Made by a program: the position numbers and the translations under genes. Below, one piece after another: positions 1 to 64,000 of a stretch of 64,000 bases of DNA; position 1 is the first letter of the stretch, and every line of letters begins with the position of its first letter. The DNA is from Eutreptiella sp. 'Long Island Sound 2002' (lineage: Eukaryota > Protista > Euglenida), in assembly GCA_964036045.1 (NCBI GenBank), contig OZ038378.1, positions 13,020,001 to 13,084,000 on the forward strand, read 5' to 3'. A model generated the notes under the pieces. That model did not search any database. It saw only the letters and a program-made list of their open reading frames with translations, and was not told the DNA's origin.

Positions 1-2631
1 AAGGGCTCCAAGTAACCGTCAGTGGGAGGAGGATGGAGTCGTGGTGGGGTTGCAAGAGGCTGTGGGGCTGGGGTTTGGGAAGGAAGATGTTATAGGGATG
101 ACATGGGAGATGGGATGGCACGCATCATCAACCCGACCAGAATCTCCGGATTTAGTCGGTGCACGTCAATGCTACTGTAGGTGCAGCTACCACGGATAGG
201 GTGTTCAGCAGTTACAACGACGAGCAGGGACTACTGGAACTCGTACCGAACCAACAAATGTTTGCTTCTGGAGCTTTCATGTCCACAAATGCTGGGACAT
301 TTCTGAAGAAGTGACGGACCAGAGGCTCCTCAGGCCCCGCAGCACAGAGCTGGGATTTCCTCGAGACAAGCCTCAGGGCAGCGGGTTGGGGATGGGTGTA
401 GACATAGAGCCTCAAATGGGGAAGTGGCTGGGCTGAGCATGAGAATAGAGGCGGACATGCGGGTGAGGTGGGCGAGGGGATGACAATGAGGGGTTACGGG
501 GACAGGGCTGTGTTGAAAGCTGCAGAGGCTCGGCTGTGTCCACCGGTTTGGGTATGAACCACAACTGCGGTAAGCCGCAGAAGTGTTCAGTGCGCAGACA
601 CTTCGAATGGGCAACTGATAACCCACGGCTCACAATCAGATTCTTCAACTGCTGGCGGTTGCTCCATTCTTCTTTCGGTTGGCTTTCTGGCGGTCAGCTG
701 GTTAACCAGCGGCGCATCCCCCAGAGTGCCAGTGAACAATACATGGTGTCCCGCACTGAACCTGTGCCCCAGCCCCCTGAGTCCTCGCCCGCGCATAGAC
801 CCCAGGGGGGTCATGTTTCGGGCGTACCAATGGGCGTGATCGTTCGCTTGAGTGTGATCTTAATGTCCATGTGGCTCACTCACACCGCCATTGCAAGTGC
901 TTTCTTCGCCCAACGGTTGATGCGGTGGAGATAGAGACCAAGGACAGCAAGGTGAGAGCTTGCGTCTGTGCCAATGTCCGCTACTGCCAGCACCTATGAT
1001 TGAATCCCCGCCAACAGTGATCTGTCACTCGGGCTGACATTTTAACGGCTGTCACGTTTTGCATTCCAACCCATCACTGTCTGGTCGTTCCGCATGCTTT
1101 GTGCCCGCAGCGGATACATTCTGATGCTGCACCGCATTCCCACAAATGCGCACCTTCCCTTGCTCAGAACTCAACCTGGTTCTGTGTTGCGTCGTGCACA
1201 GACCGTGGTGTGCTTTTTAACGGCTGTAATCGTGGTTAGGCTTCCCCCTTGGATGCATCCCCTGAAGGGCCTGGACGTTGACCATAAACCGTCACCCAAG
1301 TGCCCAGCTGTTTGCTGGTGCCGTGTGCACAGGTGTCATCCTGTGCGTCCCGCTGTGTTGGCATTGGCCAACCCGGCCCCCCTCCTCAGTCATCGTTTGC
1401 ACAACCCACTTTCATGGGGACCACATTGGTGTCAAATGTCTCCCATGAAAGGGAAAGTAATCCCGGTGCTGCGGTTCGTAGAATTGCTGAGCACTGAGCT
1501 CATGGGTGCACAGCACCCCAACACCATTTGATGCAACCCATAAATACTACCACAAGTGCATGAAACACATTACTTGATACCATTTTTTTAAGGCACAATG
1601 CACATTGCGATGCAGACCTTAGTCTTGTTCAACTTAAGCTTCTGATTATACTTCTGCTGCTGTCGCTTTTGGCCCTGGGTTTTGTAAGGCACCTGCACAG
1701 CAAATTTTTTCCAAATGTTTCCTGAGGGGCCTGCAATCCTGCTGAGTGGGGGAAATGCACAGGAGGTGGGCACAGCGCGCAAAGCACTACCATGACACCA
1801 GTGCACAGTGCACCCCAAATTCTGTGATGGTGGCTTGGTACTGTTGGCACACCCAACATCGATGTTGTATTGCCAGGTGTAAATGTGTGGGCGCATGCGC
1901 GTGTGCCTGTTACCGCATCATCAAAACATGAGTCAAATAAATCAAACCGCGGCCTGACGCTGCTTGCATTGGGGCTGTTGTTCACCAGGACTGCCTGACC
2001 CAAAGTGAAAATACAACAATTCAAAGCATCAACAAGGACAACCCTGGGCACACCTTGGCACACGTCCATGCCCCCCCGTGAGTGGACGCTTCCATACGCC
2101 ATGTGTGGATGTGTGCCCATACAAGCGACACCACCGGCCGGTACTGTGTGCACTGATTTGGTCTGCAGAACCCACTTTCTGTGGATTGTGACGCAGGTCT
2201 CTTTAAAGACGCTTGTGCAATCAAAGGGAAGCAATACATTGGCGTTCGGATTGTCGGCCACTCACCCTCCTCAGCAGTTTGAGGTCGAAAGTGTATGGCC
2301 CCGGGGACAGCAAACTCGGTTGACTTTGGTCTGGCAAAAGCTTTGCTCTCAGTGAAGGGTGAAGCGCGATGGCGCCGTATCGACTTGGATCAACAGTGTC
2401 AGAGGCTCACTCACATGGCCCATCGGCGACGGCAGTGGGCACGGACATCCCGTTTCTGAGGAAAATTAACGAAAGTGGGTCATAATAAGACATCTGGCGG
2501 GTGTCATGGTCCAAGGTCGCAAGCTAGGACGTATTGACCCTGTGAACTACTACGCACCAGTATGCCCACCTGTAGAACTGTGCGTACTCGCATGTGTGTA
2601 GCATGACGTCACGTGACAGGACCGATGGTAC

Positions 2632-3183
2632 TTAGGTATTGATGGTACTTAGGTAATCATTAATAATCTCTACTTCCTCCGAAATCTCGTTCCCCATAAG
2701 CCCAACGATCTGTCGTTCGACGAGCGCTCTCTCAACGCTGTCCGACGCGTGCGCCCCATTCCGCATCACGTCTTTGCCATAATCCGAGCGCACGGAGCCG
2801 GGCTGATTGCTGTCACCCAACTTGGCCCGAATACGCTCAATAGCATGCTCGCCACTGTACAAAAGCGCGAAACAGCGGGCAGGCCCCGGTGTGTGCCGCT
2901 GTTCTGGTGTCAGCGGCTGTTTGCGGGAATCGACACCGGTCATGTATGTGATAACGTCTGCGAGCTCGTTCTTGGCTGCAGCCGCCTTGATGACATCATA
3001 CATAGCGGCAAACTGCTCGTCTTCAATGGGGAAACCCATGTAATCCCGTGAGAGGATGTTGCGCATCTTTTGCTCCACCCGGGGCCTGAGCTTGTTGAGG
3101 AAGATGCCCTCAAGGAAGCCATAAAAGTCGTCAGCCATCGCTGGGGTCATGGAGAACACCTTGCACCCCTTCAAATGCAATCC
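2632..3183 (-). CDS. Terminal exon of NDP-kinase-like gene with catalytic-His motif (NGAHASDS)
   Basis: Acceptor CTAAG|GGA at 3184/3183 (phase 0). Encodes GLHLKGCKVFSM...ALLYSGEHAIERIRAKLG...PGSVRSDYGKDVMRNGAHASDSVERALVE, matching the NDK C-terminal signature. Stop TAA at 2634-2632. Confidence 0.9.
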   Translation of the reverse strand, partial: GLHLKGCKVFSMTPAMADDFYGFLEGIFLNKLRPRVEQKMRNILSRDYMGFPIEDEQFAAMYDVIKAAAAKNELADVITYMTGVDSRKQPLTPEQRHTPGPARCFALLYSGEHAIERIRAKLGDSNQPGSVRSDYGKDVMRNGAHASDSVERALVERQIVGLMGNEISEEVEIINDYLSTINT

Positions 3184-4328
3184 CTTAGACGTCGAGGAAC
3201 ACATAGAATACAAAAGTGGAAATGACGTGGTAAGGGCATGGCAAGGAGACACATTGGACACCCGCGGAGTTTGGGGACTGTTGAGAGGAGTGAGGTTGCA
3301 ACACTAGTCAAAATGGGCGAAAAATTGCCATACTTTACCACGTGTTTGGTCAGGACGTGTGCACCAGTCATCACATGCACTCAAACCATTATGTATGACA
3401 AGCACAACTTTGGAGGTGCAGATGCTGGAAATCATGAAACTGGGGGCTAGTAGATGCTGGGCAGAACCCCGACTGAGTTGAAAGAAGAATCTTGTTTGGC
3501 ACAATAATTAAAGACAGAACTCTGGTTCATTCACAAAAATTAACGAAAATGGCCATGATCGCCTCGCCTGAAACAATCAGGGATATGCTTTTTGCGAATC
3601 GGCCACGGATGATTGATGATTTTCTCAAGTGATTTTGGACAACAATGAACTTCCATTCATCAATTTGTTTGACATGTTTGAACCTGTGGCTGAGTCGTCC
3701 ACGTGTATCTCTTTACCCCCTGTGGAGCTGCATGCAAAAGCCCTCATAGGGTCCACCTCAGCGCGCCACCAACAGCAAGCAAACGAGCTTGCATGGGTCT
3801 GATGTGGGTGCTCATTGTCAACACGCCTTCTGGGGATCAAGGAGCGATGCTGTCAAAGGTCGCAAACAGCAAGGTCCAACCAACTATCTTCATCTCCTGG
3901 AACACACCCACACGCACGCACAGTGAAAGTGTCAAACAGCAAGTGAACGCAGCAACTGAAGATGGTACAAGAAGGGGCTAGCTTTCGGAGAGGAGGGCGA
4001 TGCAAAACCGGGAAAACAAAGAGTGTGTGCAGTGCATTCATGCGGACATGCCTGGGGCAACCAGGGCGGGCGGGGGCGGTGCGAAGCAGGGCACAAAGGT
4101 AAGGCAGGCGGCAAAAAATACATCCGAAATTCCGCATTGCGTCATGCAACTCAATCTTCTCCCGTTGGCGACATGCGACGACGAATTCTGAACATGGGGG
4201 CAAAAGCTGTTCGCCCACCCCACCCCCTCAGGCTACCCAGGGCAATAAACCAAGCTGACCATCCGACCATCCCCGGAGGATCCGGTGCTAGCCCCGGGCA
4301 CAATGTGAGGATAGTGCAGGCACCGTAC

Positions 4329-4574
4329 CGTGGTGCTAATCATGTCGATAATGTGCCCCGGAAGGCTAGAAGGGCGCTCCAAATTATCAGGCTTGATCAT
4401 CAAGAGCGCGGTCTGATGCGGTGTCACGACGCCATCCCCATCCATATCACCCTCGTACTTCTCCCACCAAGACGACATGACCCCTCCATCCTGCTGCGCG
4501 TACTTCGCGAAGATGCGGAGGTAGTCTGTGTTGCAGCTTGGCGTCATCGGGGCAAACACTGCGAACTGGAAGCC
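4329..4574 (-). CDS. Exon of NDP-kinase-like gene (GFQFAVFAP...TALLMIKPDNLERPSSLPGHIIDMISTT)
   Basis: Acceptor CCGTAG|GGC at 4575/4574 and donor ACG|GTACGG at 4329/4328, both phase 0. Contains the start of the second NDK domain (TALLMIKPD). Confidence 0.88.
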
Positions 4575-7500
4575 CTACGGTAAGATCAGGAATCGACATG
4601 CAGACCAAACTGTTGTTCAGCTCTCCAACCCCCATCCCTCTCCCCTCCTACTTGTAGACACTCAAATTAGAACTCCTCCCCCCTTTCCTCCTTCCATCCT
4701 ACCTTGACTGCAAACATTAAGCAAGTTCTGCACCCAAACTGAGTAAAATTTAGTGTAGTATGGCGTAGCGCAGTGTGGTGTGGCGCGGTGCCTTGCTTGT
4801 GTGGGAATATCATTTTTCTCGGATCTTTCCATTGTTCTTTTTGGGATCCGCAAAATCTGCAGAACCCAGGGAGGAGGAGGGTGGTCCTAGGATCAGCAGA
4901 ATCCACGGATCACGAACCTCCTACGGTCACTTGTGTTGTTGTGCACTTATGGACTGCATTGCTCACTGTGTGTCCTCGACCTTTGGCAAACTTTATGGCC
5001 AACGGTCGCAGTGGAATCACGGCTGCTGGTTGTGTCTCCAAGAAATCAAATTTGGGCCCTCACGACTCTGGTGCTACATCCATATCAAACACCTTTGAGG
5101 GTGTGTTTTGTTGCCTGTTGCATCAATTCCCTTGGCTTGCATGTGGCAGGTGGTGTTTCAGGGCAATGGCAAATTCTTCCAATGACAAATATGCAATGCA
5201 GTTCGCTATATATATGCAAGCAATTTGGGGTCACGCTGCAGATTTCATCACAAACCCCATATGCAATGTTGAGGCTAGGGGAAGCTACAAATGCTGCTTC
5301 AGGATACAACCCATTCTCCCCTTTTTTAACAATCCGGTTCGGGGCAATTCTTCACGAGCCTCTGATTCATCTACAAAGAAGCTAGAAAGAAGGCATCATA
5401 TTGCATAGGTAGCATTTCTTGCCTTGGTGATAAGCTTTCTTCCCCAAGAAATGCTGTGTGTTCACTTTGCAGTGTATTCAAAAATGTTCAAGAATGATGG
5501 GTGGTGGCATAAACCCTTGCCTTGTATCATCAACATGGTAAAAAAGTGAATATATAAGCATGCTATTAAGTAGGTACAATATGGAGAAGCCTACAAAGGA
5601 TAGTGGAGTGAGATGAGCATCACCTCATGCCACAATTCATTCTAGAAGCATGCATGCATTTGCGCAAGGAGTGCTTGCACAATTATTTTTTGTTCACCTT
5701 AATTCCACTATTCCTATCTGGTTGTACATATCTGTTCTCCCATTTCAATGGACCATGAAGTGGTAGGGGATAGCAATTCCAATTGCCTATTTTTGGAATA
5801 CAACTAGCTCCCATGTGGCAGGGCATATTTAGCCATTTGGCAATACAGCCCAGCCCTGATACGGCAAGGGTGACAGTAGGAGACATCACCATATGTTATA
5901 TCTTTCCCTCCGTAGAAGTTCCTCAGATTTGGTGAATTGGCCAACAGCACGTGGGACCATCGGTGGGCGTATGAATTTAGTGTCTTCTTGTGGCATAGCA
6001 CATCTCCTGCTGAGCTGGCAGGATGTAGCAATGTGTGCCAGCAGGAATTTGGACACTGTGCACCCCACACAAGCAACACATGTGCTTGCACTACCCCTGT
6101 ACGTTGGACATGCGACATAGCACGTGAAATAACAACAAACCACACATGTGTTGTTGTGTTGAATTGTGTTGTGTTGAGAACGTGTGAACGAAAGGCTTGT
6201 GTCAAAATCTTGAAAATACCAAAATCCTAGGTGAAAAGGCTGTTCTTATACAAAAATGTGGCAAGCTGATAGATTCAAAGGGTCTTGCTGATACTTCCCG
6301 AAATGAATTTTAAACCTCCTGAAAATCTGGAATTCTGAGATGAAACTACTATTTTCGAATCCCATTTCCTCTTGTGTTGTGTTGTGTACCACATACACCG
6401 CATATGGCGTGCAGCCCGGCACGGTAATATATTTTTCATCCCCTTTTGTGCAGCTCATGAGTACGCCAATTGGAGGGTCATTGGACATGCCCTGTGAGGG
6501 AGTTGACAACGTTTCAAGGGGATGAGGTGGATGCAAACTGGGGTCGGAGGGAGTGCCAGCCAGAACGAGGCTGCAGTTCAAGGGCAGTCATGACCGAGCT
6601 GTTTGCCTACTTTGATATTAGCTGGCCACTACACCTATGTGCACGATGCGTCCCTTGTGCCGGGAGGGATGCATTTGAGGTGCAAAGGGCTAGGGATCAC
6701 ATGCAGCCGTCTCTTCCTGGCCAACATTCCCGCAAACATGGCAATTAGGCAGGTGGCACAAATGCAACAGATGACCGCATAGATATGCATTTCGATTGAT
6801 TTCGTTCTCATCTTGTTCTAGTGCATCGTTTGAGTCCCATTCTAGTTAATGCCGCCATAAGCTTTACTAACTAGAAGAATACTTGTGGAACTAGAGCAAT
6901 ACCAGAACACTATTATTTACAAGGCATCCAGCCATGGCCGCTGAGGACCCGCTGAGGACCCAATTCTTGGAGCTCCAAGTTGACGCCCCCGTGCTGTCCA
7001 AAACCCCAATCCCAAACCGACCCCCAACCCAAGCCTGAGTCCTCCCAATCCTCCTCACACCCCCTCGGGGCCGCACTCCCAACCCCTCCGCCCAAAAGAG
7101 GAGGACAAGGTGCGAGAGGTGGGGAGAGGGGGAAGAGGAGGAAGTCAAGGAGGCAGTCTTAGCGGGCCGGTCGCAGCAACTCGCCGCCTTTTTGCATGGG
7201 ATGAAGGCGGCACTAGCAAGGGCGGAGCAGAAGGAGGGGCATGGAAGGCCAAGGAGGAGGAGGAGGCAATGGCGGAGGGAGGGTAGACGTTGCAAGAGGC
7301 CATCAAGAATGCAGGCAAGATGGTGGAGAAGGTTGAAGGGCTGAAAGGGGACATCGTCGGATGCAGGGGGATTTGCGCAACTTGGAAGGGAGACTTGTGA
7401 AGTTGGGGTGGAGTTATAAAGGAGGAGGTGGTGGTGAGGGAAGCAGGGGAGAAAGAAGAGAAGAAGGCGGTCCAATCCTCCTGCCTCAAGCCATGGCTAA

Positions 7501-7799
7501 GCAGCTTGATGGAGGTGAGAATTGCGGCCGCCATCCTCAACTTGCCATGAGCATCGGGGGTGTTGGATGGCCCTAACCCCCCCATGCTTGTTACCCCACT
7601 TTGCCCCCCACCGGACAATCCAATTTGGACTCTCCAACTTTAATTCTATTGCCTTCGGCAGTGCACCTCGAAGAGAGGTTGACAGTCAGCCAATCAGTCC
7701 CTGAGCCAGCAAGCAGGCAGTCAGACAGATTCACACAGTTTGGGTTTTTTGTCAGTGGCAAATGGGGTCCCAAGCAGCAGGGACCCCATTTGCCGGAAT

Positions 7800-7869
7800 G
7801 CAGGCAGTGGCCGAGTGGTAGCGCAGCCGACCGGCATCCGTGTGGTCGGCGGTTCGAACCCCAGTCTGC
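7800..7869 (+). other. tRNA-derived (SINE-head-like) sequence
   Basis: A box TGGCCGAGTGG (7808-7818), B box GGTTCGAACCC (7851-7861), GCAGGC...GTCTGC acceptor-like stem; no normal anticodon arm. Confidence 0.55.
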
Positions 7870-7907
7870 GCACTTTGGCGCTGCGGGCGGCGGCGGCGCT
7901 AAAAGTC

Positions 7908-7976
7908 AGCAGGTCAGGATTCGAACCGACGCCTGCATACCTGTTGTCGGCTGCGTTACCATTGGACCACTGGCCG
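7908..7976 (-). other. tRNA-derived (SINE-head-like) sequence, related to the 7800-7869 copy, opposite strand
   Basis: The reverse strand reads TGGTCCAATGG (A box) ... GCAGCCGAC ... GGTTCGAATCC (B box). Confidence 0.55.
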
Positions 7977-10156
7977 TGTTACTAGCACCGTGCGTCCCCA
8001 CTGCTTGTAGCCTATTAAGCAAAAACTTTTGACCCCCCCCCCCACCCCCCCCCCCCACCCACCCCCCCACCCCCCCCACCCACCCCCCCACCCCCCTCAA
8101 AAAAGTGATATCCAGTTTTAGGGGGTAGAGGCCTCAAAATCAAAAAATCCATTGGGGGATGCTCTTATTGGGCAAAATAATGATTTTACAAGGGGTTGGA
8201 CATCCAATATCATGCCTTGGGGTATGCTACGCGAATGACCCCAAAAAAGGGGGGTATATGACGCCCGCGCCTGCGCTTGATCTAACAACCTCTCTTCGAG
8301 GTGATTTTGCTCCAGCGGGTGCACACTAGCTTGGCCTTAGCGGGTTTGGTGATGAAGAGGCAGCCGGGGCACTCTCCATCCATCACCGATGAGAGTGTGG
8401 GGGGGGGGGGGGGCAAGGTGTGGGTTTGGGGTCCCCATGGGAGGGGAGGGCCAGTGAGCGAGCATTGAACCCCCCCCAAAAAAAGCCTAACCTAGCACAA
8501 CTTAACCTTTTTACCCTTCTCACCAAAAAGGTGGGGGCCAACCATTTTCGTTTCTTGGGTTGGTGCTATAGCAAAGGTTTGGGCTGGGTCTTGTGACCTA
8601 GTCCAAATCCATATGGATGTGGAACCCATCCTGGAAGGAGATCTTCCAATCTGGACAATTCAACCCTGCTGCTGCCAAACAAGGGGGGTATAGTGGTGTG
8701 TTGCTCGCCATTTTGGTTGATGAAGTGTCCTAGTGAGCACTGATCATTTCGTTCTAGTTCTAGTGACCGATCCATTGGTGCCCCCCCCAAAAAAAAACTC
8801 ACAAGAAGAAGGGCACCCCCCCCCCTGTCTCGAAGAAGGCCCCCAAGCCCCAGCCCAAGGAGAAAAGGAAGCACGGGGAGAGTGGGTGTGAGCCTAGGAG
8901 TGCCAAGCAAAAAAAGAAAGGAAGAAGGGGGGGACCAAGAAGGGGAAGGAGAGGGCCCCCAAGGCCCCCCTCCCCCAAAGGAAACATGGGGGTACAAACC
9001 CCTATAGGGATTTGCCGGTGGCGGGGGAGGTGAGGTACATCCCCCGGGAGGAGGGGGGGAATGGGGGGACGGTGACCAGGAGCGTCGCGTTGGAAGACTG
9101 GGATTAGGAGCTGTAGCTTGGGGCTGGGTACTTGGTGTCGAAAGGAGGGGGAGGGGGAGGGGAAGGAGAAGAAGAGGAAGAGGCAAAGGAGCACGTATCG
9201 GGAACCGGGCAACCTTGTCTTCCGGACGGAAGAGGGAGCTTAAAACAATTTGGTTGAGGTGATGGGGGATGTGGAAGAGGACCATGACGGGCATCATGGT
9301 GGGGACGAGGGGGGTGACGAGGGTTGGGATAGGGGGGCTTGGGGGGAAGCAAGTAGTAGTGGGAACCCCCACAACGCACGGTGATTCGCGTCGCTCGAAT
9401 GGCTAGCTTGGGCCAACCAATCGCAAAGGGCTAACGTGGCTAACCAATTGCAAGGGGCTAGCTGGGGCTACCTGGGCTAACCTTTGTGATGGGGGGCTAA
9501 CCGGGCTAACCGGACTAACCAGGAGGAGGGTTGTGGGGGGAAAGGGGGTGTGTGTGCTGCGTGAGATGGATGGAGGGTCTTGCAATGGCCACCCCGAGTC
9601 ATGGTAGCCCGGGTAGCTTCTTTTTGAAGAGGGGTTGTGGCACCAGCAAGGTAAGGATGCACACAGCAATAATCTTCAACGCAGAACCTAAGCACTTTGC
9701 CACGGTGGAGTGTTCATTGTGCCATACCCCAGTCAGCTATGTTTGGTGATTGTGCTGCTTTGGGACACTCAGGCTCGACTAGACCTTTCCTGAATGCGCG
9801 TTCTGAAAAGCCCCCATGTGGGGAGAAACGACATCATTTAGTATGAGTGGGGTTTGCATGCAACAAAGCCTCGCAATCTTATTGCTCGCTTGGCACCTGC
9901 AGGGTACATGGTGGCATCAATCCATTTCTCGCTGTTCATGAAGATCTGGATGACGCCTTCTTTCGCCAAGGCGTACTTGGGTCATGAAGATCCACCGAGC
10001 TGCTGTGTTGGCCCAACGTTTCTGTTTCTCTTTGGTTGCGGGTCGTGGCACCAACTGGATGTTCGTGACCAAGGTATAGGGTGTTGCATAGTAAGGGGGA
10101 GCATGACACCACGCCCCCCCCTACTGTAGTTATTTCTTCCACCACTTGGTGGTGGT

Positions 10157-10936
10157 GTGCAGTCCCTTATATCCGGGGCAAGGGCCCGAGGATATCGGCA
10201 GATATCCGTGGCATATGCCCGGGATACAGCAGCCACGGATATCTGCCGATATCCCGGGCATATGCCACGGATATCTGCCGATATCCTGTGGGAGGTACCC
10301 GAACCCGCCGAGATTCTTGCACGTTACCCAAAGCCTAAGGAGCTCGAGGTGCCTAAGGAGGAAATTTGTAAGGAGCCAAAAGCGGAGCCTTGCGTTGTCC
10401 ATGCTAATCCTCTCAAAGCTGTTAAAGCTGAGGCTGTGGTTGTTCTTGGTGGTCCTATTAAGGCGGAGCCTTGTGCTAACAACCCAATTGTGCACACACC
10501 GTCTCCAAAGCACGAGGTCATTGATCTCACGGCGGAGGAGGACTATGCTACTTTTCCCTTGACACAATTAAGCGAAAGGGAGAACATGGTATATGAGCGT
10601 GAGATGTATCATTCGCGTGCATGGGCAGCCCTAGCCACACCTGCAAAGGCCCCCACAAGCCAAGATCTCACAGGCATCCCATCTCCTTTCGACTCTGCTA
10701 GGTTTGATGGGCCACCCACGAAGGTTCGCAAAGTTCAGGTGAAAGAGGAAAAGCAACAATGCTATCGTTGTGACTATCCTATTAAGAAGAATGCTGCATC
10801 TGCGGGGCAGCGACCTGTGACTTGTGATGTTTGTCACGCTATTTACCACTTGTCATGTGCCAAGCTTCGGTTTCCTCCAAAGCATGGATCGTGGGCATGT
10901 GAGACATGTATGACCGAAATGATTGGTTCCCAGTAA
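10157..10936 (+). CDS. ORF with C-terminal canonical PHD finger, nested antisense in the NDK intron; true start uncertain
   Basis: C-x2-C-x17-C-x2-C-x4-H-x2-C-x13-C-x2-C with W two residues before the last Cys pair (CYRC...CDVCHAIYHLSC...GSWACETC). The first ~45 codons overlap a palindromic repeat. Confidence 0.7.
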   Translation: MQSLISGARARGYRQISVAYARDTAATDICRYPGHMPRISADILWEVPEPAEILARYPKPKELEVPKEEICKEPKAEPCVVHANPLKAVKAEAVVVLGGPIKAEPCANNPIVHTPSPKHEVIDLTAEEDYATFPLTQLSERENMVYEREMYHSRAWAALATPAKAPTSQDLTGIPSPFDSARFDGPPTKVRKVQVKEEKQQCYRCDYPIKKNAASAGQRPVTCDVCHAIYHLSCAKLRFPPKHGSWACETCMTEMIGSQ

Positions 10937-11227
10937 TTGGCACCATGACCTCATGATACTTGTTTATTTATGGCTAAGTGTAGGGAACAATGTTCCTTTC
11001 ATACACCTTGGCATCACATTTTCGCATCGACAGAGAGCACATTGTGTAGTGCTCCAACTTGGACGTCTATCCACAAAACTTTCCAAAATTGTTGGCGTCC
11101 TCAATTGTTGTGTTGTGCATGGCTCAAGTATGCAATGAGGGAAAGGGAAGGGTTGGGCGCATCTATCCCGTGGCATATGCCACGGATATCTGCCGATATC
11201 CTTGGGCCCTCATGCCACGGATATAAG
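10166..11227. mobile_element. Cassette bounded by ~62-bp imperfect inverted repeats (10166-10226 / 11164-11227), carrying the PHD ORF
   Basis: CTTATATCCGGGGCAAGGGCCCGAGGATATCGGCAGATATCCGTGGCATATGCCCGGGATA versus the reverse complement of 11164-11227, which differs by a few substitutions and indels. Confidence 0.55.
10190..10286. repeat. Perfect 37-bp hairpin (10190-10226 / 10250-10286)
   Basis: The arms are exact reverse complements (GGATATCGGCAGATATCCGTGGCATATGCCCGGGATA). Confidence 0.9.
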
Positions 11228-11358
11228 AATTGTGCCTAATGCCACGGATATCTGCCTGTATCCCGTGGCATAGGCACGGATACCTCCCTCTGGTTAGGGT
11301 TAGGTATCCGTGCCTATGCCACGGGATACAGGCAGATATCCGTGGCATAGGCACAATT
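11228..11358. repeat. Long hairpin: perfect 47-bp core (11239-11285 / 11302-11348) extended to ~57 bp, with a 16-nt loop containing TTAGGG
   Basis: Read directly from the sequence; built from the same GATATCCGTGGCAT motif family. Confidence 0.9.
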
Positions 11359-11384
11359 ATTGTATAATGTCCCCACAAGGGGTG

Positions 11385-12655
11385 TATACCTTTGGTTTGT
11401 ACAAATTTCATGTGATGTGAAATTTCCCAAAACCCCCCAAAACTCATTAACCCCCCTTATTGACCCCACACTGACTTGGTAACCCAACTCATTAAAGGGG
11501 GCACACCAACCCACGATAACCCCTCTTTTGACTCAGCAACACCCCCAACCCCTATGGACCCCCTTACTTACTCAGTAACCCCTGTCCCCCTTACGGCGTT
11601 TTGACTAATGCCACATCGGAGCACAAAAAATGTGGCAAACATCACAAGTATCATTAAACCATTCGTCGCTTGCGTGCGAGGCCTCCCCATGTCCTGCCTT
11701 GAACTTGCGCATTTATACACCCCCCCGCGAGTGCATCCGTATTGGGTCATACAACATCATGTCACCCATGGCTTCTTCAAGCACCACCCTCTTATACAAG
11801 TTTTCAACCAAACGTTGAAAGTCCGGATGTGGCATTCAATGATGGTGGACACCAAGTACGAATACTTGTACATCCCTAAAATTTTGCCACCATGGCACGC
11901 GACCTAATGGGCCCACAATGTGGGCTTCCAGCCCAAGGCACTGCAACACTCACCCAACTTGTGGGCTTGTGCCTGAGCTTGGGCAATTTGAGTGGAGGTC
12001 AGGTAATCCCTCCAAAGACTATACATAGTCGGAGGCCATAATTTTTTGATTTTGTTCATGGGCATGCCAATTTCGGCATCCGGCACCTGTGTCAAATGCT
12101 CATACTTTGCAAAGAGCAACTTGATTTGAAAGCATGGCACATTTTGAGTGCCGGGTAGCGATATCCAACATGAAATTTGTTAGAACACAAACGGCATGCT
12201 TGTCAAACGGGGGAACTCACTTTAATTGATCCAAAATCCGTGTCCCCGGGGAAATCAAAATACACACTCACGTGCTTCACCACAACACCTTGCTTGACAA
12301 ACCTATTGCCTTCCCCAAAGCCCCGTTTGTCCACCAACTTGTTGACGTGCTTCACCCAAAGCAATACATGTGGGAAGGCAGCCAACAACCCAGCCTTCGC
12401 GCACCCCGGCCACACAAGGTCTCAAAAAGAACATAAAAACGTGGATGCAAGGCAAAGTGCAAAACTCAATAAGGGGGGTCCGTAAGGGGGTTATTGAGTC
12501 AGTAAGGGGTTCACCGAGTCAGTAAAGGGGGGTCGGCAAGGGGGCTGACTGCTCAGTGAACGGGTTACTGACAAGTGGTTAGTGACCCCGTTTATTGACC
12601 CAAAAAAGGGGGGGGGGGTAGTTAACATTTTTCAACTTTGTCAACCAAGTGCGGA
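11385..12655 (-). mobile_element. Putative non-autonomous DNA transposon with inverted subterminal repeat arrays and a degraded internal coding remnant
   Basis: CCCC(C)TTA...GACTCAG(T/C)AAC-type repeats at ~11450-11595 mirror (T)AAGGGG...GAGTCAGTAA repeats at ~12470-12600. There are weak terminal IRs at ~11391-11420 / 12620-12647. The internal minus frame has in-frame stops (LWAH*VACHGGKILGMYKYSYLVSTIIECH). Confidence 0.45.
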
Positions 12656-13994
12656 GGGGTGCACATGTCTCACCCAATTTGGGGTATGCAGAACACCAAT
12701 ATGTACATGGGTTGTAGCAAATCACATAGATGTGCAATTTGCACAAACGTGGTGATGCCAGAGGTGTCCATTTTGGAGGGGTGACTATGCCCCCTTACCT
12801 TGGGACACCCCATGGGCCTCGAGGAAGGAAGGCCTGGTCGAGATCTTCGTGAATGGCGAGAGGTCGATTGGCGTTGCCAAGAGAGCAGGAAGATTGCACG
12901 GCTTTGTCCCATGCAAACCCTACTCATACTACACGCAATGTAGTTTCCCCCAACACAGGGGCCTTTCACACGTAGCCACAAGCGTAGCCCAGTTGGGCCT
13001 CCATAAAAGAAGGCCTTCTCAAGCGTGAGTGTCCCAAAGCGGCCTGTCACTAACACGGCCGGGGGAATGGCTGTCGTGAACACTCTGCCATGGGCATTCT
13101 ACATTGCAGATTAATCCTGTGTGGACTTTTACTTAATTAATGTGTCGGGGCCAGGCCCTGCCACCAAGAAGAAATGGAAACGGGAGGCCAACATAGCGGC
13201 TTGGTGGATCTTTGTGACCAATGTCGGCCTCGGCCAAGGAAGCCTTGGTCCTATAACCCCCTCCACTACATACCGCCGACCATCCATGGATCACAGCCAC
13301 CGAAACCCAACTCCTTCCCACTACTACCTACTGTTTTGGATCAATACAATGCGGAATAACACTAAGGGCAGTGCAACACATAGTGAAAGCACAAAGAGCA
13401 AACGTTCTCAAACAGCCATAACCCTGCGTGAGTACTGCATGTTCTCTTTGTCGGTTGACCATAGTTTGCGGAGATGTGCAGATGCATGAATGCAATGCAT
13501 ATGGAAACACATTGTTTCAACGCACACACCCTTTATGGTGTGTACAGGCGCCCCATACAAAGGCCCATGAACATCATTCTGGCGGTTATGTACATCTACC
13601 TAGCCTCAGTGCGGTCGCACGACAACACTGGACACAAAGTGTGTACGTTTCTACTTGCTCCCCATATTGTCCTTGCCCTAAAAGAGAAGTGTCCTCGGCA
13701 GTGAACCGGTGACTGGGCTGGTAGATACCTGACCCGCTGTGTGTTGTGTGGCTATTCATCCGTGTCTGTAAGCTCATCATACATCTCCTAGAGGTCCCTA
13801 CGTATGAACCACAGCCTGGCCTGTTCTAAGGCAACGTCTAGGATTCCCTCCCTCCACACATCCATTGGTGGTGGGGCGACGTTCACGCAATGATGTTGGA
13901 AGTCATGGCGGTATTTCAAATAGAGCCACGGCTCCTCGTCGCTCAGCGCAAAAAATCCTCCCTCCCCAAGTGCACGACGCACGAGGTTTGGAAC

Positions 13995-14385
13995 CTCGAT
14001 TTCCCTTGTGTTCTTGTTGATGTTGTAGTCGCCGAACGCACCGCGGATTGTGTGTCCCAAGGCACGGCGGATAGGCACATGCCCACCAACGACAGAAGTG
14101 ATCTTCTTTTGTGCATCCTCACCCTTGAATAGCATCAACATGATGCGGTTCGGATAGCCACGTTGGACGGAATGCTTGTTGCGCAACTCCGTGTCTATGA
14201 ACCCGGCCATGGCTTGGCGATAGTCCTCCTCTGTGGCATTCTTCTTCAATGCCTGCAGATATTCGTCAACCATCTGGTCCGAGGGCATGATCATGCGCGC
14301 ACCCACGAGTTGAAGCCCGGGCACCGCAAGGAGCCGCGCAAGGATCGAGCCTTCCAGTGACTTTGCAAGAGCGTTTGGAGTTATC
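13995..14385 (-). CDS. Exon of tandem-domain NDP-kinase-like gene, N-terminal NDK-like domain (ITPNALAKSLEGSILARLL...GHTIRGAFGDYNINKNTREIE)
   Basis: Translation shows an NDK N-terminal pattern (ITP..., LQLVGARM, IMLMLFKGEDA, GHTIRGAFGD). Putative acceptor AACAG|G at 14386/14385; donor GAG|GT at 13995/13994 joins in phase 0 to the next exon. The upstream exon or true start was not identified. Confidence 0.85.
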
Positions 14386-17300
14386 CTGTTCCACACGAGA
14401 GGAGTGTGGGTGCGCCATGACATCTTCCTACCCAGGACGGAGAATGAGGGTGTGGGAAGTGAAATTTAGGGAATGTTTCACAACACCCTATGTTACTTAG
14501 GAAACATGCATCTGTCCATCACTGTTCACACAAGCAACATGCATTTTGGGGGGGGGGGGGTCAAGACAATCACTTGAGTAGTATTTTTTACATAGTGCCA
14601 AGTATTTTTGCTTGGTTGCCACATTTTTCAACATTAATTAATAACATGAAGAGTGGGGGGGTAGGGGGTTCAGGACTGGGCAATCAGATCCATGCGGAGT
14701 GGACCCCACCCCCCAAAAGGATTGGCACGGATCGTGGATCGGGGGTCCAACCCCCCCCCCCCCCCCCGAAGAAGGGCCTAGATTGAAAATTTCAAAGGCC
14801 ACCAAAAGCCCCAAAAGAAAAAAAATTGGTCAAAGCGCACCTGTTGTTGTGGTTCAACATGCACGCACAAAGCAAACAAAATCCGGTGTTGTGGTGCAAG
14901 ACGTGGTGCAAGACGCAATTGCAGGTACAATCTAGTGGACGACCTATCTCCTCATTCTACCTACTTCATGGAGGTAGTGGATCGGACCGTGGCTCATGGA
15001 TCGGAGTTCCGGAACCGCCCACCCCTCCTACCAAGGGCTTGAGTACCGTAACATGCTGTGAAACATTCCCTAAGGGGGAGTGACCCAGCTTCCAAGTCAA
15101 GTGCCCAAAAGGTTTTTGCTTTTTCCTCGGTTCCAGGAATGGAAGGTGGATCCGCTCAAATTTGCATGTGCATGTGCATGTGTGAGGAATGCACACACCG
15201 TGCATATGCGTGTGAAACACAATGCCACAAGCAACAAGCATAAGCAGTGTCAACAACACATGATGTGCAATGCAGTGGCAACGGCAGCACAATCAGTTGG
15301 TGGAAACAACATTTGCAGGTACAACACGTGCGTGCACATTTGCATGTGCAGGTGCATGTGTGTGTGGTGGCATGCGACCCCTTTGCCCATTGGGCCAAGG
15401 AGGGAGGGTGGGGTGGTGGGAGTCATTGCGTCCATGGCCCAGTCCTTTGTGGTATGGGACATCCGAGAAAAATATTTCCATTGCTCATCGAAAACCTATG
15501 TAATCTGACGTTGTTGTACTTTGGCAGTCAAAGGGTGGATTCACCTTGGTGATAGTTGCAAGGTGACCGGGGACGTGACTAACTAGCATGTGACAAGGGT
15601 GGCGTGTGTTGATAACTCGACATTTGCAAAGGTATCACCTTACCACATGAAATTGTTATGTTGGATGAGTCACTCTTGCGCACTATTGAACGCCACATAG
15701 GTCGTGATGAAAGGATCATTCAAAACTTGGTACCCATTTTACGAATGTGAATAGCCAGGGTCGCAAAATGCATCCAAATACCAGCAAAAGGTCAACTCTT
15801 CGTTCTCTTTGAAGTCGCTCGTGGTCGTGGTGCGATTCGCCAAAACAAAGGTGCACCGCCTTGCACACAAAGCGTGCATGGCACGTGGCGCATGCATCAA
15901 CCGAGAAAGCATTTTGAGTGTGCCTTGAAGCTGTGGCGGGTTGCAGCGCTCCAATACCACGAGGTGGCAGACGAACAAAGGAAAAGTGAATGATGTACAA
16001 TTGAAAAGTCAATGATGTTAGGTGACCAATGGCAAACACGTCGCATCATGGTGTGGACATCCCGCCAAAATGTGAAGAGACTCATGGTCATGCTGTGTTT
16101 GCCGAAGTGAATTCACCCTAACTCAACATCATCTACCGTTGAGGCCCCATCAAATATTCATACCTCCATTCGGTGGTTGAAAAGCAAGCAAGCCGACTCT
16201 TTGTGTGCACCTACAAACACCACACAACTACTCCAGCATGCAAACAAGCACCAACTCCTCAGCCAAATCAAGTGAACATGGCAGGGTCTGGACATAGTGA
16301 GGCAGATGCAAATGGATCCACAATTTTGCTGCACATCAAATGCTCAGGTGGCCCATCACATTATAAATGCACACCAACATTCCTTGCAAGTGCATGTCAC
16401 TCGTGCCTCTCCATGCCCTTCCCCATCTCTGTCGTGGCGCATCCCATGACCACCAAGGGGGTGTGGAAGGAGAATGGCGTACACAATCACGATGCCTTGA
16501 TTGTCATGATTTTCACACGAGGTCGGTACGCTCAATGCCCAATTCACATGCATCATAGCATTGCACACACGTTGTAAGCAAATGGGCAGCAAGAGGGAAC
16601 ACTCCCTCGAGCAAACGAGAACAAGGAGGAGAGAAGGCAAGTACCACGTTGGACCCGCCCCGCCCAACTTGGTGGAACCACGGGCCGGGTTCTGGTACCT
16701 ACTTTTGTTGCCGGTAGGTGGAGCGTTGCCCCAAGGTCTCAACAAATGGTTGACGATTTGCTTGTTCCCGTACTCAAGACCTTAAATTCATGCTTTTTTG
16801 GGTCCGTATGTGGATACCTTTGGATAGGAGTCTCTTGAGGCACGAAAGGGGATGAAGGGAAGGCGAGGGCATTGCACAAGACACAAGGGAAGCAGCTCTT
16901 GTTAGCAGTTATGGTACATCTTCTGCCGCTCTTCCGTACTTGTTTTGTAGAGAGAGGAATGCATTGGGTTGTGATGGTCTTCAGAAAAAATATAGTTTGG
17001 TTTCCGCACCCCTTCAAAAAAACAAAACTGGTTTGGTAGGTTTGGTAACTAGGGGTGTGCGTGTGCGTCCCTAGAACGGATGAAGGCTGGAACCGTCTCC
17101 CCGGAACCACGTCTCCAATTGCTCCCTTGCTCCCCTGTAGTCCAAGTTCGTGGGGTTGGCCCCCAACCTTTTACCCTAAGTACTCAAAGAGTTCGAAATT
17201 TCCACAAAGATACACTGTCAAATCGAGGATTGGCTTCGGCGCTTCACCAAGCAGTGCATGGGGTGGACAGATACTTGCAAAACACATTCCCAGCACTTCA

Positions 17301-17699
17301 GCCACTGGTCTCAAGATTTCGAGGAACTGGCTACGCTTACGACCTGTACTTCAGCCCAAGTCAGCAGATCCTTACACCCCCAACACAGTGAAAGCCTGAC
17401 AAGAACAAATTAAGTTGCAAGCTGAGCAAGCGGGCATTGGCGAGCGCGTGTGCCGCGCGCAACCAAGCACAAACCCTCTGAATCTTTGAAAATTGTGCTG
17501 AACGTAGTCTTAAAATCATTCGCCAACTGATTTTCCTCAAAATCGAAACCTGTATGTAACGGCGGAATAATTTCTGCATTTGCGTGTCTCTCAAAATGCT
17601 GTGAATTTGGCCGTGTTCCCTGTCTTGCGACAACGCAATTTGAGAAGCACGTCACCTCAAATTTTGACTTCAACCGTCATAATATTGTTTCGCAACTCA

Positions 17700-17720
17700 T
17701 ATTCGTTCTCCATGGTGCAG
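17700..17720 (+). promoter_or_regulatory. Putative spliced-leader trans-splice acceptor
   Basis: Pyrimidine-rich tract ending in TGCAG (17716-17720), 7 nt before the ATG at 17728. Splicing here would remove an out-of-frame upstream ATG at 17712. Inference from euglenozoan gene structure. Confidence 0.45.
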
Positions 17721-17727
17721 CCACAAC

Positions 17728-17755
17728 ATGGCGCACTACGTCACCGGCAGCGGAG
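17728..17755 (+). CDS. First coding exon (MAHYVTGSG)
   Basis: ATG at 17728; donor G|GTGTGT at 17755/17756; joins CTCAG|GT at 17880 to give GGT and an open frame into the V/P/E/R-rich exon. Confidence 0.7.
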
Positions 17756-20700
17756 GTGTGTTGAGTGTATCGCCAATTCTGAATTTTTCCGTAGCCAGTG
17801 TTGTGCAATGCGGTTTCGGTAGTTTAATTCGCCGACTACCGTTCTGCAGCGTTCACTCATCAGTGCCTAACATCCTCAGGTGTCTCCGTTGTCGAGAGCC
17901 GAGACGCCATCACCGTGACAGAACCGGGTGCCCGTGCAGGCTATAGCCGATATGCAACGGCTGAACCGGTTACACGAAGTTATGTTCGCAACGAACCAAT
18001 TATTCGATCCTATGTACGAGACGAACCTACTACTAGTGTGAGATCCTACGTGTCGGAGCCAGCCCCGGTGGTTGTGAGAGAGCCTGTGTCCCCTGTGGTG
18101 GTCCGGGAGAATTGGGCTCCTTCTTCGCCAGTCCGTGTGGTTGAACCTTTGCGGGTCGTGGAACGCGTTGTGGAGCCTATCTATTCGGAGCCTATCCGGA
18201 TTGTGGAGGACCCTGTTCGCTATGTCGACGAGCCCATCCGGGTCGTGGACCAGCCTCGCCGCATTCTGTCCGAGCAGACAGGGACTTCAAGCGACTGGGT
18301 CGTGGTGGAGAAGCCAGCCAGGTGTGCTTCACAGTAGGCATATCGGCTTGGCCGCACTGCACTGCACGAATTTACACGCATTTGTAAGAGGATAGCTTAC
18401 TCGACTTGCAGTCGCGTCCACCTGCAATGTAAGGCTTCAATCGGTTCGGTCATCCTGCGTTGGCAACACAAGTCAGAAGAAGTGAACGCCCCAACCTGTT
18501 CCTGGCGCTGCCCCGACGCTCAGTGTAACAGCGTGCAAAGTGTAGATTATGCCTCACGGAAAACGTGCAACCGCTGCCAGCAACCCCAGACTTCAATTGT
18601 GAGTAACGGGTGGGCATCGGCACAACCTCCAATGCTGTGCAGCCAACTTCGCGTTGTCTCGGCATTCGCGTTGTGCCTGACCTGGCGCAATCCGTTCACG
18701 CCCCGCTGCCAGCACGGCTGATGACGGGCCTTGGGCTCTGCTTGCAGAGACAAAGTTTGGAGTCCAAATGTCAACGGGGGGGTTAGGCATTCGCATGCTC
18801 GCGAATTGTCAGCATGACGGGTGGGAAACGGATGCGAGTTGTGTGCCATGCACCACGCGCAACTTTCTGACCCCGACGTTAGTCCAGCAGTCAAACAACG
18901 CGCGTGGACACAAGACCTCCACCGTAGTGGATTTCGTCCAAATTTGTTGCAGACAGCCACTTCTTCGCAGGGAGGAATGAGTCTAGGGGCCGCAAGGGGC
19001 CAACCAACACAAGGTTTGTGGGGGCAAGGTCTGCGATTAACCGACGGTGGCTGGGGCTGGCCACTTGCGTCACTGACGAGACTCAGCTAGCAGTTGGGCT
19101 GCCAACCGCCAGCCTGGGTGCGACGTTTTTTTTCTCTTCGTTACAAAAGCGGTAAACGTACAGAACAAGCGTCACCGTCCACAGCACAATTCAGGCTGTT
19201 AAAAATCAGGCTCGCAGCAAACGCCAAAGAGCAACAGAACCCTCCTCCTGGGAGCCGCGAAATGTAACCCCGAGCCAGCCCGGCGTGTTTGAGCAGCCGC
19301 CGATCTCCGTGGAGGCCACAGACCACTGCCACAGGCACAGTGTTGAGGAACACTGTGCTCGCTTGGCAGGGCGCGTGGTGTTGCTTGGGCACTCAGCCTA
19401 GGCTGCATTGTGAATCCATCAGCGGAAGAGCTCTTCAAGTGCTCTATGCACAGTCGCTTGGATTTGCCCTGCTGATCTTGGCTGCTTCACAGACATCCGA
19501 AACCTATCTCGTCGAATCAGGGAAGGCGTGGAATTAGAGCACATGCACCGAGCACATGCACCAGCAAAGCATTTTCTGTTTGAAGTAGATTTTTTCGCCT
19601 GTTCTGTTCTGCAGTGCAAGCGGCAGCGTGATTCGGCACAGCGTGGTGAGTTCGACTGGTGTTAAGACAGCCGACGGGCGGTACATTATTGGAGAGTCAG
19701 GGTATGCACATGTCATTGTGCAGTACAGTCTCGCCCGACGTGCAAGGTCCAAGTCCGAGATTACTTTCGACGATTGAAGAGTCGAGGAAATCTTTTCGCT
19801 GGCCCGTGCGGACTCTGGGGACCCGGCAGCGCAGCGACATTTTAAATATCTCACAGCGGCAATTTGTTAAGCCAGGATTGTCGTGTTCTGTTCTCGTGTT
19901 CTGTGGTGATATTGAAAAGAAATTCCTCCGGGTAGCCCTGACTAATTCGGGACTTGTCTTCCATTCAGCACACTAGAGTGAAGCCACTCCGGATCAGCAC
20001 AGAAATGTCAAGAAGAAAATCCACTCTTCATCCACTTGCGTCCTTGTTATCACTGGCTTGAATAATCAACGCCGAATGCATTTCGGTCCATTGCTCCTGA
20101 ACCCTTCTCAATTTTCTGTTAGTTTGGAGGCTTCTGAGAGTGGCATCATCCGCCTTCCCGACGGCAGAATCAAATACGCTGATGGAACCATCAAGGCGGG
20201 CTTCCCACAACGCACAGCGTATGTCGGTGATGTTGTTGGGTGATGTCTTTTTTACCCTACCCGTCGGTTCTTAGACCCATATGCGTCTTTCGTCGACAGC
20301 GGCCCCCGAAACAACCGCAGAGACCAACACAGACGAAACCATAGCGGAACAACACAACACAACACAAGATAACGCCAAACCCACATTCTGAGGCTCAGCT
20401 GTATGTCGTCGAACCTTTGCATGTTTGAGGTCTAAAATTCACGCTGGTGGGATTTCGTGCATTTTCGCTCAGAGGACACCTTTGTGTACACGTGCCTTTT
20501 CAGTTTGCAGGGCAGCATTGTGACTTTGGCCGACGGCACGGTGTTGCACCCTGACGGGACTATGGAGTATCCAGATGGCACCGTTCGGAAGCCAAACAAC
20601 ATGACGTACAGGTTTGTCCAGTCGCCTGCCTGGTGCAGCTGGAAATATGCATTCGGCATCCGCTGGATAGAGGCAATAATTTCGACGGCAAAGGCAACAT

Positions 20701-23700
20701 GGCGCAGGCACGAGCCACCGCTGGGGAAGTCGGGTTTTCAACTGGGGGGGGTCAATAGAGCCCCCCAAAACTGTGGGGAAGAGGGGGGGTTCGGGAAAAG
20801 GGCTCAACTGACAGGACCATTAATCAGTTATTATGACCAGCAACCGGTTATTATGAACTCTGGGGCTTTTGAGCACTGAAAATGGTCATTTTTTTCCACC
20901 AAGCACATGGCAAATGATGATTTTTCTGAACTTCCTCGACGCGCTGATTCCAAATTTCCCATTTTCATTTTGCGCCAAATTTTGGGTCAGGGTCGCCTCC
21001 GGGACCCGGGGGGCAGTCTCGGTAGGATCCTGGGGGGCCCGTCAATTGAGCCTTTTGGGGGGGGGGGGGGGCATCTGTGCGACACTTCCCACCCTGCTGC
21101 AATTTGTCCGCTGTTTGGTCAGCTCAACAACCCAAGACTTGAACCTGCGAGCCTGTCACCTGTAGGGCGATCGTCCGGTTTTGGCGTCTGTGTGCCCTGG
21201 GATTGTCTCAACGCAAAAGCGACCTTGCACCTAGAAACGTTCGTCTCCTGTGCAGTTCTGGACCTACTCCTCTTGAGAGTATCAATGCAATGAAGGAATC
21301 CAACGATTCGGCGTTGGCCAAGGTTACGGAACAGTTGGAAAATCTTCAGGTTTGTTCAGCATTTCTCGATGCCCTTCCTTTTTTTTTTCTTTCACCGCGT
21401 TTTGTCGCGGTAAAATTTGACCTCCAGTGAAGTGGGCGTTGCACTGGGTCCACCGGCACAATATAACCATATTTGAATGGTGCTGGACGAGTATTTGATG
21501 TTGAGCACCAATGCAGTGCGTAGCCTGGTTCTGTTGTTCTGTCGTCTGCTCTATTTTGCCCACTTGCGCCCACAAGGCTTCTAAGTATTGCCATTCTCAC
21601 AGCCCAATGTTGTTGCAAACGGTAGCTTTTGTTGTAGCTGAAGACCCAGGGAGGGCTCTGCCCTTGTCTAGCAAGGGCAGAGCGTGAGGTCATCATCTTG
21701 TCATTGGCAGAGCCATCGCCGTGTAGCAGTAATGATGACATGTTTTTGTATGATGACATGTCATGAGGAGGGTGATGTGTCAATGCCATGCATGCCTTTT
21801 TGACTCGACTGCACCCTGCTGTATACCCTATGGTTAGCTGCTTCCACTGGCTATTGGCTGCTGGGGGAGAGATTGTAAGGGCGAATTTCCAATAATTGTC
21901 TTGAGTACTCGGCTATGGACATTTTGAGTCAGTCCCCGCCCAAAAAAAAAATAATGAAAAAGATTGTAAGGCGAATGATGAGTTCATTGTGCTGACAACT
22001 GATGTCTCTTTATCTCCTTTTCACCCCTATCTGATGCCTGTGTTATTCATGTGTGTTGGCTGTTTCAAGATTGTGAGAGCGAATGATGAGTTCATTGTGC
22101 TGACAACTGATGTCTCTTAATCTCCTTTTCACCCCTATCTGATGCCTGTGTTATTCATGTGTGTTGGCTGTTTCAAGATTGTGAGAGCGAATGATGAATT
22201 CATTGTGCTGACAACTGATGTCTCTTAATCTCCTTTTCACCCCTATCTGATGCCTGTGTTATTCATGTGTGTTGGCTGTTTCAAGATTGTGAGAGCGAAT
22301 GATGAATTCATTGTGCTGACAACTGATGTCTCTTATCTCCTTTTCACCCCTATCTGATGCCTGTGTTATTCATGTGTGTTGGCTGTTTCAAGATTGTGAG
22401 AGCGAATGATGAGTTCATTGTGCTGACAACTGATGTCTCTTAATCTCCTTTTCACCCCTATCTGATGCCTGTGTTATTCATGTGTGTTGGCTGTTTCAAG
22501 ATTGTGAGAGCGAATGATGAATTCATTGTGCTGACAACTGATGTCTCTTATCTCCTTTTCACCCCTATCTGATGCCTGTGTTATTCATGTGTGTTGGCTG
22601 TTTCAAGATTGTGAGAGCGAATGATGAATTCATTGTGCTGACAACTGATGTCTCTTATCTCCTTTTCACCCCTATCTGATGCCTGTGTTATTCATGTGTG
22701 TTGGCTGTTTCAAGATTGTGAGAGCGAATGATGAGTTCATTGTGCTGACAACTGATGTCTCTTAATCTCCTTTTCACCCCTATCTGATGCCTGTGTTATT
22801 CATGTGTGTTGGCTGTTTCAAGATTGTGAGAGCGAATGATGAATTCATTGTGCTGACAACTGATGTCTCTTATCTCCTTTTCACCCCTATCTGATGCCTG
22901 TGTTATTCATGTGTGTTGGCTGTTTCAAGATTGTGAGAGCGAATGATGAATTCATTGTGCTGACAACTGATGTCTCTTAATCTCCTTTTCACCCCTATCT
23001 GATGCCTGTGTTATTCATGTGTGTTGGCTGTTTCAAGATTGTGAGAGCGAATGATGAATTCATTGTGCTGACAACTGATGTCTCTTAATCTCCTTTTCAC
23101 CCCTATCTGATGCCTGTGTTATTCATGTGTGTTGGCTGTTTCAAGATTGTGAGAGCGAATGATGAATTCATTGTGCTGACAACTGATGTCTCTTATCTCC
23201 TTTTCACCCCTATCTGATGCCTGTGTTATTCATGTGTGTTGGCTGTTTCAAGATTGTGAGAGCGAATGATGAATTCATTGTGCTGACAACTGATGTCTCT
23301 TAATCTCCTTTTCACCCCTATCTGATGCCTGTGTTATTCATGTGTGTTGGCTGTTTCAAGATTGTGAGAGCGAATGATGAATTCATTGTGCTGACAACTG
23401 ATGTCTCTTATCTCCTTTTCACCCCTATCTGATGCCTGTGTTATTCATGTGTGTTGGCTGTTTCAAGATTGTGAGAGCGAATGATGAATTCATTGTGCTG
23501 ACAACTGATGTCTCTTAATCTCCTTTTCACCCCTATCTGATGCCCGTGTTATTCATGTGTGTTGGCTGTTTCAAGATTGTGAGAGCGAATGATGAATTCA
23601 TTGTGCTGACAACTGATGTCTCTTATCTCCTTTTCACCCCTATCTGATGCCTGTGTTATTCATGTGTGTTGGCTGTTTCAAGATTGTGAGAGCGAATGAT

Positions 23701-26700
23701 GAATTCATTGTGCTGACAACTGATGTCTCTTAATCTCCTTTTCACCCCTATCTGATGCCCGTGTTATTCATGTGTGTTGGCTGTTTCAAGATTGTGAGAG
23801 CCAATGATGAATTCATTGTGCTGACAACTGATGTCTCTTATCTCCTTTTCACCCCTATCTGATGCATCTGCTGATCCCTATCTGATGCATTTTGTTACCC
23901 AAGCCTGAGTCTCCTGGCCTTTGTTGCTAATTGTGCCCATGAACTTTTAATATTTTATCAGAAAATCCATGACTGCACTCGAACCAGCACTGGCAAGAAG
24001 GCAATCCTGTAAACTATCATTTGACAGAGTGGTGCATTTGCATTTTGAAGTCTACTTGAATAAGCTGGTGCATTTGAAAGCAAGGGTGATCTCAGAGGAC
24101 CTTTTGAAGTCACAATGTTGTGCTGACACGTATTTTGTGTGTCTGTATGTGTGACCGCGCGCATGCGCACCTGTATATGTTTCCATCGTTTTTGACCGCT
24201 TTGCATGTGTGCTGTAGCAGCCAGCTTTCTCCATAGCGCTGGACATTTGGGGGGGGGGGGCAGACTGGACATGCGTCTTTGACACATACCCCTACCCCAC
24301 ATTATTGCTTTTTGTCATTGTGTCAATCTTGTGCCCATGTCTTGTCATATGTTCCCCCCACAGAACATTTTTTATGTGCTGTAGGTAATGGGCAGTCCCC
24401 CTTCAATAATTCGTTGATTGCTTTAAGCTGGATTTGCGTTGGATGCGAAAACTCTATTGCCTTCCGCAAGTCCACCTCACAGAGAATCTACCCCAAGCAA
24501 CACACACCGAAAATAGGGTAAAAACTACATAAATACGGGCCAAAACATGTTTTACATATCTTGGATGGTCATTTTAGGTGATCACAATATCCAAAAAAAT
24601 AAGTTTCGGAAACTTCGATTTTTGAGCTGTATAGGGTGAAAAACTCCACAAGCAGGTTGTGTACCAATCCCATTTGACCCCCCCCCCCCCCCCACCTTTC
24701 GAAGGTACCCCTCGGAAGGGGAGTGGGCCCGAGTGCGACCGGGCGTGGGGTCCCCGGGCAGCGGAGTATGGATGGTGCAAACAGAGCAAGGCAGACCGCA
24801 CTCGCCACAAATGGCGCAGAGCGCAGCAGGGAATCGCTTACCACAGGCGTAGCTTCCAGGTAGGCCTTGGTGAAGGAAGGCCTGTGAGGACCACAGGCGT
24901 AGCTCCCAGGTAGGCCTCGGCGAAGGAAGGCGTAGTAGAGTGTGAGGGCCAGCCACAGCTCCGTCGCACTGTATTGCCAGGGTGGTGGCTTGCAGTGGAC
25001 AGTTGAGCTTGGGCCGGTAGTGTGCGGGATGGTCCCTAAGGATGGACCAGGCACTGCCGTGCACTCTTGTGGGGCATGTTGGTGGGCGTGGCTACTCACT
25101 ACCGCCAGCAAGGAAGATACTCCGCCATGGACAGAGTGCGAATACTCTGAAGCAAGATATTTCTGCAGCGCGCTCGCCATGAATGGCGCAAAGCACAGAA
25201 GATATTACAGCAACGCACTACCAACAAGTCACATATTGGTGAGCTAGCACCCATGGCCTTGTGTGACATTTGCCGTTGCTGGTTGTGGTGAGCACCTCCT
25301 AGGTCTTTGTGATGACCACATACCGGGCACTGATCAGGCCATCGGGGGAGGATGCCATGGGCAGAAGTTGCAGTCTAGATTCCCACCCACGAAGGTGGAT
25401 GCCCGTAGTAGTACGGATGCCTGCTTCAACCACCAAGGCCTTGTGCCAACCCCCCGCTCCCAATACCCAAATAGGGTGAAAAACACATAAATACGGCCTA
25501 AAACATGCTTTACATACCTCGGATGTTCATTTTAGGTGATCATAAAATCGAAAAAATAAGTTTTGGAAACTTCGATTTTTGAGCTGTATAGGGTGAAAAA
25601 CTGCATCAGCAGGTTGTGTACCATTCCCTTGGGAGACCCCCCCCCCCTGCGCCCTACAGAGGGAAAGGCCAAGGGAAGGGAAAGGGGAGGGGAGAGGGAA
25701 GGTTAGGGCAAGGAGGAAGAGGAAGGTCAAAGGGTGGTGAGAAGCTGATGGGCACCACCGCCTATGGAGGGAAAGGGTCCAAGGGAAGGGCAGCGAATGG
25801 CGATCGGCCACTAGGCGCCGCCAGCTGCAGACGAGATCATCACACCATGGCGTCATGCCAAAACCCCCCCTGCGCCCAATACCCAAATAAGGTGAAAAAC
25901 ACGTGAATACGGCCTAAAACATGCTTTACATACCTTGGATGGTCATTTTAGGTGATCATAATATCAAAAAAATAAGTTTCGGAAACTTCAATTTTTGAGC
26001 TACATAGGGTGAAAAACTGCATAAGCCCAATACCCAAATAAGGTGAAAAACACGTGAATACGGCCTAAAACATGCTTTACATACCTTGGATGGTCATTTT
26101 AGGTGATCATAATATCAAAAAAATAAGTTTCGGAAACTTCAATTTTTGAGCTACATAGGGTGAAAAACTGCATAAGCAGGTTGTGCACCAATCCCTTGGG
26201 AGACCCCCCCCCCCTGCGCCCAATACCCAAATAAGGTGAAAAACACGTGAATACAACCTAAAACATGCTTTACATACCTTGGATGGTCATTTTAGGTGAT
26301 CACAATATAAAAAAATAAGGTTGGGAAACTTCGATTTTTGAGCCGTATAGGGTGAAAAACTCCACAAGCAGGTTGTGCACCGGCCCATTCACTCATCCAA
26401 GCCATTCTTGGAAACAGTCATGTCGCGTCTTTGGCACGGGTTTTGCCCGGCCCTCGGCAAGGGTACAGAGTGCAAAAAAAATGGCCTTTTGTATCCTTGT
26501 AGGCATATACTGTCACAAAGTCCCCATTCACACCCCTCAGAGTGGGTAGAACGGGGTCACGCAGGTCGCCAAAACCGCCCATATGGCAAAAATGGCTGAA
26601 AAGTGCATAAACTGCATGAGCGCTCGTCCCAATCTGCCCCATACAAACCCCATGGATTCAAGACGTGAAAACACTTTTTCGGCTCAAAATCGAAAAAAAC

Positions 26701-29700
26701 CAGTTGTCTGTCATTTCCGGAGTTGAAAGCTCTCCACAGGTTTTTAAACACAAAGCGCGGTTCTTACCCATAGCCCCCCCCCCCTTTTGCCCATTCCCGG
26801 ATTGCTCCTACCCCTTCTTTGTTGAAATCTTGGCCCTGGTGTACTAGCTCACATACCAAATTTAGGAGTTCCAGAATCTCAGGGGCTATGTTTTGACCTC
26901 GTTCAAACGACATACATGTACGTATCTCCCCAGGGGGGGCATGGATACCATCAATTTGAGGTGTCCAATTTTGATTGCAAAGGTGGATATTGAGGTTCTC
27001 CTTGGTGTCTACTGGTCGGACAAGGTAATATTATTGGTGCACTATTGTGCAATTGGAAATTTTTTGCATGCAAGGCAGTATGCTGTACCGGTGTCATGCA
27101 GAACACTTCATTTTTCACGGTTGGGCACAAGAGGGCACGTGGAGTATTGGGGTTGGCAAATGGTTTTGCCAGCGAGAAGTTGTATTTCATGCGCAAAATT
27201 CTTGAGCCAGATTGCTTGCCACAGGCCCTGCTAAACCTGCTGCCAAGGTGGCTGCCAAGCTTGCAGATAAGTCTGCGGCTGGCAGGGTAGTCTTTAAGGA
27301 ACCAGTTTTTTTTTTGTTAAGGACCGCCCCAAGGGACCACCAACCGCCAACTCCCGCCAACCGCCAACCACCAACCACGACCAACCGCCACCAACCGCCA
27401 GTTGCCAACTGCCAACCACCAATCGCTGCCAACCGCCAACCGCCACCAACCATGGTTGAACACATGGAGTGTCCGCGGGCTTTTTTGGGAAAACTGTGTT
27501 ACGGAACTTTTTTTTTTCCGCCGTTAAGGACCGCCCTGGCGGCTGGAGAGCCAATTCCAGTGGCCCCTCTTGAGCATGTGCAGTTCTCCAAAGTGAGGTA
27601 TTTGGGCCCAAAAAAGTTGCACACAGTGCATTCTCTCAGTAGAACTGAATTAAACCCAACAAACAATTTCCGGGTCATTTGTGGATTATACGCCGGTGTT
27701 TGCATGGCTTGCTTCATGTCACATGTCCTTTGCCCCCCCCCCCCCCTGGGTGGGGGGGATACACCATCACTTTGGTGGGGGGGATACACCATCACTTTGG
27801 TATATGTTCCCCTGGGGTGTGGGGATACTGTTGCGTGCAGCCAGGTATTTCTCAAGGGGCATGGGGAGGGAGGGGTGCATTCCAGGCAGAATCAGTTCAT
27901 GACGCTGATCTGCCTACTGCAGGTTGAAATGCACAAGGAGAAGGAAATTTCAGCCTCAATGGTGCAGCAGATGAAGGCTGAGAAGTCCTCAGAGGAAACC
28001 AAGCTGAAGCAGCAATTGAATGAGTTGTTGGCAGAGAAGAAAATCCATGAAAAGGAGCTGACAATCCTGAAGGAGGGTGGCCCTGGTGGTGCTGGTGGTG
28101 GTCCATGGGCACTTGTGGAGCGGCTGCAGCAGGAAATTGATCAGTTGCGAGAATCGGTCTGCTTTCTGTCTCGTTACAAGTTGTCCTGTTTTGGTGGTGT
28201 CAAGTGGCAAGAAAGCCCCTTTGCTTTCATATTGTTGACATTAGGTGGAATGGATCAACCCAGACCTGAAAAAATGACCCCACCCCCTGGTTTTTGACCT
28301 GGAAAATATGAGTGTTTCGGAATTTTTCGAACTACAGTTCTCAACAGTTTCTGCACCGTTTCACAGAGTCAGTGGCACATTCACGCTTTCAGTGCGATAA
28401 CCCTTTTCCACCAACAGCGGTCGGTTGAGGACTACGTCTTTATCCGTCGTGGTCTACTGGAAAAGGGCAAAAATAACTGGATGGAAGGTTATTTGTACAT
28501 GGATCAAGTTTAAACAAAAGACCCCGACTCACCACATTTTTGCAATATCCCCTTCAACAGTGCTATCTCGGGGGGGGGGGGGCGAACGCGTCAACCATTG
28601 GACCCCTTCCTATTACCTAGGAATTACCTAGATCTCCAGAACATGTCTGAATACCGCTTGACGTCCGCATATTGGGAGGGTGACTGCCGCCTCCGATATC
28701 TCCTGTGTTCATCCATCACGGATACGCCTCAGCAAGGGAGCTTCAACGACATTGTGCAGCACCTGCACAGCACCACGGGGTTTTAGATCACGTACGCATC
28801 CTTTGTGGATGACAAGTGCCCCCCCCACCCCCCTTTGTAATAGCTACGCCCTTGTCCAAGCTAGCAGGCGTAGGGACCGTATTAATTTGGTACCTAATTT
28901 GATTTGGTACAAATGTAGTGCAGCCACATAAGACACTGGCTTGGTGACAAATTTGCCAGTTACATAGGGTCATGGACACATTTGTTGTGAGTGTTTGCCC
29001 ACTTGAACCCACATAGCTCTGATTTTGGGGATATTTGTGCATTATATGCCCTTTTCTTGCACCGGCTCACCATGTATGTGGTACGCGCAAGGTACGGCCT
29101 TGTCCAAGCACCAGAAGGCACAGGGACCGTATTAATTTGGGAATTTACTTTAGCTATTACAAGCGGTATGGGGGGGGGGGGGTTGTGAGGTGGCCGTCAA
29201 CCGTGGTTTGTCTGCATGTGAGGGTGAGACTTCCTTCGCCACACGGGTTGTGGAAAATCAGGGGACATTGGTGATTCACCCGGACACAATGGTGGTGGGA
29301 AACCGGTTGCCGACGCCACCGTTCGACATGTAACATGCTGTCCTCCATGCTGCCGCTGGATATGTGTTGACTTTTTGTTGAGTGTCAGCACACACAGATG
29401 GGATGTCCGCCTATTTATGCATTGAAGATGCTCAGAATGAAACAGGGAATCCAAAATGCCCCAAAATAAAAAAAAAGACCCCCCCTCCTCCCCAGACCCT
29501 TTTGCTGAGCCCGCGGGTGTTGGGCCCCGCAAGTGATCTGAAACGTACCCGGTGCAATGTCTTTTGCAAGGGAATTGCATGGTTGTTGGTTTTCTGTTCC
29601 CAGTTGCCTCCAATTCTGTGTTATTTTTGCACATGCTTCCTTGCATGCCTACTTTGTTTTCTGTATGTGCTCAGCCAGGATGCATGGCTGGAAGTGCTAT

Positions 29701-32700
29701 CAATTTGTTGTGGAGGCAGTGGTGAATTTGTGAGTTGTGTAGCAGGCAGTCATGGATTATCATTTCACTGCAAGGCAATCTGCATCAAAAGGTGATGGTT
29801 CCAAGATGTGTCTGTGAGCTCCTGTTGACCGTGTCTTCTGCTTCAGGCAGCGCAACACCCAGCCCAGATGCGTGAAATGCTGATGGCTAAGGAGGAGGAG
29901 TTGCGTATCTTGCATGAGCAATACATTGCTGAGGCCAAAGCTGGTGCTGAGGCCAAGGGCTTGTTGACAGCTGTCTCGGAAGACAAGGTTCGCGAGGTGG
30001 AAACCCGTGAGATGATGATCAACGAGGCGGTGTTGAGGAAAGAACAGGTGCACTGCAGTGGTCGTCTGGTTCATGATTAACGAGTGCACCCATTGTCGGT
30101 GTTTGCTGTGTGTGCTTTCAGATAAGATTGTCGTGCTGGGAATGCAGGGGGTGCACATTGGCAGTTTCGAAATATGTTGCTCGGTGCCATCTTCTGTTTC
30201 TTTCACCAGCTCATGGCCCAACAAAAGGAGCAAGAAATTGCGAATCTTCTCGCAAGGGAGACTGCGGAGAAGGAGCAAATCAGAGTAGAGGCTTCCCGCC
30301 AACTTGAGGCTGAAGTTGCAGGTGTGCTTTCTGCACATTGCCACAAATGGTGCACTGTTGATATTATCCCCCCCCCCCCCATAATGGGGGTGTAGTGCGC
30401 GCCGTGCACGCGCTGTGCACAAAGTTTGTACAGGATCATACCAAAGCTGCATAGGAGTGCCTAGTACCAGTAACAATTAGCCTTGTTATGCATCTATGTG
30501 AGTTGCTTGCATGCTTTGCCCTCATTTCTGGTGTATTGGTGTGTTGTTTTGCATCCTTTTTGATAGGTTTGTGGTATCTATCAAGAATTTGGGGTTGGAT
30601 TGGCCCCTTTCCGGTTGAGGAGATGGACTGGCCCCTTTGGCATCCACTGTGATTTCAGCAACTTGTTTTGAAATGAGCCTGCGGGTTTTCCACTCTCCGA
30701 AATCCAAGGATGAAAAGAATCCAGATTGCGTTCTGAGGCTGTCCAACATTGTGGGGTGTAGTATGGTCTGTATAAGCAAGAATATTGCCAATTGTAGCTA
30801 AAACCCCGAATTTCTCGCTGTCATGTGCACGCTGTGCCGACGCGCCCCCAATGCAATCGGGGAACAAGTCAAACAAAAACAAACCCAGCAAGTACGCATT
30901 TCAATTCTTTTGGGGTCAGCAAGCAAAAGATGTCCGTCAAATCACTGGTGGTTGACATGTTGCAAAATCTTCGCAAAATAATTTAACAGTGAGGACATTT
31001 AAACCCGTGTCCGTGTGTTTAGCGCTGGAAAATCACGGTTGGACGGAATGAACCGGCGGTACCCTCGGCGGCGGTTCGGCTCGGCCGGTTAGGTTCCGGC
31101 GGTTCGGCTCGGCGGCGGTGTCGGCCGGCGATTCGGCCGGCCGGACCGCCGGCCGGCCGAGTCGGCCGGCCGGACCGCCGGAACCTACCCGGCCGGCCGG
31201 CCGGCCGGCCGAACCACCGCCCGGCGGTCCGGCCGGCCGACTCGGCCGGCCGGACCGCCGGGCCGTTCCGACGCACCCCCCACCACCCCCAAGGATCCCG
31301 GGTTAGGCACCCTTTTTGTTCACCCACCTACACCCATTGGGGACCGCGAATGCAACGGTCCTAGGAGCATCATGGTGTCCTGTTCAATGTTCATGTTCAA
31401 TGCAATCGTCAGCCCGCGGACAAGGGGCCCCTGGCGCGGGATGCTGCCACCCACATCGGCAAGGTGGTACACACAAAACGCGGTGCCTACACAAGGCGGT
31501 GCACACAAAAGGCGGTCTGTGGCCACCGCAGGAGTCATGTTATTTAAGGGGCCACAGGCAAGGGCGGCACACACAAAAGCGGTGCCTACACACGGCGGTG
31601 CACACAAAAAGGCGGTCTGTGGCCACCGCAGGAGTCATGTTGTTTAAGGGGCCACAGGCAAGGCGGTACACACAAAACGCGGTGCCTACACAAGGCGGTG
31701 CACACAAAAGGCGGTCTGTGGCCACCGCAGGAGTCATGTTATTTAAGGGGCCACAGGCAAGGCGGTACACACAGAACGCGGTGCCTACACAAGGCGGTGC
31801 ACACAAAAAGGCGGTGCCTACACAAGGCGGTGCACAAAACGCGGCGGCCTGTGGCCACCGCAGGAGTCATGTTATTTAAGGGGCCACAGGCAAGGCGGCA
31901 CACACAAAACGCGGTGCCTACACAAGGCGGTGCACACAAAAAGGCGGTCTGTGGCCACCGCAGGAGTCATGTTGTTTAAGGGGCCACAGGCAAGGCGGTA
32001 CACACAGAACGCGGTGCCTACACAAGGCGGTGCACACAAAAAGGCGGTGCCTACACAAGGCGGTGCACAAAACAAGGCGGCCTGTGGCCACCGCAGGAGT
32101 CATGTTATTTAAGGGGCCACAGGCAAGGCGGTACACACAAAACGCGGTGCCTACACAAGGCGGTGCACACAAAAGGCGGTCTGTGGCCACCGCAGGAGTC
32201 ATGTTATTTAGGGGCCACAGGCAAGGCGGTACACACAGAACGCGGTGCCTACACAAGGCGGTGCACACAAAAAGGCGGTGCCTACACAAGGCGGTGCACA
32301 AAACAAGGCGGCCTGTGGCCACCGCAGGAGTCATGTTATTTAAGGGGCCACAGGCAAGGCGGCACACACAAAACGCGGTGCCTACACAAGGCGGTGCACA
32401 CAAAAAGGCGGTCTGTGGCCACCGCAGGAGTCATGTTATTTAAGGGGCCACAGGCAAGGCGGTACACACAAAACGCGGTGCCTACACAAGGCGGTGCACA
32501 CAAAAGGCGGTCTGTGGCCACCGCAGGAGTCATGTTATTTAAGGGGCCACAGGCAAGGCGGTACACACAGAACGCGGTGCCTACACAAGGCGGTGCACAC
32601 AAAAAGGCGGTGCCTACACAAGGCGTTGCACAAAAAAAGGCGGTCTGTGGCCACCGCAGGAGTCATGTTATTTAAGGGGCCACAGGCCAGGCGGTACACA

Positions 32701-35700
32701 CAGAACGCGGTGCCTACACAAGGCGGTGCACACAAAAGGCGGTCTATAGCCACCGCAGGAGTCATGTTATTTAAGGGGCCACAGGCAAGGCGGTACACAC
32801 AGAACGCGAACGCGGTGCCTACACAAGGCGGTGCACACAAAACGCGGTGCCTACACAAGGCGGTGCACAAACAAGGCGGCCTGTGGCCACCGCAGGAGTC
32901 ATGTTATTAAGGGGCCACAGGCAAGGCGGTACACACAGAACGCGGTGCCTACACAAGGCGGTGCACACAAAAAGGCGGCCTGTGGCCACCGCAGGAGTCA
33001 TGTCATTTAAAGGGCCTAAGAGGGGGCTTTTGGTTTTTCAAGGGGCACATGGGGTGGGGGGGGTATCGGAATGAGCCGGCAGTTCGGCCGGCCGATTCGG
33101 CCGGCCGGACCTCCGCCCGGCGGTTCGGCCGGCCGATTTCGGCCGGCCGGCCGCCGAACGCCCGGTACTTACCAGGCCGGCGGTCCGCCCGGCCGGCCGG
33201 CCGGCCGAACCGCCGCCCGGCGGTGTCGGCCAAATTTTCGGCCAAAATCCTCCGCGGCGGTCTCGGCCGGCCGAGTCGGCCGGCCGAACCGCCGCCGAGT
33301 TTTTCGGCCGAGGACCGCCGCCGAGCCCCACCGCCGTTTCATTCCGATGAGCTGAAAATCACCTCGAAGAGGGTTGTTAGATCAAGCGCAGGTGCGTACG
33401 CCATATACCCCCCTTTTTTGGGGTCATTCGCGTACTATACCCCAAGGTATGGTACCGGATGTCCAACCCCTTGTAAAATCATCATTTTAGGAGAGAAAAT
33501 GATCCCCCAATGAATTTTTCGTTTTTGACCCCTTTACCCCCCCCGTACCCGGGTACCCCTTTTTGGGGGGGTGGGGGGTGTCGGGGGGGGGGGGGGGTCA
33601 AAACTTCTTTGCGTATTCTGGGTGCTGTGTGTGGATTTGGACCCAGGTCCCGGGCAACTTTTTTCTTGTACATGGACCCCCTAACCCATGGCGGGGGTCC
33701 CGGGTCCGAATTCCAGGTACCCCCGGTCGCCCCCCCCTATGGGCCCTTGCTAGTGAGGACTTAGCCGTTTTCACGCTGGATAAGGCTGTTTAGTGACACC
33801 TGCAAGATTTCCAAAAATTCGACTTTTCCGAAACCCTTCTGTTGCCCCTAGGATGGGTTTGGGGTGATGATTTAGTGACAATACGGGTACTTGAGCACCC
33901 AGAGGGACCCACGTTGTGGCCGCTGGGCCTATGTAGCCCGTGCCACGGGCCCCCCAAAAGCTTCAAAATCACCTCGCAGAGGTTGTTAGATCAAAGCCAG
34001 GCAGGCGTATATATGGGGAAAACGCCACATACCCCCCCATTTTGGCCTTTTTGGGCCTATTCGCGTACCCTACCCCAAGGGGTTGAATTGTTAGTTTAAC
34101 CCCTTGTAAAATCATTATTTTGCCCAATAAACGCATCCCCAATGAGTTTTTGGTCCGGACCCCCCCAGACCCCCCCACTTGAAACCCACTTTTTTGAGGT
34201 TTTGAGGGAGGGGGGAGGTGGGGTGGGGGATGGTCAAAAAATGACCCCCCTTTTTTTTGGGTCGAAAATCATGAATCTTTTGGTTTTTTCGATTTTGAGC
34301 CGAAAAAGTGTTTCCGGGTCCCGACTCCATAGGGTTTGTATGGGGCGGAGTGGGACGAGCGCTGATGCAGTTTATGCACTTTTCAGCCATTTATGCTATG
34401 TTGGCGGTTTTGGCAACCTCGGTGAACCCGTGGTACCCACCCTGAGGGGTGCGAGTGGGGATGTTGTGACAGTATATGCCTACTAGGATACGAAAGGACG
34501 TTTTTTGCAGTGTCTAGCCTTGCTTATGGCCGTTCACAACCCGTGCAAAGACGCGAAATGACTGTTTCCACCAATAATGGCCTAGTGAATGGGGAGGTAC
34601 ACAACCTGCTTATGCAGCTTTTCACCCCAGGCAGCTCAAAAATCGAAGTTTTCGAAACTTGTTTTTTGATATTGTGACCACCCAAAATGACATTTCAAAC
34701 TATGCAAAGCATGTTTTAGGCCGTATTTACGTGTTTTTCACCCTATTTGGGTGTTAAGTCCGGGGGGGGGGGGTCTCCCAAGGGACGGGTGCACAACCTG
34801 CTTATGCAATTTTTCAACCCGGACAGGTCAAAAATCGAAGTTTTCGAAACTTGTTTTTTTGATATTGTGACCACGCCAAAATGACATTTCAAGCTATGCA
34901 AAGCATGTTTTAGGCCGTAGTTTACGGTGTTGTTTCCACCCTCCCCTATTTGGGGTATCAGGTGGGGGGGGGGGGACGGGTGCACAACCTGCTTATGCAG
35001 TTTTTCACCCCTGGGCAGCTCAAAAATGGAAGTTTTTGAAACTTGTTTTTGTGATATTGTGATCACTAAAATGACCATCCAAGGTATGTAAAGCATGTTT
35101 TAGGCCGTATTTACGTGTTTTTCACCTTATTTGGGTATTAGGTCGGGGGGGGGGGGGGGGGCTCCCAAGGGACGGGTGCACAACCTGCTTATGCAGTTTT
35201 TCACCCTGGGCAGCTCAAAAATGGAAGTTTTTGAAACTTGTTTTTGTGATATTGTGATCACCTAAAATGACCATCCAAGGTATGTAAAGCATGTTTTAGG
35301 CCGTATTTACGTGTTTTCACCCGATATGGGTATTAGGTCGGGGGGGGGGGGGGGGGGGGGCTCCCAAGGGACGGGTGCACAACCTGCTTATGCAGCTTTT
35401 CACCCGGACAGCTCAAAAATGGAAGTTTTTGAAACTTGTTTTTGTGATATTGTGATCACCTAAAATGACCATCCAAGGTATGTAAAGCATGTTTTAGGCC
35501 GTATTTACGTGTTTTTCACCCGATATGGGTATTAGGTCGGGGGGGGGGGGGGGGGGGGGGGGGGGCTCCCAAGGGACGGGTGCACAACCTGCTTATGCAG
35601 CTTTCACCCCGGACAGCTCAAAAATGGAAGTTTTTGAAACTTGTTTTTGTGATATTGTGATCACCTAAAATGACCATCCAAGGTATGTAAAGCATGTTTT

Positions 35701-38700
35701 AGGCCGTATTTACGTGTTTTTCACCCGATATGGGTATTAGGTCGGGGGGGGGGGGGGGGGGGGGGGCTCCCAAGGGACGGGTGCACAACCTGCTTATGCA
35801 GTTTTCACCCCAGGACAGCTCAAAAATCGAAGTTTTCGAAACTTGTTTTTTGATATTGTGACCACCCAAAATGACATTTCAAACTATGCAAAGCATGTTT
35901 TAGGCCGTATTTACGTGTTTTTCACCCTATTTGGGTGTTAAGTCCGGGGGGGGGCTCCCAAGGGACGGGTGCACAACCTGCTTATGCAGTTTTTCACCCC
36001 GGACAGGTCAAAAATCGAAGTTTTCGAAACTTGTTTTTTTTGATATTGTGACCACCCAAAATGACATTTCAAGCTATGCAAAGCATGTTTTAGGCCGTAT
36101 TTACGTGTTTTTCACCCCTATTTGGGTGTTAGGTCGGGGGGGGGGGGTCTCCCAAGGGACGGGTGCACAACCTGCTTATGCAGTTTTCACCCCGGACAGC
36201 TCAAAAATGGAATTTTTTGAAACTTGTTTTTGTGATATTGTGATCACCTAAAATGACCATCCAAGGTATGCAAAGCTGTTTTAGGCCGTATTTACGTGTT
36301 TTTCACCCGATTTGGGTATTAGGTCCAAGGGGGGGGGTCTCCCAAGGGGATTGGTACACAACCTGCTTATGCAGTTTTTCACCACGCTCGCGGTAGATTC
36401 TCTGCGAGGTGGACTTGCCGAAGGCAATAGAATTGCTGTTTGTAGGTGGTTCAATGGCATTTGGTGTGAGCACAAACCGCCTAAGCAGTTTTCAACCCTT
36501 TACAAGTCAAAAATGGAAAATTTTGCAAAACATTTTTTTGATATTGTGACCCTTTACAATGATGAAATATGCTATGTAAAGCATGTTTTAGCCCCCTTTT
36601 ATGTGTTTTTCACCCTATTTGGGGGGGGGGGGGGGGGGCTCCCAAGGGGTCTAGGGCGCAACCTGCTGATGCAGTTTTCCCGCCCCAACAGCTCAAAATG
36701 GAAATCACCTCGAAGAGAGGTTGTTAGATCAAGCGCAGGCGCGGGCGTCATATACCCCCCTTTTTTGGGGGTCATTCGCGTAGCATACCCCAAGGCATGA
36801 TATTGGATGTCCAACCCCTTGTAAAATCATTATTTTGCNNNNNNNNNNNNNNNNNNNNNNNNNNNNNNNNNNNNNNNNNNNNNNNNNNNNNNNNNNNNNN
36901 NNNNNNNNNNNNNNNNNNNNNNNNNNNNNNNNNNNNNNNNNNNNNNNNNNNNNNNNNNNNNNNNNNNNNNNNNNNNNNNNNNNNNNNNNNNNNNNNNNNN
37001 NNNNNNNNNNNNNNNNNNNNNNNNNNNNNNNNNNNNNNTTTTCACCCTATTTGGGTGTCAGGTCGGGGGGGGGGGGGGTCTCCCAAGGGACGGGTGCACA
37101 ACCTGCTTATGCAGTTTTTCACCCCGGACAGCTCAAAAATCGAAGTTTTCGAAACTTGTTTTTTTGATATTGTGACCACCCGAAATGACCATCCAAGCTA
37201 TGGAAAGCATGTTTTAGGCCGTATTTACGTGTTTTTCACCCTATTTGGGTATCAGGTCGAGGGGGGGGGGGTCTCCCAAGGGACGGGTGCACAACCTGCT
37301 TATGCAGTTTTTCACCCCGGACAGCTCAAAAATGGAAGTTTTTGAAACTTGTTTTTGTGATATTGTGATCACCTAAAATGATCATCCAAGGTATGTAAAG
37401 CATGTTTTAGGCCGTATTTACGTGTTTTTCACCCGATTTGGGTATTAGGTCCAAGGGGGGGGGGGGGGTCTCCCAAGGGATTGGTACACAACCTGCTGAT
37501 GCAGTTTGTCACCCTGGGCAGCTCAAAAATCGAAGTTTTCGAAACTTGTTTTTTGATACCGTGATCACCTAAAATGATCATCCAAGGTATGTAAAGCATG
37601 TTTTAGCCGGTATTTATGTAGTTTCCACCCTATTTTGGGTGTGTGTTGCTCGCGGTAGATTCTCTGCGAGGTGGACTTGCCGAAGGCAATAGAATTTCTG
37701 AAACTGATTTTTTTGATACTTTGACCATCCAAAATGATCAAATATCCCATGTGAAGCATGTTTTAGCCCCCTTTTATGTGTTTTTCACACTATTTGGGTG
37801 TTGGGGGTGGGGTGGCTCCCAAGGGGTCTAGGGCGCAACCTGCTTATGCAGTTTTCCCGCCTCAGCAACTCAAAAATGGAAATTTCTGAAACTGATTTTT
37901 TTGATACTTTGACCATCCAAAATGATCAAATATCCCATGTGAAGCATGTTTTAGCCCCTTTTTATGTGTTTTTCACCCTATTTGGGTGTGGGGGGGGGGG
38001 GCTCCCAAGGGGTCTAGGGCGCCACCTGCTTATGCAGTTTTCCCGCCTCAGCAGCTCAAAAATGGAAATTTCTGAAACTGATTTTTTTGATACTTTGACC
38101 ATCCAAAATGATCAAATATCCCATGTGAAGCATGTTTTAGCCCCCTTTTATGTGTTTTTCACACTATTTGGGTGTTGGGGGTGGGGTGGCTCCCAAGGGG
38201 TCTAGGGCGCAACCTGCTTATGCAGTTTTCCCGCCTCAACAGCTCAAAAATGGAAATTTCTGAAACTGATTTTTTTGATACTTTGACCATCCAAAATGAT
38301 CAAATATCCCATGTGAAGCATGTTTTAGCCCCCTTTTATGCGTTTTTCACACTATTTGGGTGTTGGGGGTGGGGTGGCTCCCAAGGGGTCTAGGGCACAA
38401 CTTGCTTATGCAGTTTTCCCGCCTCAGCAGCTCAAGAATGGTTGTCCCTCTCCCCTCATCGAGGTGCCCTGCCGAAGGCAATAGAATTTTTCTGTCAATT
38501 CCAGGAGGCTCTAAGGCAATGTGCCTGTCGTGAAGGGAATGCGAACGAAAACCTCTTTTGGGATTTTGCAAGAATCAATAGTTTTCGATGATCACAGTTT
38601 CCTAGGTACAATATGTTTTTCGCCCTCGAAGTGTGGGCAAAAAACGCAATGGTAACCATGGAACATCATCAATTGACACTGTTCAAATGTTTCTGGTCCT

Positions 38701-41700
38701 TTTGGTGTGTTTTCCGCCTGCTTGGGCACATTAGGGTCAGATTCCAGTGGGGGTTGAGAGGGGGTGTTGGTCAACAATGGATTTTGCGCTTTCCGCCCTC
38801 GGAGGTTTAACTATTTCCACGGATTTCTGTTATTTTGGGTGCTCTTCATTGTGTTGTTGTTGCAGGTGAAAGAGCCCGGGCAGCACAAGAGGTGGAGGAG
38901 ATGGCGAACATTCTTGATGCTGAGAGGAAAAGGTCCATTGTCTAAGTGTTGTGTCAAGAGTGTGTTGATTCCGTTGCCTCCTGGGATGTGCAAAAGAGCC
39001 ATGTACACAGTTACCACTGCCGTGTGTTTTTTCGGTTGGAGGCGTTGCAAGTCCGCGGCATGGATGTGGACGCGTCTGGTCTGATGACAGCGTCATTTTT
39101 GGGCTCTTGGGGCGCCAGCAAGAAGAACATCACCAGCAGTAACCATTTTGACCATTCTTCACCTGTGACTGGGCCATTAGTGGCGTGTGTGATACGTTAT
39201 GATTTGAAGGGGGTTTGTTTGGCACCGCACCCATTTTTGACCCAGTTTGGCTCCAAGCAATGTTTCTCTCTTGTTTGTTTCAATCTCAAGTTTTGTTTAA
39301 GTAGGGGCTTTCGTGATATCGCTCGCGCTCTCCCTCTCTCCCCCCTCTCTGTCTCTCCCTCTCTCTCTTAGGGCCGACGAAGAAGCTGCTGTTGCTGCCA
39401 TTGAGCGTGAAAGGTATATGACACTGGAGGCTTCATTGCAAGCCAAGGGTGATGGCAAGAAGAAGAAGAAGAAGAAGAAGGTGCCATCTGCTCTTCACGA
39501 TGGCATTCATTTGTCAACGCTTTGTTTTCAAACAAAAGCAGGGCACGCCACAGAATTTTGGCCACATGGTTTCACGACAGATGAAGGATTTTTGACATAC
39601 AGGGGGGGGGAATTCCGCGGGGGGATTTTTCCGCGGGGAAAATTCCGTATTTCATTTTGGTGCGGAATGTTCCCCTCACTTTTCGAGGGGAGGTGCGGAA
39701 TTTTCCCGTGCGGAATTTTGTCCATGTAAGCCACCGTACCACCGTATGCCTTGTGCTTCGCCGCGCGCTCCCAGTTGTTTTGTTCCCGCTCTTCTGCAGT
39801 TGTTGTCAACCAACAGGGAAGGGGGGGCAGGAAGTCGAATAATTTGTGAATGGCGGGCCACGCCATCTACAGAGGTGATCTCAGGCACAATGGTCATTGC
39901 CTTCTCCCAGGATCTTCTGGGATCGCAATCCCAGGATCCCTTTTGCTTCCAATGCACTGAAGATTTGGGAGGTGCGGAATTTTCCCCTTGACTTTTTTTG
40001 GGACAGGTGCGGAATTTTCCCCATGCGGAATTTTCCCCTGCGGAAAAAATCCCCGTACAGAATTCCCCCCCCCCCTGTATAGTGTTGCATAGTGTTGCGC
40101 AATTGGTTTTCTGATCATCGAATTTTGTTAATGCACGCAACATGTTTGTGGTTTCGTACAATTATCTCTGCCGATATTTCAATACCGGGAGAGATAAAAC
40201 TGTGGATGCAGAAAGCAATCAAAGGGGGGATGCAGCCAACTAGGGGGGGGTGGTCGTGCCGGGTCAATTTAGTTTAAATCGCCTTGAAGAGAGGTTGTTC
40301 GATCAAGCGTAGGCGCGGGCGTCGTATCCCCCCCCTTTTTTTGGGGTCGTTCGCGTAGCATACCCCAACGTATGAGGGCCACACCACTTGCGGCGCGTGT
40401 TAGGAGGAGGACAAGACAGGCAATTCATTGTTATTGTATTCCCTACTTTTTCACAGTCCACCCCTCTACACTCAATACGTCCCTTTGGGACTCTTTTTCT
40501 TTTTTGAGTCCCCCCCCCCCCCCCCCCGCCGCTTACCCGTGTGTGTTGGGGCTCGGGTCATGGGGAATGCCGGTGTATGTAGCCATTCTGCCCACGGTCG
40601 GGGATAGGGACTGGCCTGTGTTGTCTGCTATACAATGAAGAAGTAAAGCTCTCTACACAATGAAGAAGTAAAGATCCTGCATTCGGCTCTTCCCTGGAGC
40701 GTGGATGGGAGGAACCCACCCTTGCTCACGTGCCATAAAGCGTCCACCTAGCGCAGTGCCCAAACCCAAACCCGTGTGTGCCCAAACCTAAACCAATACC
40801 AATGCACTCGCCGCAGAGCGATGGGAGTAGGCAACGGGGAAAGCATTCGCCGCAGAGCGACGGGAGTAGGCACTGTCTGGGTGGCATGGTCATTAAGAAT
40901 TACCCGCGATTCCCTACCACGCTTTGCACATTGAGCCAGGGTCATAGTCTCTTCATTGTAGAGAGCGATGGTGTCAACAGATCAATTTGCTCCCCCAACC
41001 CCCTCCCACTCACTGGGTTTTGTATAGGCAGGTACTCCAAATGGTCATGGAATCGTGTTTTTCCCTTCTTGTTGCAAGTTTCACTATTTTCTGGGCTTAA
41101 GAGGATTATTCCTACCCTGTGGTGCGCATGTGTTGTCCTCTATGGTTTTTGACGTCTAACCCCTTGTAAAATCATCATTTTAGGACCAAAAATGATCCCC
41201 CAATGATTTTTTGGAATTTAAGCCCCGCAGCCCCCCCCCCCCCCCCCCCCGTGCAAGAGTGCTTTGAGCGCCAGATTGGGCAAGACGAGTCGCCATACAA
41301 ATGTTGTTTGTTGCTCTTTGAAGATCCCGCCGTCGAGCTTAGCCCCGGCTCGATGTGGCGGTGCTCCAGGAGCGAACGTTGGTGGTTGTTGGCTACTTAG
41401 TACGTTCACTATCATTATGCTCCTCGATTGTTGGGGCTAAGGACACCCGGCCCCTTGAGTTGGGGTTAAGGACTCCCACAGCCGATTTCTACTTGGGGAT
41501 ATGCACTGGCCCCTTTCCAGTTGGTCTACAAGATGTGGTTGTTGATTGACCAATTGGGTCAATACCGGCGGGTTGGCGGCACGGGGGGGGGGGGCGACTC
41601 CGCGGGTCCTGGGGACGCCAACTACCCCTGCCCCCCCCCCCCCCCCCCTAGGGGCCTTCGGCCAACAGTTAGTTGCCAAAGGTGTCGCCCTCAGGCGTCC

Positions 41701-42885
41701 ATGGGCGCCGAAGGCGCCCGATGCTACATGAACACCAAAGGTGCCCTAAGGAAAATTTTGTCCAATTTGCACCCCAACACTATCCTTAAACCCAACGTTG
41801 ACAACACCCACCTCCAACCCTCAGCCTACTCCTATCCCTACACCTAACCCTAACCCTAATCAAGACTGAATATTGGGACCGAGCTGGTGGGGGAGGGAAC
41901 ATCAGCTATGACTAGTGAGGGACATCAAGAATGATTCACACATTGATGGCTCTTGACAATCAGCTTGCAAGTGAACCCCATCACCACGAGGCCCACTTTC
42001 AAGGCTTTTTGGACTTCTAAGGGGCCAAAATGCCCCAAAATGGGCTCAACATGGGCTCATTTCACCCGTTTGTGCACCCCAAATGGTCTGGGATGAGGTT
42101 TGGAAAAATGCGTTTTTGACCCATTTTTGGTCCCAATACAGCCCATTTTCAAGGCATTTTAGGATTTTCGGAGGTCCAAAATGGGCCACCACAAGCTCAA
42201 AACGGTCCAAAAACACTTGTTTTCGCGTCGCACATGGTCTAGGATCATTTTTGAGAAAAGTCATCTTTTTGCCCCTACTGGACCCTGTTGATCCATTTGG
42301 GCACCCACTTGTTTGGGCTTGAGGTTGCAGCTTGCCGCAGCCTAGTGGGCCTAGGTATTGGGGTCTAGGCGTCCGCTTGGGCAGTTCTGAGGGGTGGAAA
42401 CCATAAAAAGTGGGGGGTTGCGGGTGGAGTAGCTGCCCTCGGAATCGCCTTTTGAGTCATGTAGCCAAAGATATGGCCTATTCTTGGTTTGTGCCTGTTG
42501 GCAGGCAATCTACACAAAATTTGGAGCTTCTGGGGGCATTTTTGGGCCGTTTCCGGGACATATAAAAGACTTAGAGGGCGACAAAGGGCTCGTTGACACG
42601 GGGAAGTCAAGCCGCACGTGGAGTGTACCCACTGTTTCCCTTCGTTTGGACGTTTTGAATGGGTTCTAGGGCTTTTTTGGCACAAAAATGGCTGTTTTGG
42701 CCCTAAACTGCAGTATTTGAAACTGAGGTCTGCCACTTGCGAATCCTGTTCCCGGCCGCCACCGTTGAGTTTCTTGCTGAAACTTTGTGTGATTGTACTT
42801 CACACCCATAGGTATCATCCACCAAAATTTCACCAGAAACTGAAGCACCACGACGGAGTTCTGATTTTTACCCATTTCGCGCGTG

Positions 42886-42925
<40 letters not shown>

Positions 42926-44961
42926 GCTGCTGCTAAACCTGGTAGGTCCACCCTAGACACTAAAAAGGGTTATAAAACCAAGACTGGTTCCACCAGCTCG
43001 GTGACCCTAGCCCTAACCCTAGCCCTGGCTCTCACCCTAGGCTAGGGTCAGAGTGAGTGTTGGGGTCCAAAATGGAGAGCAATGATGTAGCAAAAGCAGC
43101 CATGAACGAAATTTGGGGGATCTTGTTCAGCCCAATCAACATGGCTGGCATGGCCAAACCAACTGGCTGCAAAGGTTAGGGTTAGGTTTATGGTGATGGT
43201 ATGGTTAGAGGGAGGGCAAGAGGAGGTAAGGGGAGCCTGTGCCCCCCCACCCCCCCAACATCCCAAATCGCCCAACCTGGACCCCCCCCCCCCCCACCAC
43301 CACCCCTAATTACCCCACTTGGACCCCCCCCCCCAACCGACCCTCCCGGAGCCCCCCCCCCAGCCCCTCCTAGACCCCCCCCCATTCGCCCTCCCTGAAC
43401 CCCCCCCCTCAGATCCCCCCCCCCCCCCCCCAAGGGGCCTCCGGCCAACAGTTAGTTGGGGGGGTAGTTGGCGTCCAGAACCGAGGGGTCGCCCCCCCGT
43501 GGTTGGCGGGCTTGCATGCGGCGTGCAAAGCGACACGCGGATCTTGAAAGAACTTAGGCCCCTCTTCAAAGACCTTAAACTGGGGGTGGTGATCCTGCTT
43601 GATGGCGGTTTCCTCGCATGAAGAAGCATGGTGGTATACCATCTCCGAAGAATGGGGATCACCCAAGACGGCAAGCCAAGTACAATAATGGACACTTCTT
43701 CATTTGGGGCTGTGGGGAGCATCCGTTTGCCCAATTGTATGGGCTGTGTGCCATGAGCCGTGTTGTTGGGGATGAAATGGGAAGAGTGTATCTTGCGACT
43801 CCATTGGATGGCCCATGCTGTGATTCACATCCAATAGTTCGCACTGGGGTTCCGCTGCTTATGACCGAGGGGTTAGCATCCCTCCTCCTTAACCATAGTA
43901 GAAGGGTGGGATTCCCTACCACGCTTTGAACATTGAGCCGCGGCCGTGGTCTCTCCTTTGTAGAAAGCCATGGCGTGAACAGATTGCCGTGCACAGAATT
44001 TTTTGTTCCGGTGTATATTTCTTGGACAATGTACACTAATTACCCTTACCCTGCTGTGCACCCGCGGCGTGTGGTAAGCTCTCCCAATGATGGCCGTTTC
44101 ACGTGGTGTCACTGTGTTGCCACCAAAAAAAGCCAAACTGTGTGTTTTTGCCTGTCTGTCTGCCTGTCTGCTTGCCCGGTTTGCCCGACCGACTTGCCTG
44201 ACTGACTGACTGACTGACTGACTGACTGTTTGGCTGACTGTCGGCCTTGTCGGCCTGACTGATTGACTCTAGTCTCTCCTTGATGTGCTTTGCCAAAGGC
44301 AAAAGAATTTGCTCCATTTTTGTCGTGCCAATTTTTCCATTCCAAATTTCACCTGTTCCTAATCCCCTGACCAGGGAATTGTTTGCAGGGCCCGCCTCTT
44401 TTTAGTTCACTTTCATAAGTAATGCAAGCATTGAACATCAAAATAATGCCAAGGAAGCTGGGGCTCTGCACTGAAAAACACAGGTAATGATTTGCCATAC
44501 ACATATCATGTGCAAGACACCCACCCACCCTAACAGCCTGCGTGTGGGGGGGGGGGGTTACTTGAAATCCACCAAAAACCTCTGGGACCTGTAGAGATCT
44601 TGTACCACCACCCACCGGAGTCCTCAGTATCTGCCGCTAGTGTGCAGGAAATTTCACGGAAGCCCCTGGATTTCGTTCGGTAAATTATGCGGCCATTTTG
44701 AAACGCAAAAGTTCCCACATGGAATTTACTGCCCCTCTCCCTGTTGACTGGCATACAAATAGTTGATATTGTTCAAATACGGTCAAGGATTGGATTCCAA
44801 AACAGCATCGTTGTGTCTGCTGCATCATTTTGTCTCATCTGTTTTTCCTGCTGCAGGGCAAAAAGTCGAAGAAGAAGTCGAAGAAGAAGGCCAAGGGTAA
44901 GGCTAAACCTGGTGTGATCAGTGGACTCCGCTCAAAGCCCAAGCCCAAGGCCAAGCGATAG
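17728..44961 (+). CDS. Multi-exon gene for an articulin/epiplasmin-like cytoskeletal protein with xDGT repeats, coiled coil and Lys-rich C-terminus (overall span)
   Basis: Exons 17728-17755, 17880-18321, 19615-19645, (19724-19746 tentative), 20123-20195 or 20218, 20511 or 20504-20611, 21256-21349, 27923-28156, 29847-30047, 30210-30321, 38866-38932, 39372-39480, 44857-44961. Junctions from 20611 onward are all GT-AG and phase-compatible, ending in TAG at 44959-44961. Confidence 0.8.
17880..18321 (+). CDS. Exon encoding V/P/E/R-rich articulin/epiplasmin-like repeats
   Basis: EPVTRSYVRNEPIIRSYVRDEP...PVVVREPVSPVVVRE...PVRVVEPLRVVERVVEP...PIRVVDQP; acceptor CTCAG, donor AG|GTGTGC. Confidence 0.85.
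19615..19746 (+). CDS. Two tentative micro-exons (19615-19645, 19724-19746)
   Basis: CTGCAG|T...GTG|GTGAGT and TGCAG|TAC...AG|GTCCAA give the only phase-compatible canonical path found between 18321 and 20123. Not supported by protein similarity. Confidence 0.35.
20123..20218 (+). CDS. Exon with xDG repeats (LEASESGIIRLPDGRIKYADGTIK)
   Basis: Acceptor TTAG|T at 20122/20123. The 3' end is either a GC donor after 20195 (to 20511) or a GTATGT donor after 20218 (to 20504); both keep frame. Confidence 0.7.
20504..20611 (+). CDS. Exon with xDGT repeats (GSIVTLADGTVLHPDGTMEYPDGTVRKPNNMTY)
   Basis: Repeats continue those of the previous exon; acceptor TTTTCAG (20503) or TTGCAG (20510); donor AG|GTTTGT. 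Confidence 0.8.
21256..21349 (+). CDS. Exon, start of coiled coil (SGPTPLESINAMKESNDSALAKVTEQLENLQ)
   Basis: TGCAG|T phase 2 acceptor matches the upstream phase 2 donor; donor CAG|GTTTGT. Confidence 0.82.
21961..23865 (+). ncRNA. Tandem array of 18 box C/D snoRNA-like genes (U80/snR60-like D-box guide), 107-108 bp period, intronic and sense to the host gene
   Basis: Each unit is ATGATGA (C) - (A/G)TTCATTGTG - CTGA (D') - CAAC - TGATGT (C') - CTCTT(A)ATCTCCTTTTCACCCCTAT - CTGA (D), about 60 nt from C to D. C boxes were counted at 21975, 22083, 22191, 22299, 22406, 22514, 22621, 22728, 22836, 22943, 23051, 23159, 23266, 23374, 23481, 23589, 23696 and 23804. The D guide is complementary to AUAGGGGUGAAA(A/G)G, resembling the conserved LSU rRNA AUAGGGGCGAAAG segment (recalled, not looked up). 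Confidence 0.82.
24450..26710 (-). repeat. ~180-bp satellite copies plus ~350-bp flank, reverse orientation, interrupted by inserts (~24700-25440, ~25660-25860)
   Basis: Recurring GGTGAAAAACACGTGAATACGGCCTAAAACATGCTTTACATACCTTGGATGGTCATTTTAGGTGATCA unit; the reverse complement of the 34.6-38.4 kb array. Confidence 0.85.
27338..27451. repeat. CCAACCGCCA-type short tandem repeat
   Basis: Direct reading; flanked by a duplicated TTTTTT...GTTAAGGACCGCCC. Confidence 0.8.
27923..28156 (+). CDS. Coiled-coil exon (VEMHKEKEISASMVQQMKAEK...ERLQQEIDQLRES)
   Basis: CTGCAG|GTT acceptor, TCG|GTCTGC donor, 78 codons, E/K/Q/L heptad composition. Confidence 0.85.
29847..30047 (+). CDS. Coiled-coil exon (AAQHPAQMREMLMAKEEELR...EAVLRKEQ)
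   Basis: TTCAG|GCA acceptor, CAG|GTGCAC donor, 67 codons, phase 0/0. Confidence 0.85.
30210..30321 (+). CDS. Coiled-coil exon (LMAQQKEQEIANLLARETAEKEQIRVEASRQLEAEVA)
   Basis: CACCAG|CTC acceptor, G|GTGTGC donor, phase 0/1. Confidence 0.85.
31035..33350. mobile_element. Foldback-like element: ~280-bp GC-rich GGCCGGCC-based inverted arms enclosing a minisatellite
   Basis: Left arm starts ACGGAATGAACCGGCGGT; right arm ends ACCGCCGTTTCATTCCGAT (reverse complement). Inner ends also mirror (TTCCGA..CCCCCCACC / GGGGTGGGG..TCGGAA). Confidence 0.65.
31455..33010. repeat. Minisatellite, 14 units with ~99-100 and ~132-137 bp variants
   Basis: GGAGTCATGT anchors at about 31534, 31634, 31733, 31866, 31966, 32099, 32198, 32330, 32430, 32529, 32662, 32761, 32898 and 32997. 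Long units carry an extra AGGCGGTGCCTACACAAGGCGGTGCACAAAA module. Confidence 0.9.
33355..33515 (+). repeat. Dispersed ~160-bp repeat family; other copies at ~8140-8310 (reverse), ~33965-34145, ~36700-36838, and split 40270-40375 / 41145-41215
   Basis: Shared AAATCACCTCGAAGAG..GTT(G)TTAGATCAAGCGCAGG...GGGTCATTCGCGTA...CCAACCCCTTGTAAAATCATCATTTT. Confidence 0.8.
34200..38430 (+). repeat. ~180-190-bp satellite array with variable poly-G tract, plus flank; a variant ~187-bp subfamily at ~37690-38430; spans the assembly gap
   Basis: Recurring CACAACCTGCTTATGCAG...CAGCTCAAAAAT(C/G)GAAG...AAAGCATGTTTTAGGCCGTATTTACGTGTTTTTCACCC...GGGG unit. Confidence 0.9.
36839..37038. other. Assembly gap (200 N)
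   Basis: Run of N inside the satellite array. Confidence 1.
38866..38932 (+). CDS. Coiled-coil exon (GERARAAQEVEEMANILDAERKR), missed by the ORF track
   Basis: TTGCAG|GT phase 1 acceptor and AG|GTCCAT phase 2 donor exactly bridge the phases of the flanking exons. Confidence 0.82.
39372..39480 (+). CDS. Exon (ADEEAAVAAIERERYMTLEASLQAKGDGKKKKKKKK)
   Basis: Pyrimidine tract + CTTAG|G phase 2 acceptor; AAG|GTGCCA donor. Confidence 0.85.
44195..44228. repeat. (GACT)n microsatellite
   Basis: Direct reading. Confidence 0.9.
44857..44961 (+). CDS. Terminal Lys-rich exon (GKKSKKKSKKKAKGKAKPGVISGLRSKPKPKAKR*)
   Basis: CTGCAG|GGC phase 0 acceptor; continues the poly-Lys of the previous exon; TAG at 44959-44961. 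Confidence 0.82.
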   Translation, partial: GKKSKKKSKKKAKGKAKPGVISGLRSKPKPKAKR

Positions 44962-45999
44962 GCAAGCGGTGTGTAAATGGTTGCTCATTGGCATTCCATG
45001 TTGGCAGGAGGAAGCCTGATCATCAGGCACCAACGGTTGAAACATGCCGCAGCACACCGCAGCATGCCGCAGCACACTGAAAATTCGGATCAGACCAAAA
45101 TATTGATACCATCTTCAAGCACCTGTGCAGTAGAGAATGATGGTACTCTGGTGGATAGATGCAGTGGCTGTGGTACACAGGTCCCGGAGCTGTCAACACG
45201 ATGTCCTACAGGTGGAGACAGCAAAGGTCCAGGCTGACCTATCCCCCCCCCCCCCTCCTTTTTCCTTTCTTGTGGTGTTGTGCTTTGACAGGCCCTTGTT
45301 ATCTTCACTTTGTCTTCTGATGTCCACTGTTGAACCCACTGCCGAGGGGACAACACAACCCAAGAGGAACAGGGAGACAACCAGGAGTACCACAAACTGT
45401 TTGCAGTGCGCAATTGGAGAAGGCATTGGGCAGTACCTATGTTGTACAGACACCCAGGGTTTGTGTTTGGTGTAGCGGTTTGCCACCTTTGAAGCTTTTT
45501 GGAAAATTAGGTTACCCCCACCAACGGCTTGAAGCATGCCGCAGCATGCCACGGCACAGCAAAATTTTCTGGGGTTTTCTGCATCGGTTGTGGTGAGGAG
45601 CTCCCTCCAAATTTCGCTGTCCTGGAAAAGCTTTCGTGTGGAGCATCTGACGCCAGCATCGGAGGGACGCCAAGGGGCAGAAGCAGCACTTGTGAGTAGA
45701 GGGGCACCCTCACCTCAAACATTTTTAACAGTTTATTTCTGAAAACTGCAACCTGGCTTTTTTCTTTTGCTCTCCCCCCCCCCACCGCATCCCCCCGCAC
45801 ACACCATTTCACACATACCAGAAGAGGCTTTAATTAGAGCCTGAAAAAGTTGATATGGACAAATTTTGAAGCCCTCCCTCGTACCAAATATTTCCTTCAA
45901 ATTTAGGGATTCTTTGTGCCATATTGTTTCAGGGGGTGCCATAAGGAGGCTCACCTTTTTTTTTTACTATGCCATCCACTCTTTGATGTTCAAATTCAG

Positions 46000-46078
46000 G
46001 CAGATCCTGGTATAGATTAGTTGGTAGTTGTACTAGCTTCTAATCCCAAGGGTCCTGGGTTCAGACCCTGGTGTCTGC
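46000..46078 (+). pseudogene. Degenerate tRNA-like sequence (possible Arg-TCT origin)
   Basis: TAGATTAGTTGG A-box-like, CT-TCT-AA loop (46037-46043), GGTTCAGACCC B-box-like; stems are poorly paired. Confidence 0.4.
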
Positions 46079-46210
46079 AATTGTTTTAGCTTCGCTTTTT
46101 TGGTCTGTTTTATGTCTGCATGTTTGCATGTGCATGCACCCCCAGGACATGGATGCTACGGTCAGTCACAGGCACACATACCCCTTAAACCCCCCCCCCC
46201 CCCCGCCATC

Positions 46211-46378
46211 CACACAGGAAACACCAGGAACTATCCAGAGCCCACCAGGAAATAACAGCAACCATCCAAAGCCCGCCAGGAAATAACAGCAACCATCCAG
46301 AGCCCACCAGGAAACAGCAGGAACCATCCAGAGCCCACCAGGAAATAGCAGCAACCATGCAGAGCCCACCAGGAAACC
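46211..46378. repeat. ~32-bp minisatellite, about 5 units (CCAGGAAATAACAGCAACCATCCAGAGCCCA)
   Basis: Direct reading. It lies between short inverted repeats at ~45818-45840 / ~46753-46777. Confidence 0.8.
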
Positions 46379-49300
46379 GGTCTTTCATGCTCTGCTGAAA
46401 GGGCTGTTTCACACAGGCCCTGATTTACCACTTGTGACAGATTCATAATTTTTGTACTCATCATCTGTTGCCCGCCCGCCCACCCAGGCTGGCCCCTTGC
46501 ATACGCACTGGTTGTCTCACGAACATCTGTACTGCCTTGAGCAATTCTGATGTTTGCTATTGCAAGAGTTCTGGATTTCATTTGCTCATGTTGCCTTGAA
46601 ACAACAGCAACCATCCACAGCCCACCCGGAATCCACAATGAACATCCACTAGGAAGCAGCAGCAAGGGGCCTCATACCAAAATTTTCCTTCATTTCTAAG
46701 AGGCAAAACCAATTTTTTACCCCTTTAATTTTGGTCATCCGAAAAAAAAACCTCTTAAATTAAAGCCTCTTTTGGTATCCCAATCCATACTCTAGGTCTC
46801 CCCCCCCCCCCCCCCCCTGCACACACTGGCGAGAGGCCAGCCAGTGCTGCCAGCTGCAAAACGCTTCCTCAGTTGTTCATTGAACAGTGCAGCAATGCAC
46901 GATTAAAAGAAACCTTGAGGAGCATGGTTTTTAGCCATGTCCATCAAGCGTAGTTTGCCGTCCTCAGCTCATTCATGCTTACCACGGATAATCTAGTTTT
47001 TTTCATGAGTAAAAATTCTTGGCTCAAGGCCATCCTTTAGCAGAAAGAATATCCTTCTAAGATTCTGCTGCTGGATTGAGGGAATGAATCCCAAAATTTG
47101 TCCCGGATTTATGAATGTTTTCTTTGCACCCATGAATCATCATAGCATTTCGCAAAAGTTTTTTTTCTGGTGTTATGAAGCTGCCACTGGTCCAATTTCG
47201 CCTCTGCAGACTGACCGTTTTCCTGCAGCATTGCCTGTGGAAGCTGATTTTGTGTGCTGAAACTGACCATACAGACAATGTTGACACATCCTGCTCATAG
47301 TTTCAGCGTTTCATGCATTTCTGGTTTTCTTGCATCAATGCCAAATATTTTGCGCTGTTGTTCTGTTCCATTTTGTTGCAGGCTTCCCACAGTGGTGTGC
47401 AATGTGCTTTTTCTGTTGCAGGTTTCCAGACGAAGCGTGAGTCACTGCTGATGGTGGTTTCCTATCCATAATTCCCTTGTTTGTGGATTGCGGCCGACCA
47501 TCATTTCACCGTCTGTATTGGCCAGCAGACCTTGTTCAGCCTGCTGATGCCCTGTCATACGAGCCTGGGGGTAAAGCTGTTGCCTTCTCACACTCTGTAC
47601 TATTTGTTGGTTTTTTCAAATATGTGAGGTTTTTGTCGGGTTATTGTTGATTGGTTACCATCTGCTGCTTGCTCTTTCATGAAAATGGGCAACATCCACA
47701 GAACAATGGCAGGAAGTCAAGCACCAACACCACACAAAGTTTTTTGTGGTTTTGAGCCTTGTTTCCCCCAAAGGTTTGCACCTGCACAAGGCTTTTGCAC
47801 GCTGGTGGTATCAGTACTTTCACCTCGGTCTCTTGAAGGGTGGCTTTGGATAATGCTACCGGAAAGAATTTTACTGCCACGTTGTGCCAAAGGTTGCAAC
47901 CCCGTGTTCCCCTGGTAATGATTGAGGGCAGCCTGCTGCTATGTCCATCCATGGCAGCTTTTGGGGGGTTTTTTTTCAGGCCAGCACCTGTCTATTTGTT
48001 GGTAATGCCAATCAACCGCACGACGGTTTGGTGTATCTGGGGTTTTCTGATGTATAATGCGTTATCGGCCAAGGCTGTAGTGGCCAACCACCTGACAGTG
48101 CGCATCGCCGCTTGCATGTGGTATTGAATGGTGAAGGGTTGTGCAACGTTGGTTAGCCTGAGGTGGTAGTTTGGTACCCGCATCCAAACCCACAGCGCTC
48201 ATCCACCTCAATCAATAGGGCACAGCAACAGACAACTGGATGTCTCTGTTGTTGCCTACACATACGCATGCAATGAAGTGCTTCATTTTTATGTACCGGC
48301 ACATATCCTTGCGTGCTTATTTCGATCAGCACACATTATGGTTTGGGTGAGATGTTTTGTGCACGCTCGATCATACCACGAATTCATGTTTCTCTGTGAG
48401 TGATTCACAGCATTGCTTTGTGCATGAAGATGGCTTCTGCTGGTGTTGGATGCTGTGGTACAAGAATTGTTTGGTTACCAATGAATGGGCCAAATGTTCT
48501 CAGCAAAACATTTGCACCCAAGTTCCAATGGTAAGAACATTTTTGCCACGGGATGCTTGTTGGGAATTTCAGAAATCGCAAGAATCTTTTGCCACAAATG
48601 AACAAGCATGGACAAAGTATCAAGTCCCCAAACCAATCGAAGGTGTACACCCATGCCATCCCAAACAATCTGACCCTAACCACCAACACCAGGATCGAAT
48701 CCACAATACCCAACGAGAGCCCCATCCTCTCTGGGGTGCAGCAAAGGGCTGTATGGCCACAAAAAGCATCAGCCCACTTGGCCACTCTGCATTAATCTAA
48801 GCACACGCATGCCACCCAGCCACCCCAATGGATAGTATGCACATCTTGCGTGAGCAACAGTTTTCGCCAGCTCCTCCATTCATTCCACCATTTTTTCCCC
48901 GCCCACCCCACATTGCCAATTTACAATTATAGCCCGATTAACAATGAACCAAGTCCCCACCAGGGTGAAAAGGTTTGAGGAAATTTTGGGGGGGGGGGGG
49001 GGGGAATGTTTGGAGGTTCAAGCCCAGCCCTTTGGACAATCAAGTGGCATGGACAGGTGTTGGAGAAAGAGGATGGTTTATGGTTTGTCGGAATTGGCGT
49101 ACAAGTTCTGGGCAAGAAGTTGGAAAGTGGGAACATTTGGAGGCACCATAATCACTCTTTTTGTAGGTAGCTGTGGTACTGCATCATGTTGGGGCGAAGG
49201 CACGGACGTCAGCAACGAACTTGGATGGCACAGCATCATGGGACTCAGTGTCAATGCGGCACGGAGCACCGAGGCAGAGTGAGTGCCTCTAGGCACAGTG

Positions 49301-52300
49301 GGGTGGCCCATGTATCGGCAGAAAATGTGCCTCAATAGTTGGTCGATGAACACGGGATGCTGATGGTGGAGGTTATGTACACGACATTGCCCATCTAAGA
49401 TTGCACACGGCCACATGGTCATAGTTAGGACCCAATAGGAACAAATACGGGGTGCAGTGCAATGGTACCCCATCGAGCGTTTTTTGTGTTTTGACATATA
49501 TTTGTCATTGACAAATTGACGGCCGAGGACATATTCGAGTATGCAAGGTTTAGTATTTCGCAAAATTTTTAGGTTGTGTGCAGCACACGTGGATTAAAGT
49601 TTTAGTAAAAATATTCCAACGAGAGCAATCTCTAGCAGAATAGTGGAAGCACCATTTTTAGAACACTACATAAGAGTTTGTTAGACATGAGGCGTGTTCC
49701 ACGTTTCACGTCGCGTTGAATGGTAGGAGGGCAACCTGGACACAACAAGTACACTGTGTACAGCTCCATGCCATAGGATGCATGTGTAACATATGTTTTT
49801 TTACCATGTTTGTTCATGTGATAAAACTACAAATTTATGAGATTTAAACTGAATGCAATTTATGACGTAGAAGATGGCGTAAAATATGGCAACATTCAGT
49901 TTGTACTATGGTTGCCGCCGGTCTATACATCTCTACATTTGTACATGTACAATTTGTCGATTTCAAAAGTGGAATTCAAAACCATATCCATATCGTATCA
50001 CCGAGCTGTATATGTACAAATTGTCGATTTCAAAAGTGAAATTCAAAACCACATCCATACCGTATCATCGAATGACCAAGATGATGGAGGATTTATAACT
50101 TGTTTGTACACAGAACATTTGCGAAGTAGCGGAGGTACGAAGAGCGATATATCCGTCAATGTGATGCCAAGGCTAGCAGCATGTCTTTTTTGTGCAGCAA
50201 GATGCTGAACACATATCCTAACAACTGCTTGGTAGGATCACATGCTCGGATAGCATTGGGTTGTGCTAAATTCGCATTCGCTGCATTCTAATCAGTAAAT
50301 TTCAACATGTGGCGTGGAATGGACAACGGATGGCATCTTCATGTATCTTGTGTAGCAACTTCTTTCGTTCTTGCTGTCAAGCTTCAAGTTCGCATGGTTT
50401 TGAGTTTCAAAGTCCATACAATCACACAACAATAAGCTTTTTCTGTATTCGTCATTGCACCCGGTAGCATTGAATCTACCATGAATATGTACTCAGTGAA
50501 TAAAGACACCAAGCAAGGTGGCCTCAGTTTGCAGGCAACATGGTGCAGTTGCATTCAGCATATCATAAGACATTTTTTAAGGACCGCGAGAAATTTTTTT
50601 TGGAATGAGTATACCAAAAAAATCAACCCAAGAAGGGGTTGTGTGGCTAGCTTCATCTTTTTTTACGACCGAAGAATTTGAAGAACACAGCGGTTATGGA
50701 GACGTGTTGCCTTTTAACAACCTTCGGAACCCTGAGAAGGTAGGGGGTGATGTGGCCATATTGGTCCCACCGTATTTGGCACAAGCAATTTGAAGTGTGT
50801 TTTGCAATGAAGATGATTGAATGAAAGCAAAAAATTATCCGAAATATTCCATGGTTTGTATGGAACTTTGGCAATATTTTGCGTTCAAAAATCCATTTGT
50901 TTCACAGTCATGAAACCAAAAAGATACAATTTACGACATTTGGACATTAATAAATTCTGCGTTGGATGAGTCACAAATAATAAAATGAACTTAAACAGTA
51001 TTTCAGCAATGCTAAAACAGACTTTGAATGAGTCAAATAGTATTTTCGGGAATTACAGAATTGTTCAGAGGGATCCACAAAGCTATCTTGGGAAAAAAAC
51101 ACTCGATTAGGGTACGTCAAAGGGCATGTTGAAATGGTTGGTCACAAACCGATGAGACAAAATAACACAAATCATTTAGCAGTACATTTTTTGAAGTGAG
51201 TTTTGCAAATACCAAGGTTGGTTTCATCCAATGTGGGACGAATAAAAAATCATTCACAGATAGCGGCCGTTTCAGAAAAGGCAAACGGCACCAAAAAGTA
51301 GCTTCATTAGATGAAAAATGTCGGGGAACAACCGACAGCGATGGATGGAAAGTCAATTGAAGGATTGTCCCAAAACTTAGAAAAAGTTTCCTTGCTGCTT
51401 GTATCTACAGAAAGAGAAATCCAATGACCCGAGAAACCTTTCCTTAGGCACAACAATCAAACCAGGAATCGCAAGATTGTGTTCATCAACATGAGGAATC
51501 TATGGAAAGATAGATGTACGGAAATCAACATGTATTCTGAAAGATAGGCACCATTAGACTAGAAACGATAGTAATAGTGTCCTAGGGTCTCACCATCATC
51601 AGTGTACATCACTCACACACGTGCACTTTTGGGATAAACACAATATTTTGCTGAGTTGGCATGGCATGTTTCTCAAAGAGTCACTTTAGATATACTCCAT
51701 ATTTTACTGAGATAGAACAATAAATGTTCCAAGAAATGAATGCCATGTAACATGCGTCATATTGGGGGCATTTCACTCGGTTAGGCTTATGAGAGTTTGA
51801 ACCTAAGACCTTGGAAAAAGTGGTTTCTTATGTGCCATGGTGGGCGCCATTGTGATAGAACAAGATTATGTGCAAAATATAGACAAAAGGGGGGCACAAT
51901 TTCCTTCAACATTAGTGCACTCAAAACGTAGAAAAGAGTTTGTAAAACACAATGATGGATAGAAACAGATTATATTAGGATCAAGACAGGTAGACATTGA
52001 TAAGAGTAGATAAGAAAAAGTTACTATCACCTGTTTTATGAGTTACTTGATCTAGGCCTGACGCATGGTTAATCCATTTTTGACGCCACCGTAACGCCCT
52101 CTTGACGCCTCCTTGACGCCCCCCTAACACAGCGATGACGCAAAACCCGAATCTATTGAAACCAATAAAGCTAAGAACGGACGGTTACCTACTGTTTTGG
52201 ATGCATGCAAAAAAAACCACTTTGTACAAAAAAAACCTGTTTTGTTCCAAAAAAAAAAACCCCATTTGGTGCCCAAAAGAAACCTATTTATACAAAACAA

Positions 52301-52719
52301 ACCCACATTGGTACCAAAAATTGCCCGTAGTGACCTTTCCCATGGTCCCTACCAAAACCAATAAGCACCAACAAAACCACCCTTCTACCAAAAAACCACC
52401 TACCTTGCCCACGTATGCTACACTTGTGGACCGTTGTGTCACAAAAACACAACTGGGTTGTCCCCCCAAAAACCCCAAAAGGTGTTTTTTTCAGGGAGGT
52501 CTTACTACCTACCTTCCACCACTTTCTATAAATTTCAGGTCCGCGAAATAGGAAAAGGCCCCCTACCCACCCTTGTACCGTTCCCCACATCTTTGTGGGG
52601 GTGAAAACTGTCCATTGCAGCTGGTTGATTCCGTTTTTTTGCAGCCATTCGTACCGCTGCCAGAAGGGTGGTTGTATACTAAATGTACCCCAAAACATGT
52701 TCCACACTACCGGCAAGTA

Positions 52720-52930
52720 TACCCGGTATACTGCTGTATACTTGCTGTATCCTGCAGCATACTTGCTGTATACTATATGCTGTGTACCGCTGTATACCGC
52801 TATATACTGCTGCATATTTGCTGTATCCAAAATATACCCTGTATACTGCTGTATACTATATACTGGTATACTTGACGGCAGTGTGGAACACTGTTTACCT
52901 GTGTACCGTACCGTACCGTACACGGCGGGA
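52720..52930. repeat. TATACTGCTG / GTACC low-complexity tandem repeat
   Basis: Direct reading of degenerate GTATACTGCTGTATA units. Confidence 0.75.
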
Positions 52931-55112
52931 GCAATACCCCCTGTGGCAAGAGATACTCCACACGGCTAGGCAGCCCCCAGAGCTGCCGCCCAAAGCAGGG
53001 GACATGTGGCCCTACCCATGGACACATGTGGGGACACCCTCTCACCCGGGACACTTGGACCGGGTGGCCGCAATACTGCCTTCCCAAGCACCTGCGGGAG
53101 CGGCTTAAGAGGCACCTAACATAGGGCAGTGGGAGGGACAGGACATCCCCTTGGTAAGACCTTCTTCTTGTAGTGTCAAAGGAGGCATCCCGAGCTCCCG
53201 AAGATACCTACCTACCAACCTGTTTACCTGTGTACCACCCCTCTGACTGCTGCATATTTGCTGCTGCCAACCCCCCCCCCCTCTGGCAACCCTGCGTCCA
53301 CTTGGTTCCAAACCCACACCCCCATCCCCCCCTGGTCCCGGGTATAAAACCACTCCCAAATGGGGGATAAAACCACCCCCATGTGGCATAAAACCACCCC
53401 AGGGGTCAAAAATGGCCAAAAGAGGGGTTGGGGTGGTTTTATACCCCATTTAGGGGTGGTTTTCTACCCACGACCCCCCCCCCTCACAACCCCATCCTAC
53501 ACCCCATTGGTGAAGCTTGTCCATCCCAACCCCGTCCCAACCTTGTGTCCACGTGCACCCCTAAACATGTCCCAAGCCCCGTCCCAGACCCCATGCCCCA
53601 ACCACAGCCGTAAATGTGCACCCTGCGCTGTGAGACATCGAGCAACCAAACGGCAATTCACCCCTGCATCAACCGCCTATCACCCATGTTCCCCTGCAAC
53701 ACGCATACAAAGAGCAATGTGAAGCAAAACCCTGAGTGCACAATCAAATGTACTTCTGTGACCTTCCATCACCTCTCCTACCTCCAAGCCTGAAATCTGC
53801 CCGAACAGACCACCAAGATGTACTACAAGCAGACCTGGGCATACCACTGGGGGGGTGGGGGGGCGGTTCTCAGGATGCACCTGACATCCTGCCTGGGTTC
53901 CCACACCCCACTCATTCCCGGAGGATGCCAAAAACACTCCCAGAAAACGTCCGACAAAAACCAGACCAAACGCACTGAAAAACCCCAGATGTGTACTCAA
54001 AACCCCCTTGAATGTTCCACAAAACCCCCCTAATTGTACCATAAAACCTCCAAAACTGTACCGAAAAAATCCCTAAAATGTACCCCCCCCCCGGGAATCC
54101 AAAAAAAACAAAAATGTACCAACAAACCCCCAAAAATGTACCAAAAAAACCCCCAAAAGGTACCAAAAAAAACCCGTACAACCCCTCAAATTGTGCCACC
54201 CCCCAAGGGGTTTCCTGGTACGCTTTTGGTACATTTTGCGGCAAACCGGGGGATCTTTTGGTACAAGGTGGGTTTTTTTTTGGTATGCACCACCACTTTT
54301 GACATACCACATACTCAAACACCCAAAACCTAAAAGGCTCAAAGCAGAGCAGGTCAGAGCCCCCCTTTGCCCCCAGGCAATCCACAAACCCACCATCACC
54401 ACCGCCAGAACCCTCCCCCAAAAGACACCAAGGAGAAGACAAAATACAACACAGGACACAAGCAAAGCCCCGCCCATAGCCCCCCCCTCCCAACATACAC
54501 AAACACATGCTAAAGGGGTGACGGGCGCACTATGCCGCCTTTCTGGGCTACTACACAGCTTTCACTGCACAAATGGACCCTCACACAAAGGCCTCACATA
54601 GCAACATGGGCACCAAGAAAACAGCAAGCAAATGGGCATATGATCATATTCTCGCGGTCTATCATGGTCCATCAGGTTCAGGGTGGGTGGCGCGCGACTG
54701 TCCGTCTGCAGAAGCATGCTGTCCATCAGGTTTGGGGTGGGGGGAAGGTGACCGACCATCCACTAAAGCACGTTGGTTGAGGGTGATGGAGATGGGCTCC
54801 AAATGTGGAACTCGGGGCGGTGAAAACCCCCCCATGGGTCCAAAAAGCCAGATCCTCCATTTGCGCAAAATGCAGAAAATGTATATTCTGGTGCCAAGTT
54901 CTGAGGTCACCTCAGGACTGACCGTGTGCGAAAAAAAGTCCATTGGCAAAATGTGCACAAGGGCATGCTGCACATAGTCTCACCAACAGGATCTAAATTA
55001 TCTCTCACACCCCGGTTCAAACGCTCACCTAAAGGGAAGCACCAACAACGCGTTTGGAGCAGCACCAACAACGTGTTTGGAGCAGCACCAACAGACACCC
55101 ACACCCAGCCAG

Positions 55113-55113
<1 letters not shown>

Positions 55114-55204
<91 letters not shown>

Positions 55205-55250
55205 GCAGACACACACACACACACACGCACACACACACACACACACACAC
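55114..55250. repeat. (CA)n microsatellite
   Basis: Direct reading. Confidence 0.95.
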
Positions 55251-56299
55251 AGAAGTAAAAGCTCTGGATATCGGGAGCTATGGTGTCATGGGGACATTGC
55301 GGTACCAGAAGGAGGCTACAAGGCGTGTAAGCACAAGATGTCAGCAATCGTGGCTGTATTAAAACCCATTGCACCGGAATCACAATGCTTGCAATGATGG
55401 TAGCACTGAAGCTAATTCTCCAATGAGCGTGTACTTCACCATTGAGACGTAGCCCTCTTTTCACCCCCACCATGTTGCTCCCTTGCAATACAAACAACAT
55501 CCACCTAAACTGACTAAGAAAGCAATGATTGCCAATCCTAAGAGTACACTCAATGATAGAGAAGGCTATCGATTCGCTATAATGAGCACAATTTGCGATG
55601 TGTACAGCACACCACTTGCATGCATGGGCACTATGTAACACAAAGGGTATCCAGTGCCATGTGTTTTTGTGGCCAGCTTTTGCTGGTTGAGGTTGTTGTT
55701 GTTGTTGTTGAGGGAGGGGGGGCTGAGACCTAAATAAAGTGAGCCAAGCGAAGGTGTAGGTGGTGAGGAGGGTCGGGGGGTCGAAATAGGGGGGCGGGGT
55801 GCAGGTGGGAGTTCAATGTTTGTCAGACTGAGCACCTTTGCACTGGACCTGACATCCAGTTCCATGCCAGCACTTCCCGTTCAGCGAGGTTTGCGGTGTT
55901 CTCCACCACAAAGGATGGGGCAATGGTAATACAAGGTCGGACCTGGAGGGTGGATGGAGGGGGGGGGGTCCGGCTTAAACGCTCAGCTCAATCTACAACC
56001 TCCCTTGGACGAGGTCTCATGGATAAAAGTCCGCTGGGAAGCAGAGTTGGTGTACACAGTGCTGCATGGTGAGCCAAGCAATCGTAGGGGATTGGGTTCT
56101 CACTTGTCGCCCCTCTACTTAGTACCTTCGCCCTACAATAATTGGTGTGGAAGGAGTAAACCGCATATGTCGGTTCCCCGGCCGTTTGCCCTGGCCACAA
56201 GCTCCAGTAGCACTGATACTCATCAGAAACAATTCTCCGAGGGGCACAAGCAGTGTGCACAGTACAAATCCTTGCAGACACAGGGACTTGATTCTGTGC

Positions 56300-57800
56300 G
56301 GTCTTCTTGTGGAACCTTGTAAGATCTTGCCCGTGGTCACACGGCAGCCATTGAATTGCAAGGGCCGTTCTGTAGCAGTGCGTCTGCTGCCGATTTGCCC
56401 CTTACTTCAATCAAGCTGCTGGTTGTATGCCTTGACTTTGCGAAAATTGCCAGTGTGGGAACGGGGCCCTGGAGCCCCTTGATCCCCGCACTGCATCCCC
56501 CGTGCCAACGCCGCCCCGATCCAATGCGCTCACAGACTGTTGGCGCGGTCCAATGTGGATACGATGGGCACCTGCGGTACAGGAAGGGGTATTGTAGGAA
56601 GGGTATGCGCGGGGAGGTATTGTGGGGGGTATGGAGTATGGAAGTATGCCATTTTTCAGCCATCAGTCCGTTTCAGCCACCAGCGCAAATTGTTGATTTA
56701 GTCAGCCGGCAGGAAACGTTTAGTGCACAGTAAAGCACAGTGGTGCCATCTGCCGTGGTAGCTGGCAGGTTGGCATCCAGGGGCTTGGCGGTGCCAGTGA
56801 CGGTGCCAGATGGGAGTCCTGGCCGAGTGTAAGTCGGCAGGTTGGGGCTTTGTTTTGTTACGCGTGGGTTGTACTGCACACGGCTCAAAATTATTGCCCT
56901 TGTTGTGCCCTGTGGGAACATATGAACATAGGGGGGCAGTGAATGCGAGGAACGAGCAAAAGCATCACGAATAGGTCTCTGCATTCAGCATCAGGCAGGT
57001 AAGATATTGGCAAAATGGTCATTAAAATGCAACTCCACAACAGGATCCAGGCTCCACAATGCAGCCTTGCCCCAAGGCTGGTCGAAAATTGTAAGTGTGG
57101 GGAGTGGGGAGCTCCAGAGGTTTTTCGGGCGGGTGTGGCTATCACCCACCCAATGTGGAGTACCATAGAAGCACTGCTGAAAATGCAGCACGCGCACAAG
57201 CAGCAGTCACAAGCAATGTGCCCCCCTGCAAAGGCCCTTGCCAGTCTTTGGAGCCTTTTCCTCAGGGGGGCTAGATCAAACAATAAGCTGTTGATGGTTA
57301 GGGTTTGCAGACCGTCATCTTAGCAGTTGCAGGCAGGGCTTCGATATTTTGTAGACGCGAAGGGTGTATTTTTGAAGGCATCTTGTAAGTTGTCTTCGGG
57401 CACGCCACCAGATTGGTGGCTCACAGGAATGTGGAGAAAAACACCCCTCACCTGCCCCCCCCCCCCGCCCAGAAGTATGCCAGGGCGACTTCGACTTTGC
57501 ACAATTGTGCCTCCCAGACTCCATTCCTGTGCACTTGGTGGATGGTTCTGTTCGACAGCGGAAATCATCGCTGCGTCCCATTGGCAGATCAGTTTTGCTT
57601 GTTGCAAGGCACGTCGATCCCCTTCGCCAGATACCTCTACCCCACCCTTAAGCAAGGGTGCTGGCAGGGATGGGTCTGGCCACTGAAATGGTGATGGTGC
57701 GAGGTCAGTGGTGGCATTTGATGTAGTGATACTTCGGTAAGATGCTGGACCCCTCTCCTGCATTTCTCCTCTTTTGCAAATGTGGGGCTTAGGCCACGGG
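56300..57800 (-). pseudogene. Degenerate coding remnant of a repeat family also weakly represented at 1-950
   Basis: Frameshifted minus-strand translations resemble each other (YCALNVSCRL...GLM...WHTSILH versus YSSIDVHRL...GLMM...HPISH). Family not identified. Confidence 0.25.
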
Positions 57801-57904
57801 ATGCTGAATGGCCGTAGCACATTGAACCAACTTGATGAAATCAAGAGCATGTGTGCGTGTGTGTGACGCCCAAGCGTATTCAAAGCCACTGAATGGCATT
57901 CACT

Positions 57905-57907
<3 letters not shown>

Positions 57908-57956
<49 letters not shown>
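57908..57956. repeat. (TG)n microsatellite
   Basis: Direct reading. Confidence 0.95.
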
Positions 57957-57958
<2 letters not shown>

Positions 57959-60541
57959 TGTGTCTGTGTGTTCTGTATGAGTTCTGTGGGTTTTTAAGGT
58001 CCTGCACACGTATGCGAAGGGTTGGGAAGGGAGTTAGCGGGTTAGGCCTCGCCTACCAGCCCCATGTATCGGCAAGGTCGGCACTAGTGCCCCCCCCCCC
58101 CCCTCCCCTCGGAGCAAGCCCCTCGGAGTGCTAGCAGTCCTGCCCAGTGTTGGACTGTGTTCAGACTCTGGCGGTCCAGTGTCTGGACCAAACAGACACT
58201 GGACAGAAACCCCATCACTAATCGCTACTATTTATGTGGGCAGCAGCCTATTAAGATCCCGGATGCTAGTGTGAAGGGTTGGTAAAGGGGTTAATGGACT
58301 AGTCCTGGCTGGGTGCCTGTGCTACCCCTCCCCTGCCTGCCCCATGCTTCGCGGTGCAATGGGAGGATCCAGGGCCCGGGATCAGTGCAACTCCGGGGGG
58401 GGGGAGGGCCCTTCAACCCTGTTTCCCAACACCCCCCCCCCCTCTTTGGCTTTTGGGGCCGGGCCCACCAAAATGACCCCACACGCTGCCAATTCACGTT
58501 TCACACACATTTGACGGATCATACCTCAAATGTGTAGTGCCTCCTAGTTAGGGAAGGGGGCTACACCCATTGGTTCGAACCACTTTCCCCTAATTTCCAA
58601 TGCACCTGTGTGTTCCTTGCCTTTGCCCTCATCCAAACCTTGCAGAAACACATCATTATGGGAAACTTGAAAGGTTGCCTCTTTGAGGCTCTTTGCCGAA
58701 GGCCCACGATGACCACTGCCCCCCCCCCCCACCCACCCACCCACACCCCCTTCACCCGCACATTGTGCGGTGCACTATGACGCCATTTGGAAAACGCCCT
58801 ATCTCCCACGGGGCCTGTGGGGCCGCAAGATGCCTCGCGCATGGGGCCTCTCACCTAAGGAGGCCACACACCCCGCCCCTTTATTCGGACAGGCTTGGAG
58901 GGCCCTCCCCCGGGGTTGCAATGGACTAGCAGCACAGCCTCCCCAGTCATGTCGGGTCGTCCAATGCCTATGCCCTGACTGTAGGCTGATTGCCACCAAA
59001 CTCACCCACCCACACACACACACCATCCCGAAGGGGGAGGGCCCTCCACCTGGTGCGGCCACACCGCGAACCCCATGCTCAGCAAGCTCCTCCCATGGAT
59101 GGGCACGGAGCTGCCCCGGACGTCACCACCCATCACTCATGCCCTGTGTGGTGCAATAGTGGTGAACCCTGCGATGCTTTGTGTACATGGGGCATGCTAG
59201 GGGCCCATGCTCCTTGCAAACCGTAAGCATGGGGCACTGCGTGTGCTCCCCCTTGCCGCCCTTACCCCCTAAGCCCCCCGCCAACAACGGCGACGGCTGC
59301 GCGCTCCTACGTGCCTCATTGGGTTGTCCAACTGTTGAGGGAACCGGTGCCGCTCTAGGTGCCTCGAAGGGCTGCAGGCCTAGAGGCAAAGAAGATGGTG
59401 AGAAAGGGGAGGTAGAGTCATCACACTATGGCTGTGCCGCTCCCGGCGGTGCCTTGCAGTGTTGTTGGCCTAGAGGCAGGATAGAGGCTAGCTTGCCCTC
59501 CATTTGCACTCCCTAAGCTGGAGGCCTTGACCTTGACATTGTGTGCCCAAATGTGAGACATCCTCTTGCACCCTTGTGGGGCTGTTAGGGCCATGGAGAT
59601 CCATACAAAAGTGTCCTCCAGGCTTGCCCCTACCCCCGCCCTTCCCATGGGGGCTACGGAGTGCATTGGGGGTGGGGTAGTCATTGGCGGGGGAGAAATT
59701 GTGCCCCCCTATGCCCTATGATGACCCTAAGACTACACATACCTGCAGCCGCCAACCCTTGCCCACTATTCCTCCACCCGCGGCCGATGTTGACGGGACC
59801 AAAGCTACGTGCACATGTTGGACCACAAGATCCTGTGGCAGTTCTTGCGAGACCAGCCATGAGCACGGCGCCCGTGAGGATGCCACTGCTTCCTCCAGTG
59901 TGACTTGGTGCTCTGGATGGCCACACACACAGCAATGTGCCACTCCTCGTCCCGTTGCCACGCACTGTAGGCACGCGGTCTGTGCCATGCAAAGCACACG
60001 TCTTGGGCCCAACTACAAGCTTGGCCCCCTTGGCCGCCCGCTCTGCAGCGGTAGGCAGGCATAGGCACACCACCTCGACCGCTCATGTGTGCATGGGGAT
60101 CCACTGTCTTTGTGGTGTGGGAAATAATCGCCCACGAAATGGGGGGTGAATGGAAAGGATAGTCCTCTCCCTCAACCTCCTCACTTACCTTCTACCCCCT
60201 CACTTGTGCAAGAGCACCTAGGACCTTAACAGCTGTTTGCCCACGAAGCTAGTAGCAATGCTCGTTCTGCCATGGGGCTCCAGAGACAGAGGTCCACATC
60301 CTGTGGGACTGTGACTTTGGGCCTTCACGCGAAAGTGCTAGGTGCCATATGTGATGGAGGAGGCCGGCAAGCTGCCAACGCGGGTGTTGCCGGTGGCCTT
60401 GCTAGTGTGCTTGAGGGCATGGGGCTACTTCTTGCAGCACTACTAGAGGGGGGGGGGGGGAGGGAAGCCGTGCAGGTGGGGACCCTACTCTAGCACCTAT
60501 ACAACATGCATTTGGGGTGTTGTCAGCACGCATGGCGCCCT

Positions 60542-60659
60542 AGGAGACAGCCTACTTGCGGGGCAACGTGTTGGCCACTGTGTTTAAGGCCTATAGGTAT
60601 AGGAGACAGCCCACTTGCGGGGCAACGTGTTGGCCACTGTGTTTAAGGCCTATAGGTAT
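60542..60659. repeat. 59-bp tandem duplication
   Basis: AGGAGACAGCC(T/C)ACTTGCGGGGCAACGTGTTGGCCACTGTGTTTAAGGCCTATAGGTAT present twice. Confidence 0.9.
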
Positions 60660-61837
60660 GCGGAAGAGCCACTGCCTAGAACGCTGGTGCGGCCACCCAT
60701 AGTTTTGTTCCACGGCATCGCTCCAAGAGTGGCCCTTGGAGGACGTCCTCGTAGCGGCATTGTGTGGTGGGTGATGGTACAGCAATGGGTCCCGGGCGTG
60801 GGCTACGTGACCGATGCGGAGCTGGCCCTAGATTTCGATCACGCTTCGATCAGGCTGTACGGCAACAATGGGGCTGCTATGCCCCTCCGAAGCATTGTTA
60901 TTGAGGGAGAGGGGATAGGTGCTGCAGCTTGCGGTGGACACATTGCAGCCTGTGCTTGAGTTGGGCACCTTGCTGGAGGCTCGCTTGAGCTAGTTTTGCA
61001 CCTTCTTGGTGCCTTTGCGGGGCTTCAAGTGTGTGAGGCACCCGAAGCGCCCAGTTTTTCATCCACTAAGCGGACATGTAGCAGCATGTTGTGCGCTGAC
61101 GGAGAGGCGGGCTTTAGTCGCAATGGCTGGCTAGGAGCGGTAGATGGGAGCTTTAGACAGGAGTGGCCTCCCTGTGTCATTGTGGCAAAGGGACCTGGCC
61201 TCTAACCTCCAGTCTTTGAGCCCTTTGCGCGCCCTTGACGGCCGGTGTTGCCCCAGACCCCTCTAGGCCCTCACCTGCCCTTCCGATGTTAGGAGTTCCA
61301 ATCAACCTTGCCCGAGCTAGGGGCATTGCTCCTGGGGAGCTAGGGTCATGGCTCCTTAGGAGCTAGGGTCAAAGGTTGGCATTGCTCCTCAAGAGCTAGG
61401 AGCAAAGGAAGGGGTGGGGAAATAAATTCGACAATTGACAGTTAACTATGGTCTATGTATGGGGTTTTCCATGATGAATGAATTTATAAGTAAAATGGTT
61501 GTCATGAAATCTCATACGTTGGTTTTCCCGAGCGGATTCGTAATAATTGATTACGCTGATATTTATTACTTTGGAATTGAATCTCTCACGAGCTTAGTAA
61601 AGGAAAAAACAGCCTAGGATGTTGTTTGCGAAACAAAATTACACCCAAGGTGCATGGCTATAGGAGCTTCAAGTTTTTACATTTTCGAAACAAAGTATCT
61701 TCTTAAGTGACCTTCGTCACCAAGCAAACGTTAAAGCAAAGGAAACAAATGTCTAGTAGAGCCTCTAGAGTGCAAAAAATGCAACCTTTGGGTTGTTGGT
61801 AATCTTGCACGATTGATGGGGACCATAGGTTGGAACG

Positions 61838-62335
61838 GTGCAAAACAATAAGCAGAAAGCAAAAATCACCTTCGTTTCTTTTACCTCCCCAAAAGACAAG
61901 GACCGTGGTCCTCCGGAGCAAGATTGCTCTTCAGGGGCACTGGTGGTGCTTCTTAGGATCAATCCCCCGGCGGCGGGCGCCAAGCCAAGGGCTTCCCAAA
62001 AGTCTGTGGCGAACCGCCTCCACATCCCACCAAGCGGCAATCTAGTGTCGTGGGACCACCGCACGGCCCCGGACCAAGGTCGGAAGATCAGGGACATGGT
62101 TAGCGGGTACGTGTTGACGGCAGCAGCGCACAACACCCCGCCCCCTGGCCAAGCGACCCCCCGGCCTGTCCTTCTCATTATGGTCGAGGCAAGCCATTTC
62201 TATCATGTGCGCGTCGTCCTGCAACCGGAGACCGGGCGGTGGGACCTCGAAGTAGTCGACTCCATGATCGCCACCACCGCACCCCTGCCAAACTCCCTCA
62301 CTACCCTAGACCCGGTCCAACCTCCGGGAAGGTGA
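61838..62335 (+). pseudogene. ORF fragment with a Ulp1/C48-protease-like His...Asp segment, likely from a mobile element
   Basis: VLLIMVEASHFYHVRVVLQPETGRWDLEVVDSM resembles the hydrophobic strand-HW-strand-strand-DS pattern. No catalytic Gln/Cys before the stop. Confidence 0.35.
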
Positions 62336-63847
62336 GAGATGGACGCTCCTGAGAATTGCCGACCCTGCTCCTGAGGAGCCAGGTCCTCAGGAGCACTGAC
62401 CCTGGCTCCTCAGGAGCACCAACCCAGTACTGCTCCTCAGGACCACCAACCCTGATAAATGCTCCTCGAGAGCACCAACCCTGTACGAGCTCCAGGGTCG
62501 GCCATTCTCAAGAGCGGCGATTTTCGTGTCAAGCATTTTGCTCCTAAGCGAAGGGCATACCCTGCCTTAGGGCTCCTTGCCCCCATAGCACCGGCAAACG
62601 ACAGCCCAGACCCCCTTGTGTGACATTCTGTGGGGTTGCGGTTTCTTTACGCGCACATGGACAGTCACCCGTTCTTCCCTTTGCATGTTGTGTCCGGTCA
62701 ATGCTTTCTTACGGCCCATGCAGCCAGGTTGTGCAGTTGTTGCGGGGGTCATTTTACAGTTTTTGCTGAGAATTCCCCTCAGCATTCGGATGGTCCGCCA
62801 CATGTCGTGTGTGTGAGGCCCAGTTGCTCCACCCCTCCGCGTGTTGTCTTGGTTGTCTGCCACCTGCCTCCCCGTGTTGCCATGTGCGCGTGGCCCAATT
62901 ACTCCACCTCTCCATGTGGTGCCGGTGGGCATTGCACTCAATTTCATGGTTTCTATGGGTGTCGTGCACACCTCCGTGGGTCACACACTCCTTTGAGGTT
63001 GATGTGGGTGTCTTGCGCGCCTCCGTGGTGGCAAGGGTCGTTTGCACCACACTATGTCCGTGCCGATGCCCTTGGTTCTTCCCACCCCAGTTTTGTCCCA
63101 GGCTCCTTCCCTTTCCTAACCACTCTCAAGAACCGCGCTGCAGGGGTCCCATCGGTGGCCCTCCGGGTGCCCCATCCCCTGCGTGCAGACATTTCCACAC
63201 GGCGCCTCAGCCCCCCCCCCTTGGGTGCTGGTGCTGCCGTGGTCAGGTGCCCCACATGGTGGCAGGAGCAAGCTTTACCCTGCCATGCCGCGTGCCGGAC
63301 TGGCGTCCGATGCTTGCCACACGTCTGGTGCATGGGGTACTATTTACGTGGGCAGTGGCCTATTCAGGTCGTGGACGCTTATGTGAAGGGTTGGGAAGGG
63401 GGTTAGCAGGTTAGAGCTGGCTGGACGCCTGTGCTATCCCTCCCCTGCGCGCCCTGTGCTTTGCGGCACGATGGAACAACCTGCTATTTACGTGGGAGAC
63501 CCATACATTGTTGTGGAGTAGCGACCATATTTGTTCACATCTGGGATGGTGGTCGCTTCATGGCCGGTCTCTACCCCTTCAGCTGAGTCAGAACCCCAAG
63601 AGGAAAGCAAGAGACCAAGTTATCTCAGAGTTTGCCCCGGCTGCCTGGTTCTTGTCATCTGCCTCCATCCCCTGTGGCCGAGAGGCTGCTGGCGAGGGTG
63701 GAATGGGGCTCTTTGGCTTCCGCCGGTGGAGTTGGGGCTGTGTGTGGTGACCTTATTGGCTTGGGGGGCATCTGCTGTGTGTGCGGGTGTGCTGAGGGCA
63801 GGCATGTTTGTTTGTGCAGGCAGCCATTCCCATCCAGGTTTGATCAG

Positions 63848-63855
63848 TGTGTGTT

Positions 63856-63919
<64 letters not shown>

Positions 63920-64000
63920 CGTGCGTGCGTGTGTGCCTGCATGCGTGTGTGTGTGTGTATGTGTGTGTGTGTGTGTGTATGTGTGTGTGTGTGTGTGTGT
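63848..64000. repeat. (TG)n microsatellite running off the window end
   Basis: Direct reading. Confidence 0.95.

Follow-up and report, generated by a model that had tools for sequence, protein, structure and literature searches.

A tandem array of 18 predicted box C/D snoRNA genes in a spliced intron of the marine euglenid Eutreptiella

Introduction

Is a satellite-like tandem repeat in an intron of the euglenid Eutreptiella sp. 'Long Island Sound 2002' a block of genuine RNA genes? The question is raised by a locus in the 64,000-nucleotide stretch of DNA analysed here and referred to as the window (assembly GCA_964036045.1, contig OZ038378.1, positions 13,020,001 to 13,084,000), in which a preliminary description had read the repeat as an amplified, U80/snR60-like box C/D snoRNA. 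Yeast snR60 guides two methylations of the large subunit (LSU) rRNA, Am817 and Gm908. The preliminary description took tandem snoRNA gene arrays in Euglena as established background, and a passage of PMC2784804 documents that modification-guide snoRNA genes are clustered both in Euglena and in trypanosomatids. From the evidence set out below we consider it likely that the array consists of 18 near-identical genes for a compact predicted box C/D snoRNA of about 70 nt that serves as an LSU methylation guide.

Results

Anatomy and copy number of the array

Tandem Repeats Finder delimited an array with a period of 108, 17.7 copies and 98% matches; splitting it on the unit start yielded 18 units, the last of which is devoid of a spacer. 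Units of 108 and 107 bp alternate and thereby create a higher-order period of 215 bp. The 18 near-identical 107/108-bp units of the preliminary description were thus recovered, with the following span and an upstream remnant:

21866..21887, + strand: partial older copy of the 5' end of the unit, just upstream of the array (alignment)
21960..23865, + strand: tandem array of 18 head-to-tail 107/108-bp units

Each unit carries a single box C/D snoRNA-like gene of about 70 nt and, except for the last, a U/G-rich spacer of 38-41 nt. The four boxes occur in the correct order in 18 of the 18 units, as had been claimed: ATGATGA (box C), 10 nt, CTGA (box D'), CAAC, TGATGT (box C'), 24-25 nt and CTGA (box D), with a distance of about 50 nt from the ATGATGA to the final CTGA in all copies. 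The 19-mer formed by the guide and box D occurs 18 times, exclusively within the array (0.02 occurrences expected by chance). No open reading frame of at least 50 amino acids crosses the array on either strand. Unit 2 serves as an example:

22078..22147, + strand: predicted snoRNA of unit 2, whose ends are paired in the Rfam alignment to RF00309
22083..22089, + strand: box C (ATGATGA)
22090..22103, + strand: D' guide (10 nt) followed by the D' box (CTGA)
22108..22113, + strand: box C' (TGATGT)
22125..22138, + strand: D guide, complementary to LSU AUAGGGGUGAAAGG
22139..22142, + strand: box D (CTGA)

A short terminal stem (GAGCG/UGCCU) flanks boxes C and D in unit 2. Copy 1 (21966-22042) possesses a better stem of 5 bp (AGGCG/UGCCU), while copies 2-17 pair at four of the five positions, the other being an internal A-C mismatch, and copy 18 lacks one further pair; these stems are short, yet inside the usual range of box C/D RNAs. 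Minimum-free-energy folding revealed no significant structure, as is expected for C/D RNAs. Collectively, the units display several of the features by which box C/D snoRNAs are recognized, namely boxes C and D, a terminal stem, and internal D' and C' boxes.

The assembled copy number is consistent with the read depth of an independent run (X1), in which the k-mer depth of three sub-variants (6.8, 11.5 and 6.1) matched the number of assembled copies (7, 12 and 8, respectively). Six sites vary among the copies, none of them in the boxes or the guide, a distribution with a chance probability of about 0.1; since the copies are near-identical, conservation among them is uninformative with respect to selection. 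Variants specific to the array include the A/G base after box C and an A indel.

The D guide and its target in LSU rRNA

The D guide is invariant in all 18 copies. By the +5 rule, its fifth position lies opposite the second G of the LSU motif AUAGGGG. This G is the conserved Gm1208 on the published map of Euglena gracilis, and yeast Gm908, kinetoplastid Gm959 and human Gm1625 are recorded at the equivalent position. The proposal that the guide addresses a conserved rRNA methylation therefore agrees with a Gm that has been mapped from yeast to human, E. gracilis included.

A scan of metagenome contigs, for which 9 nt of the expected target were used as bait, retrieved at least 120 eukaryotic LSU rRNAs that carry U after the G-run; three of these were verified as LSU_rRNA_eukarya. 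With E. gracilis-like LSU contigs the D guide forms 14 contiguous pairs, one of them G-U, although the use of nine target nucleotides for retrieval means that only the flanking 5 nt and the identity of the site are independent evidence. Twenty-four contigs have the E. gracilis base at each of the 16 modified positions from 1165 to 1270, and 17 of them also have the full 104-nt spacing between G1104 and G1208 together with A1121 and U1126. Fitting the modification map of E. gracilis to the contigs by DP was too permissive to serve as taxonomic proof. The reading GGCAUAGGGGUGAAAGGC is found in all 24 contigs except two, one with C for U in AUA and one ending in GUC. The perfect partner of the guide (GAAAAGG) is present in none of the 120 LSU contigs. 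As a control, the other CTGA sites of the window were compared with the same LSU set; when at most one G-U pair was allowed, none of the 370 sites reached 13 nt, whereas a version with unlimited G-U pairs was uninformative.

One contig (L037) considered as the LSU rRNA of the organism itself was rejected; it stems from a freshwater organism and is absent from the runs of the Eutreptiella strain. The mass-spectrometry fragment table of PMC7672448 lists base methylations only and gives no U/C call for E. gracilis position 1211. It is plausible, judged from the guide and the related contigs, that the LSU rRNA of this organism has U after the G-run, and we infer its exact sequence at the target. 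The LSU rDNA of the organism is probably carried on an extrachromosomal circle, as it is in Euglena. An LSU reading of AUAGGGGUGAAAGG or AUAGGGGUGAAAAGG would support the predicted guide; a reading of AUAGGGGCGAAAGAC, which would leave the guide just 7 contiguous pairs, would argue against a working one.

Relation to snR60 and U80

At the gathering threshold, the Rfam search of the whole window yielded no match. A permissive scan of 4227 families returned RF00309 (snR60/Z15) as the top, sub-threshold match: copy 1 scored 26.5 bits (E 0.05) and hence did not reach the gathering score of 41, and copies 2 and 3, the sole other matches in the stretch scanned, scored 22.2-22.3 bits. The alignment extends from end to end and covers the D guide (..UUUC.C.CCUAUCUGA), box D and the terminal stem. 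The Rfam search that the preliminary description had proposed thus named the anticipated family, but with a score below the cut-off.

The array snoRNA shares its box C/D architecture with RF00309, which comprises yeast snR60 and plant Z15/Z230/Z193/J17, and with human U80/SNORD80. Its D guide ends, like theirs, in ..CCUAU-CUGA and addresses, in the same register, the second G of LSU AUAGGGG; the target named for these guides in the preliminary description was correct, given that snR60 directs Gm908 in yeast and that the human equivalent is Gm1625. Several features set the array apart. At about 70 nt its snoRNA is shorter than the family (about 98 nt), and it occurs as 18 tandem copies in one intron instead of as a single gene. 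Its guide has A where RF00309 has G, so that the predicted target base would be U and not C.

The likeness is confined to the D half. The first base of the D' guide is polymorphic (A/G), and in contrast to snR60/U80 the D' guide has no match to the A817/A1521 site: complementarity to UGAACUAUAC/UGAACUAUGC, the A817 equivalent, was not found. A comparison with the 120 LSU contigs gave no convincing target either; matches of 9-11 nt were rejected as they fall at scattered, non-homologous places, and the best sites apart from the A817 equivalent are 9-10 nt long and include G-U pairs. The E. gracilis modification map contains no Am at the A817 equivalent, which fits a D' half that does not match there. 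Hence, the U80/snR60-like designation holds for the D guide, in register and target, and not for the D' guide, which appears to be an orphan. Judged by its D-guide sequence, the array snoRNA would do in this euglenid what the D guides of snR60 and U80/SNORD80 do in yeast and human.

The host intron and the source of the RNA

RNA data were available as contigs of standard RNA-seq libraries, and reads and contigs were placed on the left flank and the first five array copies. They define the host gene as follows:

21253..21349, + strand: host exon upstream of the intron (RNA contigs)
21350..27922, + strand: host intron of 6573 nt, GT..AG (spliced form in metatranscriptome contigs)
27923..27960, + strand: start of the downstream host exon (loose end of RNA contigs)

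At a depth of 95-174, the upstream exon is spanned by RNA contigs 2022 and 2558 nt long that extend into neighbouring exons. RNA contigs from two estuary metatranscriptomes pass directly from this exon into the one that begins at 27923, of which the first 30 nt make up the loose end of the contigs. The array therefore lies inside a spliced intron, on its sense strand; this confirms the intronic position given in the preliminary description, whose exon ends (21349 and 27923) are exact. A Pfam scan of the host exons detected no significant family. The coiled-coil coding part of the downstream exon extends past 27960.

In the RNA libraries the array unit is present at the level of the intron, with a depth of about 2-2.8 per copy in comparison with 2-2.4 for unique intron sequence, so that the signal may reflect merely pre-mRNA or carried-over DNA. 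Repeat-spanning contigs of 137-138 nt from two RNA libraries likewise have intron-level depth, and DNA carry-over may account for them.

Functional snoRNAs might be made from promoters of their own, or from an independent polycistronic unit, with the intronic position being incidental. Placement in an intron is by itself no proof of host-driven expression, and the snoRNA clusters of Euglena are reportedly thought to be polycistronic. We nevertheless judge this arrangement rather unlikely: the array lies on the sense strand in the intron of a well-expressed gene, as the exon depth of 95-174 attests, and a scan for promoters and terminators detected nothing of the kind, but being designed for bacterial-type signals it is uninformative for this organism.

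The absence of any RNA excess above the intron background could also be taken to mean that the units are snoRNA-derived pseudogenes, that is, a real single-copy gene amplified as a satellite, with copies that are not assembled into functional RNPs while a working gene resides elsewhere or only a few copies work. Consistent with such an origin are the terminal stems, which are weaker than that of copy 1 in 17 of the 18 copies, and a recent homogenised amplification with no signal of selection. However, no copy has lost a box or any part of the D guide, tandem arrays are a normal functional arrangement in Euglena, and standard RNA-seq libraries of the type examined would miss a 70-nt RNA. We regard pseudogenes as improbable.

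An ordinary satellite with coincidental box-like motifs and rRNA complementarity, for which the shortness and commonness of CTGA and TGATGA and the sub-threshold Rfam match could be adduced, is exceedingly improbable in view of four ordered boxes with a terminal stem, a guide of 13-14 nt whose fifth position coincides exactly with a universally conserved Gm, the failure of all 370 control CTGA sites to reach 13 nt, and a best match, out of 4227 families, that guides that very site.

If the units are snoRNA genes expressed with their host, as we favor, transcription of the host pre-mRNA would pass through the intron with the array, and the core proteins Snu13, Nop56, Nop58 and fibrillarin would bind the C/D kink-turn of each unit. 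Nucleases might then free each unit from the spliced or unspliced intron, with degradation of the U/G-rich spacers; in this way, we infer, mature snoRNAs would be produced and processed out of the intron. The 13-14 nt directly 5' of box D would hybridize to AUAGGGGUGAAAGG of the LSU rRNA, where fibrillarin would 2'-O-methylate the nucleotide opposite the fifth guide position, the second G. The copies themselves probably arose by recent unequal crossing-over of the 215-bp dimer, which would raise gene dosage.

Comparison with known snoRNA gene arrangements

The snoRNAs of E. gracilis are reportedly compact box C/D RNAs encoded by tandemly repeated gene clusters. The Eutreptiella snoRNA resembles them in its compactness (about 60-70 nt), its short D'-C' linker and its many near-identical tandem copies, and the heavily methylated LSU rRNA of E. 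gracilis includes Gm1208, the site targeted here. Whereas the clusters of E. gracilis are mixed, the Eutreptiella array repeats a single snoRNA species alone and, moreover, is embedded in sense orientation in the spliceosomal intron of a gene that codes for protein. In trypanosomatids, too, box C/D genes are tandemly reiterated and methylation occurs at the equivalent site (Gm959 of LSU-alpha), but their polycistronically expressed clusters lie between genes and combine C/D genes with H/ACA-like ones, and introns are almost absent. The head-to-tail reiteration of the array is that of euglenozoan snoRNA gene arrays, and its putative origin by dimer amplification would fit the tandem-repeat habit of euglenozoan snoRNA genes.

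Plant intronic snoRNA clusters and mammalian SNORD115/SNORD116 likewise place many box C/D copies in a host transcript. However, SNORD115/116 reside singly in the introns of a non-coding host and lack an rRNA target, and the plant clusters comprise a small number of distinct snoRNAs instead of 18 identical copies.

Since amplified guide-RNA genes are known in Euglena and trypanosomes, the array is a new example of an existing arrangement and no new kind, and it leaves the current picture of snoRNA biology unchanged. For a universally conserved LSU methylation, the Gm908 equivalent, it offers a concrete predicted guide from a marine euglenid that has received little study. As a clear example of one snoRNA species arrayed alone in a spliced intron, it may be used to study the processing of multiple snoRNAs per intron and the rise of rRNA methylation density in euglenids. 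Masking the repeats of this genome would conceal genuine RNA genes.

We put forward only tentatively that, in euglenid genomes, long spliceosomal introns in ordinary protein-coding genes serve to make identical snoRNAs in large number. Up to 18 guide RNAs would then come from one spliced intron, and endonucleolytic cuts between the units would be needed, unlike the exonucleolytic one-snoRNA-per-intron route of yeast and vertebrates. The capacity for rRNA methylation would be tied to the expression of non-ribosomal host genes, and free D' halves would supply the substrate from which new methylation sites evolve. To our knowledge, euglenid rRNA has the highest methylation density and a record number of Nm sites, a number that such free D' halves could help to explain.

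A further candidate element in the host intron

Upstream of the array, the same intron holds a candidate for a separate element:

21730..21805, + strand: candidate C/D-like element (Rfam snR75, sub-threshold)

Its match to snR75 amounts to 21.2 bits (E 0.045), UUGA replaces box D, and 10-11 nt of it match a lineage-specific LSU motif.

Organization of the Intronic Array of Probable snoRNA Genes

Tandem Repeats Finder reported a period of 108 bp (17.7 copies, 98% matches) at 21960-23865, along with a higher-order period of 215 bp. When split at the unit start, the array falls into 18 units, each 107 or 108 bp long, the last of which stops directly after its own D box; the ordered succession of C, D', C' and D boxes described previously is borne out. 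Each unit comprises 16 nt, box C (ATGATGA), 10 nt, box D' (CTGA), CAAC, box C' (TGATGT), 24-25 nt, box D (CTGA) and a U/G-rich spacer of ~40 nt. The 19-mer formed by the D guide and the D box is found 18 times in the window, invariably inside the array, against 0.02 expected occurrences. No open reading frame of at least 50 amino acids is present across the array on either strand.

Copies vary in the base following box C (A or G), in a 1-nt indel located between C' and the guide, in a T/C difference in the spacer of two units, and in the 5' stem (copies 1 and 18). All these differences leave the boxes and the D guide untouched, a pattern that is not significant (~0.1 by chance), given the few variable sites. 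In sequencing run X1, possibly the very sample behind the assembly, five segments representing sub-variants had word depths that, divided by the unique-sequence depth of 31.2, amounted to 6.8, 11.5, 4.5, 6.1, and 5.6, as compared with 7, 12, 6, 8, and 7 assembled copies. This rules out an assembly artefact as the source of the copy number. Partial older copies flank the array, one of the 5' end of the unit at 21866-21887 (+; AGATTGTAAGGGCGAAT), 75 nt upstream, and one at 23866-23895 (+), where CCCTATCTGATGCAT recurs after the last unit. They resemble remnants of the duplications from which the array arose.

The array resides in an intron of the following gene:
17915-30080, + strand: host gene, encoding PDGT-type repeats, proline/valine-rich repeats and long coiled coils
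21350-27922, + strand: host intron, with GT at 21350 and AG at 27922, between exons ending at 21349 and starting at 27923

Contigs of 2022 and 2558 nt (depth 95 and 174) from two estuary metatranscriptomes cover 21253-21352 and run on into the exon starting at 27923, of which they contain the initial 30 nt, with the preceding exon at their other side. Hence, the intron is spliced in nature with the array inside it on the sense strand, and the exon ends originally proposed are exact. The host gene is well expressed (depth 95-174 in the estuary metatranscriptomes). A Pfam scan of its exons revealed no significant family in the host protein; a weak Tcp10_C-like match had an E-value of 0.17.

Relationship to the snR60 Family

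An Rfam search at gathering thresholds gave no match. In a permissive Rfam scan of 21600-22300, the best match was RF00309 (the snR60/Z15/Z230/Z193/J17 family), whose alignment spans the full model and pairs the ends as a terminal stem, with boxes C and D' and the D guide plus its D box all aligned. The score was 26.5 bits for copy 1 (E 0.05) and ~22 bits for each of copies 2 and 3, under the family cut-off of 41; the suggested snR60 kinship stands as the best match, below the level of formal family assignment. The resemblance of the D guide to that of snR60/U80 was upheld: the 3' ends align in one register (RF00309 consensus ..UCUUUCGCUCCUAU-CUGA, unit ..CCUUUUCACCCCUAU-CUGA), and the +5 rule places the predicted methylation on the second G of AUAGGGG.

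In yeast, snR60 serves as the guide for 25S Am817 and Gm908 (PMC5699541). The latter corresponds to Gm1208 of the Euglena gracilis LSU, kinetoplastid Gm959(alpha) and human Gm1625, while the same supplement to the E. gracilis ribosome structure paper gives no Euglena modification for the A817 equivalent (PMC7672448). A euglenid guide is therefore expected for this G, and none for A817.

The LSU Target Sequence

Since the guide carries an A in place of the RF00309 G, a U is predicted after the G-run. Euglena rDNA is an extrachromosomal circle. We scanned metagenomes and metatranscriptomes for GGGGTGAAA with CTAGTAGCTGGTT 10-24 nt downstream. At least 120 contigs matched, and the three tested were LSU_rRNA_eukarya (417-631 bits); some eukaryotic lineages thus commonly have a U after the G-run. 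The U replaces the textbook C after AUAGGGG in contigs from freshwater, peat and estuary, which fall into several distinct sequence groups. The snR60/U80-type guides of such lineages should carry the matching A.

Among the matches listed, none contains GAAAAGG; the contigs read GAAAGGC or GAAAGAC, which allows 14 or 13 contiguous guide pairs, one G-U included, and 24 coherent contigs fit the E. gracilis map best. At the modified positions between 1165 and 1270, 11 of these 24 share 16/16 base identities and the remaining ones 14-15. The 104-nt G1104-G1208 spacing together with A1121 (most eukaryotes have G here) and U1126 occurs in 17/24 contigs vs. 3/96 others among the matches listed. The set reads GGCAUAGGGGUGAAAGGCCAAUCG, with two single-base exceptions (L042, with C for U in AUA; L115, with GAAAGUC), and this sequence also agrees with Gm1201, Am1204, Gm1217, Cm1218, and Um1222. 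We take these contigs as euglenid-like, a putative taxonomy based on sequence. The canonical AUAGGGGCGAAAGAC would leave the guide with only 7 contiguous pairs.

We consider it probable that the box C/D snoRNA genes of the array are functional as a block; their products would be freed from the host intron, or from a precursor that traverses it, and would guide the conserved Gm. The main alternative, that the copies were amplified but are not processed into working RNPs, strikes us as unlikely. As a distinct matter, transcription may be driven by the host gene or, less probably, be independent of it. Contigs of 137-138 nt spanning the repeat are present in both estuary RNA libraries at a depth per copy of ~2-2.8 vs. 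2-2.4 for the unique intron, a depth uninformative on a mature 70-nt RNA, which such libraries would not retain; the contigs attest to intron-level presence only and could be pre-mRNA or DNA carry-over. Chance can effectively be discounted as the source of the array features. Of the 370 other CTGA sites in the window, used as a control, none attained at least 13 contiguous pairs, with no more than one G-U among them, to the 52 kb of LSU contig sequence, and seven reached 12. The D guide attains 14 pairs in all 18 copies; because 9 nt of the target had served to choose the contigs, independent evidence comes from the five flanking pairs and from which site is targeted.

The D' guide (10 nt) would pair with CACAAUGAA(U/C). 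In the LSU contigs listed, no homologous, conserved D' target site was found, the best matches being scattered stretches of 9-11 nt. The best one in a euglenid-like contig (CACGAUGAA in L037) would be equivalent to position 1132, which is not among the known E. gracilis Nm sites, and the first base of the D' guide stretch is polymorphic between copies. We regard the D' guide as orphan or unconstrained.

Comparison with Known Arrays

Clustered or tandem modification-guide snoRNA genes were reportedly described by Russell and colleagues in 2006 and by Moore and Russell in 2012. The array shares clustering and tandem repetition with the documented snoRNA genes of Euglena and trypanosomatids (PMC2784804 for clustering). 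To these it adds RNA evidence for splicing of the host intron and, as judged from the guide, a clear predicted function at a pan-eukaryotic Gm site.

Other Elements in the Window

The same intron contains a second C/D-like element at 21730-21805 (+), with two ATGATGA motifs, TGATGT, and UUGA in place of box D; at 21.2 bits (E 0.045), its Rfam match to snR75 is sub-threshold. The 3' guide of this element, GCAUGCCUUU, could form 10-11 pairs with AAAGGCAUGC, ~185 nt downstream of the G-run. Among the matches listed, exact copies of AAAGGCAUGC occur only in E. gracilis-like LSU contigs, and a G-U variant lies at the same offset in one contig outside this set; no known E. gracilis Nm falls at this site.

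Further large tandem arrays are:
25874-26177: ~151-bp pair, inside the host intron
31458-32848: units of ~99-133/331 bp
34596-38441: units of ~188-205 bp

Read on the other strand, the 151-bp pair appears akin to the 190-205-bp family. At 43005-43040, a short telomere-like CCCTAA/CCCTAG stretch adjoins C-rich low-complexity repeats.
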